Of a DNA stretch of 64,000 bases, positions 1 to 64,000 are shown piece by piece. The stretch comes from Cyanophora paradoxa CCMP329 (Eukaryota; Plantae; Glaucophyta): NCBI GenBank assembly GCA_004431415.1, contig QPMI01000589.1, positions 49,973 to 113,972 on the forward strand, given 5' to 3'. Position 1 is the first letter of the stretch, and each line of letters begins with the position of its first letter. The notes below the pieces were generated by a model. The model made no database searches and was not told the DNA's origin. It saw only the letters and a list, made by a program, of their open reading frames with translations. The position numbers were made by a program, and so were the translations under genes.

Positions 1-2796
1 CGGCGGAGCCGCCGCGCCCGCGCTGGGCCGGGCCGGGGGCGCCGCCGCCGGCGCCGGCACGGCCGCCGCCTCCTCGGCGGGGGGCTCCCCGGCCGGCCCG
101 CCCCGCGTGCTCCTCGCCCGCGGCGTCCGCCGAGGGGCCCGCCGGGCTGCCGGGCGCCCCGCCTCGGCCGCGGCCGGCGCGGCGTGCGCTGGCGTTCCCT
201 GCGCCGCCGAGGCCTGCGAGGGCGTCAAGGACGCCTCGGAGAAGAAGCGGCGGAGGCGGCGGCGGCGGCGCACCGAGTTCGGAATGCTGGCGAAGCGGCG
301 CATGGACGTCGGAGTCGCCGCGGGCCGCCGCCGGCAGCGGTGGGCGCTGGCGAGGCCGCCGCCGCGGAGGCGCCGGCGCGGCCGGGGACGCGGCGGCGTT
401 CTGCTTGAACTTTCTCTGCCGCGCCGCCGCCGGCGTCGCTGCTGCTGCCGCGGCCGGCGCCGGCGTCGCAACGGCCGCCGCCGGGGCTGCGGCGGCGGCG
501 GTGACGGCCGGCGTGGCGGCTGCCGCTGCCGGATGCGCGGCGGGAGTGGCGGGCGCTGGGTGGCCGGGGCGGCGGTTGGGCCGGGGTGGCCGGAGCAACG
601 AGGGCGGCGGGCGGAGCGGAGGGGTCGAGGCGGGCGGAGCGGGGCAGAGGTTGGGGCGGCCGGGGCGGCCGGGTGGGAGCGGGGGCGGGGCGGGCGCAGG
701 GCGGGGCGGGGGTCTTGGGCCCCGCGGCGGAGGCGTCGGAGGAGCGGGCGGGTGCGATCCAGCGGGGCGGAGTGGCCGGGGCCGGCGCGCTGGCCGCCGC
801 CGCCGGCGTCAGTACGCTCTCCAGCGCCTCAAGCACATCCGTTGCCGACACCGGCGCGGCCTCCGCCGCGACGGGCGCCGCGGGGCCACCGCCGCCTCCG
901 CCGCCGCCGGCTGGAGGCGGCGCAGCTGGCGCAGCGATGCGCGGCCCGCCGCCGGCGCGGCCGGCGCGGCCGGCGCGGCGGGGGGCGGGGCGGGAGCGGC
1001 CGGCGCGGCCGAAGGAGCAGGGGCGGCACGGGTGGCGGCGGTGGCGGGGCGGCGGCGGCCCGGGCGGCCGGGGCAGAGGGACGGGACCGCTTCGGGGGCG
1101 GGGCACCTCGCCCGAGGGGGCGGCCGCCGCGGGGGCGCCGGGACGGGGATGGCGGTGGGGACGGGGCCGGGGGCGGGGGCAGGGCAGGACGGGGTAGTCG
1201 CGGGGCCGCTTGGCGGCGGCGAGGCCCGTCGTGGCCTCGAGCAGCACGAGCGCCTGCGAGACCGCCGAGGTCATCTGCGCGGGCGGGCGTGCGGCGCTCA
1301 GCTCAGCGTCGCGGGACAGAGAGACGGGAGGGGGCGGGGGCCTGCCTCGACGTTGACGGGCGCCGAGGCGCAGGCGGGGGTCAGGGCGTGCAGCAGGCGC
1401 TCCCAGCCGGGGCGCGACGGGTCCGCAGCCGCGCTGAAGACGCCGACGATGCGCGAGAGGCGCGAGCGGCGCCGCCGCGCCGGCGCGCCCTCGCCCTCGC
1501 CGCCCTCCTCCTCGTCCTCCTCCGCCGCCGCCCAGTCCTCCATCGCGACGTCCCCGTCCCCGTCGGCGCCCGCGGCGCCCTCGCGGCCCTCCTCGGCCGC
1601 GTCGGGCGCCTCGGCGCCGGCGGCCCAGGGGCAGAACCAGCGGTGCTCCTTCACTGGGTCCAGCGGCGGGCGCCGCGGCGGCCGCGCGGCCGGCCGCGGC
1701 GGGGGCGCCGGCGCCATCGACGGGAGCTTGAGGACGTGGTCCAGGTGGGCCGGCGGCAGGGCCCCGGGGCGGGGCCCGGCCGCGCCGTCGCCGGCGCGGC
1801 GGGGGCGGCGGCGGCGGCGTCGCCCTCGAGCTCCATGTCGGCCTCGGCCACGTCCGTCACGCGGGGCGCCGGGGCCGGCCGCGGCGGCGGCGGCGGCATC
1901 TCCTCCTCCTCCTCGACGGCCGCCCCACGGGGCTCGCCGTGCGCGCCGGCGACGGCTGCGCAGGCAGGCTCGCCCGCTGCGCCGCCGCCGGCCCCGCTGG
2001 CGTCCCCGCGGCCGGCGACGCGCTGCGGGGGGTCAGCCACGCGCGAGGGCGCGGGCGCGGGGCGCGGGGTGCCGCGCGGGACGCACGGGAAGGGGAGGCG
2101 GGGTCGGACTTGCGCGGGGTGCACGAAGCACGCCCGAAGAGCATCGTGTCGATGTCGGCGGCGCGCTCGGCCGGTGGCTCCAGCAGCCGCCGGTAGAAGT
2201 CGTCCACCTCGGGCGTCGGCTCGTACGCCGCGGGCGGCGGCGGCGGCGGCGCGACGCTCTCCCCCGCCCGCAGCTCCTCCGCCGACACGTGGTCGCCGGG
2301 GAGGCGCGCGGCGAGGCGGCCGCCGGGCTCGCCCAGCGCCCGCGCTCGACCTCCATCGGCTCGTCCAGCCGCACCGAGACGCGCCCCGCGCCGGCGCGCG
2401 CCTCCTCCTGGCTGATCTCCGCGGGGCCGCCGCCGAGGCGCGGACGAGGCCGGCGCCGGCCTCGGAGGGCGGCAGCTCGTCCCCCGGCAGGTGGTAGTTC
2501 CAGAGGCCGAGCGTGCGGCTGCACGTCTCGCACGTGAGCGTCACGTCGCGGATCGGCTCCCGCCGGTCGCCCGGCCCCGCGCTGCAGCGGCCGCCGGAGG
2601 AGAGGCGCCCCTGCCGCTCGGCGCGCCAGCCGCAGAGGGCGACGAGGGCGGCGGCGCGGCACCAGGCCGCCTCCATCAGGTGCGGCGCCTCGAAGCTCGT
2701 CTCCGTCATGAAGTGCGTCAGCGCCATCTTCAGCAGCGCCCCGACCCGCTCCTGCACCGGCGTCTGCGGGGCGGAGGGGCGCCGAGTCGGCGGCGC

Positions 2797-2859
<63 letters not shown>

Positions 2860-3617
2860 GCCGGGACGCACGGTAGCGGCCTCGAAGGAGCGGCTGAGGG
2901 TCGGGAAGGGGTACGCGGAGGCGAGGCTGGAGAGGCGCGCGCGCCACTCGGCGGCGTACTCCTCCGTCGACTTGTTCGGGAACTCGGTGAAGGAGCGCGG
3001 GCACGGGTTGCCCCGCCACGGGCAGTGGTCGAAGTGGCCCGTGCTCAGCGACGCCGCCATCTTCTGCGCAGCCTCCCGCGCTGCGGCCGGCGCGTGAGCT
3101 GGGGCTGGGGCCCCAGGTGGCGTGTGGGCTGCGGCGGCGGACCGGCTTGAAGCGACAGGTTTGCATCGAGGCGGAAAGAGCGCATGGCACCGCAGATGCG
3201 GCAAGAGAGCATGTCGGGGCCCTTGTTGATCCAGCCGAATCGGGCGCACTCCATCGCGCCGATGCTGTGGCGAGCGCGAGGCCGTGAGCAGCACGGCCGG
3301 ACGCTGCCGTGTGCGTGCGATCGGAGTCACCTTGCTGGCTTGCCGAACCACGTCGAGATGCGAAATGACTTGACGCGCTCGAGAAACGCGGCCCGATCCC
3401 ACGGCCGGCAGGACGTGAGGCTTTCTGACGATGCGTCGGGCGCAGGGGCCCTGTGAAAGAACGTGAATGAGCGCCAGCAGCGTCCGACAGGCCGAAAGGC
3501 GTACGATGGGCCGGCCGAATCCGACACGGCCGCGGCATCCGTCGCAGGCCGCTGTATGTACACCAGAGATGAGAGGGCCGCCTGCAGGCGCTGCTCCAGC
3601 TCCTCCGGAGCCGCCAT
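1..3617 (-). CDS. NIPA/ZC3HC1/Rsm1-like C3HC zinc-finger protein, multi-exon; the 3' end probably runs off the window
   Basis: Exon peptides CRPWDRAAFLERVKSFRISTWFGKP, ECARFGWINKGPDMLSCRICGA, HFDHCPWRGNPCP, ALVALCGW, LTCETCSRTLGLWNY and DPVKEHRWFCPW follow the zf-C3HC plus Rsm1 motif order. ATG at 3617. Confidence 0.85.
2801..2859. repeat. (GGC)n microsatellite inside an intron of the NIPA-like gene
   Basis: About 19 contiguous GGC units. Confidence 0.85.
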
Positions 3618-3744
3618 GGCGCCCGAGCCCGACCGCGAATCGTTTTGCGTACCCAGACAGGCGAAACCCAGCTCGCTCAGCAGCCGCGCCAGACGCTTCG
3701 TGTACGTTTTTCTTGGCCCTCCGAAGCTTCTAGAAAGCGCAGCA

Positions 3745-4718
3745 ATGGTCGCCGCATGGTTCTTCGTGGACGACGGCACGAGCCAGTTCGAGGAGCACAG
3801 GGGGGCGGAGGTCACGCTGGAGGATCTGCGCGCCCGCGGCGTGCTCTACTGGCAGTGCGCGCTGCTTCCCCCGTGCCTCGCGTTGCGCTCCCTCCGATCG
3901 AGCGCTCCGCAGGCTCGACGCTGACCGGTACGAGGAGGAGGGCAAGCTCGAGGGCATCTGCAAGGAGCGGAACTACAAGAACCGCGACCAGGTCGGCGCG
4001 CGCCCCCTCGACTCGCTGGCGCCGGCCGATCGCGGCGAGCAGGTCACCATCACGCCCGAGATGCAGGGCTTCGACGACAAGATGAAGATGTTCTTTGAGG
4101 AGTGCGTTCCGAGCCTTAGCTCCAGATCCCCGCCCCGCGCCCGGCCCGCTCCAGCGGCGCGCGCCGGCGCCGCCCTCTGTCATAGCTATCGCGGCGCGCG
4201 CCGCTGTTCGCCGGCCTTAGCATGCGGCGAGCCTAGGCCCCGGCGGGTTTGCGGTGTTCTGTAGCTAACGGGCGGCTGGGCGGCGCGCAGGCACCTGCAC
4301 GACGACGAGGAGATCCGCTTCGTGATGGACGGCAGCGGCTACTTCGACGTCCGCGGTGCGCTTCCGAGCGCCGGCGCCGCCCCGGCCCGCCGGCGCCTGA
4401 GGGGGCGCAGGGTACCCGGACGAGCGGTGGATCCGTGTGGCGGTGGAGAAGGGGGACATGCTGGTCCTGCCGGCCGGCATCTACCACCGCTTCACCGTCG
4501 ACGCGCGGAAGAGCGTCAAGGCCATGCGCCTCTTCCAGGTCCGCATCCCTCGCGGCCCGGAGCAGGCCGTCTCTGAGGCGCCGCGCTCGCTGGGGCAGGA
4601 CGAGCCGAAGTGGGTCGCGATCTCGAGGCCGGCGGCGGAGTCCGCCAAGAACGCCGCCCGGCAGCGCTACATCGAGCACTTCAGCTGCCCCGCCCCCGCC
4701 AAGGCCACCCCCGCCTGA
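3745..4718 (+). CDS. ADI1: Acireductone dioxygenase (methionine salvage), multi-exon
   Basis: Spliced peptides [29 protein letters not shown] and [33 protein letters not shown] are canonical ARD cupin motifs. Confidence 0.95.
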
Positions 4719-4967
4719 GCGCCGGAGCGAGCGCGGGCGCGGGCCGGCGGCGCCGTCCCCGGTCGATCCGGTTGGCCTAGAGTACGTTACGTGCAGATGT
4801 GAGCGGCGGCTCGCCTTAGCTTAGCCGGGCATGCAGTCCCAGCGCGGGCCGGCGCGAGGCGGGAGGCGAAAAGCAAAGGTTATTGTACAGGCCGAGGCGC
4901 AGCTGCAGAAAACAGCGGGCTGCGGGCCGGCCGCGGGCGGAGGGGGCGGGGCGGGGCGGGGCAGCGG

Positions 4968-6428
4968 CTAGCGGAAGAGGAGGAGGGCGCCGGCGAGGAT
5001 GGAGAAGAGAGCCCCGCAGGCGGTGTTGATCACGTTCACCAGCTCGTTCGTCAGGTACCTGCGAGCGAAGCGGGGGCGGAGCTGAGCGGGGGGTACGGGC
5101 ACCGCGGCGGGGCGGGGCGGGGCGGGGCGGGCGGACTCGTAGCCGGGGCGGCCCTGGAGGGCGGCGCCGACGTAGCTCTCGACGTTGTTGGCGAGGAAGG
5201 CGGAGACGACGCAGACGAGGACGCCGGAGAGGCCGCCGAGGACGAGGCCCACGCGGGAGCCCAGCGCCGCGAGGAGCACCGATGCCGCCACGCCGGCCAG
5301 CGTCCCCTCCGCGCTCACCGCCCCCTCCGTGCCCCGCGGCACCACCTTGAACGACGTGATGAGGTACGTCGTCTGCCGGCGGGGCGGCCCGGGTCAGAGG
5401 GGCAGGGGAGCTGAGCCTGGGGAGAGAAGGGGGGTACAGCGCGCCTTGCCATAGGCCTTGCCGACCTCGGAGGAGACGGTGTCGGCCAGCTTCGTGCTGA
5501 AGCTCGCCACGTACGCCAGCTGCAGCAGCGCCACCAGCCGGTCCGCCGCCAGGTTGTTGTACCCTGCGCTGCGGTGAGGCGCCGAGAAGCTGACGGGCGT
5601 TGCGGGGGGGGGCACCGAAGACGGCGGGGAGGAGGGAGGCGAGGAGGGCGCAGGCAGTGGAGACGGCGGCGGAGCCCCAGACGTTCTCGGGGCCTCGCCG
5701 CCCGCCGCGCTTCTCCGCGATCCCCTCCGCCTCTTTCCTGCGGGCCGCGGCGCCTCGGCGGAGGACGGGCGACGGGCAGGCGGCGCCGGCAGACCGCTTG
5801 ATACCGATCTTGGTAACGGCGACGCCCAGGATGAAGTACGCCGCGACGACGGCGTATCCCCGCCAGTTGAGCGTCGTCCACACGACGGTGCCCAGCAGGC
5901 CGGCGTGAAGCGCGCCCTCGGGCGTGAGGGCCTTCTTGAGCGGGCCTGCGACCCTGCGCACACCCGTCGAGCGCATGTCGGGAGAAGGCGGAGCCGCAGG
6001 GGGCAGCGCGCGCACCACAGCGAGCCGATGAGGATGCTGTTGAGGATGGCCGACGCCGCCCAGTTCTGCGCGGCGCCGACGAGCGAGCAGGACACTTCGC
6101 ACGGCGTTGCCGGCGGCCGGCCGAGCGGCGTTATCCTCGCCTCCGATCCGTCGTAAGTGCGGAGCTTGCGGCCGAAAAACTGGGCGCGCAGGGCGGCCGA
6201 GGCCCGGTCGGCGACGCGCATGCGGCCAAACGACCGCTCTGATGAGTCGTCGCGTCCCAAAAACCGCCGCGGGGCCGCCGCCTGGCCGAGCGAGCCAAAC
6301 AGAGCTGCATGCCTAGCTACCCGCGGCCGAGGCTGATCGATGACGCCGCAGGTACACGAAGTCGATGCTGCGGCAGAGTCCCGCGTCCTTGCCGGCCGGA
6401 GCGCGCCGGAAACCACAAACGAGGCCAT
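4968..6428 (-). CDS. VTE6: Phytyl-phosphate kinase VTE6 / DUF92 (TMEM19) membrane protein with a plastid transit peptide, multi-exon
   Basis: KEAEGIAEKRGGRRGPENVWGSA, YVASFSTKLADTVSSEVGKAYGK, VPRGTEGAVSAEGTLAG, YLTNELVNVINT. The N-terminus MASFVVSGALRPART is Ser/Arg-rich. Confidence 0.9.
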
Positions 6429-6518
6429 CGCAACTTCTTTGCTGTGTACCCCCACCCGGCACTTTGCGAAACAAAGCAACCTGCATTCAGCACTCCGCGC
6501 GCCTCTACAGCCGCGGGA

Positions 6519-7611
6519 ATGAACGTTATACGTGACCTCCTGCCCTCGGCACACCCCGAGGAGAAGCTCTTCGAGCCTCCTCCGCCGCGTGAGCTTCCCT
6601 CGCGCCGAGCGCACGATTAAATCGCCCTCCTTAACTCACTTCATGTTTGTAGGAGTGCGGGACGAGGGGACGCAGACTGACGAGGAGGGCGAGATTCGAG
6701 ACGCGTACGAGCGCGCGCGGGGCCAGGAGTCCGGCGTCTCCAGCGTGGGCGCCCACGCGGACTCGGAGCGGGAGATCGGCGACGAGGCCGACGATGACGC
6801 TGCCTCTGACGCCGACCTGGCGGAGATCATGCACTACGAGCAGCGCGGCGCGCGACCGCGTCGCGCCGCTCGCGGCGTGCAGGAGCTGCAGGAGATGAAG
6901 GAGGTCGCGTGCGCGGCGCCCTCCGAGCTCAGCCTCGCGGGTGCGCCGCGATGCGCCGCTCGCTCCGATCCTCGGCGTCGCGCTGCCGACACGCGCGCCC
7001 CGCGCTTCCCCTCTTAGCGCGTTCCCGCGCACGCTCCTCAGCTGCTGGCGTGGCTGCTGCGGGCGCTGCGGGTGCGGCAGCGGGAACCATCGGCGCGGGT
7101 GCTGCCCTGGCCTGCGCGCTGCCGCGCGTCCCGCGCGCTTCGCTCTCACAAGGCGCCGCCCTCGCCCTCAGCCGTGCTGTGCCTCATGATGGACCCTGGC
7201 ATGACCGGCGGAACGTCCTACCGCATGCTGCCGGTGCGCCCCTCCCCTCCCCTCGCCTGGCCTTCCGCCCGGCCTCTGGCAATCGCCTCTGCTGACGCGC
7301 GAGCACCAGGTCGTGTTCGGAGTGCTCCTGGGCGCCATCGTCCTCGGTCCGCATCGGCCCGCGCCGCGCCGCGACGTCCTCGCGCACGCGCACCGAGACG
7401 CCTCGCAGGGGCCGGCGCGGCGACGATGATCGGGACGGGGACCTCGGACCTCGAGCACGAGGCGGAGCTCGCGGAGGAGGAGCGCGAGTACGGCCCCGCG
7501 GCCGCCGCCGGCGCGGCGGCGGGCGAGGCCGGCGACGCCAGCGCCGGCCGCGCGAGCTCGAGCAACGGCGAGGCGCCCTTCCTCTGCCCGGGGCCCAGCG
7601 TCGTCAAGTGA
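6519..7611 (+). CDS. Hypothetical multi-exon protein (acidic segment plus a short hydrophobic segment)
   Basis: Coding-like exons (EGTQTDEEGEIRDAYER, HQVVFGVLLGAIVL, DLEHEAELAEEERE) separated by host-style introns; divergent from VTE6. Confidence 0.5.
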
Positions 7612-8161
7612 GGCCCTGAGGCGCGCGCCGCCGCGCGCTCCGAGACTCCCCATGTTCTCGCCCTTTGTTGTACATGTTTCAGCTATTATAGCGCAGCTCT
7701 CGGGCCCCGCGTCCTGCCCCAGGCTGTGTCCTTCCAGTTTTGATCTTCAGCTAGCACTGTACATGTGTGCCGCCGTTTTGAACGCTGTAGATCTATAGCT
7801 AGCGCTTGAGTTCGACCTCGAGCCCTGCAGCTGCATGCGCAGCTGCAGGCTCGAGTCTCCCTTCTAGTCGATTTTCGGAATTGCAGTCGCATTTGGAATT
7901 TGCAGTCGATCCTCGCGATCGGCATTCATGGTCAATTTTCAAAGTTGGTAGAAATCCGATGATCCGATCTTCGGTAGGAATTCAAACTCGTAGGTGCCTG
8001 CTTTAATTATACAGTAACAATATATGTACAGTGCCTCAGCTGCAGCAGCCGTGGTCATGACTCTGAAGAAATCAACACTACGTATACTACTATAGCTACA
8101 ACTCGTAGACTCTAGTAGACCCTGGGACCGTTAAAAACGCTACTATAGCTAACTGTACAAG

Positions 8162-10323
8162 CTAGACGCTTCCGTGCAAGATAGGGCGATGTACATGCAC
8201 GTATCCCAACGCTACACTCTCCGCTCGGCGCCATCTCGCTTCGTACGTCTGCGTGGCCCGGAAGGCCCCGGCTGGCAACCGCCCGGCGAGCTCTGCCCCG
8301 AGCGGCCCTGCCGCTCGAAGGCTCTCCCACAGCCGCAACCGCCGCACCCGCTCGCGCGCCGGGCCTCCGTCGTCCTTGCCTGCATTGCGCTCGTAATCCA
8401 CGTCCGAGTCGTCTATGAAGAAGACGGCGGCTGAGCGGAGGACGGGCGCGGCGGCCGCCAGCAGGCGCCGTAGGGCTTCGCCGTAGGGGCCCCAGTCCTC
8501 GGTACGAGGCCAGCGGCTTTCCGTGCCGCCGCAGATAACTGCAAGTCAGATCGTCAGACGACGGGCGGACTGCGCGCGCCTAATTCGAAGCCTAGAAGGC
8601 TTATGTAATTAATATAAGCGCCTCCACGAGCGCGCATCACCTCGAAGACTAGAGCTCTCGAGCTAGAAGCGCGCACCTAGGAGGAGGTCGAGGTGGCGGA
8701 GGCTCGACGACCGCTCGAGGGCGTCCGCGAGGCCGTGCAGGACCTCCGTGTCGACTGCCGAGCCGGCGCTGCAAGCGTACGAGAGCTCCGCGAGCTTCGG
8801 GCAGGCGCCCAGGCAGGCCACGGCCTCCCGCGCCTGTGCGAGCTCCTGGCCATCGTACTTGATCTGCCAATCGCAGTGTGAGCGCTCGTCGCACGCTTGT
8901 GCCGCTTGCGAGTGTCGCACGAGGGAGAGGCCCTTTGTGAACAGGAGGCGCTCGAGGCTTCGCATGGCCGGCAGCGCCCGCATCGTAGCAGGCGCAAAAT
9001 CAGCCCCACGGCACCAGGTGCCGGCGCCGTCATCGTCTGAAATTTGCTCTGGAATACTGATCGAAAGCTCGAGTGAGGGAACTCCACGCAAGGCGTTTGG
9101 GGCCGGGATCGGGGCTCACGTGTCACCGAGGATGCGCAGGTTCCGCCCAGCCGGGCTGGCGGCGAACTCGGCAAAGCCAGAACCGAGTATCAGAGTGTTG
9201 TGGCACCACAAACGCAGCTCTTCCAACTGCCAGAGAGAGTGAGCCCGGAATCTAAATCTAGATCTAGCTAATTATATAAGAGCCGAGGGGGTGGGGGGGG
9301 CGGGGGGGCGGGGGGGGGGGGGGGGGGGGGCACCTTCGAGAGTGATGACAGACCAACAAGAGCGTCGTCGTTCAACGGGCGGATCCACAAACGCTGCAGG
9401 GCGGGGCACGAGGCCGCAATGGCGGCTGCATGTTGTTGATCGATGCGTATGGAGTTCGGAAGGAGCAGCAGCTGGAGGCGGGAGAAGGGCGCGAGCGCGT
9501 GGCGGAGCGCCCCCCCGCTGATGCCGGCCGCGATCTCCTCTTCCTCCTCGATGTGATCATCGTCCACCGGGCGATCATCATCCGCGATGATGAGGCTGGA
9601 CAAGTGCACGTGGCTCGTTGTCGAACGCGGTGGCTGCAGCGCGCGCAGCGTGCTGAATAACTGCGAAGGAATGATGCAGCGGCAAATTTCATACAGATGC
9701 TGAAGCTGCTGACGGTCGATGTCGACGTCTCGCGAAAGGCGCTCTAGATCCAGGTTCGGCACGCGGTGGAAGACAGCGACGTGCCGGAGGCCCCCCGCCG
9801 CCAACACGCACGCCCGAAGAGCGTCGTGCGCCGCGTGCCCGGGCGCATCGACTTCGGCTTCCGCGAGTAGCTCCTCATTGAGCGCACTGGTTGTGGGTGT
9901 GTCGTCAGGGCTGCTGCTGCGCATGCGGTCGACGTCGACGTCGAGATCCAGATCTAGATAATTGATGTCGAGCTCCACGGCCGCCGCCCCGCCGCGTCGC
10001 AGCCGCAGCCGCCCGCTCCGCACGACCGCTGCTAGTGTTCTGAACGTTTCTGGGCGCGTCCCGTCCACCTGCAGCTCGCACCACTCGATCTCCTCCACAA
10101 GCCGCCGCCACTTGCGGCACGCCTGCCGCGCCGTCCGCCAAGCCTCGGCCGCGCCGAGGTGTTCGCTGAAGATGCGCTCCAACAGCGCGTCCGGGAGCAC
10201 GTCAATGACGCTGCCGTACGCGTCTGTGTCTGTCACCGAGCTTTTCGCGGCTGCTGCTGCTGCTGAAGAAGAAGCCTGTCCCGCATCGATATCGGGTCTG
10301 GCGCGCTTCGTACTCGGCTCCAT
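8162..10323 (-). CDS. F-box/LRR protein, family 1 copy A, multi-exon
   Basis: IDVLPDALLERIFSEHLGAAEAWRTARQACRKWRRLV F-box followed by LRR-like AASCPALQRL; paralogous to the genes at 17.9-19.8 kb and 24.4-26.5 kb. Confidence 0.8.
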
Positions 10324-10590
10324 GACGCTGCGCCGAGCGAAGTGAGTCAGACATCGGCGAGCGACCGCGCACTTCGCTCCACGAACGCACTTCGCACGCT
10401 TTCAAAATGATCTAACCGCGCCCCCGGCGCCACAGTGAACGTTTCGGGGCTCTTCAAGTAGCCGGCATATGCAGATGCAGCCGCAGAGCCAAGGGCGACT
10501 GCGGCGAAAGCTGGGGGGACGAGCCCGAGACGGCTACGTATACGCAAGCCGACCAAGCCGAGTCTAGAAGCTTAAGCTTAAGACAGACGG

Positions 10591-12285
10591 ATGTCCCTCT
10601 CGGAGCAAGGCGGCGGCGATCAGCTGCAGCAGGTTCCCGGAGCTCACTCCGCCTCGGTACGCGTCGCCGAATGCGCCGCGACGTCGACGCCGCGCGCGCT
10701 TCATCTGAACCCGCGGGCCGGGGCGCAGCTGGAGCTGCTGCCCGCGGACGTGCTCGCGCGCATAATCGAGATCGCTTACGCGGACCCGCTGGAGGCGCTG
10801 CCCTTCCTCCCGCGGGGCCGGCCGGGCCTCCCCTTCGTCCCAGCCGTCCGGGCGGCCCTCCCGCTCGTCGTCTGGCGCCGCGCCAGCCTCCCCGCCGGCT
10901 TCCAGGCCTTCGAGCACGTGTCCCGCCTCGTGCGGGTGGGCCTCGTGCGCGCCGCGCGGCGCCTGGAGGTGCGCGTGGCCTCCGGAGGCGACCCGCTCGC
11001 CGCGGCGGAGGCGGCGCGGCGACTCGCGACGCGGCACCTGACCGAGGCCGAGCTCTCCGTGTCCGCCGAGCTCCTCGACTGCCTCGGCAGCGGCCCGCTC
11101 GCGGCGCTGTGCGAGGCCCTCGCCCCCTCCGCGAACCTCGCCTCCCTCCGCCTCTCCTGCGGCTCCCTGCGACAGCGGCGCCGCCTCGACTGGCGCCCCC
11201 GCGACGCCCGCGCCCTCCTCTCCCCCTTCCCCGCCCTCCGCCGCCTCCACCTCAGCGACCTGCGGCCCTCGCCCCGCGCCGCCGCCGGCATCGCGGCCGG
11301 TGCCCCCCGCCTCGCCGAGCTCGTTGTCGACTTCTACGGCGAACCCGATGCCCCCCTGGACTCCAGCTCCGCCGCAGCCTTCGGTACCCTCCCCGAGCTG
11401 ACCTCCCTGACCCTTCGCGGCGCGCCCGTATCCCCCGACGTCATCCCCCCCTTCCGGCGGCTGACCGACCTCTCGGTGGACGAGCTGAGCCGCACGGCCG
11501 CCGCCGCCGCCGCCCGCGTACCCTCCCTCCGCCGCCTCTCCGCCGCCCTGCCCCACCCCGAGGCCCTCCCCAACCTCCGCCCCCTGTCCCTCACCGAGCT
11601 CGAGCTCGCCGGTACCCCCCCTGAGGCCCTCTCCGGCCTGCCCGCCTTCCTCGCCGGCCCCTCGGCCTGTACCCTCCGCGTCCTCGGGCTGCCCCGCTTC
11701 GAGCCCGTGCCCGCCCTCCCCGACGCCGCCGCCGCCGCCCTCGCCTCCCTCTCCTCGCTGGAGGAGCTGCGTGCCGGCCTCCTGACGCCCGCCGCGGCCG
11801 GCGCCCTCGCCGGCCTGCCCCGCCTCCGCCTCCTGCACGCCCACGTCTCCGACCCCGCCGCCCTCTTCCCGCTCGTGATGGCCCCGCCGCCCTCCCTCGC
11901 CGAAGCGGAGCTCCGGCTGCGCGGCGGCCAGCGCGCGTGCGCCCTCCTCTCCGCTGCGGCGGGGCCCCTGGCGGCCGCCCCCGCCCTCCGCCGCGCCACC
12001 GTCGCCCTCCTCGGGCCCGCCGCCCTCGACCCCTCCCCGGACTCGGCGCTCGAGCTCGTCGAGGCGGCCGCCCGGCTCCTCCGCGCCGCCGCGCGCCCCG
12101 GCCTCTCCTCCACGGTCCACCTCGCCGCCGCGCACCCGCTCTCCGGGCAGCTCGTCGAGTGGCCGCCGGCAGCCCGCGCCGCCCTCGAGGGCCTCGAGCC
12201 GCGCCTGGCCGCCCACTGGCCGTCCCTCTCCTTCCCCGGCTGCCCCTCCCCCTGCGCCGCCTGCCTCGCCCCTCCCAGAACATGA
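10591..12285 (+). CDS. Single-exon F-box-like/LRR (RNI-like) protein
   Basis: 564-aa ORF with LELLPADVLARIIEIA followed by many LxxLxL repeats. Confidence 0.7.
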   Translation: MSLSEQGGGDQLQQVPGAHSASVRVAECAATSTPRALHLNPRAGAQLELLPADVLARIIEIAYADPLEALPFLPRGRPGLPFVPAVRAALPLVVWRRASLPAGFQAFEHVSRLVRVGLVRAARRLEVRVASGGDPLAAAEAARRLATRHLTEAELSVSAELLDCLGSGPLAALCEALAPSANLASLRLSCGSLRQRRRLDWRPRDARALLSPFPALRRLHLSDLRPSPRAAAGIAAGAPRLAELVVDFYGEPDAPLDSSSAAAFGTLPELTSLTLRGAPVSPDVIPPFRRLTDLSVDELSRTAAAAAARVPSLRRLSAALPHPEALPNLRPLSLTELELAGTPPEALSGLPAFLAGPSACTLRVLGLPRFEPVPALPDAAAAALASLSSLEELRAGLLTPAAAGALAGLPRLRLLHAHVSDPAALFPLVMAPPPSLAEAELRLRGGQRACALLSAAAGPLAAAPALRRATVALLGPAALDPSPDSALELVEAAARLLRAAARPGLSSTVHLAAAHPLSGQLVEWPPAARAALEGLEPRLAAHWPSLSFPGCPSPCAACLAPPRT

Positions 12286-12437
12286 TTCCAGATTCTGCGG
12301 GGACGGCGGCGGGCCCCGGGGGCGGCGGGGGCGGGGGATCCCGGAGCCTCGGAGGCCGCCGCGCTTGCTTTGCGCCGCGTGGGGCGAGCCTCGGACTCTC
12401 TCTCCCGAGTCCGAAAGGGACTCGAACACGTCGCCTC

Positions 12438-13036
12438 TGTTGCGTGCAGTGTGAGGACCCGGGATGATTCGGGGAATCACTAGCCTCTCGCGAGATGGCC
12501 TATTGGTAGAACTGCCGCCTTGACACCCCTTAGTCGTTGGTTCGACTCCGGCTGGGTCCGGGTCGCAACGCGTCCATAACATGGGGGCTGCTAACGGACC
12601 TGGTTCGACTCCCGACGAGGGATAGACCGGGCTTCGAATCCCACGCGGGGCGCTAGGAAGCGCTGGCTGAGGGCCGCTGCATCGCGGTACCCCGATAAGC
12701 CCGGCACCTGCATCGGTGGCCGCCGAAGAGCCTAGAAACTGCGCGCACGGAAAAAAGCGGCAGTTGCGGCTGTGTGAAGTGGGTGTCACGTGCGGCATGT
12801 GACCGAGGTTGAGATCGCGAGTTGTGAGGTGAAATGCAGCAATGGAACCGCACGGAAGGATCTCGGGGTCGAGATCACCGTGGCGGGGGGGATGTTGCGT
12901 GCAGTGTGAGGACCCGGGATGATTCGGGGAATCACTAGCCTCTCGCGAGATGGCCTATTGGTAGAACTGCCGCCTTGACACCCCTTAGTCGTTGGTTCGA
13001 CTCCGGCTGGGTCCGGGTCGCAACGCGTCCATAACA
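12438..13036 (+). mobile_element. Non-autonomous miniature LTR retrotransposon (TRIM)
   Basis: Two identical 144-bp LTRs (12438-12581, 12893-13036) with TGTT...AACA ends; 4-bp target-site duplication CCTC (12434-12437, 13037-13040); PBS-like TGGGGGCT directly after LTR1; purine tract GGCGGGGGGGA directly before LTR2; 311-bp interior with no RT/IN. Confidence 0.92.
12455..12559 (+). promoter_or_regulatory. tRNA-like Pol III module inside the LTR (second copy at 12910-13014)
   Basis: A-box-like TGGCCTATTGG at 12496-12506 and perfect B-box GGTTCGACTCC at 12539-12549 with tRNA-like spacing; T-arm GTTGG-TTCGACT-CCGGC; acceptor-like stem GGACCCG/TGGGTCC. Confidence 0.7.
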
Positions 13037-13602
13037 CCTCCTATCGTGCCCGACGTCGACAGACTCTGAGAGTCACCTTCCGACGTACTCGCCGAGTCGA
13101 CCTCGATCTTCAAGGCTTAGAACCAGATCAGTTTAACTGCCAGGCTGAATCATTGAATTCAAGTAGGCCACAGCGTAGAAGAATTTGAACTTCAAGCTTA
13201 AGTGGCCCGTGGGGACCGCCAGCGCCAGGCCGGCCCGGCGGGGGGGTCACGGGTGCAACTTGGCAATGATCATCGGATCCGGAGGCTTCCAAGTTCAAGT
13301 TTCGAATTCAAGTTCACAGCTGCAGAGTCATGCCATGATGATCATCGGATGATCATCAGTGTACTCCGAGGCTCCACGATTCACCGTGGCACGGTCATAA
13401 TAGTTCGAACCGCTGAGCTAGCGCTGTCACGGTGTTTCAAGTCACTGAGTTTCAAGTCGTTTCAAGTTTGTTAGCTAGAGTGGCAGAGGCGCCTCGAGCT
13501 CGGTGCTAATCGGAGGACCCAACGCCAGGCAAGGGGCAACGCCAGGCCAACTGCAGCTGGGCCAAAATGAACGTGTGCACATAGTGCAAAAGGCCTGCTA
13601 GG

Positions 13603-16600
13603 CTAATGCGCGCCATTCGAATCAGGCTGCGCAGGCGGGGGCCACTCGATCTCCCGCTCGACCCTCAGCACCGGCTCCGCGTCGGGGCCGAGGGGGGCCC
13701 CCAGGGGGTACACGGCGAGCCGCAGGGCCCCCGAGTGGCGGACGACCTCGAGGCGCCCCCGCCACGCCTCGGTCTCGGCGCCGGCACCAGTACCCCCCAG
13801 CTTCCCAGAGGCCTGCTGGAGGAGGGCCTCGAGGGCGGCAGCGAGGGCGGCGAAGAGGGCCTGGGGCTCCACGCCGGGCGCCAGGCAGCACGCCGCCAGC
13901 CGCGCCGCCGTCAGCGCGTGCATCCCGTGCACCCTGCCCGAGACTCCGGTCAGGGCCTAGGGGGCTAGGGGCTGAGAGGGGCGCACGGACCGGGCGGCGT
14001 TGTGGTAGGCGACGAGGGCGCCGCCGGCGGGCCAGCCCGCCACGCACAGGCGCGCAAGCACCCCCGTCGCCTGCACGAATCGTAGCGTAAAGAGAACGCC
14101 AAGGGCGGGCCGGGGCCGGGCGGGCCGGGGCGGGCCTTGGCGGCGAGGAAGGCGTCGTACTCGACGCGCATCTCCTCGTGGCTGAGGCCCCGGCTCCGCT
14201 TCTCCGCCAGCTCCCCCTTGTTGTACAGCTGCGTCCCCTCCGCTCAGCTCGGCGCAGCGACGAAGCTCGAAATTCGGAAGGGATCCGATCCGAAATGAGA
14301 TCAGCTAAGCCCAAGAAAAGCTCAAGCAACGACCGCAGAAGCTAAGCCTAAGAAAAGCTTAAGCAAGGGGCGCACGTGGGCGAGGGAGCGGGCCTTGCGG
14401 CAGCCGCGGACGAGGCGCCCGACGAGGAGCAGCTCGCGCCCCTCGTGCTGCGCCTGCACCTGCCGCCCAGCTCAGCGTGGGGAAGCTTGAGGCGGGGGCG
14501 GGGCGGGGCGGGCCTGGGAGCGGGCGGCGAGGGCGGGGGTGACGCCGACGAGGCGGGAGCAGGCCTCGCGGTGGGGCGGCAGGCCCGGCTCCGGCGCCCA
14601 CGCCCCCCGGTCCCCGCCCTCCAGCTCCTGCCACCCCGCCGGTCGAAGGGGGAAAAAGGGTCGCGGGGGTACGGGAGGGAGGGCGCACGGGGTCGCCGCG
14701 GCCTGCGAGGAGGCGGGAGACGAGGCGCTCGGTCCAGGGCCCGAAGCGCCGCCGCGCCGCCGCCTCGCCCCGCCGCCCCTCCGCCGCCTCCCCGCCGCCG
14801 CCAGCTCTGCCAGCGTGCGCGGCAGCGGCAGCGGCGCCTCGGGCCCGCCCTCCCCGCCCCCGGCCTCCGCCTCAGCCTCCTCCGCGCGCTCCGCCTCGCG
14901 CTCCGCGTCGACCAGCGCCGCCGCGCTGCTCAGCGCCCACACCCGCCGCCTGCGCATGCCGCCCCGCTCAGGCCCAGGGCAGGGCAAAGCTGGCCTGCAG
15001 AAATCGCGTACCCGTTCACGTCGTGCGGGGAGAGAACGAAGTCGGCGTTCCAGGTGTCCGAGACGGCCTTCTGCCAGGCCTGTACCCCCGCGCCCTCCAT
15101 GTCCTCGGGCTTCTTGCCCTTGGGCACGATGTACCCCTCCGCCAGCTGGGGCAGGTGGACCGGCCCCGTGGGGAGCGCCCAGGCCGCCCGCCCCAGCAGC
15201 TTCGAGAGCACCGCCGGCTGGCAGACGAACGCGTACCCCCCGGCCGCCGCCTCCCGCAGCAGTCCCTCGTCCAGGAAGGGCGGCGGGTCGGGCGCCAGGT
15301 CCGCCGCGTAGTCCACCGTCCGGAGGGAGGGTACCCCCGCGAGCGGGAGGGGTGTAGGGGGCCTCGGGTCGCCCGCCCCGGCCTCCGGTTCGGGGGGAGG
15401 GAAATGCGGGAAATCGGCGGCCATGTCCTGGGCCGTGCGGGGGAAGATCTGTGGGGGGTACGGGGTCGGACGGGCAGCTTCTAGTAGGTGGGAGGCTACG
15501 CACGGAGAAGTACTTGAAGGGGAAGCGTTGCAGAGCGGGGGCGAGGGGCGGGGGATCCCGAGGGGGCGGGGCCGGGGCCGAAGGCGGGGAGAGGGGTACG
15601 GGGACGAGGCCGGCGGCGCGGAGGGCGTCGGCGAGGGGGGGTACGGAGGCGTCAGCGAGGAAGAAAGGGCCAGAGGGGCGCTGGAGGGCCAGGGGGAGCT
15701 CGCGGTCCACGAGGGCGGCGAGGGCGGCGGCCGCTCGCTCCCGGCCGGCGGCGTCCCCGGGGGCCAGCCCCAGCGCCCGCCCCGCCCCGCCGGCCCCGCC
15801 CGCAGAGAGCGCCACGGTGATCTGCCCGCGCGGATCGTGAGGGCGGGAGGGAAGGGGAGGGGCCGGCGGGCGGCACCCGGGAGTGGACGAGGACGGGCGG
15901 GGCGGGTGCGGGCTCCGTGCCGGGGGGCCCGGCGGGGGCGGGGAGGCTCGGGTCCCGCAGCTCGCCCGCCGCGACCGGCCACTCCACCTCGACCTTGAGG
16001 AAGGCGGGTCCGCCCCCTTTCTCGGGCGGCAGCGCGAAGCCCAGCACCACAGCGGGGGCCTCTGCCGCCGCGTTCTTCAGCAGCGATCTGGGTTCAGAAA
16101 GGAGGGGTGTGCACCCTTCGCGCGGGCGCAGAAGTCCTCAGGAGACACGGCGGTCCAGCGGAGGGAGCGGAAGACGTGCCGCGGCGGCTCCGGGCGCCGC
16201 TCCTGCGGGCGCTCAGGTGAGGAGCCGCCGGCGCTCAGGTGAACGAGGGGGGTACAGAGGGCCCGCACGGCGGCGGTGGCGGCGCGGAGGAGCTCCTCGA
16301 AGGCAGGGGAGCGCGGGTCGGAGGCGGTGGCGGGGGCCGCGAGGGACGCCAGGCCGCCCCGCACCAGCGCCGCACCCACGTCCCTGGCCGCCGGTCGGAG
16401 GCCGCCGGCAGAGGGCGCGGGGCGCGGGGCGGGGGACGGCGCACGCACCCGGCGGGCCAGCGGAGAGGGAGCCGACGAAGGCGCCGCGCTCGCGGCGCTC
16501 GTAGACGGCGAGGCCGCCCGCCCCGAAGACCAGGCACGCCTGCGGGCGGCTCGAGGGAGGGCGGGGCGCGGGGGCGGCGGGGCGGGCCGGGCGGACCTGG

Positions 16601-17495
16601 AGCTGGGCGCCCGGCGCGTAGACGAGGCGGCGGGCGGCGCGGAGCGCCTCGGGCCCGCCGGGCTCCTCGGGCCCCGCGGCGCGCACGCCGGCGAGGCGGA
16701 GGACGAGGCCCCGGCCGCCGCGCCGCGCCAGCTCCTCCGCGCCGTCCGTCCGGCGGGCGAGGGGCCCGGCGCCGTGCTCGGGGCCCAGGTCGAGGTCGAG
16801 GTCCACGAGGAAGGAGCAAGGGGAGAGGACGCGGCGGACGCGCGCGGGCAGCGGGCCGAGCTCGCTCGGGAGGCGCCCGTCGCCCCACATCCCCGCCCCC
16901 GCCGCCCGCGCCTCGCTGGAGCGCGAGGCTCGTCAGCTCTCGCAGCGCGTAACGCCGCGGCCTATGCGCGATGCGGCGGCGGGGCGCACCGTTCGGCCTC
17001 CAGGAGCGCTGCGAGGTTCGGGGCGGGGCGCGCCAGCCTCGCCCATCCGCGGCGCAGAAGCGTTAGCTCAAGGTCAAGGCGGTGCTCTCCGACGAGCAGG
17101 CGGGCCGGGATGCGGTCCGGCTGCTCGCCCGCTGCCGCTCCCGGCGCGGTCGCCTCGAGCAGCTCCGCGCAGACGCGCACGCCGGGCCGCAGGTTCTCGC
17201 GGATCCAGAGGATGCATTCGCGCGGCGGCTGTTCGAGAGGCTGGCCTGCGGGGGGCGAGAGGCACAGGGCGCTCTCCTCGCCGTCGAGGCGCACCAGCAC
17301 GGCGCCGGCATCGAGGGCGCGGACGATCGAGCCGCAGCGCAGGGACGTGGATGGACGAAGGGCCTCCCCCGCGGCTGCGCTGCTCGCCTCTTCAACAGCC
17401 GATTGCTCCCGCTCGGCCGCGCCATCCGCTGCCACGGCCGGCGGTGGCTGGACGGAGAACAGGGACCCAGCGATGCTCCTCAGCGCGCTCAGCAT
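13603..17495 (-). CDS. Large multi-exon gene (possibly two genes) with N-terminal staphylococcal-nuclease-like repeats and an unknown C-terminus
   Basis: LDLELTLLRRGWARL..LLEAE..MWGD, LRLAGVRA and DVGAALVRGGLASL resemble the SN domains of Tudor-SN; downstream exons are coding-like but unassigned. Confidence 0.5.
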
Positions 17496-17876
17496 GCCGG
17501 GCGATGACTCAAGCGCCGATCAGCGTTTGGCCATGGCCATGGCCGACGTCCGTGTAATTTTCAGTCGAGGTTTCGATCGGAGGCGGGTTCGAATTCGGCC
17601 GAAGTCAGCTGCAGGCCGGCCATTCGGCGAGCATGCGAAGCTAGAATGACATGATGGCCAACCCCTATATATAGTCGAGAATCGATAGTACATGTACAGT
17701 CTATGCATATGAATCTGGCATTCGAAGAGGTGACCGTTCCCCTCGAGGCCCGCGCGCGAGCGCTCTCGAAGCCTGTGCTAACAGGCCTTGATCATGATGC
17801 GTACATCAATGCGCACATTCATAACACATAGAATCAATTAACTTAGTAACAAGCTTACTGCTGAAGTTAAAATGGT

Positions 17877-19845
17877 CTACGGCCGCCGCATCCTGCTCAC
17901 TTCGGTGCGGCTGCGGGGGCGAGAACAGCGCTCTCCTCGCGGTACCACAGCACATGCACGCCATGGTTGGCCGGACCGGCGACCTCCGCCCCCAGCGGCC
18001 CCGCCGCGCGGAGGCACTCCCGCAGGCGTGTCTCCGCGAGAGTCTCGATGCCGTTGTCTGCTGGAGACCCAGGCGCGACGTCCGGTTTGTAGAAGATAGT
18101 CGACAGAGTGAGGATGGGTGCGGCGACGGATAGAAGGCGCCGCAGAGCCTCCTGGGTGGGGCCCCAGTCCGCAGGTGTGAGAAGAGGCTGGGTCGCGACG
18201 GCCGCAACCTTCAGGCCTGCGGCGCCCGCTCAATGCGTCAGACACTGGCGGACGCCTTCACTTGGCTGGACTGGGAGGGCAGTGCACTGAGGTTGATTTC
18301 GAGGCTCCTGAGGCTTTTGGAGCGCTCGACCGCGTCCGCGAGGCCGTGCATGACCGGCACCTCGGCGGCAGTGCCAGGGAAAAAGAGGAAAGTGAGGGTT
18401 GAAAGCTTCTCGCAGGCGGCGAGCGCCGCTACAGTCTCTCGCGATAGCCCGCCACCGGTACCGTCGGGGATCTGCGCGTCGTTTCAGATTGGCGTGACCC
18501 GAGAGGCCGCTGCAGACTCTAAGACGGGCAGAAGGGCGCAAGGCGCACTAGGCCGATGCCGACGGGGAAGGTGATGGTCTCGAGCCTCTTCATGGCTGCC
18601 AGCGCCCGCATCGCGGCAGGACGAAGAACCTGTGTGTTGCCCCTACGTGAAAGAGCATATGCTTCTTCTGACGTTCTCAGGCTGCTGAAAGATCTGCTCA
18701 AGCATTAAGCCACCGGCGCGCTTACGAAAGTTCAGAAAAGGGCAGCAGACTCACACGTCGGAGAGGGTGCGCAGGTTCTGGCCTGCGGGGCCGACGGCAA
18801 ACTCGGCAAAGCCAGAACCCAGGTCCAGATGATGATGGGTCCACCAGTTGAGCTCGTTCAGCTGCGCCATTGTAAGATCAAGAGCCGGAGGGGAAGATCG
18901 CGACTCGGGGGGCGGCACCTTCGCAAGCGAGGAGAGGCCGGCAAGGGCGTCGTCGTTCACCGGGCGGACGCAGAGGCGCTGCAGGGCGGGGCACGAGGCG
19001 GCGATCGCTAGCGTGTCCCTCCGGTCGACGAACATCCAGCTCGGGAGGAAGAGCTCTTCGAGGCGGGAGAAGGGGGCGAGCGCGCGGCGGAGCGCCCGCG
19101 CGCTGATCTCGAAATTGAGCGCCCTGAGGGCCGGCGGTTCGCCCCCGTCCTCGTCGTCCTCGTCGTTCGTGCCGGGCCCTTGCCAGATGTGGAGGACGGG
19201 CAGGCTGCTCGAGGACGATGGCGGCGGCCGCAGCGCGCTCAGCGTCCCGAAGACCTCCGACAAGACGATGTCGCGGCCGACGGCATTCCGGTGGCCAGGC
19301 TCGAAGCGAGGCAGCACGCGGTTCAAGGCCGCCATGCGGTAGAAAACGCCAACGCGCCCGAGAGACCCCGCCGCCTGCAGGGATGTCCGCAGAGCCTCGT
19401 GTGCCGCACGCCCGAGAGTGTTGATCTCGACATCTGCTAGGAGCTCGTCGACTTGCGCAGGGCTGCTGCTGCTGGCATCGAAGTCCCGATACTCCACGTG
19501 CAGCTCGACCTCCGCCGCCCCGCCGCCCCGCAGCCGCAGCCGCCCGCTCCGCAAGAACGCCGCCAGCGAGTCGAATGTCGCCGGCCGAGTCCCCGTCACG
19601 CTCAACATGCGCCACTCGGTCTCCTGCACCAGCCGCCGCCACTTGCGGCACACCAGCCGAGCCGTCCGCCACGCCTCGTCCGCGCCGAAGTGCTCGCTGA
19701 AGATGCGCTCCAGCAGCGCGTCTGGGAGCACGTCAATGAGGCTGCAATCGACGCCCGAGCCTTCCGCTGGCTGAACGAGAGTGGCGGCGGCAAGCTGCTG
19801 GGACGTGTCAGCGTCCGTTCTTGCGCGCTTCGACTGCGGCTCCAT
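17877..19845 (-). CDS. F-box/LRR protein, family 1 copy B (3' exons possibly degenerate, end approximate)
   Basis: MEPQSKRART..IDVLPDALLERIFSEHFGADEAWRTARLVCRKWRRLV, with the same exon order as copy A. Confidence 0.75.
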
Positions 19846-20163
19846 CGTTCTGCGCCAAGCGAAGTGAGCGAGGTGTCGACGAACAGCCGCGCGCTTCGCT
19901 CCAGAGCGCACCTCGCACGCGCTCGTCTCGCTCCCGTTGTCTCAGAGCACGCGTGGGGGCCCTTCAAGCTGTCGGCACTGACTCGGCAGCTATGGTGACT
20001 GCGGCGAAAGCAGGGGACGAGCCCGAGACGGTTACGCGAATCGTCTGCGCGAATTTGTTCTCGTCCAGAGCGGCCCCTCGGCTTGCGTTGAGCACCTTTT
20101 TGTTAGCTAGAGGAAGCCGGGAGTGTGCTGGAGTAGCCTGGCAGCTACAGGCGCGGCGGCGGG

Positions 20164-21404
20164 ATGGCGGCGGCCGCGGGGCCTTCGGCGCAGAATCCAG
20201 CAGTAGACAGGCTTGTTTACGACAGAGCTAGAACAGACACGCTGATATTAGGTGCTTCTAGCTTTAGCTGCGCTCCTCGCCGTCGGTTCCGAATCCGCCG
20301 CCCCGCGCAGGCATCGACTTTGGGACTTCTGCGGTGCGAGCGGCGTACTGGGACCCCAACTATGGCCACCCGTTCGTCGTGCGGGACGTGCACCGCAAGG
20401 GAAGCGTGCCGGCGGCCGTGGCCTACATAGGCGAGGACCGCTTCGTGGGCGACGCAGCGCTGGCGCACGAAGCCCTGTACCCGCAGGGAGTCATCCGTGA
20501 GATCAAGCGCATCGTCGGCAGGCGGTGCGCACCCGTGCGGGAAGGCGCCGGCCGCTCCGCCTCGCCTGAGGCTCCGGGTGCCGCGCAGGATGGCGGACCC
20601 CGTGATCCAGGCGAACCTGAAGCGGTGGAACTTCCGGGTCACCTCCACGACGGGGATCAACCCGATCATCAGCGCCATCGCGGACCGCAGGACGGCGAAC
20701 CTGGTCCCGGCCGAGGTCGCCGCCGTCCTCCTCAACGAGGTCCGCGTGAACGCCGAGGAGCAGTCTGGCAGCAGGATCAAGAACGCCGTCATCACCATCC
20801 CCGGTCCGGCTCCTCTTCCCTCCTTTTCCCGCCCCTTTCCGACCGGCCCGCCGCCCGCAGTCTCTTTCTCGGCGCTGCAGCGGCAGGCCCTGCGAGACGC
20901 CGCCGCGCTGGCCGGCCTCAAGACCGTCCGCCTCGTTGAAGAGCCCATATCCTTGCGCCCCGCGCCCCGCGCCCCGCCCGCCTCCGCCGCCCCGCCCGCC
21001 CGCTGGCCTTGACCGGCCGCCCCTCCACGTCGCGGCGGCGGCGACGTACACGTTCGACTGGGCGTCCTTCGAGGGGATGGGCTCGGGCTGGTCGGAGCTG
21101 GGCCCGCCGAGCGGGGTGAACACGGAGGGCAAGGTCTCCATGACGTTCATGGTCTTCGACATGGGCGTCGCCCACACGAACGTCTCCATCCAGACCTACG
21201 AGGACCAGAACCTCCAGGCGCGAGCTCGCACGGCGCCGCGGCGCTTGTCGGCTCTCGGACTAACGCCGCCGGTCGGGGGGCGCAGGTCCACGCGATGGTG
21301 GGCGACCAGCAGCTCGGGGGGGAGGACTTCACGCAGAAGATCGTGGGGTACGTGCGGCAGGAGTTCAAGAAGGCGGAGCGCGTCGACGTCGGCGTGCGCC
21401 CCGT

Positions 21405-21442
<38 letters not shown>

Positions 21443-23954
21443 CCCGACGCGGGGGCGGGCTGCAGGCGTCGCCGCTGGCGATGTGGCGGCTGCGGGCGGC
21501 GTGCGAGGCGGCGAAGCTGGCGCTGACGACGCAGGAGAAGGCGCCGGTGGACGTGACGTCGATCTACAACGGGTACGACCTCTCGGCGGTCGTCACGCGG
21601 GCCGCCTTCGTGGAGGTCACCCAGGAGCTCTTCCGCCGCGCCCTCGCCCTCATCTCCAGGGTACCCCCGCCCCGCCCCGCCCCCCTCGCCCCCGCCCACC
21701 CCCTCTGAGGCGGGCGGGCGCAGTGCATGCAGGAGGCGAAGGTGACGAAGGAGCAGATCCACGACGTCGTCCTCGTGGGCGGCGGCACGCGCATGCCGCT
21801 GCTCGAGGAGCTCATCAAGGAGTTCTTCGACGGGCGCCAGGTCCGCCGCACGCTCGGGCCCGACGAGTCGACGGCGCTGGGCGCGTGCCTCCTCTGCGCC
21901 GTCCTCACGAACTACGCCGAGACGGACGCGTACCGCAAGGAGCCGCCCCGCCGCTCCATCGTCGCCCCGCCCAAGTGGATGTTCAACGTGCGCCCCCCCT
22001 CCCTCCCGCCCGCCCCGGCACCTCCCCTCCCCTCCTCCTCCTCCTCGGGCGCTTCTGACGGGGCGGCCCGCAGGAGGTGACGCACACGAAGTACACGGTG
22101 GCGCTGGCGAGCGAGGAGCTCGTCGTCGTCGTCCCCGCCAACTCGCGCATGCCGACGCGCCGGAGCGTGCAGCTTTCGACGTGCAGCGAGAACCAGGCCT
22201 CGGTGCTCGTGGAGATCTACGAGGGGGAGGGGGAGGGCGCGGGGGACCCGGCGGTGACGCTGCTGGGCAAGGTGGAGCTGGGGGGCCTCTACCAGACGCC
22301 CCGGGGCGTGGCCCTCCTGGACATCACCCTCGAGGTCCTCCTGCACCGCGTCCTCCGCGTGACCGTCACGGACCGCCACACGAAGAACAAGAAGGAGCTC
22401 ATCATCAACCCCAACGAGTACCGCGTCTCCAAGGAGGACATCGCCCGCTTCCTCGAGGAGGGGGCGCGCTACCGGGCCCGCCAGATCGCCTTCCTCCAGG
22501 GCGACGGGCCCTCGGACCCCGTCGGGGCGCAGCTGCACGCGCTCAAGCGGGCGGCGCTGCACGTCCCCGTCGAGAGCTCCTCGGACCTGGCCGCCGAGGC
22601 CTCCCTCGCCCTCGCCCGCTGCCGCTCCTTCGTCGCCACCCAGGCCCGCGCCCCCCCGCCCGTCCGCTCCCCTACAAAGAGGTCGCGGCTCACCCCTCTT
22701 CTCCTCCTCGGGGCGCAGGTGGCGGCGGAGAACGGGCTGGTCGTCGAGCCCTCCCGCACCTGGCGCACCGTCTGCCAGGTCCGCCTCGGGAAGAGAAGCG
22801 GGGCGAGGGGCCGGGTTGAAGCTGACAGGCCGCCGGCAGGTGTGCACGCACGTGGAGACGCTGTACCTGGACCGCGTGGGGACGGCGGCGGCGGAGGCGA
22901 AGCTGAAGGCGCACCTCCTCGTCAAGCTCGACGAGCTCCGCTCCCTCGTGCCCCTCGCCCACCGCGCCGCCCTCGTCTACTGGGACGAGCGCGCCGACGT
23001 CAACCCCGACGCCGCCTCCAACGGCCCGCCCGCCCGCCTCCTTTCGCTCGGCCCCCGCCTCTCCGCCTCGGGACTGACCGCCTCGTGCGCGCGCAGACCC
23101 GCGGGCGGCGATGTCGCTGCGGACGGCGCGGCTGGTGCCGGCGGACCGGTCGCGGACGGGGCTGGGGCGGCCGCTGTCCTTCGAGAGCGACGAGGCGTTC
23201 GAGGCCTTCTGCCAGATGCTTCTCGAGCTCAACGGCGAGGCCGAGGAGCGCCTCGCCCGCGTCGGCCAGGCCCAGCTCTACTACCACAAGGCGAGCCCCC
23301 CGCCCTCCCCCCTCCCTCCCCCCTCTCCTCTCGTGCTAACCCGCCTCCGCCAGAACGGGACGTACTTCTCAGTGCACTACTTCGAGCGGGGGGTAGAGCG
23401 GCTGAACGCCGTGCTGCTCATCATGCAGATGCTCGCCGTGCACCTCCCCGAGAACCGCAAGTTCCTGCAGCGCGACCGGCCCCGCGCCGCCTACGTCGGC
23501 CTCCTCGAGAAGATCCGCGCCCAGTACTTCGAGAGCGCCAACCTCCAGTGGGCCGCCTCCTCCGAGGGCGCCGCCGCCGGCTCGGGCGCCGCCCCGAACC
23601 CCCTCCTCGTCCAGAAGCGCGAGCAGGTCTACGCAACCATCGAGAAGGCCAAGCGGGCACGCCCCGCCCCGCCCCGCCCGGCCGCCGCGGCCGCCCGTGA
23701 CCCCCGCGCAGCTCTTCGACCCGCCGTCGGGGGCGTCGCCGCCGCCGAAGACTGCAGCGGCGGTGGCGGAGGCGCTGGCGCAGGGGCAGGCCCTCGCCGA
23801 GGGCCTCAACGTCCCCACCCAGGCCGCCCTCCCCGAGGGCGAGGCCGCCCAGGAGGCCCCCGAGGCCGCCCCCGCCCCCCCGACGGCGCCGCGTAGCCGC
23901 CCTTGGCGCCGTCCCTCCCCCTCTTCTCTAGGCGCCGCTTTCCCTGATTCTTAG
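20164..23954 (+). CDS. Divergent Hsp70-superfamily protein with an N-terminal hydrophobic segment and a long C-terminal extension, multi-exon
   Basis: GIDFGTS, VPAAVAY..RFVGDAA, IKNAVITIP, QRQALRDAAALAGL..VRLVEEP, LGGEDF, LRAACEAAKLALT, IHDVVLVGGGTRMP, NQASVLVEIYEGE. Confidence 0.85.
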
Positions 23955-24439
23955 AGCTAGCTAGCCCCTTGCAATCGCACATTTCTAGATCTAGATCTGT
24001 TCGAACATGAAAACTGTTGGCTGTATGTAGCTGCCAGACTACTCGAGCGCACTCCCGGCCGCGGGGTGATCGATAGCAGCTCATGATCAATGTTAACGTT
24101 AACGCAAGCCGGCTCGATCTGCGCCGGCGAGGATATCGATTTTAATTTCGAATATTAATTCGAATTCCAGATCGAATTCGCGCGGAAAGATTGCAATTGC
24201 GTAGCCGTCTCGGGCTCGTTCCCCCAAGTTCGCGGTCCTTGGCCGGGCGCCTGCATGCCTCTAGATCTGCAGCTGTCGGCTGCAGCTCAAAGGGTCTCGA
24301 GTCCCGACGCGTTCACTGTGGCACCGGAAACGCGGTGAGAGCGATTCAAAAGCGTGCGAGGTGCGTTCGTGAAGCGCAGCGCGCGGTCGCTCTCCGATGC
24401 ATATGTCTCGCTCACTTCGCTCCGCACAGCATCACGATC

Positions 24440-26487
24440 ATGGAGGTGCAGTCGAAGCGAGCAAGAACGGACGGGGACCAGGGCGCGTCCCAGCAGCTTG
24501 TAGAGCCAGCGGAAGGCTCGAGCTCGGCCGTGGCTGACAGCTTCATCGACGTGCTCCCGGACGCGCTGTTGGAGCGCATCTTCAGCGAGCACTTCAGCGC
24601 GGCCGAGGCGTGGCGGACGGCGCGGCTGGCGTGCCGCAAGTGGCGGCGGCTGGTGGAGGAGATCGAGTGGGGCGAGCTGCAGGTGGACGGGACGCGCCCA
24701 GCAACTTTCAGAACACTGGCAGCGGTCGTGCGGAGCGGGCGGCTGCGGCTGCGGGGCGGCGGGGCGGCGGCGGTGGAGTTTGACATCAAGTATCGGGATG
24801 TCGAGCGCAGCAGCAACCCTGACGACGCGCCTGTGATCACTGCGCGCAACGAGGAGCTGCTCGCGGAGATCAAAGTCGACGCGCTCGGGCAAGCAGCGCA
24901 CGACGCTCTCCGTGCGTGCATGTTAGCGGCGGGGGGCCTCCGGCACGTCGGCGTCAGCTACCACATCGGGGCGTTGAGTGACATCCTGTTGCGATTCGAG
25001 GACGACATGCGCGTCGCAATCGGCCGTAGGATCGCCTGGAAGGATCTCGGCGCGCTCAGCTCGCTGCAGCCCCCGTCCTCTTCATCGAGCAGCCTGTCCA
25101 GCCTCAGCATCCGGCGGAGAGACGTGGAGGAGGAGGAGGAGGAGGAGATGGACGAGATGTGGCAGGAGAGGCTTTGGATCCAGCGTGAGCTCTTCCTGGG
25201 CTTCGGCCCGAACGGCGCGCGGGCTCTGCGCACAGCAAGTTCACCCTTCTCCGGCCTCAAGTCGCTCATTTTCTCGTTCTCGTTGTTTTTTGGACGGGAG
25301 GAGACATCAGCGATCGCAGCCTCGTGCCCCGCCCTTGAGCGCCTTCACCTGTGCCCGTACGACGAAGACGCTTTCGTGGGCTTGTCTCCGCTGTCGAAGG
25401 TGCAGTCCGGCTAAGCTTTGATGTGGGGCAGACGCATTTCACAGTCTGAACTATTCTCGTTTCGGGGTCGCAGCTCGAGGAGCTTCGATGGTCTTCCAAA
25501 CTGTGTCAATTCAGCCCCGTCAGGCCGCGACTGACCCTCGGCGTTCACTTCGCGGAGTTCGCCGCCAGCCCCGCCGGCCAGAACCTGCGCATTCTCGGTG
25601 ATGCGTGGAAGGGGTGCACGTGATTTCCAAGCTTCCGTTTGCGCTCATGACTCGCTTCCCCTGAACTGCACCCAGACCTGCAGCTGGGGACAAAAACCAC
25701 GGACATGGCGATAGCTCGCAGCGGATGCGGCCCTCGGCGGCGTGCGCTCTGCCGGCCATGCGGAGCCTCGAGCGCCTCCTGTTCACGGAGGGCATCGAGG
25801 TCGTGCGCTCGCTTTTGGTCTGCTAGCACTGTGGCTTCTCGTGAACGCGTGGTCCGACGGTACTGCTCACGCTTTTTTTGTTTTGCAGAGCGATGGCCCC
25901 ATTGATTTTGGGGATGCACGGGAAGCGGTGGCGTGCATCGGCGCATGCGAGAAGCTCACGGAGCTCTCGTTCATCTGCAAGAACACCTCCGCCGGCTTCG
26001 GGGCAGAGACGGCCGTGCTGAACGGCCTCGCGGACGCCCTCGGGCGGTCGAAGAGCCTCCGCCACCTCGACCTCTCCTTCCGTGCGTGCATCCTTCACTC
26101 TAGGTCTTGATCTATTCTAGATCCGCGCAGTCCCCTGAAATCTGATCATGAGCTCAACCGGGTCTGGCAGTCATGGACAACGAACCTTATGAGCCCTGGC
26201 CAGCCTCGTCTGAGAACTGGGGGCCCTACCGTGAAGCTATGGGGCGCCTGCTGGCCGCCGCCGCGCCCGTCCTCCGCTCGGCAGTCGTCGCCTTCACGGG
26301 CATGGACGATGGCGACTACGGAGACACCCTGCACGACCGGCAGGCCTGCCTGTGGGAGAGCCTGCGGGCCGCCGGGCCGCTCGGGGCGGAGCTCGCCGGG
26401 CCGGCTCCGGTCGTGCAAATGGCCACCGTGACCGAACTGAGGTGGAGCCGCGCGGAGAGCGCTGCCCTCACCCCTATGCCGCAATGA
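24440..26487 (+). CDS. F-box/LRR protein, family 1 copy C
   Basis: MEVQSKRART..IDVLPDALLERIFSEHF; last exon WGPYREAMGRLLAAAAPVLR..LWESLRAAGPLGAELAG is shared with copy A. Confidence 0.8.
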
Positions 26488-26646
26488 TCTTGCAATTGGC
26501 CCTATCTTCTGCTTACGTGTTCTTTTATGTGAGCAGCATGCGCAGCTTTTTAAATATTTCTTTGATGTAAGAATGTAATATGAACAGCATATCAGGATCT
26601 GCCTAACCGATCACGCGAGGTAGGGGTTTGGAGATGGGCGAACTAC

Positions 26647-29600
26647 TACTGGACAGATGAGAGCGCTGCGGGGCCGGGCGCAGGGAGCCGGGCGCAGGGA
26701 AAGGAAAGAGGCGCTCGACGGAGGGGAAGGGGGGTGCGGAAGGGGTCTCGTGGGGCCGGGCGGGGCGGGCGCCGGCTCCTCACAGGTTCTGGATGTGCTT
26801 GTTGAGCCCGAGGAGGGTCTGCACCTCGGCCCGCTTCTGCAGGCCGCGGGGTGTCAGCTAGCTCAGCGCCTCTGTGGCCGGCATCAGGCGGGCACGCCTG
26901 GGCGGCCGCGGCGGGGGCGGGGCGCGGCACCTTCGCAGCGGCGGCCGCCTGCGCCTGCGCCTGCTGCGCGGCGAGCAGGCGCGCCTGCTGCGCCAGCACC
27001 GCCGAGGCCGTCGCCTGCGAGGGGCGCGGCTCGGGCCCGGGCGGGACGAGCGGGCGGGGCGCGGGGGGCGGGGCGCGCCTGGCCGGCCTGGGGCGGGCTC
27101 ATGCCGGGCATGGAGAGGGGCGGGGAGGCGACGCCCTCCGCGAGCTGCTGCTGCTGCTGCTGCTGCTGCCGCATCAGGGCCTGCGCGCGGGCCGGCTCAG
27201 AGGGGCCCCAGGGGCGGGCGGGCGGCGGGGCGGGGCGGGGCGGGCGGGCCTGCTGCTCCTGCTGGATCTTGAGGAAGTTGCCGGAGAGGGAGGCGCGCAG
27301 GGCCTGCTGCGCCGCCGCCTGCGCCCCGCGGCGCTCGGCACGGCGCCGGGCGCTGAGCGCAGGGCGGGGCGCGGGGGCGCCACGCAGCGGACCTGCTGGA
27401 GGAGGCGCTGCTGGAGGACGAGATTGTTGGCCGTCGGGCTCCCCGCGCCCCCGCCGCCGCCCCCGCCGCCGCTGCGCGCGCTCTCAGGGACCGGGCAGAG
27501 CGCGGGGCGGGGAGGGCGGAAGGGCACCGGCGGCGAGGCTGGCGCGCATGGAGGCGACGGCGGCGGGGTTGGCGCCCTGCTGGGCGCGCAGCGCGGCGAT
27601 CTGCTGCTGGCGGCGCTGCATGGCTGCCATCAGGTTCGCCTGCTGCTCCGGCGTCAGGTTCTGCAGCTGCTGCGCAGTGATCTGCCGCTGCTGCCCCGCC
27701 GCCGCCGCCGCCGCCGCCGCCGCTGCTGCCGCCGCCGCGGGGTCCGCCACATTGCCGGCGACGCCCGCGCCGCCGGCGGCGGCGACGATGGCAGCCTGGC
27801 GGGCGGCGAGCATGCGCTGCTGCTGCTGGAGGATGAGCTTCTGCTGCAGGACGGCCACGTCGATGCCCTGCGAGGCGGCGATCTGCTGCAGCATCGCCAT
27901 CTGCTGCTGCCGCCGCGCGGCCACCACCGCCGCCTGCTGCGCCGCCGCCGCCGCCTGCCCGGCCTGGTCCACCACGCCGTTCTGCACCAGCAGGTTCTTG
28001 GCGAAGAGGGTCGGGGAGAGGGTCGGGGAGAGGGAGGGCGAGTGGACGCCGGCGAACTGCGCCTGCGCCTGCGCCACGTTCACCGCCAGCTGCCCGGCCG
28101 CCGCCGCCCGCTGGCTCGCGGCCAGCAGCGCCGCCGGGTCGCCGGAGGACGCGGATGCGTCGCCCTCCGCCGGCGTCGCCGGCGCCGCCTCCTCCTCCGT
28201 CGCCGCCCTCCGCCGCCCCTTCAGCTTGCCGCGGTCGGCCGTCCGCTGGCCGGCGGCCGCGTAGGGCCCCGGCGTGTCGGCCGCCGCCGCCTCCTCCGCC
28301 GGCGCCTCCGTGCCGATCTGGAGGGCCGCCAGCTCGCGCTGCTGCTTCCGGCTGAGCTTCGTCTGCGGCTGCGTGGCGTGCTGCACGGCCGAGGGCGCCG
28401 GCGGCGGCTCCAGCCGCTGCGCCCGCTCCGCCTCGCGCTCCTGCTTGCGCAGGGCCTCCCGCTGCTTCTTCGTGAGGCGGCCCTGCATGCTCGCCACCGT
28501 CGCCGCCGCCGCCGCCGCCGTCGCCGCCGCCGCCGGCTCGGGCGCCGGCTCCATGCCGGGCAGCGAGCGGCCGCCCTTGACGGCGCGCCGCTGGTTGTCC
28601 CGCGCCTGCTCCTCCTGCAGCGCCGCCTGCATGGCCGCCAGCTGCGCCGCCTGCTGCGCTGCCGCCGCCGCCGCCTCGGCGGCCTGTCGCTCCTGTTCGC
28701 TGACGGGCGGGGCGAGGATCTCGCGGTACGGCTGCGGCGCCTCGCCCTCCTCGTCGGGGTGGATCCGCTTGCACGCGTCCGCCGTCACGATGCCGCCGGC
28801 CCGCGCCAGGCGGCCCATGCGCGTCTCGAAGCTCCGCCCCGCCGAGAGGGGCTGCGGGCCCGTCGGCGCCGGCGGCCGCCGCTCCTCTGCGGGGGGCGTC
28901 AAAGGTGGGCGGGGCGGCACGGCCGGCGGGGGAGGGCGCACGGATGGGAGCGGGGGCCGGCGACGCCACGGCGGAGGCGCCGACTGAGCCGGCCTTGCGC
29001 GGGGGCGGCGGCATGGCGGCTTCCGGGGGCGCGCTGGCCCGCCCCGCCTTGGCCTTGGCCCCCGCCAGCGACGCGGCGCGCGGCGGCGGCGGCGGCGGAA
29101 GGACGATCTCCCCCTTGGCCTTCTTCACGGGGCGCTGCCCCGCGGCCGACAGCAGCGCGTCGCTCTCGCGCCCGCGCTTCACGGTGCCGCGGGCCCCGCG
29201 GGCGAGCTCCGCGGGGTCGGGCGGGTTCGCCTCGCACTTGGCTGCAGGCGGGCGGTGAGCGGAGGAGCCGGCGGACGCGGCACCGGGGCGCCCGCACCGA
29301 TGTGCTCAGCGGCCATGTTCGCCTTGAGAGGCTTGTTACAGTGAATGCAGTAAACGATACGGAGCTGGTCTGTCAGAGGCGCGCGACCAAAGAGTCGCTG
29401 ATCCTGCGCTGGGAGCGCGACGACGGGCGACGCTCCTGCGAACAGGTCGCGGCAGCGTCAAGAGAATAACGACGGGCAAGAGGAGCGGCGAGATTCACCA
29501 AGCGGAGAAGTGCTCCCTCCCTGCGAGGTGCTGGCCTTGGCGCCGTTGGCTGGGGCCCCAAGAAGTGCTGCCCACGACGTGCCCGCGTACGCCTCCCGGG

Positions 29601-30182
29601 AACGCGGCGGCCTCCGCTTCGGTCCTCCTACCTTACGATCGCTCGGAGCGGGGGACCCGTCTGTCACCGAGCCGTCTGCCTCGATCCGCCAGGTGCTCAC
29701 GCCAAGCGCAGGGATCACGCGCTTGAAGAAGGATTCGACATCCTTCGGGCGTAGGTGTACAGGAAGCTGTTCGAATCCGCTCTTGATCTCTGCGCAGAGA
29801 GGCCGCGAGATCAGCACCAGCACCGGCATGCCACTGGGCGTTCTGGGAGAGCGCAGAGGCGGGCTGGCGCGGCCTAGGCGATGGTTCTACGACTACGGCG
29901 GCGACTTGACGCGAAGGCGAACGCGAGCCGGCCACGGGGGAGAAAGGCACTTCAAACAGGGGCGGCGGCACGGCAGGATGGTCGACGAAAAGGGATAGCC
30001 CGGGCGTTGGGGAGAGATGCACAAAGCCGTGCGAGGGTCCAGTTGAAGTCAGGCGACGCACCCTGGTTGCACGACACAAGCTGCTCTTCCAAACTCTCTG
30101 CGCACGCCGGAACGTCCTCCTCCGCCGATTTGAGTGATTCTGGGTCCGCCACGCTTGCACTTGCGTTCGCCTCTTTCATCAA
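26647..30182 (-). CDS. Gln/Ala-rich low-complexity nuclear-type protein, multi-exon, ends approximate
   Basis: Exons with polyQ tracts, basic NLS-like GQRPVKKAK and LTKKQREALRKQ, and host-style introns. Confidence 0.55.
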
Positions 30183-30345
30183 CCGCGCAGCATCATCGTT
30201 GCGCGGCTATAAGACGAGCATCGCCTAGGCTTTGAGTTAAAGCGAGGGCGTGCGCCTGGGTTGGCGGAGCCCGATGACAGGCCGATGTCGCCGGGCGGGT
30301 ACGCTGTTCGACGGAAGTTTGCTGCATCCCCCCACACACAGCAAA

Positions 30346-32426
30346 ATGCCCAGCGGCTTCGTGTCGATCGCACCGGCCTCCAGTGTCCGACCCGCGCGAG
30401 CGGTAGTCTCGTCGCGGAAGTGCTTGTACGGCTCCGCCGTGCCGAGCCCAAGCGCTCGCACCCGGCGCTCGACGCGGAGCGCCGACGGAGAGCCGTCCGC
30501 GTCGACGTTCGTCTCCAGCGCGGAGAGCCCAGCGGTGCGTCCCCGGAACCGCCGACACGTGCACGCGCCGATCCACGCGCGCTGCCGCCTGCGCAGGTGC
30601 CGCGGACGGACTACGGGCTCGCCAATGAGAAGAAGCTTAAGATTGCTCCCGTGCTGAACGGACTCTGGCAGGTGCGCCCGCTCCCGGGCCTGGATCGCCG
30701 CCGGGAAGCGCGTCGACGCCGCGCGCCGCCGCGCGCAGCTCTCCGGGGGCCACGGGGCGCGCTACGACGGGCTCATGGGCAAGAAGAGGGGCGAGGAGGC
30801 CGTGGAGCGCATGTTCGACTACGTCGCCGCCGGCCTCTCCACCTTCGACTGCGCCGACCAGTGCGCCCCGCGCCGCGCCCCCGCGCTCCCTCCGTCCGCT
30901 CTGAGGGCCGCGCGCAGCTACGGCCCGTCGGAGGACCTGCTCGGCGTCTTCCTGAAGCGCTACGAGGAGCGCTTCGGCGCCGGGCGCGCCTCCGACGTCC
31001 AGGTCCTCACCAAGGTGCCGTTGTACCCCCCGCCCGCCCCTCCCCCTCTCCCTCTCCCCCCCGCCTGACGAGGGCCGGGGCAGTGGGTGCCGGGGCCGGA
31101 GCCGGCGACGCCCGCCGAGGTCGAGGCCGCCATCGACGTCAGCCTCCGCCGCCTCCAGGCCCGCCCCGCCCCTGTACCCCCCCCCGGACCTCTCCCCCCT
31201 AACTCATCCCCTCCCCAGGTGGGTACGCTGGACTCGCTGCAGTTCCACTGGTGGGAGTACGGGGCGCCCTACTACCTGGACGTCCTCCGCAGCCTCGCCG
31301 ACCTCCAGGCCCGTACCCCCGCCCCTGCCCCCGTACCCCTCGCGCCTCGAACGCTGATCGCTGGGCGGACTGCAGGCCAAGGGCAAGATCCGCCACCTCG
31401 CCGTGCGCCTTTCCCCCCCCCCCCCCATTGTAAAACGCTGTACCCCCTGAGGTCGCCCGCGCCGCAGCTGACGAACTTCGACACGGAGCACCTCGCGGAG
31501 ATCGTCGACGCCGGCATCCCCATCGCCTCCAACCAGCGCGCCCCGCGTACCCCCCCGCCGCTCCTCCCCCCGGGACCTGACTCGTACCCCCCGCAGGGTG
31601 CAGTTCTCGGTGGTGGACCGGCGCCCCGACAACGCGATGCTCCAGTACTGCAACGAGAAGGGTGCGGCGCCCCGCCCCGCGCCCCGCGCCCCGCCCCGCC
31701 GCCGGCTCAGGTGAGAGCGGGGCGGGGGCAGGGATCCGGCTGCTGGCGTACGGGACGTGCGCGGGGGGCCTTCTCTCGGAGAAGTACCTGGGGGCCCCCG
31801 AGCCCCGCGGGCCCGCCCTCGACACCTACTCCAAGGTCCCCGTACCCCCGCCCTCTCCCGCCTCCCCCCAATCTGATCTGGGCTCGGGCCGGGGCGGGCA
31901 GAGCAAGTACAAGCGGTTCGTGGACTACGCGCTTGGCTGGGACGGGCTGCAGCGCCTCCTGCGGGCGCTCAAGGCCGTCGCCGACAAGCACTCCGTCGAC
32001 GTCACGAACGTCGCCGTCCGGTGCGCAACTTCGTACCCCCGAGAAGAAGGCGGGTACGGCGCCGGCGCCGGTGCCGACGGGGGCGCCCCGCTCGCGATCG
32101 CAGGTACGTGATGGAGAAGGAGGGCGCGCCGCTCCCGATCGTCGGCTGCCGCCTCGCCGTCTCCGACCACATCCAGGGCCCGCCCGCCCCGCCCCGCCCC
32201 GCCCGTAGAGCTTCCGCCTCTCGAGCCGCCCCGCAGAGACGGTGCGGCTCTTCTCCTTCGCGCTCGACGAGGCCGATCACGCCGCGATCAACGAGGCGCG
32301 CCCCAATCCCAGCGCCCCGCCCCTCCCCCGCCCCGCCCCGCCGCTGAGGCCGGGGCGGGGCCGGGGCAGGCGCTGGAGGGGGCGCGGATGGTCCCCGGCG
32401 ACTGCGGCGACGAGTACCGCCGCTGA
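30346..32426 (+). CDS. Aldo-keto reductase family protein with a plastid transit peptide, multi-exon
   Basis: VLNGLWQ-LSGGHG, GLSTFDCAD-YGPSE, IDVSLRRL, LDSLQFHWW, GKIRHL-LTNFDTEHL, LLAYGTCAGGLLSEKYLG; N-terminus MPSGFVSIAPASSVRPAR. Confidence 0.92.
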
Positions 32427-32970
32427 GCCCGCCCCGCGGCGCTCGTGTCAGCCTGGAGGCTGCGCATGCGACCGGCAATGCACGAAACATCCGAACCAAT
32501 TTAAAAGCTACACCAAATATTAATAGCTGGATGGGGGCGGGGGCGGCGCGGGCGGCCGCGGGCGAGTCTTCCTGCGCGCGTCCGCTTAAATTCTTATATA
32601 TATCATTCTTCAGCCTGGCAGTCGACGACATGATCACGTGCACATGTACACGGCCTGTCGACGTCGCCGGGTTCCAGCGCATGCGCACTGCGGCAAGCGC
32701 TAGCCCATCACGTGCACGGCGCGTCACAGCTGAAGCTTTAATTTTTAAGAGTCGAGCTGCGGGCTGGGCAATTGCAAGTGGGTCATCGATATCAGGCCTA
32801 TCGATATCTAGATAGATATCGATCTAGATCGAGCACGCGCTGGAGGCTGTGCCCGAGCCGGTCAGCGGTCCACCCCTCCGCGCCCGCACTGCAGTACCCG
32901 GCCCGGGGCGACGCGTCGGACGCGCGCGGCGGATGCGCGTCGGACGCATATGCATATCGCCGAGGAGAGA

Positions 32971-35403
32971 ATGAAGCGCGATGGCAAGGGGGCCTCGAGC
33001 TCGAGCAACGACGACGACGAGCCCGGCGCGGCGGATTTGAGACGCGGGCGCTCGCGACTGTCAGCTTCAATCGATGCAGCGGTGCGGAAGTCAGCTGCGC
33101 TGGATCCTGTGCCGGCTGGCGGTCATGATTGAGCGCGCAGGAGGAGGCGGCCGACGCATCCTCGCCAATTGCAATGCTCCCCGACGAGCTGCTCATGCAG
33201 ATTCTGCGGCTCGTGGCCCGCGAGGTCGGCACGCGCCCGGCTGCGGGCTGCGCGGCCTGACTCCCCCGGCAGCTGCCTTCGGACGAGGAACCGTACGGCC
33301 AATGCCGGTGCCGGTGGCCCGCGGCGCTATGCAGCGTGAACGAGCTCCGCGCCGTCTGCAAGCGGTTCAAGTCGGCGATGGACGCGGCGGGCGGGCCGCT
33401 CGCGCTCTTCGAGTCCGCGTGGTGGGGCCCTGGGGTCGAGCGCTGGCTGGCGGGATGCCCCGGCGGCGTCCACGCGTTTCTCGCGGACCAAGCGCCACGC
33501 CTCACCGGCCTGCGCGACGTGGCGGTCGGCGGCGGTGGTCAGTACAGCGCCCGCTTCCTGGCGGCCATCCCGAGCGCATGCTGGCCCTCCCTTTCGACTC
33601 TGCGCATCCCTTGCGGCTTCACGGGCGAGCTCGATCTCCGGGCCTGCTCCGACGCCCTCGCCGCCGTCCCGACCGCCAAGCTGAGCCTCCGCTCCTTCGA
33701 GGCGCGCCGCGCCCGCCGCTGCTGCGCCAGCGCCGCCCGCGCCGCCTCATCACAATCTCGCGCAGGTGAATGTCGGTCGAATGCTGCATTATGACGAGGA
33801 GGCCTCGGCTCTGCTCGGAACGATCGTCCGCCGCTGCGCCCCGTCGCTTCGCAGCCTCAATCTGACGGGTATCGTCTTGGACGGTAACCCCTTCCCCCAC
33901 CCTTGAACACCCCCACCCGCCGCTCTGATGGGCGCGCAGGCCGCTGGGAGGACCTGTTCCCCGTCGCGGGCCTGCGCGAGCTTGGCCTCGGCCTCCCGCC
34001 CCGCCCCGTCGCCCTCGGCGGCCTGGAGCGGAGCGGGGCGGCGGCCACCCTCGAGACCCTCGTCATCCAAGCCGGCGACCCGCTCTCGGGGCCGGGGGGG
34101 CGGGACTCGGCCGTCGCCCTCGCCGCCCTCCCCGCCCTCTCCAGCTTCATCAACGACACCTCGCACGCCGGGATTGTGCACTTAGGCTGGGGTTCCGAAT
34201 GGGCCGTGCTCCCCCCGCTCACCCCCGGCTCCTTCCCATCCCTGCGCTCCCTCACCCTCCGCGGCCCCTCCACGCGCTCCGACTGGTGGGCCGCCGCCCT
34301 CGCCTCCCCCGCGGGGGCCCGCCTCGAGAGCGTGCGCCTCGCCCCTGGCTGAGCCGCTGCTTTCCCGCGCCACCCACACGCGCCCGCGCAGCTCTCGCTG
34401 GAGAAGGTGAACGGCGCGGGGCGCCTGGTGGAGTCGCTGCAGGCCTCTGGGCGGCCCCACGCCCTCCACACGCTCCGCCTATCGGGGTGCCCCCTGCCGA
34501 GGGCGGACGCCGCTCGCCTCCTCGGCTTCGCGGCCGGCCTCCCCGCCCTCCACACCTTCACCCTCTTCCTAACCAACCGCAAAGAGGTACCGCCTTTACC
34601 GCACCCCCGCACGCCTCTCAGATCCGCCCACTGAAATGGATGCGGGGTCGGCAGGACGCGGACGGGTGTGGCCCCGCACCCGATCCCCCGGGCCCGCTCG
34701 CCTCGCTCTAAGCTCCCCCGCCGCAGCGTTGTGCAGCTCCCCCCGGCCCCCGAGGGCTCCTTCCCCGCCCTCCGCCACCTCTCCCTGAGCGCCCCCTCCA
34801 CGCCCTGCGGCTGGTGGGCCGCCGCCCTCGCATCCGGTTCCGGCGCCCGCCTCGAAAGCGTGCGTGCCTGCCTATGCCCCCTGCCCCCCTCCCCTCCTCC
34901 CCTCCAACTCCCCCCGCAGCTCAAGCTGGGGAATGTTGCGGAGGCGTGGCGCGCGCTGGCGGCGCTGCAGGCCCCGGGCCCGCCCCTCGCCCTGCACAGG
35001 CTCTCCCTCTCCTGGTGCCGCTTGGGCTCGGAGGAGGCCCCGCGCCTCGCCGGCCTCCTCGCCGCCTGCCCCGCCCTCAAGCGCTTCTTTGTGCGGGGCT
35101 GCGACGAGGTGCCGCCCTGCTCCCCCGCCCCGCCCCGTCGTCCGACCCCTCCACTGACGCGGCGCGACGCCCGCGCGCCGGCGAGCAGCTCGAAAAGTGC
35201 GCGTCCCGTCCCCCGTCCCCGCGTCCCGCAACCCCTTCCCCGCCTCCGCCCGACCTGAGCGCGGCGGCGGCAGGTTCCTGGCGGGCGGGGGCGACGCGGA
35301 GGCGGCGGGGCCGCGCCTGCTGCGGGAGCTCGAGGCGCGCGGGGTGGACGTGGACGTAGAGGGACGCAAGACACACACGGATCCCCCAAGCCCGATTTGC
35401 TAA
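32971..35403 (+). CDS. F-box/LRR protein, family 2 copy A
   Basis: SPIAMLPDELLMQILRLV F-box; repeated GSFPALRxLxLxGPSTxxxWWAAALAS exons. Confidence 0.7.
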
Positions 35404-35929
35404 ATTCACACCAAGGAATATTAAACGGGTACCCGCTTCGCTGCCCATGAGATCGGGCCCCGGCGGGGGCGGAAGATGGCGGGGGAGGGGGCCGGGAGGG
35501 CGGGAGGGGGGAGGGGGGGCGAGTCTTCCAGCGGCCGTGTAAAGCTTCCTATCGTTCTTCGGTCAGGGAATCGATCCGCGCTCTTCTATATATATCCCGG
35601 CCCGGGCTTCGGAACGGAGACGGGCGGGCAGAGGGCGGCTCCTCAGGGCCTCAGCGCGCGAACATGGCGAACGGCTGCACGCGTACGGGGCGACCGGTTC
35701 CGTTCGGGTAGAGGGGGGTACAGGCGCATTGCGGCGCGGGGCGGGCGGGGCGGGGGCGCACGGAGGGCTCCGCGACCGGCGGGGGCGCGCCCCCGCGCAG
35801 GTGGCCATGCATATGGACGAGGATGGCCGCGTCCCGGGCGCGCTGCTCCGGGGGCGCCTGCGAGCCATGGCTCAGCCCGCAGGGCCCGGGAGGGGCGGGG
35901 GTACGGGGGCGCGGGGGCAGGCCTGGCGG

Positions 35930-36339
35930 ACGGGGGCGGGGACCGGAGGGAGGAGAATGGGTTGTCGACGAAGTTGACGTCCCCGAGGCGGAGGGGCGCG
36001 GCGGCGAGGCCGGGAGCGCCTCAGGGCCTCGAGGCGGCTGCAGTGGACGAGGAGGGCGCGCAGGCGCAGGCGCGGGCCGGGAGGGCGCCGAGGCCCTAGC
36101 TATATAGGGCCGCCGGGAGCCGCTCGAAGGCGTTGCTCGAGCTCGAAGCAGCGAACCAGAGCCACGTGCACTCGAGGCGCGGAGCTCGAGCTCGTCGGGG
36201 AGCGCGCGAGGCGGTTAACGTTGCTGGAGAGGTCGAGCGCCGGCGCCGCGAGGTTCACGAGCCGCGCCAGCTGCGCCCCCGTCACCTCCGCCAGCCCGTT
36301 CCCCAGCGGGTTCAGCACGCGCACGCTCTCCGCGTCCAC
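35930..36339 (-). pseudogene. Degenerate LRR gene fragment
   Basis: Frame-broken LRR-like peptides (LARLVNLAAPALDLSSN, LVHCSRLEAL, LGDVNFVDNPF). Confidence 0.3.
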
Positions 36340-36521
36340 CGTATCGATCTCCGCGGTCGGCCAGGCGAGCAGCTAGCTATAGCGCTAGCGCTTCGAATTC
36401 TATAGAACGCCAGTACCCCGGCACCCATGATCATTCGCATGATCACCCATCGGATCGACGCTGACGCGTGCGGGAGCCGACTCAGCCGAGGCGCCATCGC
36501 GCATAAATCGCCGAGTACAGC

Positions 36522-39019
36522 ATGAATTCGAAGAACAAGCGCGTCTTCACCAACGACAACGACGACCCCGCGGCCGGCGCCGGCGCGGCGGATTTGAGAC
36601 GCGGGCGCTTGCGACCGTCAGCTTCAATCGATGCAGCGGTGCGAAATTCAGCTGCACTGGATAATGTGCCGGGTGGCGGTCATGATTGGGCGCGCAGGAT
36701 GAGGCGGCCGACGCGTCCTCGCCGATTGCAATGCTCCCCGACGAGCTGCTCCTGAAGATCATGCGGATCGTGGCGAAAGAGGTCAGCACTAATCTGGCTG
36801 CCGGCCGCGCGGCCTGCCCTAAGCTGACGTCGACTCTGCTTGGCAGCTCCCTTGGGACCGGGTACCGCCCCAACAACAGCAAGTGGCCCGCGGCGCTACG
36901 CAACGCTAACGAGCTCAGCGCCATCTGCAAGCGGTTCAAGGAGGCGATCGATGCGGCGGGAGGGCCGCTTGCGCTCTTCGAGTCCGTTGGATGGGATGCG
37001 GGCGTCGAGCGCTGGCTGGAGGGGCGCCCCGGCGGCGTCGATGCGTTCCTCGCGGAGCGCGCGCCGCGCCTCACCGGCCTGCGCAACGTGGCATACGAAG
37101 GGTACCCCGAAGTCAAGCACGGGGCCCGCTTCCTGGCGGCCCTCACCTGCTGGCCCTCCCTCGTCTCCCTTCGCCTCATCTCCCTTTCCTCCGACGCCAC
37201 GGGCGAGCTCCGGGCCTGCCTCGACGCCCTCGCCGCCGTCCCGGCCGGCAAGCTGAGCCTCCGCTCCCTCGAGGCCCGCCTTCGCTAGCGCCGCCTGGGC
37301 CGCGCCGCCTGACGAACCCCCACAGGTTCATGCCAACTACAGCTCGCTGTTAGCAGGGGCTAGCAGGGAAGCTTCGGCGCTGCTCGGGGCGATCGTCCGC
37401 CGCTGCGCCTCGTCGCTGCGCAGCCTCAAAATAGAACGAATCGCTTTGGAAGGTAATCCTGTCCCCCGCCCTCGAATACACGCCGCGCTGATGGGCGCGC
37501 AGGCCGCTGGGAGGACCTGCTCCCGGCGCCGGGCCTGCGCGAGCTTCGCCTCGAAATGCTGCCCCAATTCCCGCCCCGCCCGGTCGCCCTCGGCGGCCTG
37601 GAGCGGAGCGGGGCGGCCGCCACCCTCGAGACCCTCGAGCTCAGCGGCGCCGGCGATCCGCTCTCGGGGCCGGAGGGGCCGGATGCGGCTCTCGCCCTCC
37701 CCGCCCTCCCCGCCCTCTCCCGCCTCACCATCGACAGCCCATCCTCGGAACTCAACTCCTTCTCCCTCTTCCTTTCGGAGCCCAACGCGGATTCCGCGCC
37801 CCCCGTGCTCCCGCCGCCCCCGGAAGGCTCCTTCTCCGCTCTGCGAGAGCTCCGCATCGGTTCCTTTGAGGGACCCTCCACGCGCTCCGACTGGTGGGCC
37901 GCCGTCCTCGCCTCCCCCGCGGGGGCCCGCCTCAAGAGCGTGCGCCTTGCCCCTCCCTGAGCTGCCGCTTCCCCTGCGTCGCCCACACAGGCCCCGCAGC
38001 TTTTGCTGTCTTCCGTGAAAGGCGCGGGGCGCCTCGTGGAGTCGCTGCAGGCCTCTGGGCGGCCCCTCGCCCTCCAGTCGCTCGACGTATTCGGCTCTTT
38101 CCTCACGAGGGCGGACGCCGCTCGCGTCCTGGGCTTCGCGGCCGGCCTCCCCGCCCTCCACACCCTGACCTTATACTTTAGCCGCCACGAAGAGGTGCCG
38201 CCTTTACCGCACCCCCGCAAGACTTTCAGACCCGCCCTCTGAAACAAGGCGGGGCCGGCAGGACGCGGACGGGTGTGCCCCCGCCCCCGATCCTCCGGTC
38301 CCGCTCGCGCCGCTCTAATTACAAGGCGCGCCGCAGCGCAGTGGAGCCCTCCCGGGCCCCCGAGGGCTCCTTCCCCGCCCTCCGCCACCTCTCCCTGAGC
38401 GGCCCCTCCACGCCCTGCGGCTGGTGGGCCGCCGCCCTCGCCTCCCCAGCCGGCGCCCGCCTCGAGAGCGTGCGTACCCCCCCCCGCCCCCCCCCCAGTC
38501 CTCGACTCCCCCTGCAGCTCTCGCTGGAAAAGGTTCCGGAGGCATGGAACATCCTAGCGGCCCTGCAGGCCTCGGGCTCGCCCCCCGCCCTGGGTAGACT
38601 CTCCTTTCACGATTGCTACGTAGGGGGAGGGGGTCTCGCCCGCCTCTCGGACGTTCTCGCCGCCTGCCCCGCCCTCCGCTCGCTCTCGTTCATTCGGTGC
38701 CCCTCCGGCGCGGAGGAGGCCCCGCTCTTCGCCGGCCTCCTCGCCGCCTGCCCCGCCCTGCGTGGACTGGTCGTCATGGGCTGCGACGAGGTGCCGCCCG
38801 CCCCCGTTCCGCCTTCCGGCCCCTCCACTGACGCGGCGCGGCGCCCGCGCGCCGGAGAGCAGCTCGAGAAGTGCGCCCCCGCTTCCTCTGACTCCCGCCT
38901 CCGCCCGGCCTGATCGCGGCGGCAGGTTCCTCCGGGGCGGGGGCGATGCGGAGGCGGCGGGGCCGCGCCTGCTGCGGGAGCTCAAAGCGCGCGGGGCAGG
39001 CGTGTACTGCGGCCCGTAG
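36522..39019 (+). CDS. F-box/LRR protein, family 2 copy B (tandem paralog)
   Basis: SPIAMLPDELLLKIMRIV; colinear exons with strong nucleotide similarity to 32971-35403. Confidence 0.72.
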
Positions 39020-39905
39020 TACTGCGGCGCGCGTGTACTGCTAAGTGAGCTCGATCGCGAGCTATAGCTGGCTACAGCTGCAGTCACAGCTACAGCTAGA
39101 GCTGGTCGACGCAGCCGACGTCGGGAGCGGATTAGGAAGAGTGAATCGTGGTAGGAGTAATCGTGTCACGATCAGTTCTTCATGACCATGCCAGTTCTTA
39201 GTCTGAGCGGGGCGTGCGGGCGGATCCGGACTCCGGAGGGCCCGGGACAGCTGCAGGCAGTGTTTCGAAATTTATTAATTAGCTGTAGACTCTGAGCTTG
39301 ATCTCGAAAGGGCTACAGGTGAATTCCACTTGTTAACTCGAGCTCTAGAGCTTCGAATTCGCCGCGCCACTCTAGATCTATATGATCTATAGCTACAGCT
39401 AGCTGGAGCTTGGGCCCCATGGCCAGCTGCAGGGCACCATGGCCACCTCGTCGTGGTACTAAGGGCCGGGGCCGCCGCCGGGCCGGGGGCGCTGGAAATT
39501 TCGCGATCGATGGAATGTACAACGCATTGATATCGATTCACCGTGTCACTGATTCAATACGTGTATACTAAGTTACATTATTCGAAGCTATATAGCTATA
39601 TTATGATTATGCAACAGAAACGAAGGACAGCGTTATGATTAGCTGCACTTGTACATGCGATCGCAAATTCAACTCGAAGCCTAGCTATATATGTGGGCTC
39701 TTGCCAAGGGTCGAGCTCTCGAGCTTGCCCCTTCGCTGTCAATGCATTGTTAACCCTCGGAGGTTGATGAGTCACGCGTTGCGGAGGTTGCATTGTTATA
39801 TTGCATTCGGGGAGGCAGGGGGACTAACACGTCCAATGTACCCCCCGGGGGCCTCCCGGCCTCTAACTAGGCTCGGACTCTAACTGAATGCTGTACCCCC
39901 TGCGG

Positions 39906-40656
39906 TTACTGCCCGAGCCTAGCGAACTTGCGTAACTCGGCCTCGCCCTGTACCCAGTGACTGGTGTCGTCCATCCATTCGCGTACCTCCCTCTGACGCT
40001 TGAGTGACTCACGCTGCTCAGGTGAGGGGAGGGGGGCCGTAGAGGAGGGGCCGCGGCGGGGGTACCATGCCAAAGTTTGCCCACTCGGGGGGTATACCGA
40101 ATTCACCGTGATCGATTCTCTGAGGCGTGAAGTACTGGCCGTCGCTCAGCGCCAGGTGGTAGAAGGCGTTTCGCAGTCGTCTGAGGAAGCGGGGCTGCAC
40201 AGTCTGCGGGTCAAGGCTCTCGAAGCGCCACGGTGCCACAAAGTCAATGATACGCTCCTGCACCCGCGCGGGCAGAGCGAGGATCTGGCTCTTGCGGTTC
40301 GCAAAGGCCATCCACAGTGCTTGTAGGTCCGCCCAATCGCCGTTCAGATCCCTGCGTTCTCGCCTGCCATGATTGCGTGGATTGATCGTCATACCCATGA
40401 AACGTGCTGCGCCGATGGTGTTTTGATCTGGAAACTCTTGATCGTCGTTAAACTTATCTCGTATCCAGCGCACGAGGTACAGCACGCGTTCCATAAAGTT
40501 CTCCCCGGGCGATCCGCTCCCCGAATCGGGGCCCATCGCCCATCGCCGCCGGTGCAGATCGGATTGTGCGTCGTCCAAGTCCACGGTCCGCTGTAGGATC
40601 TCACCGATGATGGGGCCGTTGTTGTACAGCACGTCGGACTCGCGTGTCCGCGCCAT
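39906..40656 (-). CDS. Viral hypothetical protein with an F-box-like motif, paralog 1 (frameshift near 40035)
   Basis: FMERVLYLVRWIRDKF..SQILALPARVQERIIDFV; the C-terminus REVREWMDD..QGEAEL is in a shifted frame. Confidence 0.6.
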
Positions 40657-40711
40657 GCTCGCGGCTCGCTGAGAATATCTACCCGTACCCCCTATCACGT
40701 CCACCTCCACG

Positions 40712-41392
40712 TCAGGCGATTGTTCTCGAAAACGGGGTACGCCTCCTCCTCTGGGGTATAGTGCCGACCTTTGCCTCACCCGGCAGACGGTTTCGATCGT
40801 CCTGCAGCCAGTCGCGCAGTCGCTTGCGCTCGTTGATGGGGGCCTCGAGTCAAAGGGGGATACGTAGGCGGGGGCGGGGGTGGGGCGGGCGGAAGCTCTT
40901 GCCAGCTCCGGGGTACGAGCTCGCGTGGAATCTCGAGCTCTGTGTACCGTGAGCCGTCGTACTGTCGGACACCGCCTTCGCCTGTACGCATGTACCACTG
41001 TATCTCATTTCGAAGCCCATTGATCACATCGCCTTCGCGCCCGTCTCTACCTGCGAGTAAGAAGTTCATGATCTTCAATCTGGCCTCGTTCGGCAGACGG
41101 GCCACGCGGCTTCTAGGCGACATCAGCGCCACGTACAGGGACGTAAGCACACTGCTGAAGTCCCAGTTCCGATCATAGGATGGGGGGCGAGCCTCACGGT
41201 ATCCGCAGCCCTGGGCTGCAACAGGGGCTAGCCCCTCAGCGGAAAGGACGACGTTCCTATCCGATTTCGCATCCCCTCCTTGAACTTATCTCGTATCCAA
41301 TGGGCCAGGCCCCTAACGCGAGTCAGGAACTCTTCGGGGCTCGAATCTTCGTCCATCTGCGGGACCGGGCTCGAATCTTCGTCATCCGACAT
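40712..41392 (-). CDS. Viral hypothetical protein with an F-box-like motif, paralog 2 (two apparent frameshifts)
   Basis: FLTRVRGLAHWIRDKF, SRVARLPNEARLKIMNFLL and KRLRDWLQD..PGEAKV align in order with paralog 1. Confidence 0.55.
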
Positions 41393-41444
41393 TTGCAATT
41401 GCACACAACGAGAAATTCTAAACGCTACTGCGAGGCTACGAGCT

Positions 41445-42113
41445 ATGGACCTACAACAGGGGAGCGCGGCGTGGCACGCTGCGCGCCGCGAAAAGCTAAC
41501 CGCCTCGAACTTTGCCGCCGCGTGCGGCATAAACCCCTGGAAATCCAGGGCCCGCCTGTGGGCGGAGCTAAGCGGGATAGCGGAGGAAAACAACTTTGAC
41601 AACCCTGCCCTAACCTATGGGCATGACTATGAGCCCCTCGCGGTCTCTATCTACAAGGCACTGAACGATAACGTGGACATTCAACATACTGGACTGCACG
41701 AACACAAAGAAATGCCGTTCCTCGCCGGGAGCCCCGACGGACTTATAGGAAATGATAGGATTTTAGAGGTGAAATGCCCTTACAAGGGCGAACTTTATGA
41801 TAGAGTTCCTACCTATTATATGCCTCAACTGCAAGGACTTCTGGACATCACGGGCCGCGAGTGGGCCGAACTTTTTTGCTTCACTCCTCTGCGCGTGCAA
41901 ACGTGGTACGTCAGGCGCGACGAGAGGTACATCGAGCTCATGAGGAAGTGCTTACATCTATTTTGGATGCACGTCAAGGAGGGCACGCCGCCCGAGCCCT
42001 ACAGCGATCGAATGAAGTTAGAGAACCTCAGCGAGGAGCAGGCGGCGCTGCGCGAGTTTAAGTCGTACGCCCTCCTCTCAGAGTCTAGGCAGACTACTTC
42101 TGTCCCAGGCTAG
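41445..42113 (+). CDS. YqaJ/lambda-exonuclease-like PD-(D/E)XK viral recombinase
   Basis: QGSAAWHAARREKLTASNF, YGHDYEP, FLAGSPDGL, LEVKCPY, YYMPQLQG. Confidence 0.93.
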   Translation: MDLQQGSAAWHAARREKLTASNFAAACGINPWKSRARLWAELSGIAEENNFDNPALTYGHDYEPLAVSIYKALNDNVDIQHTGLHEHKEMPFLAGSPDGLIGNDRILEVKCPYKGELYDRVPTYYMPQLQGLLDITGREWAELFCFTPLRVQTWYVRRDERYIELMRKCLHLFWMHVKEGTPPEPYSDRMKLENLSEEQAALREFKSYALLSESRQTTSVPG

Positions 42114-42621
42114 GTCTTTGGAATCTTAATATAAATTTTCCGGGACCCGGGACAGGCCTTGTCGGACATGGCAATGTCAGAACCTTCCCGATCATCTAGA
42201 TCTATAATGATTCTAGGGAGGGTCCAGACACATCTCTTGTGCGGACCACTTCTGTCCCAGGTCTTTGGAATCTTAATATAAATTTTCCAGGGACCCGGGA
42301 CAGGCCTCGTCGAACAAACCTCTTCATGGGCCAAGATTTCGTGCATGCATCGGCCGCAGCTCATGCGAAAAATCATGTCTGATCCGATCCTGATCATGAC
42401 GTCCTGCAAATTGAAGAATCGTCTGACCGGGAGTGTCCCGGGTCCCTGGAAATTTTATATTAAGATTCCAGAGACCCGGGACAGATCTACCTAGAGGGAA
42501 CATCCAAAATGCTGTACCCTCCCACCCCGTGATCTTTCGAATTCAATCTGATGGGCCGACCTGAGTGACGGTGTCCTGGTCCCGGAAAGTTTATATTAAG
42601 ATTCCAAGGACCTGGGACAAG
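42097..42621. repeat. Four copies of a ~54-bp quasi-palindromic repeat (42097-42154 and 42249-42302 forward; 42434-42484 and 42572-42621 reverse)
   Basis: Consensus CTTCTGTCCCAGGTCTTTGGAATCTTAATATAAATTTTCCAGGGACCCGGGACA. Confidence 0.92.
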
Positions 42622-42685
42622 AGCAATGCATTTTCGCACGACGTTGACATAGCCTGATCACGAGAGAAAAATGTACCCCGATCTA

Positions 42686-45600
42686 TCAAATCCGCCGATG
42701 GAGCAGCGAGTAGCAGTCGCAGAACAGATCTTTCACCTCCAAGTAATCCGGCCCCACGCCAGCCCAGCGCTGCCTTGCTTGGCGCTCTGCAACATCTTCG
42801 AGAGTGTCTTCCTTGACCCACGTGATGCACTTGCGCTTGCGAGAGCCGGCGCCCTCCTGCCCTTCTCGGGTCCGTTTTTCCCCGGACCGGGCCCGTCTCA
42901 CCCCATGTACTTTTCGAGCAGGTACTGAATCACCCGCCACGACTGCTGCGCAAGCTTGGCCTTCTCATTGTCCGATGCATCGAGTTTAGGGGCCCGCTCG
43001 TCCAGACTCTGCAGCACCGCGTAAGCCTCCCGGCCCTCCGGTGATGCGAGCGCCGCGTAGGCTTCGTCCGACCAAAGCATACAGCTGTCGCCGGCCAGCT
43101 TCTCGTACCCCGGCCCAAAAAGTCGCTTGAAAAGCTCCGCAACCTTCGAGACCCTGTGGTACTCAGTAGACGAGGCGATCTCGGCCATGTCGCCGCCGCG
43201 CTTCAGCACAAGGATGATCCGCGACATCAGCGGGATCGAGTAGAATGACTTCCACAGCCAGGCCACGTCGCTCTCGGTCAGCGCGCTTGCGTCCTTGGCC
43301 AGGAACGCAGCGGTCGCTAGGCGCGCGAGTGCAGCAACCTTCTCCACGTCGACCTTAGCAAGCGAATCGCGCGAATGCCACCAGGAGTCCAGCAGCATGT
43401 ACAGTTCGGTGATGTCCAGGGCGGAGACTCGAGTACGTACTTGATCTCGCGCTGCCGCTGCTCCTTCTCCTCTTTCGGCCCCTTGTTTCCCTGATCCTCC
43501 GTGACCCGCACGTTCATCACGGCGCAGGTCGACAGCAGCCGCAGCCGCGCGGCCACGGCGAGGCGCCGCGTCGGCATGCCGGCCCGCCGACTCCCGTGAT
43601 GGCTCGCCTTCAAGTCCAGATAGCGCTGCGTGTCTGCAGTGCTAGCTCTCTCATCATCGCTCTCACGCCAGTGCGCGGTCGCCTCGCCCACGCTGACGGA
43701 GGGCGCGGACGCGCGGCTCTTGCGCACGGCGACGAGCAGGTGCTCTCCGCCGGGCGGCTCGCCGCGCCTGCGCAGCTTTCTCACTCGGAACAGCAGCTGC
43801 ACGATGTCGTCGGCCTCTAGCTGCGCGGGTTCGGCCTGGAAAACGCCGTAGATCTTGTCAAAGTGCGCTTCCGGAAAGTCCACGCCCGCCCCGAGCGCGG
43901 ACGTCGCGATGAGCACGTCGCAGGCCTTGTACGCGCCCTCCTCCGAGACGTCGATCGACACTACGCGGACCGGGCCCTCGTTCGTGAAGCGCACGCTCTT
44001 CTCCTTCGCCTGCCCAACGATGAGCCCAATTGTGAACGGTGCGCCGCTGCCGTCCTCGGGCCCTGCCTCGAGCTGAGTCACGTACTGAGCGCCGCCCAGG
44101 CTGAGCTGCTCCAGCGCCTGCTTCGAAATCTTGTCTGCTAGCTCATTCGCCTTGGCCGGCGTCTCCGCGATGATCATGGCCCGCGAGCGCCCAGGTCGGC
44201 ACTGCACCATGATGTCCTTCTCGACGTGCGCCGGGCTGTCTGACACGCGCATCTTCCAGTCGCAGGTCCGGCGCGAGTTGTGCAGGAGCCCAAGGCGCGC
44301 CCCGCGCTCCAGCGCGGACTCCGCGAGGTACGCGAGATCGACCGGCCGGACGAAGCCGTCCATCGCCACGATGCGCGAGGCCTTCATCACGTTTCGCATT
44401 AGCTGCACGCAGCGCGCGTTTCGGGGCATTGACCGCACGCCCATGTGCAGGCCGGCGGGTTCGAGGGTGCCGCTCGAAGTGAGGTGCTTCGTGAGGGAGG
44501 AGAGCTCGTCCAGCACGATCATCAGCGGCGCAGTCGACCAGCCCGCCCAGTCCTCAAGTACCTTGTGCAGCGAGTCGATCGTGATGACGACGCACCTGCA
44601 CTTCGGATGGCGGTAGCCCCACTTGCCGTGCGTCCCATTTGAGCTCTCCGGCGGCTTCTGAATGTCCATGTACAGCACGGCGTCCTCAGGCAGGCCCACG
44701 TCATCCAGGCGGCGCTTCAGGTCGCGGGAGAAGGCGCGGCGGCAGGTCAAGAGGATCACGCGCCAGCCCCCCTCGAGGGCTGGCTTCAGGTACGTCTCGA
44801 TGAGGGCCTGCGTCTTCCCCGTGTTGAGGCCCGAGCAGATGACGTCGACCTGGGCGGCCCCCGGCTCCAGCGGACCGAACGTGGAGGTGAGCAGCCCTGG
44901 ATCGCGCGTCAGGTAGTCCGTATCCACGACCTTCACGCAGTGCGGTGTCAGGCCCGTCGATTCGAGTGCGATCAGGAGCGACGGGAGGGCCACGTCGAGC
45001 GCCACGGGCTGGGACGGGTCCGTCACGTAAGACGCCGCCGTCTCGCTGCAGCTCCCGTCTCCAGCTCCCCCTCCTGCTCCACCTCGACACCGTGCGCCCG
45101 AATCGCGATTCTGAGGGCCGGCGATCCTGGCTGATCGCTCATCTTCAGGGTGATTGTTCCGTCGGGCTCGACTGCAATGTCTTGAACGCGGCGGGGGTCA
45201 TTCAGGCTGATCTCAGTGCGCAACGCCGCCCCCGCCCGCCAGATCTCGTCCCTCACCAGCTTGTTCTCGCGCAGGAGGCTCAGGAACCGATCGAAGTCCG
45301 GGAGCGGAGCCTGGGCGTCGCCCGTCAAGCTCAGCGGGGGGTGGGGCGGCTCCTTGCGGGGGAGGAGCTCCTGGCGCCGCAGTCCCGAGCAAGCCCCCCG
45401 AGCTGCGGCGCCCTGCGGCCCCTGCGCCACCCCTGCGCCGATCCCTGCGTCGGCCCTGCAGGACGTAGGCTCCTGTGTCGTCCCCCCGAGCTCCAGGCCG
45501 CTAGATGTCCCAGCAGCCAGGTCGCAAAGGCGCAGGCCTCCGGGCTCTGCAGGACGTAGGCAGCCTTGAGCCCGTTGTGCGATGTTCGAGAGAAAGTGAG

Positions 45601-45851
45601 GCCTCCGAAGCTCTCCGCGCATGCACGGGCGGCCGCGGTGCTCGTCTCGTCTTCCGCGTCGGAGAAGTGCTTGGACATGATGTGCGGCGGGTGAAAGATA
45701 CAGAAGACCATTCCGAGATCAGCGCTGCAGACCTTCTGGACGCAGACGAGGGGAAGCGAGTGAAGAAAAGCTCTTCTTGCGGGCTCAGGTCCACGGGAGT
45801 TACCCCCGGCAGACGGGAGAGTAGACTGTCGGAGCACGTCGAGGTGGCCAT
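42686..45851 (-). CDS. Herpesvirus UL9-like origin-binding SF2 helicase with a long N-terminal region; split by several frameshifts
   Basis: ICSGLNTGKT (Walker A), VILLTCRRAF, VVITIDSLHKV, IVLDELSS, IVAMDG and DVLIATSALGAGVDF..HFD in ORF 43317-45026; flanking ORF pieces abut in shifted frames. Confidence 0.8.
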
Positions 45852-46026
45852 GCTCTCGGGTTAGGCCTGCTGTTTCGTGTTAGGCTTGGAAAATTTTCAG
45901 TGGCACCGGCCGGAAACTGCACACCTTGAGAACTCGAACTCGAACTCCAAGGCTCGGTGAATTGGCGCTAGCTGCACTGTCGACGTCGACTGTCGGACCG
46001 TCGACGTCGGACTTCGGATGTCTCGT

Positions 46027-46080
46027 CTTCTGTCCCAGGTCTTTGGAATCTTAATATAAATTTTCCAGGGACCCGGGACA
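46027..46080 (+). repeat. Fifth copy of the 54-bp repeat
   Basis: Identical to 42249-42302. Confidence 0.92.
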
Positions 46081-46467
46081 CTCTGGTCTGACGACGCTGC
46101 AGCTCGAAGCGCTCAACTGGGTCCGGTTGACGGCACACAGGCTATCAGGGTGCCAGGCCTAGCCTAGTACGTAGGCTGACCGTCGGACCAGTACTGGCGG
46201 TTCAGTTGAAGCCGAGTACTACTAGCGCTAGCTATAGCGCCAGCGCTAGCTGTAGGCTAGTACTAGTACTAGATCGAGAGACGGTACGGCGCGCCACAGC
46301 TAGCGAGCTCGCGCTCGCTCGCCTTTGCGCTGAAGCTTAGAAAATTTTGGGCTCACGCGGTCGTTCCACGTGTTCTGTCCGGACAACCTGTACCCCAGCT
46401 GTCCAGCCAAGTAGTCAGAGCTCTCCAATCCTGCGGCGCTTGGGCCCCGTGCTTCTCAGAGCACTTG

Positions 46468-48119
46468 ATGGAGGCCAGCGTGTGCGTTCTGTGCTCTCGG
46501 GGAGCCGCCGCTTCGTTCCCGCCGATGCAGAAGTGCGTCTCGGTCGGCGACCCCTCTCTCCGCGGAGCGGCTAGCTGGAGAGCTCTCCCGATGCCGCGCG
46601 CTTACACTGCGGTGCGCAGGCTCGGTTGCTGTGGCCGGCAACCTTCGAGAGCTCGATGGCACCCAAGCTGAACCACCTCGCCGCATCGCGGAGGTGCTGG
46701 CTCCCTCTTTCGCAGCTCTTTCGCTTACACTTACACTTTCGCTAGACCGTGCCGCACAGCCTCGCGCTCATTTCCCCCACGTTCGCAGAACTTCGGCGTC
46801 GGCGCAGGTTCCGGGATCTGCGACCGCGCCTCCCGCAGCTCGAGCCGGCGTCTGCGGCGACCCGCGCATGCATCTAGATCCTATTCTGAAACCCGTGCGT
46901 CGATCCGGGGTCCCGGGCTCGCGTTCCTGCGCCTCCCGGACCCTCACACTGCTCCTGTTTGCATCCTAGCTAAGACCTTCCTCGCCCGCAGCCGGTCTCG
47001 TCCTCGGCACATTGTGAGCGGCATCAGTGGAGCTGGAGTTCCGCACTTTATGCAGGCCCGTGCGCCCTTTCCCGCCCCGCCCCGCCCAGCCCCGCCCCGC
47101 CTCGCGTGCGCTATAGCTAGCTAACCCTGTCGCGCGCGCCGCAGAGGGTTCGTAGCCGGAGGGCTCGCAGGCCGCGGCCCGGACACCTCCGCCGCCGTCG
47201 GCGCCGACATCGAGAACGGCCGGCTGGACGAGACCCTCGCCGGCTTCGGCTCCTCGTGCCGCCCCTACTCCTACAAGCTCGGCGGCGTCTGGCAGACCTA
47301 CATCCGCGGCATCGTCCCCAAGGCCCCGCTCTCCCTCGGCGAGAGCCAGCCGGCGCTGGAGGCGATCGCGATCCCCGTCGCCCAGTTCAAGGACCCGGCG
47401 CCCGACGTCGGGCCCTTCCTCGTCAAGCCCCACACCAAGGGCAAGGGCAAGCGCACCCGCAACTCGGCGCCGGCCTTCCTCCCGCCCCAGCCCCCCGCCA
47501 CGGCCCCCCAGCAGCGCCCCGGCCAGCAGCGCATCGACGAGATGCTGCCGCGCCAGGTCCGGCCCCGCGTACCCCCCGCCTTCCCTGTACCTCCCTCCCC
47601 CTCGCCCCGTTCCTGATCCAAGGGCAGGGTACCCCGACGAACGGCGGCGCGGGCCCGAGCGGCTACGGGAGCTCGGCCTCCTCCGCGAGCGCCGACGGCC
47701 CCAGCCCCCTCCCCGGCCCCGGCGCCGTCCTCACCGCGATCCAGGGCTTCGGGGCCCAGCAGGAGGCCGAGCGGCGGGCGCTGGCGGCGCGCCAGGCGCG
47801 CGAGGCGGAGGAGCGGCGCCAGGCCCTCTGGGCCCAGCGCCTGCAGGCCACCATCGCCTTCCGCGCCGAGCTGGACTCCGGCTTCCGCGCCGGCCAGATC
47901 GCCGGGGCGGAGGCCTCGGAGCGCTGGCGGGCGTTCGAGGCGGAGTCGGCGGGGCTGGCGAAGGGCCTCGGCTACAGCTACCGGCGCGTGCCCGTGCTCA
48001 AGGACTACGCGTCGGCCGCGGCGCGGGAGGCCTCGCGGGCGGAGATCGACGCGGCGGAGGAGCAGGCGGCGCGCGAGGAGGCCGAGGACAACGCGCGCTT
48101 CCGGCACCTGCACCACTGA
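46468..48119 (+). CDS. Hypothetical intron-containing gene within the viral region (5' exons uncertain)
   Basis: GT-AG intron 47557-47627 joins ..RIDEMLPRQ to GTPTNGG.. in frame; another intron ends at 47143; coiled-coil-like C-terminus. Confidence 0.5.
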
Positions 48120-48168
48120 GGCCCCGAGGCGGTATTTTTTCTCAACCCTCCCTCAATTCGGTCCCGCG

Positions 48169-48357
48169 ATGGCCTTCGAAGCTTATCCTGCCCATTACTC
48201 GCTAGGAGCGCTGGCCGCGACCCTCACCTGGCTCCTCGGCGGCACCCCCACGGCCTCGGCGGTCATAGGCGTGGGCTTCGGCTACGCCGCCAAGTCCCTC
48301 TACGCCCCCGGCGGCGCCTCGCAGGCGGCGGCCGGCATGCGCCCCGCCGGGCGCTAA
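48169..48357 (+). CDS. Small viral membrane protein
   Basis: 62 aa with two hydrophobic stretches; upstream TTTTCTCAA motif. Confidence 0.6.
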   Translation: MAFEAYPAHYSLGALAATLTWLLGGTPTASAVIGVGFGYAAKSLYAPGGASQAAAGMRPAGR

Positions 48358-48451
48358 CTTTTCAAAGTTCATTCTCCCCTCCCCTTTTCCGAGTTCCGAG
48401 TCCGTTGGCGTTCCCTTTTAAATTTTCTTCATTCTCGTTACACGTTCGAAG

Positions 48452-48931
48452 ATGTCGAGCGCGGTAGAGAAGCTGCTGTGCACCGTGTTCAAATCGGATT
48501 CGCGATGCAGCAAGATCGGCGAGGCGGCGAGGGCTAAGGGCGGGGCGGCGGCGGAGGGGCCCAGGGTGAAGGCGGCGGATCCCGCGCCGCCGTCGCTGAA
48601 AACGATCAAGGGGGCGGGCAAGGGCAGGAGCGTGGGGGCGCTGCCCCTCGTGGCGATCGCGCCGGGGCAGAGGGAGGCGGCGCACGCGGCGACGGCGGCG
48701 CTGGCCGCGCGGCGCCAGGCGGAGGCCTACCCGTGCCTGGGCCGGGGGCTGCACCCGCCGGCCGACCGCCCCTACGCCGTGAGCGCCTACTTCGACGAGG
48801 CCAACCGGCTGAGCTGCCAGGAGCTGTGCGACAACCGCATGCGGCGCGCCGTGGACGGGCACCTGCCGCTGCTGGTGGCGCTGGGCGGCTCGCTCCTGAT
48901 GGTCTGGTACCTGCGCGGCCTGGTCATTTAG
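48452..48931 (+). CDS. Viral protein with a C-terminal TM helix and several Cys
   Basis: LPLLVALGGSLLMVWYL. Confidence 0.6.
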   Translation: MSSAVEKLLCTVFKSDSRCSKIGEAARAKGGAAAEGPRVKAADPAPPSLKTIKGAGKGRSVGALPLVAIAPGQREAAHAATAALAARRQAEAYPCLGRGLHPPADRPYAVSAYFDEANRLSCQELCDNRMRRAVDGHLPLLVALGGSLLMVWYLRGLVI

Positions 48932-48957
48932 ATAGTTTTTCGAAGTCTAGGTCAAAG

Positions 48958-49359
48958 ATGGGCTGGGTGGACGCCGTGCTGACCAAGGTCTTCGGACCGA
49001 AGAGCGCGCAGCCGCCGCCGAGCTTCAACCTGGCCGCGGCGATCAGCACGACGATCGAGCGCAAGAACAACGAGCTCATCCTAAAGAACGACGGCAAGCT
49101 TCCCTGGGCCGACGTGGCCGCGGGCGCACTCGGCAGCACGCTGACGGGAATCGATCGGACGGGCGCCGCGGGCGTGAAGGTCGGGCAGGCGGTTGCGGCC
49201 GTGCCGGAGCTTGCGATGAAGGGCTGGCACTACGCCAAGATCGCCGCCGGCGTCGCCGCCGTGCTCCTTGCGATCTGGCTCGCGTGGCAGCTGCGCGGCG
49301 CCTACCAGGGCGCGCGCCTGCAGAGCGCCCAGCTCGACTATTTTCTAAAGGCTAGGTAA
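48958..49359 (+). CDS. Viral membrane protein (MG start, possibly myristoylated)
   Basis: MGWVDAVLTKVFG..IAAGVAAVLLAIWLAWQL. Confidence 0.65.
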   Translation: MGWVDAVLTKVFGPKSAQPPPSFNLAAAISTTIERKNNELILKNDGKLPWADVAAGALGSTLTGIDRTGAAGVKVGQAVAAVPELAMKGWHYAKIAAGVAAVLLAIWLAWQLRGAYQGARLQSAQLDYFLKAR

Positions 49360-49371
49360 AGCGAGCGAACC

Positions 49372-49746
49372 ATGCGCGGCGGCTCTTCCCCCCGTGTTTC
49401 CTTCGCTGAGAACCCGGTGGCGAACGCAGTCGCCCCTACCCCCCTGGAGCCCGGAGTGAAGCTGGAGCGTGCGAACGCAGTCTCCACCAAGAAGGCCAAG
49501 CGCGCGCTGGCGCTGGAGGTCCCGGTCGCGGAGGATACGGAGAAGGTTGCATTCAACAAGCGCAAGACGTACAAGGCGATACGCGAGGGACAGCTGCTGC
49601 CCACGGACTCGGTTCCCGGGCTGCCGGGCACCACGGCCGGCGAGCTCCTAGTGCGCAACCTGCGCCTGCAGTACGTCTCCCGCCTCCGCCGCTCCAAGGC
49701 CAAGAAGGCGCGCCTGGACTCGGGCGATAGCAGCTCTAGCTCGTAG
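49372..49746 (+). CDS. Basic viral hypothetical protein
   Basis: 124-aa K/R-rich ORF with the upstream motif. Confidence 0.6.
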   Translation: MRGGSSPRVSFAENPVANAVAPTPLEPGVKLERANAVSTKKAKRALALEVPVAEDTEKVAFNKRKTYKAIREGQLLPTDSVPGLPGTTAGELLVRNLRLQYVSRLRRSKAKKARLDSGDSSSSS

Positions 49747-49773
49747 GGCTCTGTACTGTTGTATTCAATGCCT

Positions 49774-50058
49774 TTACCAGTTCCTGTTCCTATCCCAGAG
49801 CACGACTCGGGTGAAGGGCACGGTCATAGCGAACATGAACTCGGCGAACTTTGCAAAGTTCATCAGGGTTCCCAGGCGGGGATCCTCCCAGTAGATCGCC
49901 TCGCGCAGCGCCTCGTAGACGCGCATGAGGGAGCGCTCGTTCTCCGTCGCGAAGGCGTCGCCGGGCTCGTCGGGGTCGGGATCCGTGAGCTCGGAGTACT
50001 CGTCCGAGCTGCCCGCGCTCTCGGCACCTGCGGCGGGGTCGGGCGAGGGGTCGGGCAT
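49774..50058 (-). CDS. Acidic viral hypothetical protein
   Basis: 94-aa ORF with coding-like composition. Confidence 0.55.
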   Translation of the reverse strand: MPDPSPDPAAGAESAGSSDEYSELTDPDPDEPGDAFATENERSLMRVYEALREAIYWEDPRLGTLMNFAKFAEFMFAMTVPFTRVVLWDRNRNW

Positions 50059-50106
50059 TCTTTGCTGGTAGAAGGGTTAGAAGAGGGACCAGAAAATCAC
50101 TAGCAA

Positions 50107-50448
50107 TCACGGGCGCCGGAACTCCATCGAGTCGCCGCGCCAGTACTTGTTGCCGGAGGCGAGCAGCTTCATCGGCTCGCCCGTCGAATCGTGCTTCCAG
50201 GCCTCGCCGTCCCAGAGGGCCGTGCCGCCGTCCTCTAGCTTGAGGCGGTGGCCCGGCTCGAGCCGGTTGCCGTCGAGCATGCGGCCGGCCATGAGCGCCA
50301 GGTCCCACTCGGTGAGGTTGCGCTGCTCTGCGGGGGTGAGGCCGCGCTCGACGCGCTCGGGCTGGCGCGCCTCGCGCTCCATGCGGCTGAGGCCCACCAG
50401 GAAGAAGATGGGCAGCGCAAAGGCCATGAGATCTAGCAGGGCCTCCAT
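50107..50448 (-). CDS. Viral protein with an N-terminal TM helix
   Basis: LMAFALPIFFLVGL; upstream TTTTCTAA. Confidence 0.6.
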   Translation of the reverse strand: MEALLDLMAFALPIFFLVGLSRMEREARQPERVERGLTPAEQRNLTEWDLALMAGRMLDGNRLEPGHRLKLEDGGTALWDGEAWKHDSTGEPMKLLASGNKYWRGDSMEFRRP

Positions 50449-50459
50449 TGAGGAGGGAC

Positions 50460-50747
50460 TTAGAAAAGGTTCCGGACCAGGCCCGAGAGCTGCGGGCCCA
50501 GGCGCCGGGCGGCGTAGTAGAGCGCGGCCGCCGCCGCCGCAAGGATCAGAAGGCGCGGCGGGCCGCGCGCCGGCTCCTCCAGGGTCAGGTCCACGGTCTC
50601 CGGCCCGCGCGCCGGAGCCGCCAGGATCTCGGGCTCGGAGCAGAGGGACTTGGGCCCGCGGCGGCGGCGCTGCTTGGGCGCCGAGGCGGCGGCGGTGAGA
50701 AGGTCCTCAGGCTCCTGCTTGATACCTGCGCAATCGGTGAAGTCCAT
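50460..50747 (-). CDS. Small viral protein with a C-terminal TM helix
   Basis: MDFTDCAG..RLLILAAAAAALYYAARR. Confidence 0.55.
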   Translation of the reverse strand: MDFTDCAGIKQEPEDLLTAAASAPKQRRRRGPKSLCSEPEILAAPARGPETVDLTLEEPARGPPRLLILAAAAAALYYAARRLGPQLSGLVRNLF

Positions 50748-50815
50748 GCTTGCTGGGTACCTTGGAAAATTGTGGGAGGCGTCCGGAGTGTGCGAACGTA
50801 GCTCCAATGGGATTT

Positions 50816-51480
50816 GCGTCATTTACGTCCGCGTCATTTACGTCACGGAGTTTGCCGGCGACTCGGGACTCGGGCCCAACTTCTCCCGGTAAGTTCGAGA
50901 CTTGAACTCGGCGGGGGTACCCCCCGGTGTCCTAGTGTCCTAGTGTCCTAGTGCTACTAGCTAGGTGGTATCGATATCTAGCTAGCTAGCGCTAGCGCTT
51001 GCTTAATTAATTAACCTGAAGGGTCGCGTCATTTACGTCAGCGTCATTTACGTCACGGAGTTTGCCGGCGACTCGGGACTCGGGCCCAACTTCTCCCGGT
51101 AAGTTCGTCACGACCAGTAGCTACTAGTACCGCTAGTACTACGTAGTACTACTTAGTACTACTTGGTACTACTTAGTACTACTAGCTTAGTACTAGTAGC
51201 CACCGATACTGGTACAGCTTTTATAGATTTAAGCATTCATTCAATGTGAATAACGATAATAGTAATAATAATAACGATAAGTAATAGGGATACCCTATTT
51301 TTCCAAGTCTCGAACTTACCGGGAGAAGTTGGGCCCGAGTCCCGAGTCGCCGGCAAACTCCGTGACGTAAATGACGCTGACGTAAATGACGCGACCCTTC
51401 GGTAACCTCCGCAACCCTTCAGGTAAATGTCAGGTAACTTCAGTTGAGTTAATTAAGCAAGCGCTAGCTAGCTAGATATC
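50816..51480. repeat. Non-coding inverted-repeat locus with TGACG iterons and an AT-rich core
   Basis: Perfect 90-bp inverted repeat 51018-51107 / 51311-51400; extra direct copy at 50816-50904; outer imperfect arms at ~50973-51010 / 51449-51480. Confidence 0.92.
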
Positions 51481-51889
51481 ACAGCTCTACCTTGCCCAAG
51501 TTGATGGTATCTAGCAGGGCCTGCTCCTCCAAGTCTGCACCGCCGCCGCCGCCCAGCGCTAGCGCTAGCTCGATACCGCCTCCGGCCTTGATCTCCCTTG
51601 GCTCCAGCCACCTGAGGGGCTCAGGCCACCTCCTCCTGGTGAAGCCGGTATCGTTGCTCTTGTCCAGCTTGAGGTAGCGGTAGGGCGCCGGCGCCGGCCA
51701 GTCCGGCCTGTGGCCGCTTGCCTCCTTGGCTATGTCCTTGGGCCTACGCGGTCGCAGGTCCGCCTTGGCCTTCGCCCTCTGCAAGGGGCCCAGCGCCTTG
51801 AACTTCGGTGCCTTGGTCGCCGGCAGGGCCTTCGGCTGGGGCTTCACCGCCTTCGGCTGCTGAGGCCTTAGCTGCTTCGATTTCGGCAT
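51479..51889 (-). CDS. Basic Lys/Pro-rich viral protein
   Basis: 136-aa ORF overlapping the 3' part of the upstream ORF; upstream TTTTCTCA. Confidence 0.45.
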   Translation of the reverse strand: MPKSKQLRPQQPKAVKPQPKALPATKAPKFKALGPLQRAKAKADLRPRRPKDIAKEASGHRPDWPAPAPYRYLKLDKSNDTGFTRRRWPEPLRWLEPREIKAGGGIELALALGGGGGADLEEQALLDTINLGKVEL

Positions 51890-52127
51890 ACTTCTTGCTC
51901 ATAAATGAGAAAAGCGCCTCGAAGTCGGCCTTTATCTCCTCCTTGGTCCAGGATGTCACCTGATCCGGGTCACCTGAGAACGGCGCATCGAACGCCACGT
52001 GGAGCGATTTGCAGGCCTGAGCTATCATTGGCTCGGGCCAGGCCAGCTCGATCAGCTGAAGGTAGATGTTCAGGGCCTTGTCGAGCTTGGCGCCCTGAGA
52101 GACTAGCTGGGAGATAGCGGGCTCCAT
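51744..52127 (-). CDS. Viral hypothetical protein
   Basis: 127-aa helical ORF; upstream ATTTTCTAAA. Confidence 0.55.
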   Translation of the reverse strand: MEPAISQLVSQGAKLDKALNIYLQLIELAWPEPMIAQACKSLHVAFDAPFSGDPDQVTSWTKEEIKADFEALFSFMSKKYAEIEAAKASAAEGGEAPAEGPAGDQGTEVQGAGPLAEGEGQGGPATA

Positions 52128-52212
52128 GGTACAGCAGAGCTTTAGAAAATGGCGCCAAGTCCAAGTCCTTTTTTACGGGCGAGGCCTGGGCCGGGGGCCA
52201 GGGCCGAGTCCC

Positions 52213-52264
52213 AACTCCGTGACGTAAATGACGCTGACGTAAATGACGCGGACGTAAATGACGC
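52213..52264. promoter_or_regulatory. Tandem GACGTAAATGACG array in a divergent intergenic region
   Basis: Three tandem units, same motif as in the 51-kb inverted repeat. Confidence 0.6.
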
Positions 52265-52389
52265 CGAATTTTCAAGTTGCCCTCACCTGAAACTCAGCTG
52301 AGCGCTCACCTGACCCTCACCTGAACGGCCTCAAAACCGCAGCCCCGCCGCGCCCTCTCCTCACACTTCAAAGCCAAGAGAAATCAAGA

Positions 52390-52659
52390 ATGTGCATCCC
52401 CACGTACTTCACCTGCTGTCTCACCTTCGGCATCTTCGCATACGTCATATACGACGATGAGTTCGACCGAAACACGTTCTACTTCTGCAAGCTCCTTCGC
52501 GACATTTCGTCGGAGCACCGCAAGGGCGATGAGTATGATTGGATTCAACTGCTCCCCCTCAAGAACGAGATCGTACTGTGGAGAGAGAAGTGCATTGTAG
52601 GCAGGTTCAAGATTAGCTCGATTCGTGTAGCCGTCGTAGAGGATCTGATGGTGAATTGA
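52390..52659 (+). CDS. Small viral hypothetical protein
   Basis: 89-aa ORF with lower GC and a hydrophobic N-terminus. Confidence 0.45.
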   Translation: MCIPTYFTCCLTFGIFAYVIYDDEFDRNTFYFCKLLRDISSEHRKGDEYDWIQLLPLKNEIVLWREKCIVGRFKISSIRVAVVEDLMVN

Positions 52660-52774
52660 ACACGTGTTTTACCTGAATCACCTGAGCGCTCACCCGAGGT
52701 CAGCTGAAGTCGGGTGGGGCGCCCTTAAATATTTTCTAGCGCTAGGCTGAAGCACACTCTAAGCTAACGCAAAC

Positions 52775-53557
52775 ATGGCCACCGTCCGCAACGCCAACGA
52801 GATCGACCCCGCCAAGCTCGCCTTCGAGATCGACGCCACCGGCCGCATCAAGGCCAAGTACGACGGCCTGCAGGGCCTCATGATGTACGCGCCGCCCATG
52901 GTCACGATCAACCCGTGCATCAACACAGAGCAAGGCAAGGCGTGGAGCGACGAGAAGAAGGCCTTCGTCATGGAAGAAAACGGCGGATTTTACACGCTGG
53001 ACCTCACCGATCTCAGCGCCGTCGACGGCCAGACGAACCCAGCCGCGGACGAGTTCCTCAAGCTGCTGGAGGCCCTGGACGCGAAATTCTGCGAGTTCGT
53101 GCAGCAGAACCAGGCCAAGCTCAAGGTCTCGCCCGGCCGCTCCCTCTCCAAGGATCAGATCTCGGTGCTGCAGACCCCCAGCGTGCGCATCAAGGTCGAC
53201 AAGGAGTCGGGCCAGGCCTTCTACAAGTACCTCAACATGCGCATCCGCACCCAGACGATGGCGGGCAAGCGCAAGACCGTGCCCGTCGTCGACATGTCCA
53301 ACTACCTCATCACCGAGCGCGCCACCATCGGCACCGGAGACCTGGTGGCGGCGCTCATTAAAATCGACACCGCCTACGCCATCCCCGAGGGCAAGTTCGG
53401 CCTCAAGTGGTCCTTCCTCGCCGTGCAGCAGTGCAAGGTCGGCGCCTTTCGCTTCGCCGGGCGCGCCCCCGAGCTGGCCTTCAAGCCCTACGACAACGAG
53501 GCCGATTTCGAGCCCTACCTAAACCCCGAGTCTATGTACGCAGCCCCCATGCAGTAG
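52775..53557 (+). CDS. NCLDV-type OB-fold single-stranded DNA-binding protein (T7 gp2.5-like)
   Basis: YTLDL..EFLKLLEALDAKF..GDLVAALIKIDTAY..GKFGLKWSFLAVQ and an acidic/aromatic tail. Confidence 0.75.
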   Translation: MATVRNANEIDPAKLAFEIDATGRIKAKYDGLQGLMMYAPPMVTINPCINTEQGKAWSDEKKAFVMEENGGFYTLDLTDLSAVDGQTNPAADEFLKLLEALDAKFCEFVQQNQAKLKVSPGRSLSKDQISVLQTPSVRIKVDKESGQAFYKYLNMRIRTQTMAGKRKTVPVVDMSNYLITERATIGTGDLVAALIKIDTAYAIPEGKFGLKWSFLAVQQCKVGAFRFAGRAPELAFKPYDNEADFEPYLNPESMYAAPMQ

Positions 53558-53610
53558 CTCGGACGAATAAATTGTGAATTTTTGGTGCAATTGATTACAC
53601 GCGTTTACAC

Positions 53611-54413
53611 TCAAAGGCCGTTGAACTTGCCGCCCACCGCCCTGGGCTCCGCCGCCGTCGAGGCCGCCGCCTCCGTCACCTCCTTCATTACCTCCGGGTT
53701 CGCGTTCGCCGCGTGCACCGCCAGCACCGTCTGCACCAGGGCCATCCCCAGGCGCGCCTCGGGCCCCAGGGTCACGTAGCGCGAGTACTTAATCACCAGC
53801 TCCTCTAAGATCGGCTGCACCTGGTCCATCGAAGAGAGCGTCGCCTGCCCGAGCCCGTCGAGCTTCAGGCCGATCGGATCGTACGCCTTGTTCAGGTGCT
53901 CCAGCGAGTGCATGCCCGCGATCAGAAAGAGGCGCGCCGCCTCCAGCGAACCCCGCGTGCTCAGCTCGCGCTGAATCTCCTCGTACTCTTCCTTCAGCTC
54001 GTCCAGCGGCGTGGCCAGGCTCAGCTTCTTCGTGGACGTAAGCTCGCCCCCGAACGAGCGCCGGTACTGCGCGATCTGTCGCAGGACCTGCTTCTTCTCG
54101 TCCACGTCCACCTGCGCCTCGTCCCGCGGCCGCTCCTGCAGGTCGATTCCCAGCGCCTTTTTCACGCTCTGCTCCTTCTTCTTCGTCATTTCGATGTGCT
54201 CCTGCACGCTGAAGCCCGCGCCCTTGCTCGGCGCCGTCGGCGGCACCGCGGGCCCGTCGCCCGGCAGCGCCATCCTGTCGGCCTTCGGCGCCTTCTCCCC
54301 TTTTCCTTGCCCTCCTTCGCGGGGCGGCCCTTCTTCCGGGGCTGCGGGATTCCCACGGGGTTCGGCCCGTCCACGGCCAGCGCCTCGAAGCCAAGCATCG
54401 CCGAGGGGTCCAT
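53611..54413 (-). CDS. Conserved NCLDV protein (DUF5767 / PBCV-1 A488R-like); probable frameshift near 54300
   Basis: EKKQVLRQI..LDELKEEY..LEHLNKAYDPIGLKLDG..ILEELVIKY..GPEARL pattern. Confidence 0.65.
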
Positions 54414-54442
54414 CCTTTACGCCTGCCCCTTAGAAATATTTT

Positions 54443-54772
54443 TCACTCCGAGGTCAGCTCGACGAAGAGCTCGATGTAAAGCCAGAGCTTCTCGCGCAGC
54501 TCGGGCCCGCTGCCGTAGAAGAGCGAGCGCACGGCCGAGGCGTACTCCTGCGGCAGCCTCTCGAAAACCGAGTCGTCCTTCGCCTTGATCAATTCCGCCT
54601 CCGCGTTGATGTGCCTCCTGAACAGAACGATGACCGCCGTGGCCCCGATGCCGCGCAGCGACTGGATCTGCGCCCGCACCCCCGGCTCCTTGGCCTCCGG
54701 CTCCAGCAGGTCGAGGAAGCGGCCCCAGCGCGCCTCGATTTGCTCGCCCAGCGTCGCCTCCGTCGCAGCCAT
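54443..54772 (-). CDS. Viral hypothetical protein
   Basis: 109 aa ending REKLWLYIELFVELTSE; upstream motif present. Confidence 0.65.
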   Translation of the reverse strand: MAATEATLGEQIEARWGRFLDLLEPEAKEPGVRAQIQSLRGIGATAVIVLFRRHINAEAELIKAKDDSVFERLPQEYASAVRSLFYGSGPELREKLWLYIELFVELTSE

Positions 54773-54791
54773 GCTACGCGTGCTTCAGAAA

Positions 54792-55988
54792 TTAGCGTCC
54801 GCCGCTGCCGCTGCCGCTGCCGCTGCCGCTGCCGCCGCCGCTGCCGCTGCCGCCGCCGCTGCCGCCGCCGCCGAGGAGGGCGTTTGCCGCTTGCTCGTAC
54901 ATTGCCGCCTTGCGCGCGCTGGTCTCGCGGAGGAGGGTGGCCTGCGCGGTCTCGGTGCCCTTCACGAGAGCCTGGAAGGCGGTTTGAATCGTGGTCTGGC
55001 TGCGCTCACCGGTGCCTGCCATTCCGGCGACGGTTCCCAGGCCCCGCAGCCCCGCAATCGAGCCTAACGTTGCGGTATCCGCATAGGGTCGGCTTCCTAC
55101 GGCCGGATTCACGACGGCCGGCAGCAGGTTCTGGTCCGCGTACGGCGTCGCCGTCGCCAGCGCGGGCCCGCGCGTGCCGACCTGATCCATGAGCATCGCC
55201 CCGAACGGGTTGCCCCGGCTGAAGTCCACGTCGTTGCGCCCGTAGGGCTTGTTGACGGCGCTGCTGATGTTGGCCGTCTGCGCGTTGAACATGGGCGAGA
55301 GGTCGGGGGTGTAGCCCGCGCGCAGCCCCTGGGGGTTCTCCGTCGTCTGCCCGTAGCGGCCGGCCGGCCCGAGCAGGTTCTCCTTCTCGATCTCTTCCAT
55401 CGTCTTGATCCAGCCGCGCTCGCGCGCCCACTTCATGACGAGATCATCGTAGTTCATCGGGAAGAAAACCTTCTGGTACTTGTCGAAGCGCTGAATTTCG
55501 ATATCCTGCTCGATCATGTTTGTAATTCGCTCCAGCAGCTCGGGGTAATATTCCTCGAGCATTTTGGCGACGCCCGGCTGCTTCAGGTCGAAGGCCGTCA
55601 TCGCCCACTGGTCGAAATCGCGAATCATGATTTCCTTCCGCAGCACGAACGCATTCTCGACGTCCTCCTCGCTGATCTGTCGGCTGGGGTAGGTGTTCTG
55701 CAGCTGCTGTCGGATGCCCATGCGCATCAGCTTCTCCATGGAGGGCGTGTACTTCATCGCGGGCAGGGTCTTCGTATTCCCCCCGCTGAGCCCCAGGCCA
55801 CGTGCCTGATCCTCGGGCGTGTAGACGTCCGCCTTTGTCCCATCTACGACGGGCACCTCGGGCATGACCGTGCCCGGAAGGAACTTGTTCACGATGCCGT
55901 CCATGTCGGCCTTCAGGTCGTTCTTCAGCGACTGGCGCTGCTTCTTAGAGCCCTCCCCAATGTCCATCATAGAGTGGCCCTTCGTCAT
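54792..55988 (-). CDS. Putative virion protein with a Gly/Ser tail
   Basis: 398-aa ORF immediately downstream of the MCP; helical core DFDQWAMTAFDLKQP..LEEYYPELLER. Confidence 0.7.
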   Translation of the reverse strand: MTKGHSMMDIGEGSKKQRQSLKNDLKADMDGIVNKFLPGTVMPEVPVVDGTKADVYTPEDQARGLGLSGGNTKTLPAMKYTPSMEKLMRMGIRQQLQNTYPSRQISEEDVENAFVLRKEIMIRDFDQWAMTAFDLKQPGVAKMLEEYYPELLERITNMIEQDIEIQRFDKYQKVFFPMNYDDLVMKWARERGWIKTMEEIEKENLLGPAGRYGQTTENPQGLRAGYTPDLSPMFNAQTANISSAVNKPYGRNDVDFSRGNPFGAMLMDQVGTRGPALATATPYADQNLLPAVVNPAVGSRPYADTATLGSIAGLRGLGTVAGMAGTGERSQTTIQTAFQALVKGTETAQATLLRETSARKAAMYEQAANALLGGGGSGGGSGSGGGSGSGSGSGSGGR

Positions 55989-56067
55989 CGTGCCTCGGTT
56001 AGGATCCCAGTGGGAAAATTTATTGGTTCACATCGGCCTACCAAGCACACCCTGGCTAACAAGCAAT

Positions 56068-57456
56068 CTAATGGAAGCGGCGGTAGGCGCCGCCGTTGGT
56101 GAAGGTGATCTCGTTGTAGTAGCGGCAGTAGATGTCGGCCACGGGCAGGTTGGGTGCCGTGTAGGTCTTGAGCGTGGTGAGCGTGAGCTCGATGGTCTTG
56201 AAGGCGCCCATGTCGAGGCCGCCGAACATCTTGGTGTTGTCCGCCACGTCCGTGCCGAAGGGGAGCGAGTAGATGAACTCCGTCCCGAACTGGCCCACGT
56301 TGCGGGGCTGGATATCGCTGCTGTGGGCGTCGTGGGCCGCAAGGGTCACGTTCCCCGTGGTCCCCGGCACGTTATCGTGCCCCGACCACGGGTGCGGGTG
56401 CAGCGCGTCGGCCACGTCGGCGGCCGCCGTCCCGTCCATCGAGGTCACGCCCCGCAGCAGCTCGAGGTGCTTGCGCGTGGGGGCGTGCGTGTGCTCCTTG
56501 TGCGCGATGGCCGTGCGCAAAAAGTGCGCATCGTGGTTCGAGCTGTCGACCACCTTGATGTTGTCGCACTTCAGCTCGATCTTGTCGAGCGGGCGGAAGC
56601 GCCAGAAGTGCTCGCCGTTGTCGGTGTGCGGCTTGTCGCGCACCACCACGATCAGCTCGTAGCAGATCCCCGTGAAGGGCAGGCGGATGGCGGCGCCCGA
56701 CGTGAACTGGACGTGGTAGTGCTGCACGTACTTGCCGGCCCACGTGAACGAGTTCGGGTGCAGCGCCAGCTCGCGCGAGTCGATGTGCACGTAGCGCAGG
56801 ATGAGCTTGGTGTCCAGGCTGACGCTGCTCGTCAGGCTGGTGTTCGTGTGCAGGCCGCCGTCCACGAAGGAGGCCGTCACCTCCTTCTGCGACGCAAAGG
56901 TGATCTGCAGCTTCATCTCGTTGCCGGTCCCGCGGATCTTGTGGAGGGGCACGGCGAACTTTCGACCGAAGCCCGTCGCGATGCGGATCGGCACGTACAG
57001 CGTGTTCGGGGCCTTGCCCCGGCGGCGCAGCGGCTGGTGCGCCCAGAGGTTGTTCACCATGTCGACGTGCTCGGTGACGGACTTGTCGTCCTCGAACTCG
57101 CCGTAGATGGCGTCGTGGTGGCCGTCGTACTCGTGGATCAGCTGCGTGCCCACGAAGATCTTCACCTTCTTGAGCAGCACGTAGCCGGCCTTCGGGATGT
57201 AGAAGTGGTCGGCGTTCGTCAGCGCCGGCAGCGTCACCCGGAGCCAGGCGTCGTTGAACATCGGCGCCGAGTGCGGGATGACGATGTCGACGGTCTGGCC
57301 GAAGGTGACGCCCGACTGCACGGGGCTCACCTCGAGCACCTCGTCCACGAACGGCATCGCCGTGTCGAAGGTCTCGTGCACGTGCACCGACGCGTCGGAG
57401 CTGCGCAGCGAGTGGTGCAGGGCGGTCGTGGGGGTGGAGATGAGCGCGGAAGCCAT
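56068..57456 (-). CDS. Double-jelly-roll major capsid protein, NCLDV-type
   Basis: TFGQTVDIVIP..WLRVTLPAL..GYVLLKKVKIFVGTQLIHEYDG, TLYVPI, FIYSLPF..GGLDM, YCRYYNEITFTNG; 462 aa. Confidence 0.9.
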   Translation of the reverse strand: MASALISTPTTALHHSLRSSDASVHVHETFDTAMPFVDEVLEVSPVQSGVTFGQTVDIVIPHSAPMFNDAWLRVTLPALTNADHFYIPKAGYVLLKKVKIFVGTQLIHEYDGHHDAIYGEFEDDKSVTEHVDMVNNLWAHQPLRRRGKAPNTLYVPIRIATGFGRKFAVPLHKIRGTGNEMKLQITFASQKEVTASFVDGGLHTNTSLTSSVSLDTKLILRYVHIDSRELALHPNSFTWAGKYVQHYHVQFTSGAAIRLPFTGICYELIVVVRDKPHTDNGEHFWRFRPLDKIELKCDNIKVVDSSNHDAHFLRTAIAHKEHTHAPTRKHLELLRGVTSMDGTAAADVADALHPHPWSGHDNVPGTTGNVTLAAHDAHSSDIQPRNVGQFGTEFIYSLPFGTDVADNTKMFGGLDMGAFKTIELTLTTLKTYTAPNLPVADIYCRYYNEITFTNGGAYRRFH

Positions 57457-57498
57457 GGTGGTTTAGGGATGCGTTGAGAAAATTTTTTGGGTGGACGC

Positions 57499-59469
57499 CT
57501 ACGTTATTAGAGGGCGCGGCCCCCGTCGCGCCAGGTCCGCGTCGTACGCCTTCTTGCGGAGTGCGTCCGTGATCGCAGACCAGTCGCGTGTGCCGTTAAG
57601 ATAACCCAGGGCAAGTCCTTGGCCCAACATGAAGTAACGCTCTGGATCCAAGTTCATGAGTTGCTGGGCCCGCTCCTCTACGCGCCGCACACGCTCCATA
57701 AAGGGGCCCTTTGCCGCAGATCCGAGCGGGTCCGCTTCTCGCTCAGCTTCGAAGAATTTCACGACATCCCCGCCCAGGTCCGAAATATCACGGTGCTGCT
57801 CTGCTATCCGTGCCTGTGCCTTGTTGACTCCAGCTGCCTGGGCTTGGGCTATCGATGCCAGTTGGTTGTAATCGATTTCTTCTGCAAGGTATTTCGCAAC
57901 GGCGGCGTCCCCTGCAGCGCGCGCGATTTCGGGCGATACGCTCACAAGGAATCCCTCCCGGCGAGCCCGATTGGCCGCGCGCTCCGCTTCCGCCTCCTCG
58001 TCCATGGGATCGTCTGGACTGGCTGGATTGCCTGGAGCACCGGAGCGAATTTTCTTCAGCAGCCCCGCACGGCGAGCTTCTGTCGCCTCTTTCACCTTCT
58101 TGGCGGCCAGTTCAAGCGCATCGTTTAAGTCCATCGTCGTATACCCGGGTCTCCGCCCCGTATCCTTGTACGCGGCCCTGCGCTTGTCCATGGCTTCCAT
58201 CTCGCGCGGGGACGAGGGGGCGATTTCTATCCCCGCGTTTGCGAGTTGAGCCTGGACGGCGACGGGCACCCGCTCGAGCACGGCCCTTGCCGCCGCAACG
58301 GCCACCGCCTCGGCCGCCACCACCTCTGGCGGGCGCGAGGGCCCCGCCTGTGGCTCGGGCGGCGGCGGGGGTGGCGGCGGGGGCGGCGGCGGGGGCTGCT
58401 GCTCCGCTGGGGGCGCCGACGGCCGGGCCACCGTGTCCGGGGGCTGCGAGGGGCCGGGCTGCGGCTGCAGCGGTGGCGTCTTCGGCCCGGGGGGCGGAGG
58501 CGGCGGAGGCGGAGGCCCCGGAGGCGGGGCCCCCCCTTCGTTGTCGGAGTCTGACTCGATCATTTCGTCTCTGGGTTCCTTGGATGGCAGGGCCTTCTGA
58601 ATGAGGGCCTCGCGCGCGCCCTTGCCCGCCTTGATTGCTCTGCCCATGGCCGCCTCCGGGAAACTGGCCTCGATGGCCTCGTTGTCCCCGTCCGTGATGC
58701 GCACCTTCTGCTCGCGGCGGGCCTTGATGTACTGTTCCTTGTCCATCCGCTTCTTCGCCCGCCTTTTCTCCCTGGGTACGTCGCGCTGGCGGCTCTCGTC
58801 CGGCCCCGGCCCCTCGCTGTCCGAGCTCGAGGGCGGCTCGGCCTGGGCGAAGGGCTGGCGCGTGTTGCGGTTCGTCCAGTCGGGGTCGTACTTCCCTCCG
58901 ATCAGCTCCTCGGGCTTCTTGTTCTCGCGCGCGTAGATGCTCGTGGGCTTGAACTCCTCGCCGTTGATGATGTACTTGTAGTAGTAGTACGCGTCCTCGA
59001 GGTTCATCGGGCCCAGCGTCTCGAGGCGCTTCTTGCGCTTCAGGAATTCGGTGATCTGATCCTCCTTCGACTTGCAGAACTCCCGCACGCCCGGCAGCAC
59101 CGTCAGGTTCTTGCCGTCCACGTCGCAGGCGCCCGCTCCCTTGGCCTTCAGGTTCGCGGTGAAGGCCGACTGGCCCATCAGCCAGGCGCGGAAGCCCTCC
59201 TCGTACTCCTCGTCGAGGCTCGACTCCATCTGCTGGAACTTGTTGATGTAGTACGCGTTGGCGATGGCCTGCGCCTCCACCTCGGCGAGCTTGTCCGATT
59301 GATCGCGCTCCTCGAACCGAATTTCCGGCGTGGCCCTCGCCAGCGCCGTCTTCATCAGCTGCTGAAAGTGCGCGTACTTGTCGCTCTCGAAGGGCGTGAT
59401 GTGCGAGTCCCCGCCCCCCGGGATCGCGAGCACGTTGCGCGGCGCGAAACGCGAGGCGAGCCCCCTCAT
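57499..59469 (-). CDS. Large putative virion protein with a Pro-rich linker
   Basis: FRAWLMGQS..LPGVREF..GPMNLEDAYYYYKYI domain, then poly-Pro and a lower-GC C-terminal part. Confidence 0.7.
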   Translation of the reverse strand: MRGLASRFAPRNVLAIPGGGDSHITPFESDKYAHFQQLMKTALARATPEIRFEERDQSDKLAEVEAQAIANAYYINKFQQMESSLDEEYEEGFRAWLMGQSAFTANLKAKGAGACDVDGKNLTVLPGVREFCKSKEDQITEFLKRKKRLETLGPMNLEDAYYYYKYIINGEEFKPTSIYARENKKPEELIGGKYDPDWTNRNTRQPFAQAEPPSSSDSEGPGPDESRQRDVPREKRRAKKRMDKEQYIKARREQKVRITDGDNEAIEASFPEAAMGRAIKAGKGAREALIQKALPSKEPRDEMIESDSDNEGGAPPPGPPPPPPPPPGPKTPPLQPQPGPSQPPDTVARPSAPPAEQQPPPPPPPPPPPPPEPQAGPSRPPEVVAAEAVAVAAARAVLERVPVAVQAQLANAGIEIAPSSPREMEAMDKRRAAYKDTGRRPGYTTMDLNDALELAAKKVKEATEARRAGLLKKIRSGAPGNPASPDDPMDEEAEAERAANRARREGFLVSVSPEIARAAGDAAVAKYLAEEIDYNQLASIAQAQAAGVNKAQARIAEQHRDISDLGGDVVKFFEAEREADPLGSAAKGPFMERVRRVEERAQQLMNLDPERYFMLGQGLALGYLNGTRDWSAITDALRKKAYDADLARRGPRPLIT

Positions 59470-59744
59470 TTGCACTTCTTAGGAGCCGGCTTTGAAATTT
59501 TATCGGTCTTGGCCTTGTCTTCCTTCCCGTCCTTCTTCTCGGCCCCCTTCTTCCCCTGCTTCGTCGGGCGCATCGCCACGAATATTTCGCCGGGCGAGAC
59601 GTCCTCGTACAGCGGCTTCGGTCCCTTAGGAAATTCGGGCGGGCCCTTCAGCTTCTCCTTCGCCTCCTTCACCTCCGCCTTGGTGGGCCGCTCCTGCCCG
59701 TTCGTGGGCGCCTTTTTCGCGGGCTTCTTCTGCGCCTCCGGCAT
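59466..59744 (-). CDS. Small Lys-rich basic protein (or the frameshifted N-terminus of the next gene)
   Basis: 92 aa, very K-rich; ATGA overlap with the downstream ORF. Confidence 0.55.
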   Translation of the reverse strand: MPEAQKKPAKKAPTNGQERPTKAEVKEAKEKLKGPPEFPKGPKPLYEDVSPGEIFVAMRPTKQGKKGAEKKDGKEDKAKTDKISKPAPKKCK

Positions 59745-59746
59745 GT

Positions 59747-60085
59747 TTACCCATCACCAGAAAAATATGGGTTGGCGCCCCCGTACGTCTCGGGGAACTG
59801 CCTCTCCCACCTGCGCTCGGCCGCGTCCCTCTGGTCGGCGAAGCTACGGTAGGCCGCGGCCCTCTGCCCCATCACGATTTGCCAGAGCCGTGCACGGACC
59901 TCGTCCTGCAGTCTGTACACCCAATCGCGAATGTTCTCGACGATATCCGTCGGCAGCGTGGCCAACCCCGCCTTGATCTCGGGTACATCCGTGGGATCCT
60001 CTTCGAGCGTAAGCTTCTGCATGCGAGCGCGCAGCATCTCAATTTGCGTATCGATTGGGGCCCAATAAGGGATAGATCGAGACAT
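59747..60085 (-). CDS. Viral protein with an F-box-like motif
   Basis: GLATLPTDIVENIRDWV. Confidence 0.55.
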   Translation of the reverse strand: MSRSIPYWAPIDTQIEMLRARMQKLTLEEDPTDVPEIKAGLATLPTDIVENIRDWVYRLQDEVRARLWQIVMGQRAAAYRSFADQRDAAERRWERQFPETYGGANPYFSGDG

Positions 60086-60150
60086 CGGGGTACGGGGTCA
60101 CTGAGAAATTACACTGGGTCGGAAGAGGAGGTACCCCACCAGGATCCCCG

Positions 60151-60360
60151 CTATAATCCAGAGGGGCGACCAGTCGCGCTCCGCCGGCGCGCCCCCGGCG
60201 TCACCATCAGCTGCCCCGCCCCGGGCCTGCGCAGGCCGTGCGTGCGGTGGTCCGCCCAGTGCGGGCGCGGGAACTGCTCCTGCGGCATGCGCTCGGGGTA
60301 GATGCCGTCGAATCGGTTCTGCATTTGGTACATGTCCCTATCGAACAGCAGGGAGGCCAT
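60151..60360 (-). CDS. Small viral hypothetical protein
   Basis: 69 aa; upstream TTTCTAAGTCCCTCC is identical to the one before 50448. Confidence 0.5.
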   Translation of the reverse strand: MASLLFDRDMYQMQNRFDGIYPERMPQEQFPRPHWADHRTHGLRRPGAGQLMVTPGARRRSATGRPSGL

Positions 60361-60586
60361 TTCTCAATTTGGGGAGGGACTTAGAAATACTGCCCGTGAG
60401 CTCCCTGTCGCGGATCCTGCGAAAATCCGCGAAGAGCCCGCGCGCGCAGCGCCTGCAGACGAGGCGGGCCCGCCCGCCCACGCGCGCCACCGAGATCTCG
60501 TGGCCGAACTGCAGGTGGCCCGGGAAGCAGGTGGGGGGGTAGTCGCAGACGAAGCAGTGGCAGGGGCAGTTGCGCCGCCGAATCAC
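60338..60586 (-). CDS. Small Cys-rich zinc-binding protein
   Basis: CPCHCFVC..LVCRRC. Confidence 0.45.
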   Translation of the reverse strand: MIRRRNCPCHCFVCDYPPTCFPGHLQFGHEISVARVGGRARLVCRRCARGLFADFRRIRDRELTGSISKSLPKLRNGLPAVR

Positions 60587-60974
60587 TGCTGAAGAATCGC
60601 AGGCTCGCTCGCCGCCTTCCTCGGCGCGCGCTGGCGCTTGGGCTGGGCCTCGAGCGGGCTCGGGTCGCCCTCCGCGGGGGCCGCCTTGGCCTTCTGCCGG
60701 GGCGCCGCGGGGGGCTTCGGGGCCGTAGGGGCTGCCGGTGCCTGGCTCGAGCCGGCGGCCGGGCCAGCGGCGTCGGTCACCTGCGGGCGCTGCGGCGGAG
60801 GGCTGGTCTCCCGGGCCCCTCCTCGAGGACCCGGCGCATGAAGCGCGAGACGCGGCCGCTGCATTGCGTGCAGGAGCCGACGGCCACCTGGCGGTTGTTC
60901 TTGCTGGTACGCACCTCGACGTTGGCGAGCTTGGTGTTGGAGCGGCACTTGAAGCAGTAGTGGGCGTGCTCCAT
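60583..60974 (-). CDS. DUF5679-like zinc-ribbon protein; probable frameshift near 60818
   Basis: YCFKCR..NVEVRTSKNNRQVAVGSCTQCSGRVSRF. Confidence 0.7.
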
Positions 60975-60983
60975 GGGATCTAG

Positions 60984-61145
60984 CTACGGGTGTAGACAGC
61001 CTTCAGAAAAAAGTGCGTAGTAGCGGACGGCGCACCGGGGGCAGCAGACGTAGACGCCCGCCTTGAGCACCCAGCCGCGCTTGGTCTGGGGCAGGCGGCA
61101 GATTTCGCAGCAGAGGGACCTGGGCTTGCGGCACGAGGATCCCAT
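60984..61145 (-). CDS. 53-aa Cys-rich protein (below the ORF-track cutoff)
   Basis: MGSSCRKPRSLCCEICRL..VYVCCPRCAVR; upstream ATTTCTAG. Confidence 0.5.
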   Translation of the reverse strand: MGSSCRKPRSLCCEICRLPQTKRGWVLKAGVYVCCPRCAVRYYALFSEGCLHP

Positions 61146-61177
61146 CTGGCGGGCGGGGCCTAGAAATCACAATGGGA

Positions 61178-61654
61178 TCACAACGGATTGAGCGCGGCGT
61201 AGAGGGCGATTAAGTAGGCGTCGCAGAGGTCGTCGAGCTTGCCGTTTCGATCCGCGATGTCGGCGAGCTCGGCGGGTACGAGGTCGCGGCACTTGTCCAC
61301 GGCGCCCCGCTTGCGCTCCTTGTAGCTCGGGTTCGAGATCTTGAAGAAGTGCTTGATGGCGCGCGGGCTCACGATCCGCGCACGCCCGTACAGCAGGGCG
61401 TGGAGCGTGCACTCGATGCAGCGATTGATTCCCGTCCTCTGGCCCTCGATCGCGATCTGGTCGGGAAGGCCGAAGGCGCTATGGCCGCGAGTAACCTCCA
61501 CCAGGCGCGCAACCAGGCGGCCACAGCAGCGCGCAGACGGGAAGAGGGCGATCTTCTGCCAGTCGAGAATCTGGGATTCCTTTGTCTGCGGATCGAATTC
61601 GATGAGGCACCATGCGAAATTGATGACCCCCACATCCACGCCGAGGATCTTCAT
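61178..61654 (-). CDS. RuvC/poxvirus A22-like Holliday junction resolvase
   Basis: MKILGVDVGVINFAWC, IAIEGQ, YKERKRGAV, KLDDLCDAYLIA. Confidence 0.92.
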   Translation of the reverse strand: MKILGVDVGVINFAWCLIEFDPQTKESQILDWQKIALFPSARCCGRLVARLVEVTRGHSAFGLPDQIAIEGQRTGINRCIECTLHALLYGRARIVSPRAIKHFFKISNPSYKERKRGAVDKCRDLVPAELADIADRNGKLDDLCDAYLIALYAALNPL

Positions 61655-61686
61655 CCCAGGGTCGCAAGAAAATCTGAATGAAGGGG

Positions 61687-61899
61687 ATGGCAGAGGCCTG
61701 GGCGGAAAAATTCATCCGGATGGTGCATCGACATTACCGAGATGAGTTCTTCAGCTCAGACTACAGCCAAAGCGTTCCAGACATTCTGAGCGATTTCGAA
61801 AGCTGCATTAGAGAGGGCTGCGCGCTGCTAGGTATCGACTACGAGGACCTGGAGCTAGGTATCGACTACGAGGACCTGGAGCACCCTCGAAAAATCTGA
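61687..61899 (+). CDS. Small acidic protein with an internal 27-bp tandem duplication
   Basis: LGIDYEDLE twice (61827-61880); flanked by 18-bp direct repeats. Confidence 0.5.
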   Translation: MAEAWAEKFIRMVHRHYRDEFFSSDYSQSVPDILSDFESCIREGCALLGIDYEDLELGIDYEDLEHPRKI

Positions 61900-62065
61900 A
61901 TGAAGGGGGTAAAATGGCCAAGGACCCCAAGAAGCCGAAGAAGCCGAAGGCGGCCAAGCCCCAGCCCGCCCAGCCCGCAGGCGCAGCGCCCGCGGCCCCG
62001 CCCCCGCCGGCCAGGCCACCGGCACGGGCTCGGGCACGGCCCCCGCCGCCGGCGCCAGCTGCGCC

Positions 62066-62983
62066 ATGGGCATGACAGAGGACGGCCAGCAGCTCACGCC
62101 CGAGCAGGTCAACGCCTTCCTCGACAACTCGAAGACGGGAGGCATCGAGCGCATGGCCTGCCTGCCCGAGCTCAAGTGGTTCGACGTGAACACCGTCAAG
62201 TCCGACGCCACGGTCGTCTGCGTCGGCAAGCGGCGCACGGGCAAGTCCTTCTTCCTCCGCGATCTCATGTTCAACCTCTCCGGCACCTTCCCGGGGGGTA
62301 TCGTGATCAGCCAGACCGATCGCCTGAACGGCTACTGGAAGCAGTACATCCCGCAGCGCTTCATCTGGCCCAAGTACAACCCGGGCGTGCTCTTCCATTT
62401 ATTCAGGAGGCAGCAGGCGATCATGCAGCACAACAAGTCCGAAGACGTGCTCGCGGGAAAGGAGGATCCCGTCGACCCGCGATTTTTCGTGCTGCTCGAC
62501 GACGTGATTTCCGACGCTCGGCTGCGGTACGACGAGGCCCTCAACGAGCTCTTCGTGGCGGGGCGCCACTACAAAATCATGACCCTTATCACGACGCAGT
62601 ATGCCAAGGGCATCAATCCCGTCCTGCGCTCCAATACTGATCTGGCTGTCATTTTCAAGTGCTCGCAGGCGATGCAGCGCGAGGCCCTCGCAAAGGAGTG
62701 GGGCGACATCATCTCCCAGCGCGCCTTCTACTACCTGCTCGATAAGTACACGCAGGATAACCACTGCCTTATCATCGATTCTTCCAACAACTCTACGAAC
62801 CCTCTGGACGTTTTGTACGTCTACAAGGCCGAGGAGCCGCCCCCCTTCCGCATCGGATCCAAGGAGTACTGGGAGGGCGAAACCGTCAACGGAGAAAATC
62901 TCGTGGGTCCGGACGACGGCACGGTGGACAAGACGCTCCTCGGCATGATCTCTAACTTCCGCAAGTCTCGGGGTCTTGCGTAG
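62066..62983 (+). CDS. A32/FtsK-HerA family DNA packaging ATPase (true start may be 61914 via a frameshift)
   Basis: VCVGKRRTGKS, FVLLDDVI, LNELFVAGRHYKI..ITTQYAKGINPVLRSNTD. Confidence 0.95.
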   Translation: MGMTEDGQQLTPEQVNAFLDNSKTGGIERMACLPELKWFDVNTVKSDATVVCVGKRRTGKSFFLRDLMFNLSGTFPGGIVISQTDRLNGYWKQYIPQRFIWPKYNPGVLFHLFRRQQAIMQHNKSEDVLAGKEDPVDPRFFVLLDDVISDARLRYDEALNELFVAGRHYKIMTLITTQYAKGINPVLRSNTDLAVIFKCSQAMQREALAKEWGDIISQRAFYYLLDKYTQDNHCLIIDSSNNSTNPLDVLYVYKAEEPPPFRIGSKEYWEGETVNGENLVGPDDGTVDKTLLGMISNFRKSRGLA

Positions 62984-63473
62984 GAAAGTTGAGATGGGCC
63001 TGTGCACCATGCCAGAGTCTCGCCATGCGATCATAATCGCGGGCGGCCTCTTCTGCGGTGCTGTGTCGTTTAAAGTAACGACCATGGTGCTTAGACTGAA
63101 TGTCAGTCTGATATTTTCCAGCATGGAATCGAACTCCTTTGAAGCCGGTCTTATTGTTCTTGTTCTTGCCGCGGTTGAGACAGTTTTGCTGATGAGTTAC
63201 GAATGCCAGGTTGCAAGCACGATTATCGTTCACATCTCGGTTAATGTGATCTACCACTAAACCTTTGGGTGGCTTGCCAAGGACAAGGTGGTAGATGTAA
63301 ATATGCTTGCGTGTTCCTGGAATTGTAGTAAAAGGGCGACCTCGCAAGACCAACCATTTATACTTGGAGAGCTCCTCGTACCGCTCGGGGTCGATCTTAG
63401 TCCACCCAACGACACTCGTACCTCCCTTGCCGCGCCCAAGCTCTCCGCGGCTGTGCAAAGGGAGATACTCCAT
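62952..63473 (-). CDS. HNH-AP2 homing endonuclease
   Basis: VVDHINRDVNDNRACNL, TGFKGVRF, TAEEAARDYD..HGAQAHLNF. Confidence 0.93.
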   Translation of the reverse strand: MEYLPLHSRGELGRGKGGTSVVGWTKIDPERYEELSKYKWLVLRGRPFTTIPGTRKHIYIYHLVLGKPPKGLVVDHINRDVNDNRACNLAFVTHQQNCLNRGKNKNNKTGFKGVRFHAGKYQTDIQSKHHGRYFKRHSTAEEAARDYDRMARLWHGAQAHLNFPTQDPETCGS

Positions 63474-63549
63474 GATGATATCAAGGTTTAGAAAATTTCA
63501 GGAAGCACCGCGGCCTCGCCTGATTTTTTCTGAGGCTTCGTGCGTAAGC

Positions 63550-63912
63550 ATGTCGCCCAGCGCCCACATCGCCTCCGTCTTCCGCGTCGAGTCCATCGCT
63601 TACGACTGCCTCCTGGAGGCGAGCCTCGACCCCTCCTCGCCCTTTAACGACGGCGAGGTCAGCAGCGCCCTGGAGAGGATCTGCGACGCGCTGGGAATTA
63701 ACTGGGAGCGCCTGACCGCGGAGGCGGCGGACGAGGCCGCGGCCGAGTCGCTGGGCAGTGAGGACACCAGCTCGGAGGAGATGACAGACGAAGAGGGAGA
63801 CAGGGTGATTTACGTGCGCGACCGGACGATTTTGCGACCTCGGAATCGGGCTCGGAGGAGGAGGCAGAGGAGACCGAGGACGAGGACTCCGACGCCTAGG
63901 CGCGCCCCTTAA
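63550..63912 (+). CDS. Acidic viral hypothetical protein
   Basis: MSPSAHIAS..ICDALGINWERL; upstream TTTTTCTGA. Confidence 0.55.
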   Translation: MSPSAHIASVFRVESIAYDCLLEASLDPSSPFNDGEVSSALERICDALGINWERLTAEAADEAAAESLGSEDTSSEEMTDEEGDRVIYVRDRTILRPRNRARRRRQRRPRTRTPTPRRAP

Positions 63913-64000
63913 AAATTTCCGAGGCGCTAGGAAATGTCAAAGGTGCTCCTAGGGCTCTCCAGGCTATCGTGCAGTACGCCCTCGGCCTGGCATCCGGCTC

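Follow-up and report, generated by a model that had tools for sequence, protein, structure and literature searches.

Five palindromic repeats around a UL9-like helicase gene in an endogenous mriyavirus-like element: a candidate initiator and origin module

The window, a 64,000-nucleotide stretch of a Cyanophora paradoxa contig, holds a UL9-like SF2 helicase gene and five short palindromes, U1 to U5. The helicase and the repeats sit in a multi-copy endogenous mriyavirus-like element, and the features of the locus are given below by window position.

39716-64000, no strand: endogenous mriyavirus-like element, continuing past the window end; a depth step follows 39715
41445-42113, plus strand: YqaJ/PDDEXK nuclease gene (Pfam PF09588, E 3e-28), converging on the repeat cluster
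42101-42154, plus strand: palindrome U1, 54 bp, left arm with a short insertion; runs over the stop codon of YqaJ (42111-42113)
42253-42302, plus strand: palindrome U2, 50 bp, identical in sequence to U5
42434-42483, minus strand: palindrome U3, 50 bp, with the most nearly perfect arms of the five
42572-42619, minus strand: palindrome U4, 48 bp, the most degenerate; 66 nt past the helicase stop
42686-45851, minus strand: UL9-like SF2 helicase gene of roughly 1000 codons, in several frames in the assembly; the start codon is our choice
45889-45898, minus strand: promoter-like motif (putative function) of a kind found element-wide, some 42 nt before the helicase start and separate from U5
46031-46080, plus strand: palindrome U5, 50 bp, ahead of the helicase start by 180 nt; in the reverse orientation to U3 and U4
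52775: putative SSB gene
56068-57456: MCP gene
61178-61654: RuvC/A22 gene
61913-62983: A32 ATPase gene
Further genes of the element: DUF5767, HNH

The element bears the marks of Mriyaviricetes: an NCLDV-type MCP, an A32 ATPase, a RuvC and a PDDEXK nuclease. Its backbone is like that of Gamadviridae-like contigs, and its ATPase is 44-52% identical to theirs. Pfam gave no match to HUH endonuclease, VLTF2 or VLTF3 in 31 frames of the window, beyond which the element continues. Endogenous Mriyaviricetes have been described in a glaucophyte assembly (bioRxiv 2025.04.19.649669), which is the same kind of element and host; the available part of that report makes no mention of helicases or repeats. 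In host reads, the depth of the repeat block tracks the window's helicase variant and not the much deeper YqaJ: the unit-bearing bins had depths of 1417 and 1791 in X1, and the helicase contigs 723-889 (three DNA-type runs). In one run, guessed to be RNA and not used as evidence, contigs covered the helicase and YqaJ but not 42163-42569.

The original prediction of a UL9-like helicase was borne out. The gene matches Pfam PF02399 (Herpes_ori_bp) above cut-off with an E of 5e-10, over profile positions 42-164 of 820 only, and the helicase core is closest to UL9 in both sequence and fold, with herpes OBP as the top PDB match in each. For the model of a host paralog, P0001, the best PDB match was HSV-1 OBP (Foldseek E 5.5e-15; VIA Z 20.6, next family 16.4). 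The structural alignment reaches model residue 829 and OBP chain residue 819, covering 511-538 residues at an rmsd of about 16. The top named BFVD matches are viral replication origin-binding proteins, and in the comparison bearing on a UL9-fold C-terminal DNA-binding domain the best Atlas score was 0.78. A single-sequence fold was set aside at a pLDDT of 36. The RVKNL recognition motif, as defined in the available text of PMC12543377, is absent from 4/4 host variants and 36/36 relatives, and no AEP/PriCT primase domain was matched in the window's helicase pieces or in P0002.

In the assembly the gene is not one open frame but a series of minus-strand pieces from about 45851 to 42686. Short-read contigs across it differ by gaps (5 and 6) and by 0 substitutions, and the pieces are matched by other host copies; the frame breaks look like assembly indels. 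GT-AG joints over the gene were considered as introns and rejected, as their strand is not that of the gene. Other variants of the helicase in the host are 46-75% identical. No close relative was found in viral_contigs or metagenome_contigs, and profile comparison with the very distant relatives that were found gave a match limited to the helicase core.

Four repeats downstream of the helicase, one upstream and none elsewhere had been noted, and the coordinates and a profile of the units run across the 64 kb agree: U1-U4 lie 66-585 nt behind the gene, between the converging ends of YqaJ and the helicase, U5 lies 180 nt ahead of it, and the next match to the profile has an E of 4.2. The units had been described as about 54 bp with inverted arms around a pure A/T core. 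All five are real palindromes, but they measure 48-54 bp, with imperfect, GC-rich arms of about 18 bp around a 14-bp A/T-rich loop. The pure A/T 14-mer given originally is confined to U1, U2 and U5, and the symmetric 14-bp loop holds one C, or two in the case of U4. U3 matches U5 plus the flank of U5 over 67 bp at 91%, and folding U3 as DNA gives a strong hairpin. A 16-mer common to the units occurs exactly 5 times in the window (0.01 expected by chance), with one further match at 9247 that has 3 mismatches and no arms; in viral_contigs it was found in 55 stretches, 0 of them with arms. A strict filter for GC stems with A/T loops passed 3/5 units and gave 0 matches in 20 shuffles. Rfam returned two weak miRNA matches only, far under cut-off.

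The original prediction had proposed looking for co-occurrence and co-variation of repeat and helicase, and both were seen, in distant relatives. Among small-virus contigs, a repeated palindrome family was found in 15/36 with a UL9-type helicase and 1/21 with an SF3-type helicase (p 0.0025), in loci fetched around the helicase for UL9 and around the protease for SF3. With helicases clustered at 80%, the counts were 11/28 and 1/19 (p 0.015). A second detector, which like the first was designed after UL9 loci had been seen and which misses the window's own family, gave 14/36 and 1/21. Repeats on both flanks of a gene were found for 7/28 UL9-type genes, 0/18 SF3 genes and 4/145 other genes of the same loci; the window's own flanking-repeat score is 89 bits. 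No palindrome family was found in 21/36 UL9-type contigs or in 5/5 large-virus loci. Two loci, L177 (a complete record) and the SF3-type L151, carry repeated palindromes with no detectable UL9-like gene. For two of four loci that carry palindromes but show no helicase, a UL9-like gene turned up outside the locus in the same record, compared with 0/3 palindrome-free records searched. Gamadvirus-like loci carried such repeats in 0/30 cases, a weak control, since these loci cover the ATPase neighbourhood only; one gamadvirus-like record (G001) gave no UL9-like match, with controls silent or absent.

The arms follow the helicase tree rather than the virus backbone, in a FastTree of helicases that has long branches and leaves the window's helicase unplaced. 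L107 and L122 have common arms with helicases 68% and proteases 34% identical, while L120 and L121 have different arms with helicases 55% and proteases 86% identical. Within a helicase clade the arm sequence is kept, including in copies kilobases away in the same genome, and the site in L095 was located using its clade's arm. Comparison of 23 arms with 22 SF3 loci gave 0 matches. The protease tree implies at least 6 changes of helicase type, and one pair of loci captures such a swap: L132 (UL9-type) and L133 (SF3) share 88% identity across stretches of 2.5 and 9.3 kb and differ in the helicase cassette. The L132 helicase gene is bracketed by inverted copies of about 120 bp, and L133 lacks the L132 arms. 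All of this co-variation comes from distant virophage-type relatives and not from the element's own family. Since the repeats change and move with helicase type in these relatives, they are likely to be helicase binding sites and replication starts.

The best explanation is that the five palindromes are probably binding sites for the adjacent UL9-like helicase as well as replication origins, gene and sites together forming one swappable module. Helicase molecules would attach to both inverted arms, distort the A/T loop until it opens and begin unwinding there, by analogy with HSV oriS and SaPI rep-ori. The element's putative SSB would then coat the single strands, and a host polymerase would copy them. 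The spare units could provide several origins, as with baculovirus hrs. With sites on both sides of the gene, the cassette would be exchangeable as a unit and the helicase could regulate its own gene. Counting against an origin module are the 21/36 contigs with no family, the proximity of copies to stop codons, the promoter motif within units, the absent RVKNL, the lack of a detected primase domain, the palindromes of L177 and L151, the great distance between the window's helicase and the relatives compared, and the HUH start of replication proposed for mriyaviruses. The predicted initiator-origin pair is partly supported: it gains from the co-occurrence, the co-variation and the one helicase swap, and its units are at most candidate UL9-type boxes.

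Giant viruses follow a hairpin rule for transcript 3' ends, and the palindromes could be hairpins of this kind copied along with the helicase cassette. U1 over the YqaJ stop, U4 just past the helicase stop and the convergent gap all fit, as do the 32/55 copies in relatives that lie no more than 40 nt from a stop codon. However, 7/55 copies lie between divergent starts and 16/55 elsewhere between genes, U5 does not come after the end of a gene, a signal of structure alone would have no need of an arm sequence conserved across a clade even kilobases away, and SF3 virophages of the same sample lack such families, which makes this reading unlikely. That the repeats instead mark where a mobile helicase cassette ends or recombines, for instance as cruciforms cut by a RuvC-like resolvase or YqaJ, would explain the inverted copies that bracket the gene in the window and in L132, the clean swap between L132 and L133 and the strong U3 hairpin. 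It is improbable, given that the unit alignment shows no evident target-site duplication, many copies lie far from the gene and a scan of 31 window frames gave no integrase family.

It is quite unlikely that the units are promoters or operators with no origin role, in which a TATA-like loop and the promoter motif would combine with arms that a regulator recognises, perhaps the helicase. The motif is present in 4/5 units, and a loose (A/T)TTTC-type motif, defined from the same genes on which it was scored, lies 10-55 nt upstream of 19/20 chosen start codons against 9% of random windows. Yet no conserved reading frame follows the units, four of them lie between converging gene ends, and U5 faces away from the helicase gene, in front of which a separate motif copy lies. 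HUH nick sites are usually a GC stem around an A/T loop. Units nicked by a rolling-circle nuclease encoded beyond the window were also considered. HUH is encoded by all mriyaviruses covered in the available text of PMC11253617, where replication is proposed to start with this nuclease; with the association in relatives being with the helicase, and the weak gamadvirus-like control also negative, this is very unlikely here. Finally, it is extremely improbable that the units are a miniature transposon of the host, or the ends of one, with no connection to the virus: there are 0 copies in the window's 39.7 kb of host sequence, and the unit bins are near the helicase contigs in rough contig depth and not high-copy. 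A genome-wide host MITE, the case the original prediction had raised against itself, thus looks unlikely by host read depth.

The initiator-origin module can be compared with known systems. HSV-1 UL9 (OBP) acts with oriS (PMC12543377, available text), and the oriS-like layout noted originally holds as layout: inverted arms around an A/T-rich spacer, beside an SF2 helicase of the same family. Unlike UL9, the window's helicase lacks RVKNL and has an extra N-terminal region, and unlike oriS, the locus has no Box-3 equivalent in view and has five short units beside the gene, in a jelly-roll virus of an alga. UL9-like helicases in jelly-roll viruses and in such endogenous elements are already published. 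Mriyavirus SF2_hel, mimivirus R8, ASFV pF1055L and the SmDNAV primase-helicase are described as UL9-like in the accessible parts of PMC11253617 and bioRxiv 2026.08.29.747986, and the window shares with those viruses such a helicase in a Nucleocytoviricota-type virus with no DNA polymerase gene in view. The same sources report SF2_hel in some Yaraviridae with the AEP domain intact, whereas the window's element has a backbone like that of Gamadviridae-like contigs, which are reported to carry SF3, and no AEP was detected. Their available text names no cognate origin for helicases of the SF2_hel, R8 or pF1055L type. Searches of the openly readable literature turned up no description of the repeat-helicase link; nor did they reveal where replication starts in a virophage or mriyavirus, or which DNA any UL9-like helicase outside herpesviruses recognises; this agrees with the original statement that no cognate origin was known for such a helicase in a jelly-roll virus, the helicases themselves being known (PMC11253617, in the part available).

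Other replicons offer partial parallels, as far as the available text of each source goes. SaPI rep-ori (PMC9371898) pairs a helicase-initiator with an origin immediately after the initiator gene and has opposed repeats around an AT-rich centre, but is bacterial, with hexameric Reps, short iterons and a single origin of some 300 bp, whereas the window has 50-bp units on both sides. Baculovirus hrs (PMC4535591) are clustered imperfect palindromes in several copies that act as origins and enhancers; they have no tie to a UL9-like gene, while the arms here track the helicase. PLV terminal repeats have been proposed as origins for an adjacent primase-helicase (PMC11296320), a related idea with a different layout.

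More tentatively, the sequence comparisons raise the possibility that non-herpesvirus UL9-like helicases are genuine initiators with sequence specificity, each helicase lineage across mriyaviruses and virophages having its own oriS-like palindrome, and that the pair replaces SF3 modules as a cassette, the new site then spreading through the genome. If so, herpes UL9-oriS would be one offshoot of a mobile module, the series of clades would be a natural code of protein-DNA recognition, and a widespread giant-virus gene family would gain a function, and herpes origin recognition an evolutionary context. Each helicase clade brings a short candidate site, which makes binding and initiation testable with oligonucleotides. 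Elsewhere in the element, the repeats of a second family, at 50816-52264, compete with the five units as candidate origins.

Five palindromic units surround the UL9-like helicase gene of an endogenous mriyavirus-like element; they and the other features of this region are listed here.

42101-42154, 42253-42302, 42434-42483, 42572-42619 and 46031-46080: palindromic units U1 to U5
About 45851 to 42686, minus strand: UL9-like helicase gene, which reads in several frames
About 39716 to past the window end: endogenous mriyavirus-like element, recognised by multi-copy DNA and gene content (MCP, A32 ATPase, RuvC, YqaJ, putative SSB, DUF5767)
50816-52264: second repeat family, with 90-bp perfect inverted arms (51018-51107, 51311-51400) and a 203-bp AT-rich core
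50816-50904 and 52213-52264: third copy and partial copy of the second repeat family

The palindromic feature is real. The units lie near the helicase as first described, with small corrections to their anatomy: a 14-bp A/T-rich loop separates arms of about 18 bp each, and the loop sequence is asymmetric and conserved better than the arms across U1-U5. U1, U2 and U5 point right and U3 and U4 left, which places inverted copies on either side of the helicase gene. Five occurrences of the core 16-mer were counted in the window against 0.01 expected, and a profile of the units retrieved no additional copy anywhere in these 64 kb. We consider it likely that the five palindromes and the helicase form a cognate initiator-origin module, whose action would resemble that of UL9-oriS and SaPI rep-ori, with units multiplied in the manner of baculovirus hrs. 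Because binding here is putative and the RVKNL recognition motif of UL9 is absent from the host helicase variants, the module is not classed as UL9-oriS proper. Literature searches found no published description of the palindrome-helicase link.

The gene and the element are of known kinds, since UL9-like helicases are already known in mriyaviruses, mimivirus and ASFV (PMC11253617), and a published study (bioRxiv 2025.04.19.649669) describes an endogenous mriyavirus from a glaucophyte assembly. Six element genes recur across the contigs fetched with the ATPase (30 loci), whose gene order appears to fit Gamadviridae by the PMC11253617 numbering; if the backbone is gamadvirus-like, its UL9-like helicase would represent a replacement. 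The frame breaks in the helicase are most likely assembly errors, because short-read contigs from three DNA-type runs cover the region with 0 substitutions and 5 and 6 gaps, and other host gene models span three of its pieces. The gene matches the helicase part alone of Pfam Herpes_ori_bp, and domain and profile searches detected no primase domain in it. The sole matches of a word-index search with the helicase were twelve EukProt proteins, representing at least four variants (46-99% identity). A related protein is labelled Cyanophora paradoxa, which points to this glaucophyte as the probable host. For one paralog, P0001, the best match of the predicted structure (42 sequences, pLDDT 73) was HSV-1 OBP; the alignment reaches into the C-terminal domain, but with an rmsd of about 16 it gives no more than a hint of a common DNA-binding fold.

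No close relative of the helicase was found in the viral and metagenome contigs searched, and distant UL9-like helicases were used: 37 matches served to fetch 38 loci (L numbers), 5 via one sub-alignment, mostly large viruses, and 33 small AT-rich contigs, of which only part were verified as virophages. Sputnik-type capsid genes were confirmed in 2 of the 33, and a protease-like gene is common to 18 of the fetched small contigs. For a control, 472 loci were anchored on the protease and the best 80 fetched; a UL9-like gene is in view in 11 of these, a D5/SF3-type gene in 22 and neither in 47. Duplicates were merged for the census, and L168 and L190, where the helicase gene was not recovered, were excluded.

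In many UL9-type relatives there is a palindrome of 45-67 bp, built from GC-bearing arms about an A/T centre; it usually stands 80-270 nt upstream of the helicase start and 1-20 nt past the stop. Repeated palindrome families occur in 15/36 UL9-type versus 1/21 SF3-type contigs (11/28 versus 1/19 after 80% clustering, 10/19 versus 1/14 after 60%), and a second detector gave 14/36, 11/28 and 9/19 versus one SF3-type contig each time; both detectors were tuned after the pattern had been seen, and one of them misses the window's own units. Families are commoner with UL9-type helicases, but 21/36 UL9-type contigs have none, and none was found in the 5 sub-alignment loci. Repeats flank both sides of 7/28 UL9-type and 0/18 SF3 genes, against 4/145 and 1/147 for other genes. 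For four palindrome-bearing loci with no helicase in view, a UL9-like gene was then located in two (L126, L140) and not found in L177, a complete record, or L181, a fragment; 0/3 palindrome-free records searched had one. The control's single exception is a 113-bp palindrome in two copies in an SF3-type contig (L151:5091-5203 and 11955-12067). The virophage-type L177 has tandem units of ~160 bp with G-rich/C-rich arms at 15430-15930. In L092, a telomere-resolvase-like gene (PF16684, 4381-5148) lies directly 3' of a UL9-like helicase gene that has no such palindromes.

Palindrome arms track the helicase tree. L106, L107, L111, L112, L113 and L122 share the same arms, with L107 and L122 proteases only 34% identical, whereas L120 and L121 differ in arms with proteases 86% identical. 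SF3 loci are matched by 0/23 arms, and one arm, that of L181, also has matches in other loci (L109/L125 and L198). UL9-type and SF3-type loci interleave in the protease tree, with 13 changes, at least 6 of them forced. The sister contigs L132 (UL9-type) and L133 (SF3-type) have exchanged the helicase cassette and share 88% identity elsewhere; the palindrome is present in L132 and not in L133. The swap is clean (L132:4150-7330, L133:3300-5600), and the L132 gene sits between inverted repeats of about 120 bp. In L172 up to seven copies spread across 16 kb, and so do not merely hitch-hike beside the helicase gene. The predicted co-variation is thus seen, but in distant relatives: profile comparison links the window helicase to the virophage proteins through the core only, and we infer from shared layout that the virophage-type result may extend to the window element.

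Co-occurrence, arm co-variation and the helicase swap speak for the predicted initiator-origin pair; against it stand the UL9-type contigs with no family, the placement of copies at stops and a promoter motif. Of 55 copies in 20 loci, 32 have a stop no more than 40 nt away and 7 separate divergent starts; the other 16 lie elsewhere, and no copy falls inside a gene. The unit contains a promoter-like motif, and the same (A/T)TTTC-type motif, a candidate mriyavirus promoter, stands upstream of 19/20 chosen start codons in 41400-63500; the element has 10 copies of its strict 8-mer form, the 39.7 kb of host DNA none. The 50816-52264 family could be a rival origin, or a host-factor enhancer, each copy having tandem motifs that we take to be CRE/ATF-like.

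The possibility that the units are a genome-wide host MITE is disfavoured by depth. As a rough guide, summed contig depth in three runs was 115, 36 and 18 for the host flank and 723-889, 153-239 and 91-95 for the helicase contigs, and the YqaJ bins were some twenty times deeper. The unit-bearing bins stay near helicase level, which makes a high-copy host repeat less likely and points to the units belonging with the window's helicase variant.

No integrase family was found among the window frames scanned. The element's left end is likely at 39706-39716, where a single-copy contig stops (39715) and depth then jumps. Two minus-strand genes of unknown function at 40018-41530 are apparently mutual paralogs, the second broken by likely assembly indels. 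A saccharopine-dehydrogenase-like gene (L186:1154-2530) belongs to a cluster that occurs in four virophage-type loci. On the host side, a dispersed repeat is present in three diverged copies, 80-92% alike, at 8400-10450, 18280-19760 and 24300-26300.

Follow-up and report, generated by a model that had tools for sequence, protein, structure and literature searches.

A long inverted repeat as a candidate internal replication origin of an endogenous mriyavirus-like virus in Cyanophora paradoxa

A perfect 90-bp inverted repeat around a 203-bp AT-rich spacer was found in the window (i.e. the whole 64-kb stretch of DNA that was analysed), about 11 kb inside a mriyavirus-like virus that starts at about 39.7 kb and is estimated to be integrated in 20-30 near-identical copies. 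The repeat is best explained as a fixed internal cis-acting site of this multi-copy endogenous virus and, with a probability of about 0.5, it is an internal origin of viral replication that likely also acts as a two-way enhancer. The architecture of the repeat, the low stability of its spacer, its fixed position and the gene content of the virus were observed. Anatomy and gene content fit the origin that the initial annotation had proposed as one of two alternatives, and from them we infer a role in replication.

Architecture of the repeat and its spacer

The perfect arms, described in the initial annotation together with outer imperfect arms, a third direct copy and an AT-rich spacer holding TAGTAC and AAT runs, were all recovered (Table 1). 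The two 90-nt arms were exact reverse complements, no extension being possible at either end, whereas the longest perfect arm within 2 kb reached 13-18 nt in 20 Markov-1 sequences of window composition. Their GC content was 59%, compared with 35% in the spacer (42% in its first 100 nt and 28% in its last 103 nt). The outer arms were homologous to each other, with indels. Each perfect arm was one copy of a module: copy 1 was 99% identical to the left arm over 50816-50897 and formed 89 nt of pairing with 51304-51392. A fourth copy, partial and absent from the initial annotation, carried three 15-mers. A 14-mer core occurred nine times in the 64-kb window, always within 50816-52264 (expected 0.00).

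Read on the TGACGTAAATGACGC strand, copies 1 and 2 pointed left and copies 3 and 4 right, so that the set was symmetric about the spacer, which was flanked by outward-facing TGACG arrays that we take to resemble bZIP sites. The copies were mosaic, copy 3 having its outer bases in common with copy 2 and its inner bases with copy 1. Copies 1 and 4 were followed by AATTTT, each directly upstream of a gene (for copy 4, the 52390 ORF and the gene for a single-stranded DNA binding protein, SSB), and the perfect arms were followed by the TTAATTAA outer arms, with no gene; the right perfect arm faced the 3' end of an opposite-strand gene. The 95-aa ORF next to copy 1 encodes IKQE, a basic run and VDLT, which presumably resemble SUMO, nuclear-localisation and SUMO-binding motifs, respectively, as well as a hydrophobic tail. 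Judged from its sequence, its product is a candidate early regulator.

By nearest-neighbour energy, no other duplex in the 64 kb was as unstable as the spacer at the 50, 100, 150 and 200-bp scales. Its left part held an off-centre hairpin, absent from the initial annotation and significant at 2 and 1 of 200 shuffles, with five exact TAGTACTAC (both strands counted), a nonamer that we take to be one base from the circovirus/nanovirus nick nonamer. A literature search on this nonamer found no paper, and the three Rfam matches all lay far below the gathering score. The AT content was 58% in the hairpin half and 65% in the whole spacer, the halves of which aligned at a score of 38 (24 ± 8 when shuffled; 14 of 300 shuffles as high). 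With one mismatch allowed, there were 26 matches to the TAGTAC runs, of which 16 lay in 50949-51270; such runs also occurred at 46214-46272 and in the host flank.

Table 1. Coordinates of the virus, its main genes and the parts of the repeat in the window
Feature	Position	Strand	Evidence or remark
Endogenous mriyavirus-like DNA virus	39690-64000		left edge approximate; runs off the window at right
YqaJ / PD-(D/E)XK nuclease	41445-42113	+	Pfam E 1.6e-28
UL9 / CyRepA1-like SF2 helicase, reading frame broken	43317-45026	-	Pfam Herpes_ori_bp E 3.7e-10
95-aa ORF, reads away from the repeat	50460-50747	-	no Pfam match; annotated in other copies
Module copy 1 (GC-rich box and two TGACGTAAATGACGC 15-mers)	50816-50904	-	directly upstream of gene 50460-50747
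Left outer imperfect arm (TTAATTAA, CTAG runs)	50973-51017
Left perfect arm = module copy 2	51018-51107	-
Spacer, 203 bp, 35% GC; putative unwinding element	51108-51310
Off-centre imperfect bulged hairpin, tandem 10-bp TAGTACTACT-type repeats	51114-51212		z -3.3
AT-richest spacer part, AAT runs	51213-51310		z -1.3; fold not significant
Right perfect arm = module copy 3	51311-51400	+	homology to copy 1 reaches inward to 51304
Right outer imperfect arm, short internal duplications	51401-51480
136-aa basic ORF, ends at right outer arm	51479-51889	-	no Pfam match; annotated in other copies
Module copy 4 (diverged GC box and three 15-mers, then AATTTT)	52187-52267	+
Probable T7-gp2.5-type SSB	52775-53557	+	Foldseek
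Double-jelly-roll major capsid protein (MCP)	56068-57456	-	Capsid_N E 1.4e-8
A22 / RuvC-like Holliday junction resolvase	61178-61654	-	Pfam Pox_A22 E 6.8e-8
A32-like packaging ATPase	62066-62983	+	Pfam Pox_A32

The enclosing virus, its copies and its relatives

The left edge of the virus was placed where the low-depth flank contig ended (39715), depth beyond this point being up some tens of fold. The Pfam scan of 36 ORFs gave seven clear matches (YqaJ nuclease, Herpes_ori_bp helicase, DUF5767, double-jelly-roll capsid protein, A22, A32 and HNH-AP2) as well as DUF5679, and thus bore out the A22-like enzyme of the initial annotation. No integrase was found among these 36 ORFs, nor was a DNA polymerase, the ORFs covering 24.3 kb of the element only, and an Atlas search with the terminal ORF gave no match.

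The helicase, found in the same position in other viral copies, also matched plasmid CyRepA1-type clusters (Atlas 0.97-0.98). Its Pfam match spanned only positions 42-164 of 820 and did not cover the UL9 C-terminal DNA-binding domain, no primase domain was detected in it, and its predicted structure was unusable (pLDDT 35). The broken frame may come from assembly indels, the Logan contigs differing by 5-6 gaps per 1.4 kb there. The SSB gene, located 1.3 kb from the repeat, probably encodes a protein of T7-gp2.5 type, as indicated by its structural model: the top eight Foldseek rows were CP312R, gp2.5 or Enc34-type chains (best E 0.016, none below 0.001), and a sequence search against the PDB gave no match.

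The HNH-AP2 gene (62952-63473, minus strand) adjoins the ATPase gene, and in one other copy (P0078) the gene model joins the ATPase straight to the next ORF, which suggests that HNH-AP2 is an optional homing insert. A second nested inverted locus (42095-42630), in which a 55-61-bp repeat occurs twice in each orientation and which has an AT core, sits between the convergent YqaJ and helicase genes, and with a fifth copy at 46025-46090, beyond the helicase, these repeats bracket the helicase block. This block (42273-47062) had about 5-6 times the flank depth, compared with 25-39 times for the virus core; the helicases of other copies were 50-93% identical, 99% homologues lay on contigs without a sampled capsid gene, and the block seems to have been exchanged between subtypes or to be mobile on its own. 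The left end (39690-39720) appears common to many copies, with a sharp depth rise and the 40018 ORF outermost wherever sampled; this end and the repeat had a 12-mer in common (found in 5 of 200 shuffles), as well as a 17-mer (in 16 of 200), both treated as chance. EukProt contig tig00000342 held a second capsid gene and DUF5767 after the first, with their order reversed, as would be expected of two adjacent copies in inverted orientation. On the host side, dispersed direct and inverted repeats (77-294 bp, 71-92% identity) at 8400-10450, 18280-19760 and 24300-26300 are likely a gene family or transposon, and a duplicated block with a period of about 3.6 kb and internal 528-bp repeats occupies 33000-38800.

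All 15 capsid homologues found by word search were EukProt proteins; named cluster members bore Cyanophora paradoxa in their accession labels, and close homologues were almost all so labelled. The capsid sequences summed over clusters (34) agreed with the copy estimate based on depth. In four runs, the flank contig (38956-39715) had depths of 75, 18, 141 and 3.9, and the spacer contig, with no differences from the window, had 2185, 346, 2935 and 71, i.e. ratios of 29, 19, 21 and 18, or 0.67-0.83 of the neighbouring viral contig. In three of these runs, a contig (51078-51247) bridged the inner 30 nt of the left arm and the spacer, and in the fourth (X14) the contig held spacer only (51122-51247). 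These data suggest that about 18-29 copies have the same arm-spacer join, no more than have the neighbouring viral genes, although the estimate is rough as depth does not equal copy number and the flank was assumed to be single-copy. Over half the words of 48-57.5 kb were present in all 24 runs listed, which carry one organism code, possibly come from one strain and are not independent.

A second subtype, recognised at 52653-52801 from a contig with 13 gaps and 8 differences (in run X1, depth 2207 compared with 2764), represented about 40-45% of depth where both subtypes were seen; the differences between contigs and window are those among the 40 of 86 listed. The second subtype's spacer did not align at 85%, depth over the spacer being at the level of one subtype, and this divergence means that the family as a whole does not conserve the sequence of the spacer. 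Among the 24 of 103 listed, loose ends of the second subtype kept TGACG/GACGC cores and part of the GC box. None of the joints listed changed strand, which has no bearing on flip-flop of the spacer, as collapsed contigs would hide it.

Gene order was inspected by mapping named cluster members (up to 15 per cluster) to the window and ordering them by accession number, some accessions being placed on contigs by nearness of number. Genes to the left and to the right of the repeat were sampled in 23 of 66 contig groups, and all 23 followed the window order across the interval; the wrap-around order (right-end then left-end genes) occurred in none of these 23 informative contigs among the cluster members listed. 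This collinearity describes gene order across the interval, not the presence of the repeat in each copy. As it holds in 23 of 23 contigs, the random permutation among copies that would follow from the permuted circle of the initial annotation is excluded. In three contigs, two genes next to the repeat seemed inverted, but this was a clustering artefact that disappeared on mapping.

The gene sequences make it likely that the element belongs to Mriyaviricetes, a membership that is likely rather than established because neither HUH nor VLTF3 turned up in the window. The ATPase was 44-52% identical to those of 29 IMG/VR loci, and profiles from these loci matched nine gene families in the element. 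The SSB family occurred in 26 of the 29 related loci and the A22-like resolvase in 15, and A22, capsid and VLTF3 were all present in the three loci scanned. In the six frames of 39.7-64 kb, where the element runs off the window, there was no HUH...YxxK pattern. VLTF2 was not identified, and a VLTF3 profile from 28 loci had no match in the window, the VLTF3 of the relatives following the ATPase, which here lies near the window edge, and the last 101 nt of the window did not match the gene family found after the relatives' ATPase (E 0.054). The MCP profile search returned 71 proteins with an E-value gap from 2e-27 to 3e-11, and none of the pattern matches for MCP in viral contigs (4) or for SSB in metagenome contigs (54) was confirmed as a relative; given this gap and the lack of contig relatives, no close free relative was found.

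Possible roles of the repeat

As a replication origin, the repeat would have the TGACG arrays of its inverted arms bound by host bZIP-type factors and its GC box by the viral UL9-like helicase; the AT-rich spacer would then open and be coated by the SSB, and a host polymerase would copy the genome. Recent conversion between copies, or template switching between them, might maintain the identity of the arms. An origin is consistent with the logic of HSV oriS (accessible part of PMC12543377), with the perfect arms and two outlying copies in symmetric outward orientation, and with a spacer whose duplex is the least stable at each of the four window sizes. The arm-spacer join without differences at 18-29 times flank depth in four of four runs (spacer only in X14), the internal and collinear interval in the 23 informative contigs listed, and the match of a positionally conserved helicase to both Herpes_ori_bp and plasmid CyRepA1-type clusters also argue for it. 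In addition, one distant free relative carries a 78-bp near-perfect palindrome between divergent ORFs (L028:587-664). Further nested inverted repeats surround this palindrome (L028:530-870), and by its sequence this region is a candidate origin for that group.

Other observations count against an origin. A comparable internal long inverted repeat with unique flanks was not seen in 28 of the 29 related loci, which are partial (L018 had short tandem palindromic repeats only), and the repeat itself was seen in none of the 29 within the partial sequences available for comparison, BLASTN of the repeat region giving only 19-27-nt matches; the 29-nt double motif had 0 matches in viral and metagenome contigs. 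The diverged spacer of the second subtype, the UL9 DNA-binding domain missed by the helicase match, the low pLDDT and the TAGTAC runs located elsewhere point the same way, and oriS boxes and spacer are far shorter than the 90-bp arms and 203-bp spacer found here. Third-position GC skew, which tips the balance neither way, was -0.015 and -0.227 in genes directed away from the repeat, compared with +0.064 and +0.047 in those directed towards it, one class comprising two genes only. A stronger form of the origin reading is doubtful, namely that this would be the first identifiable mriyavirus origin, oriS-like and opened by the UL9-like helicase, with the TAGTACTAC hairpin serving as the nick site of an HUH enzyme encoded beyond the window, and intact in some 20-30 copies that would still be replication-competent.

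The position of copies 1 and 4 just upstream of AATTTT genes could be explained by a promoter alone. It is possible, if tentative, that the repeat is only a promoter and enhancer cluster, in which a TGACG-array module duplicated four times drives the neighbouring genes to the left (50460-50747) and to the right (the 52390 ORF and the SSB gene), probably via host bZIP-type factors and with no replication role, the inversion and the AT-rich spacer making a two-way, nucleosome-poor enhancer. Mriyaviruses have no RNA polymerase and are inferred to depend on the host nucleus (accessible text of PMC11253617), which would suit this reading. AATTTT occurred 20 times in the element versus 3 times in 39.7 kb of host DNA, and AATTTT or an AAATT core lay at most 120 nt upstream of 10 of the 21 starts tested; moreover, the second subtype keeps its motif cores and loses the spacer sequence. 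However, an enhancer needs neither perfect symmetry nor a spacer of extreme low stability, the perfect arms lead into the TTAATTAA outer arms or face a gene 3' end, and the bZIP likeness of the TGACG arrays is itself a presumption. Whichever reading holds, the repeat likely acts as an enhancer, and this could be all that it does; the finding would then be a modest one.

The other alternative of the initial annotation was the joined terminal repeats of a linear genome integrated as a permuted circle. This reading is weakened, and its remaining form appears improbable, in which linear virion DNA has its 135-170-bp inverted terminal repeats joined, the circle integrates at a fixed site at about 39.7 kb, and the A22-like enzyme resolves the joint. 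The arms and the bulged hairpin of about 100 nt between them loosely resemble poxvirus resolution sites (accessible part of PMC8956199). The imperfect repeat totals 135-170 bp with unique genes outside, like a head-to-tail joint, and the collinearity is compatible with one fixed integration site. However, a 203-bp loop disfavours cruciform extrusion, further module copies lie outside the repeat, and the wrap-around order was absent from the 23 contigs. The lack of an integrase among the 36 ORFs agrees with a report that mriyaviruses are missing integration genes (10.64898/2026.06.19.733378, as far as its text is accessible), and some mriyaviruses have direct terminal repeats (PMC11253617, same part). 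The resolvase argues little for termini because it is a core mriyavirus gene (PMC11253617) whether or not the repeat is present, and occurs in 15 of 29 loci, in the available parts of which the repeat was not seen. Nor is the repeat a junction of poxvirus type, because the spacer is not a centred palindrome: its halves pair weakly, and the hairpin lies off-centre with 58% AT, compared with 84-93% in poxviruses (PMC8956199, in the part available).

A neutral recent inverted duplication, arising in one subtype's ancestor through template switching and having no special function beyond that of one original promoter, seems quite improbable. The module copies are mosaic, the second subtype differs at the repeat, and the copies of a subtype are near-identical overall, so that the perfect arms need no selection; but the outer arms are old enough for many indels around a perfect inner 90 bp, and long inverted repeats are usually unstable unless kept. 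Despite MITE-like size and terminal inverted repeats, and indels of the window relative to short-read contigs elsewhere, the host MITE considered in the initial annotation or a long-read assembly artefact is hardly credible, because the join is present without differences at viral-gene depth in the short-read contigs of three of four runs; in addition, the repeat motif is absent from 39.7 kb of host DNA and no target-site duplication of at least 5 nt was found outside the arms (one match lay within the arm ends).

Relation to known viruses and origins

The virus family, its occurrence in a glaucophyte and the inverted repeat around an AT-rich core as a kind of viral origin are already known. 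No description of this repeat or of any mriyavirus origin was found in the literature searched, which covered few subscription papers, and the accessible text of PMC11253617 describes neither an origin nor an internal inverted repeat. That text proposes that giant viruses have their closest small relatives in mriyaviruses, whose replication it predicts, from gene content alone, to be rolling circle with a host polymerase. With a candidate of 0.5-1.5 kb in many near-identical copies of an alga that grows axenically (PMC12344493, accessible part), the origin question is directly testable. The fixed gene order and the common left end raise the further question of defined-end insertion without a detected integrase.

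Mriyaviruses comprise the Yaraviridae and 'Gamadviridae' and have genomes of 35-45 kb without a DNA polymerase; their core of MCP, A32 ATPase, RuvC/A22 resolvase, nuclease and helicase matches the gene set of the element (PMC11253617, accessible text). Related regions have been reported in a Glaucocystophyceae assembly (10.1101/2025.04.19.649669), and an integrated relative in Phaeocystis has short tandem repeats at its flanks (10.1101/2022.07.28.501842), both according to the portions available. The element has in common with Mriyaviricetes the double-jelly-roll MCP, A32 ATPase, RuvC/A22 resolvase, PD-(D/E)XK nuclease, T7-type SSB and UL9-related SF2 helicase, whereas it differs in having no HUH or VLTF3 in the window, where it is incomplete, no detected primase domain, and a very divergent MCP (best outside match E 3e-11).

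In poxviruses, inverted late promoters flank an AT-rich imperfect hairpin that is cut by A22 during resolution (PMC8956199, accessible part). Compared with this concatemer junction, the repeat likewise has inverted, possibly promoter-like arms with an imperfect hairpin between them, in an element encoding an A22-like resolvase; in contrast, its hairpin is off-centre and far less AT-rich, half of the spacer is unpaired, unique genes follow on both sides after 135-170 bp, and the whole is stably integrated and internal.

HSV-1 oriS consists of inverted boxes, an AT-rich spacer and a third box, and is opened by UL9 with the SSB (PMC12543377, accessible part). It belongs to an unrelated virus class, its Box 3 is inverted to Box 1 whereas the third copy here is direct to its neighbour, the arms and spacer here measure 90 and 203 bp, and the DNA-binding domain at the C terminus of HSV-1 UL9 was not detected in this virus. 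In architecture only, the two are alike in their inverted arms, AT-rich spacer and extra outside copy, with a UL9-family helicase and an SSB encoded by the virus itself.
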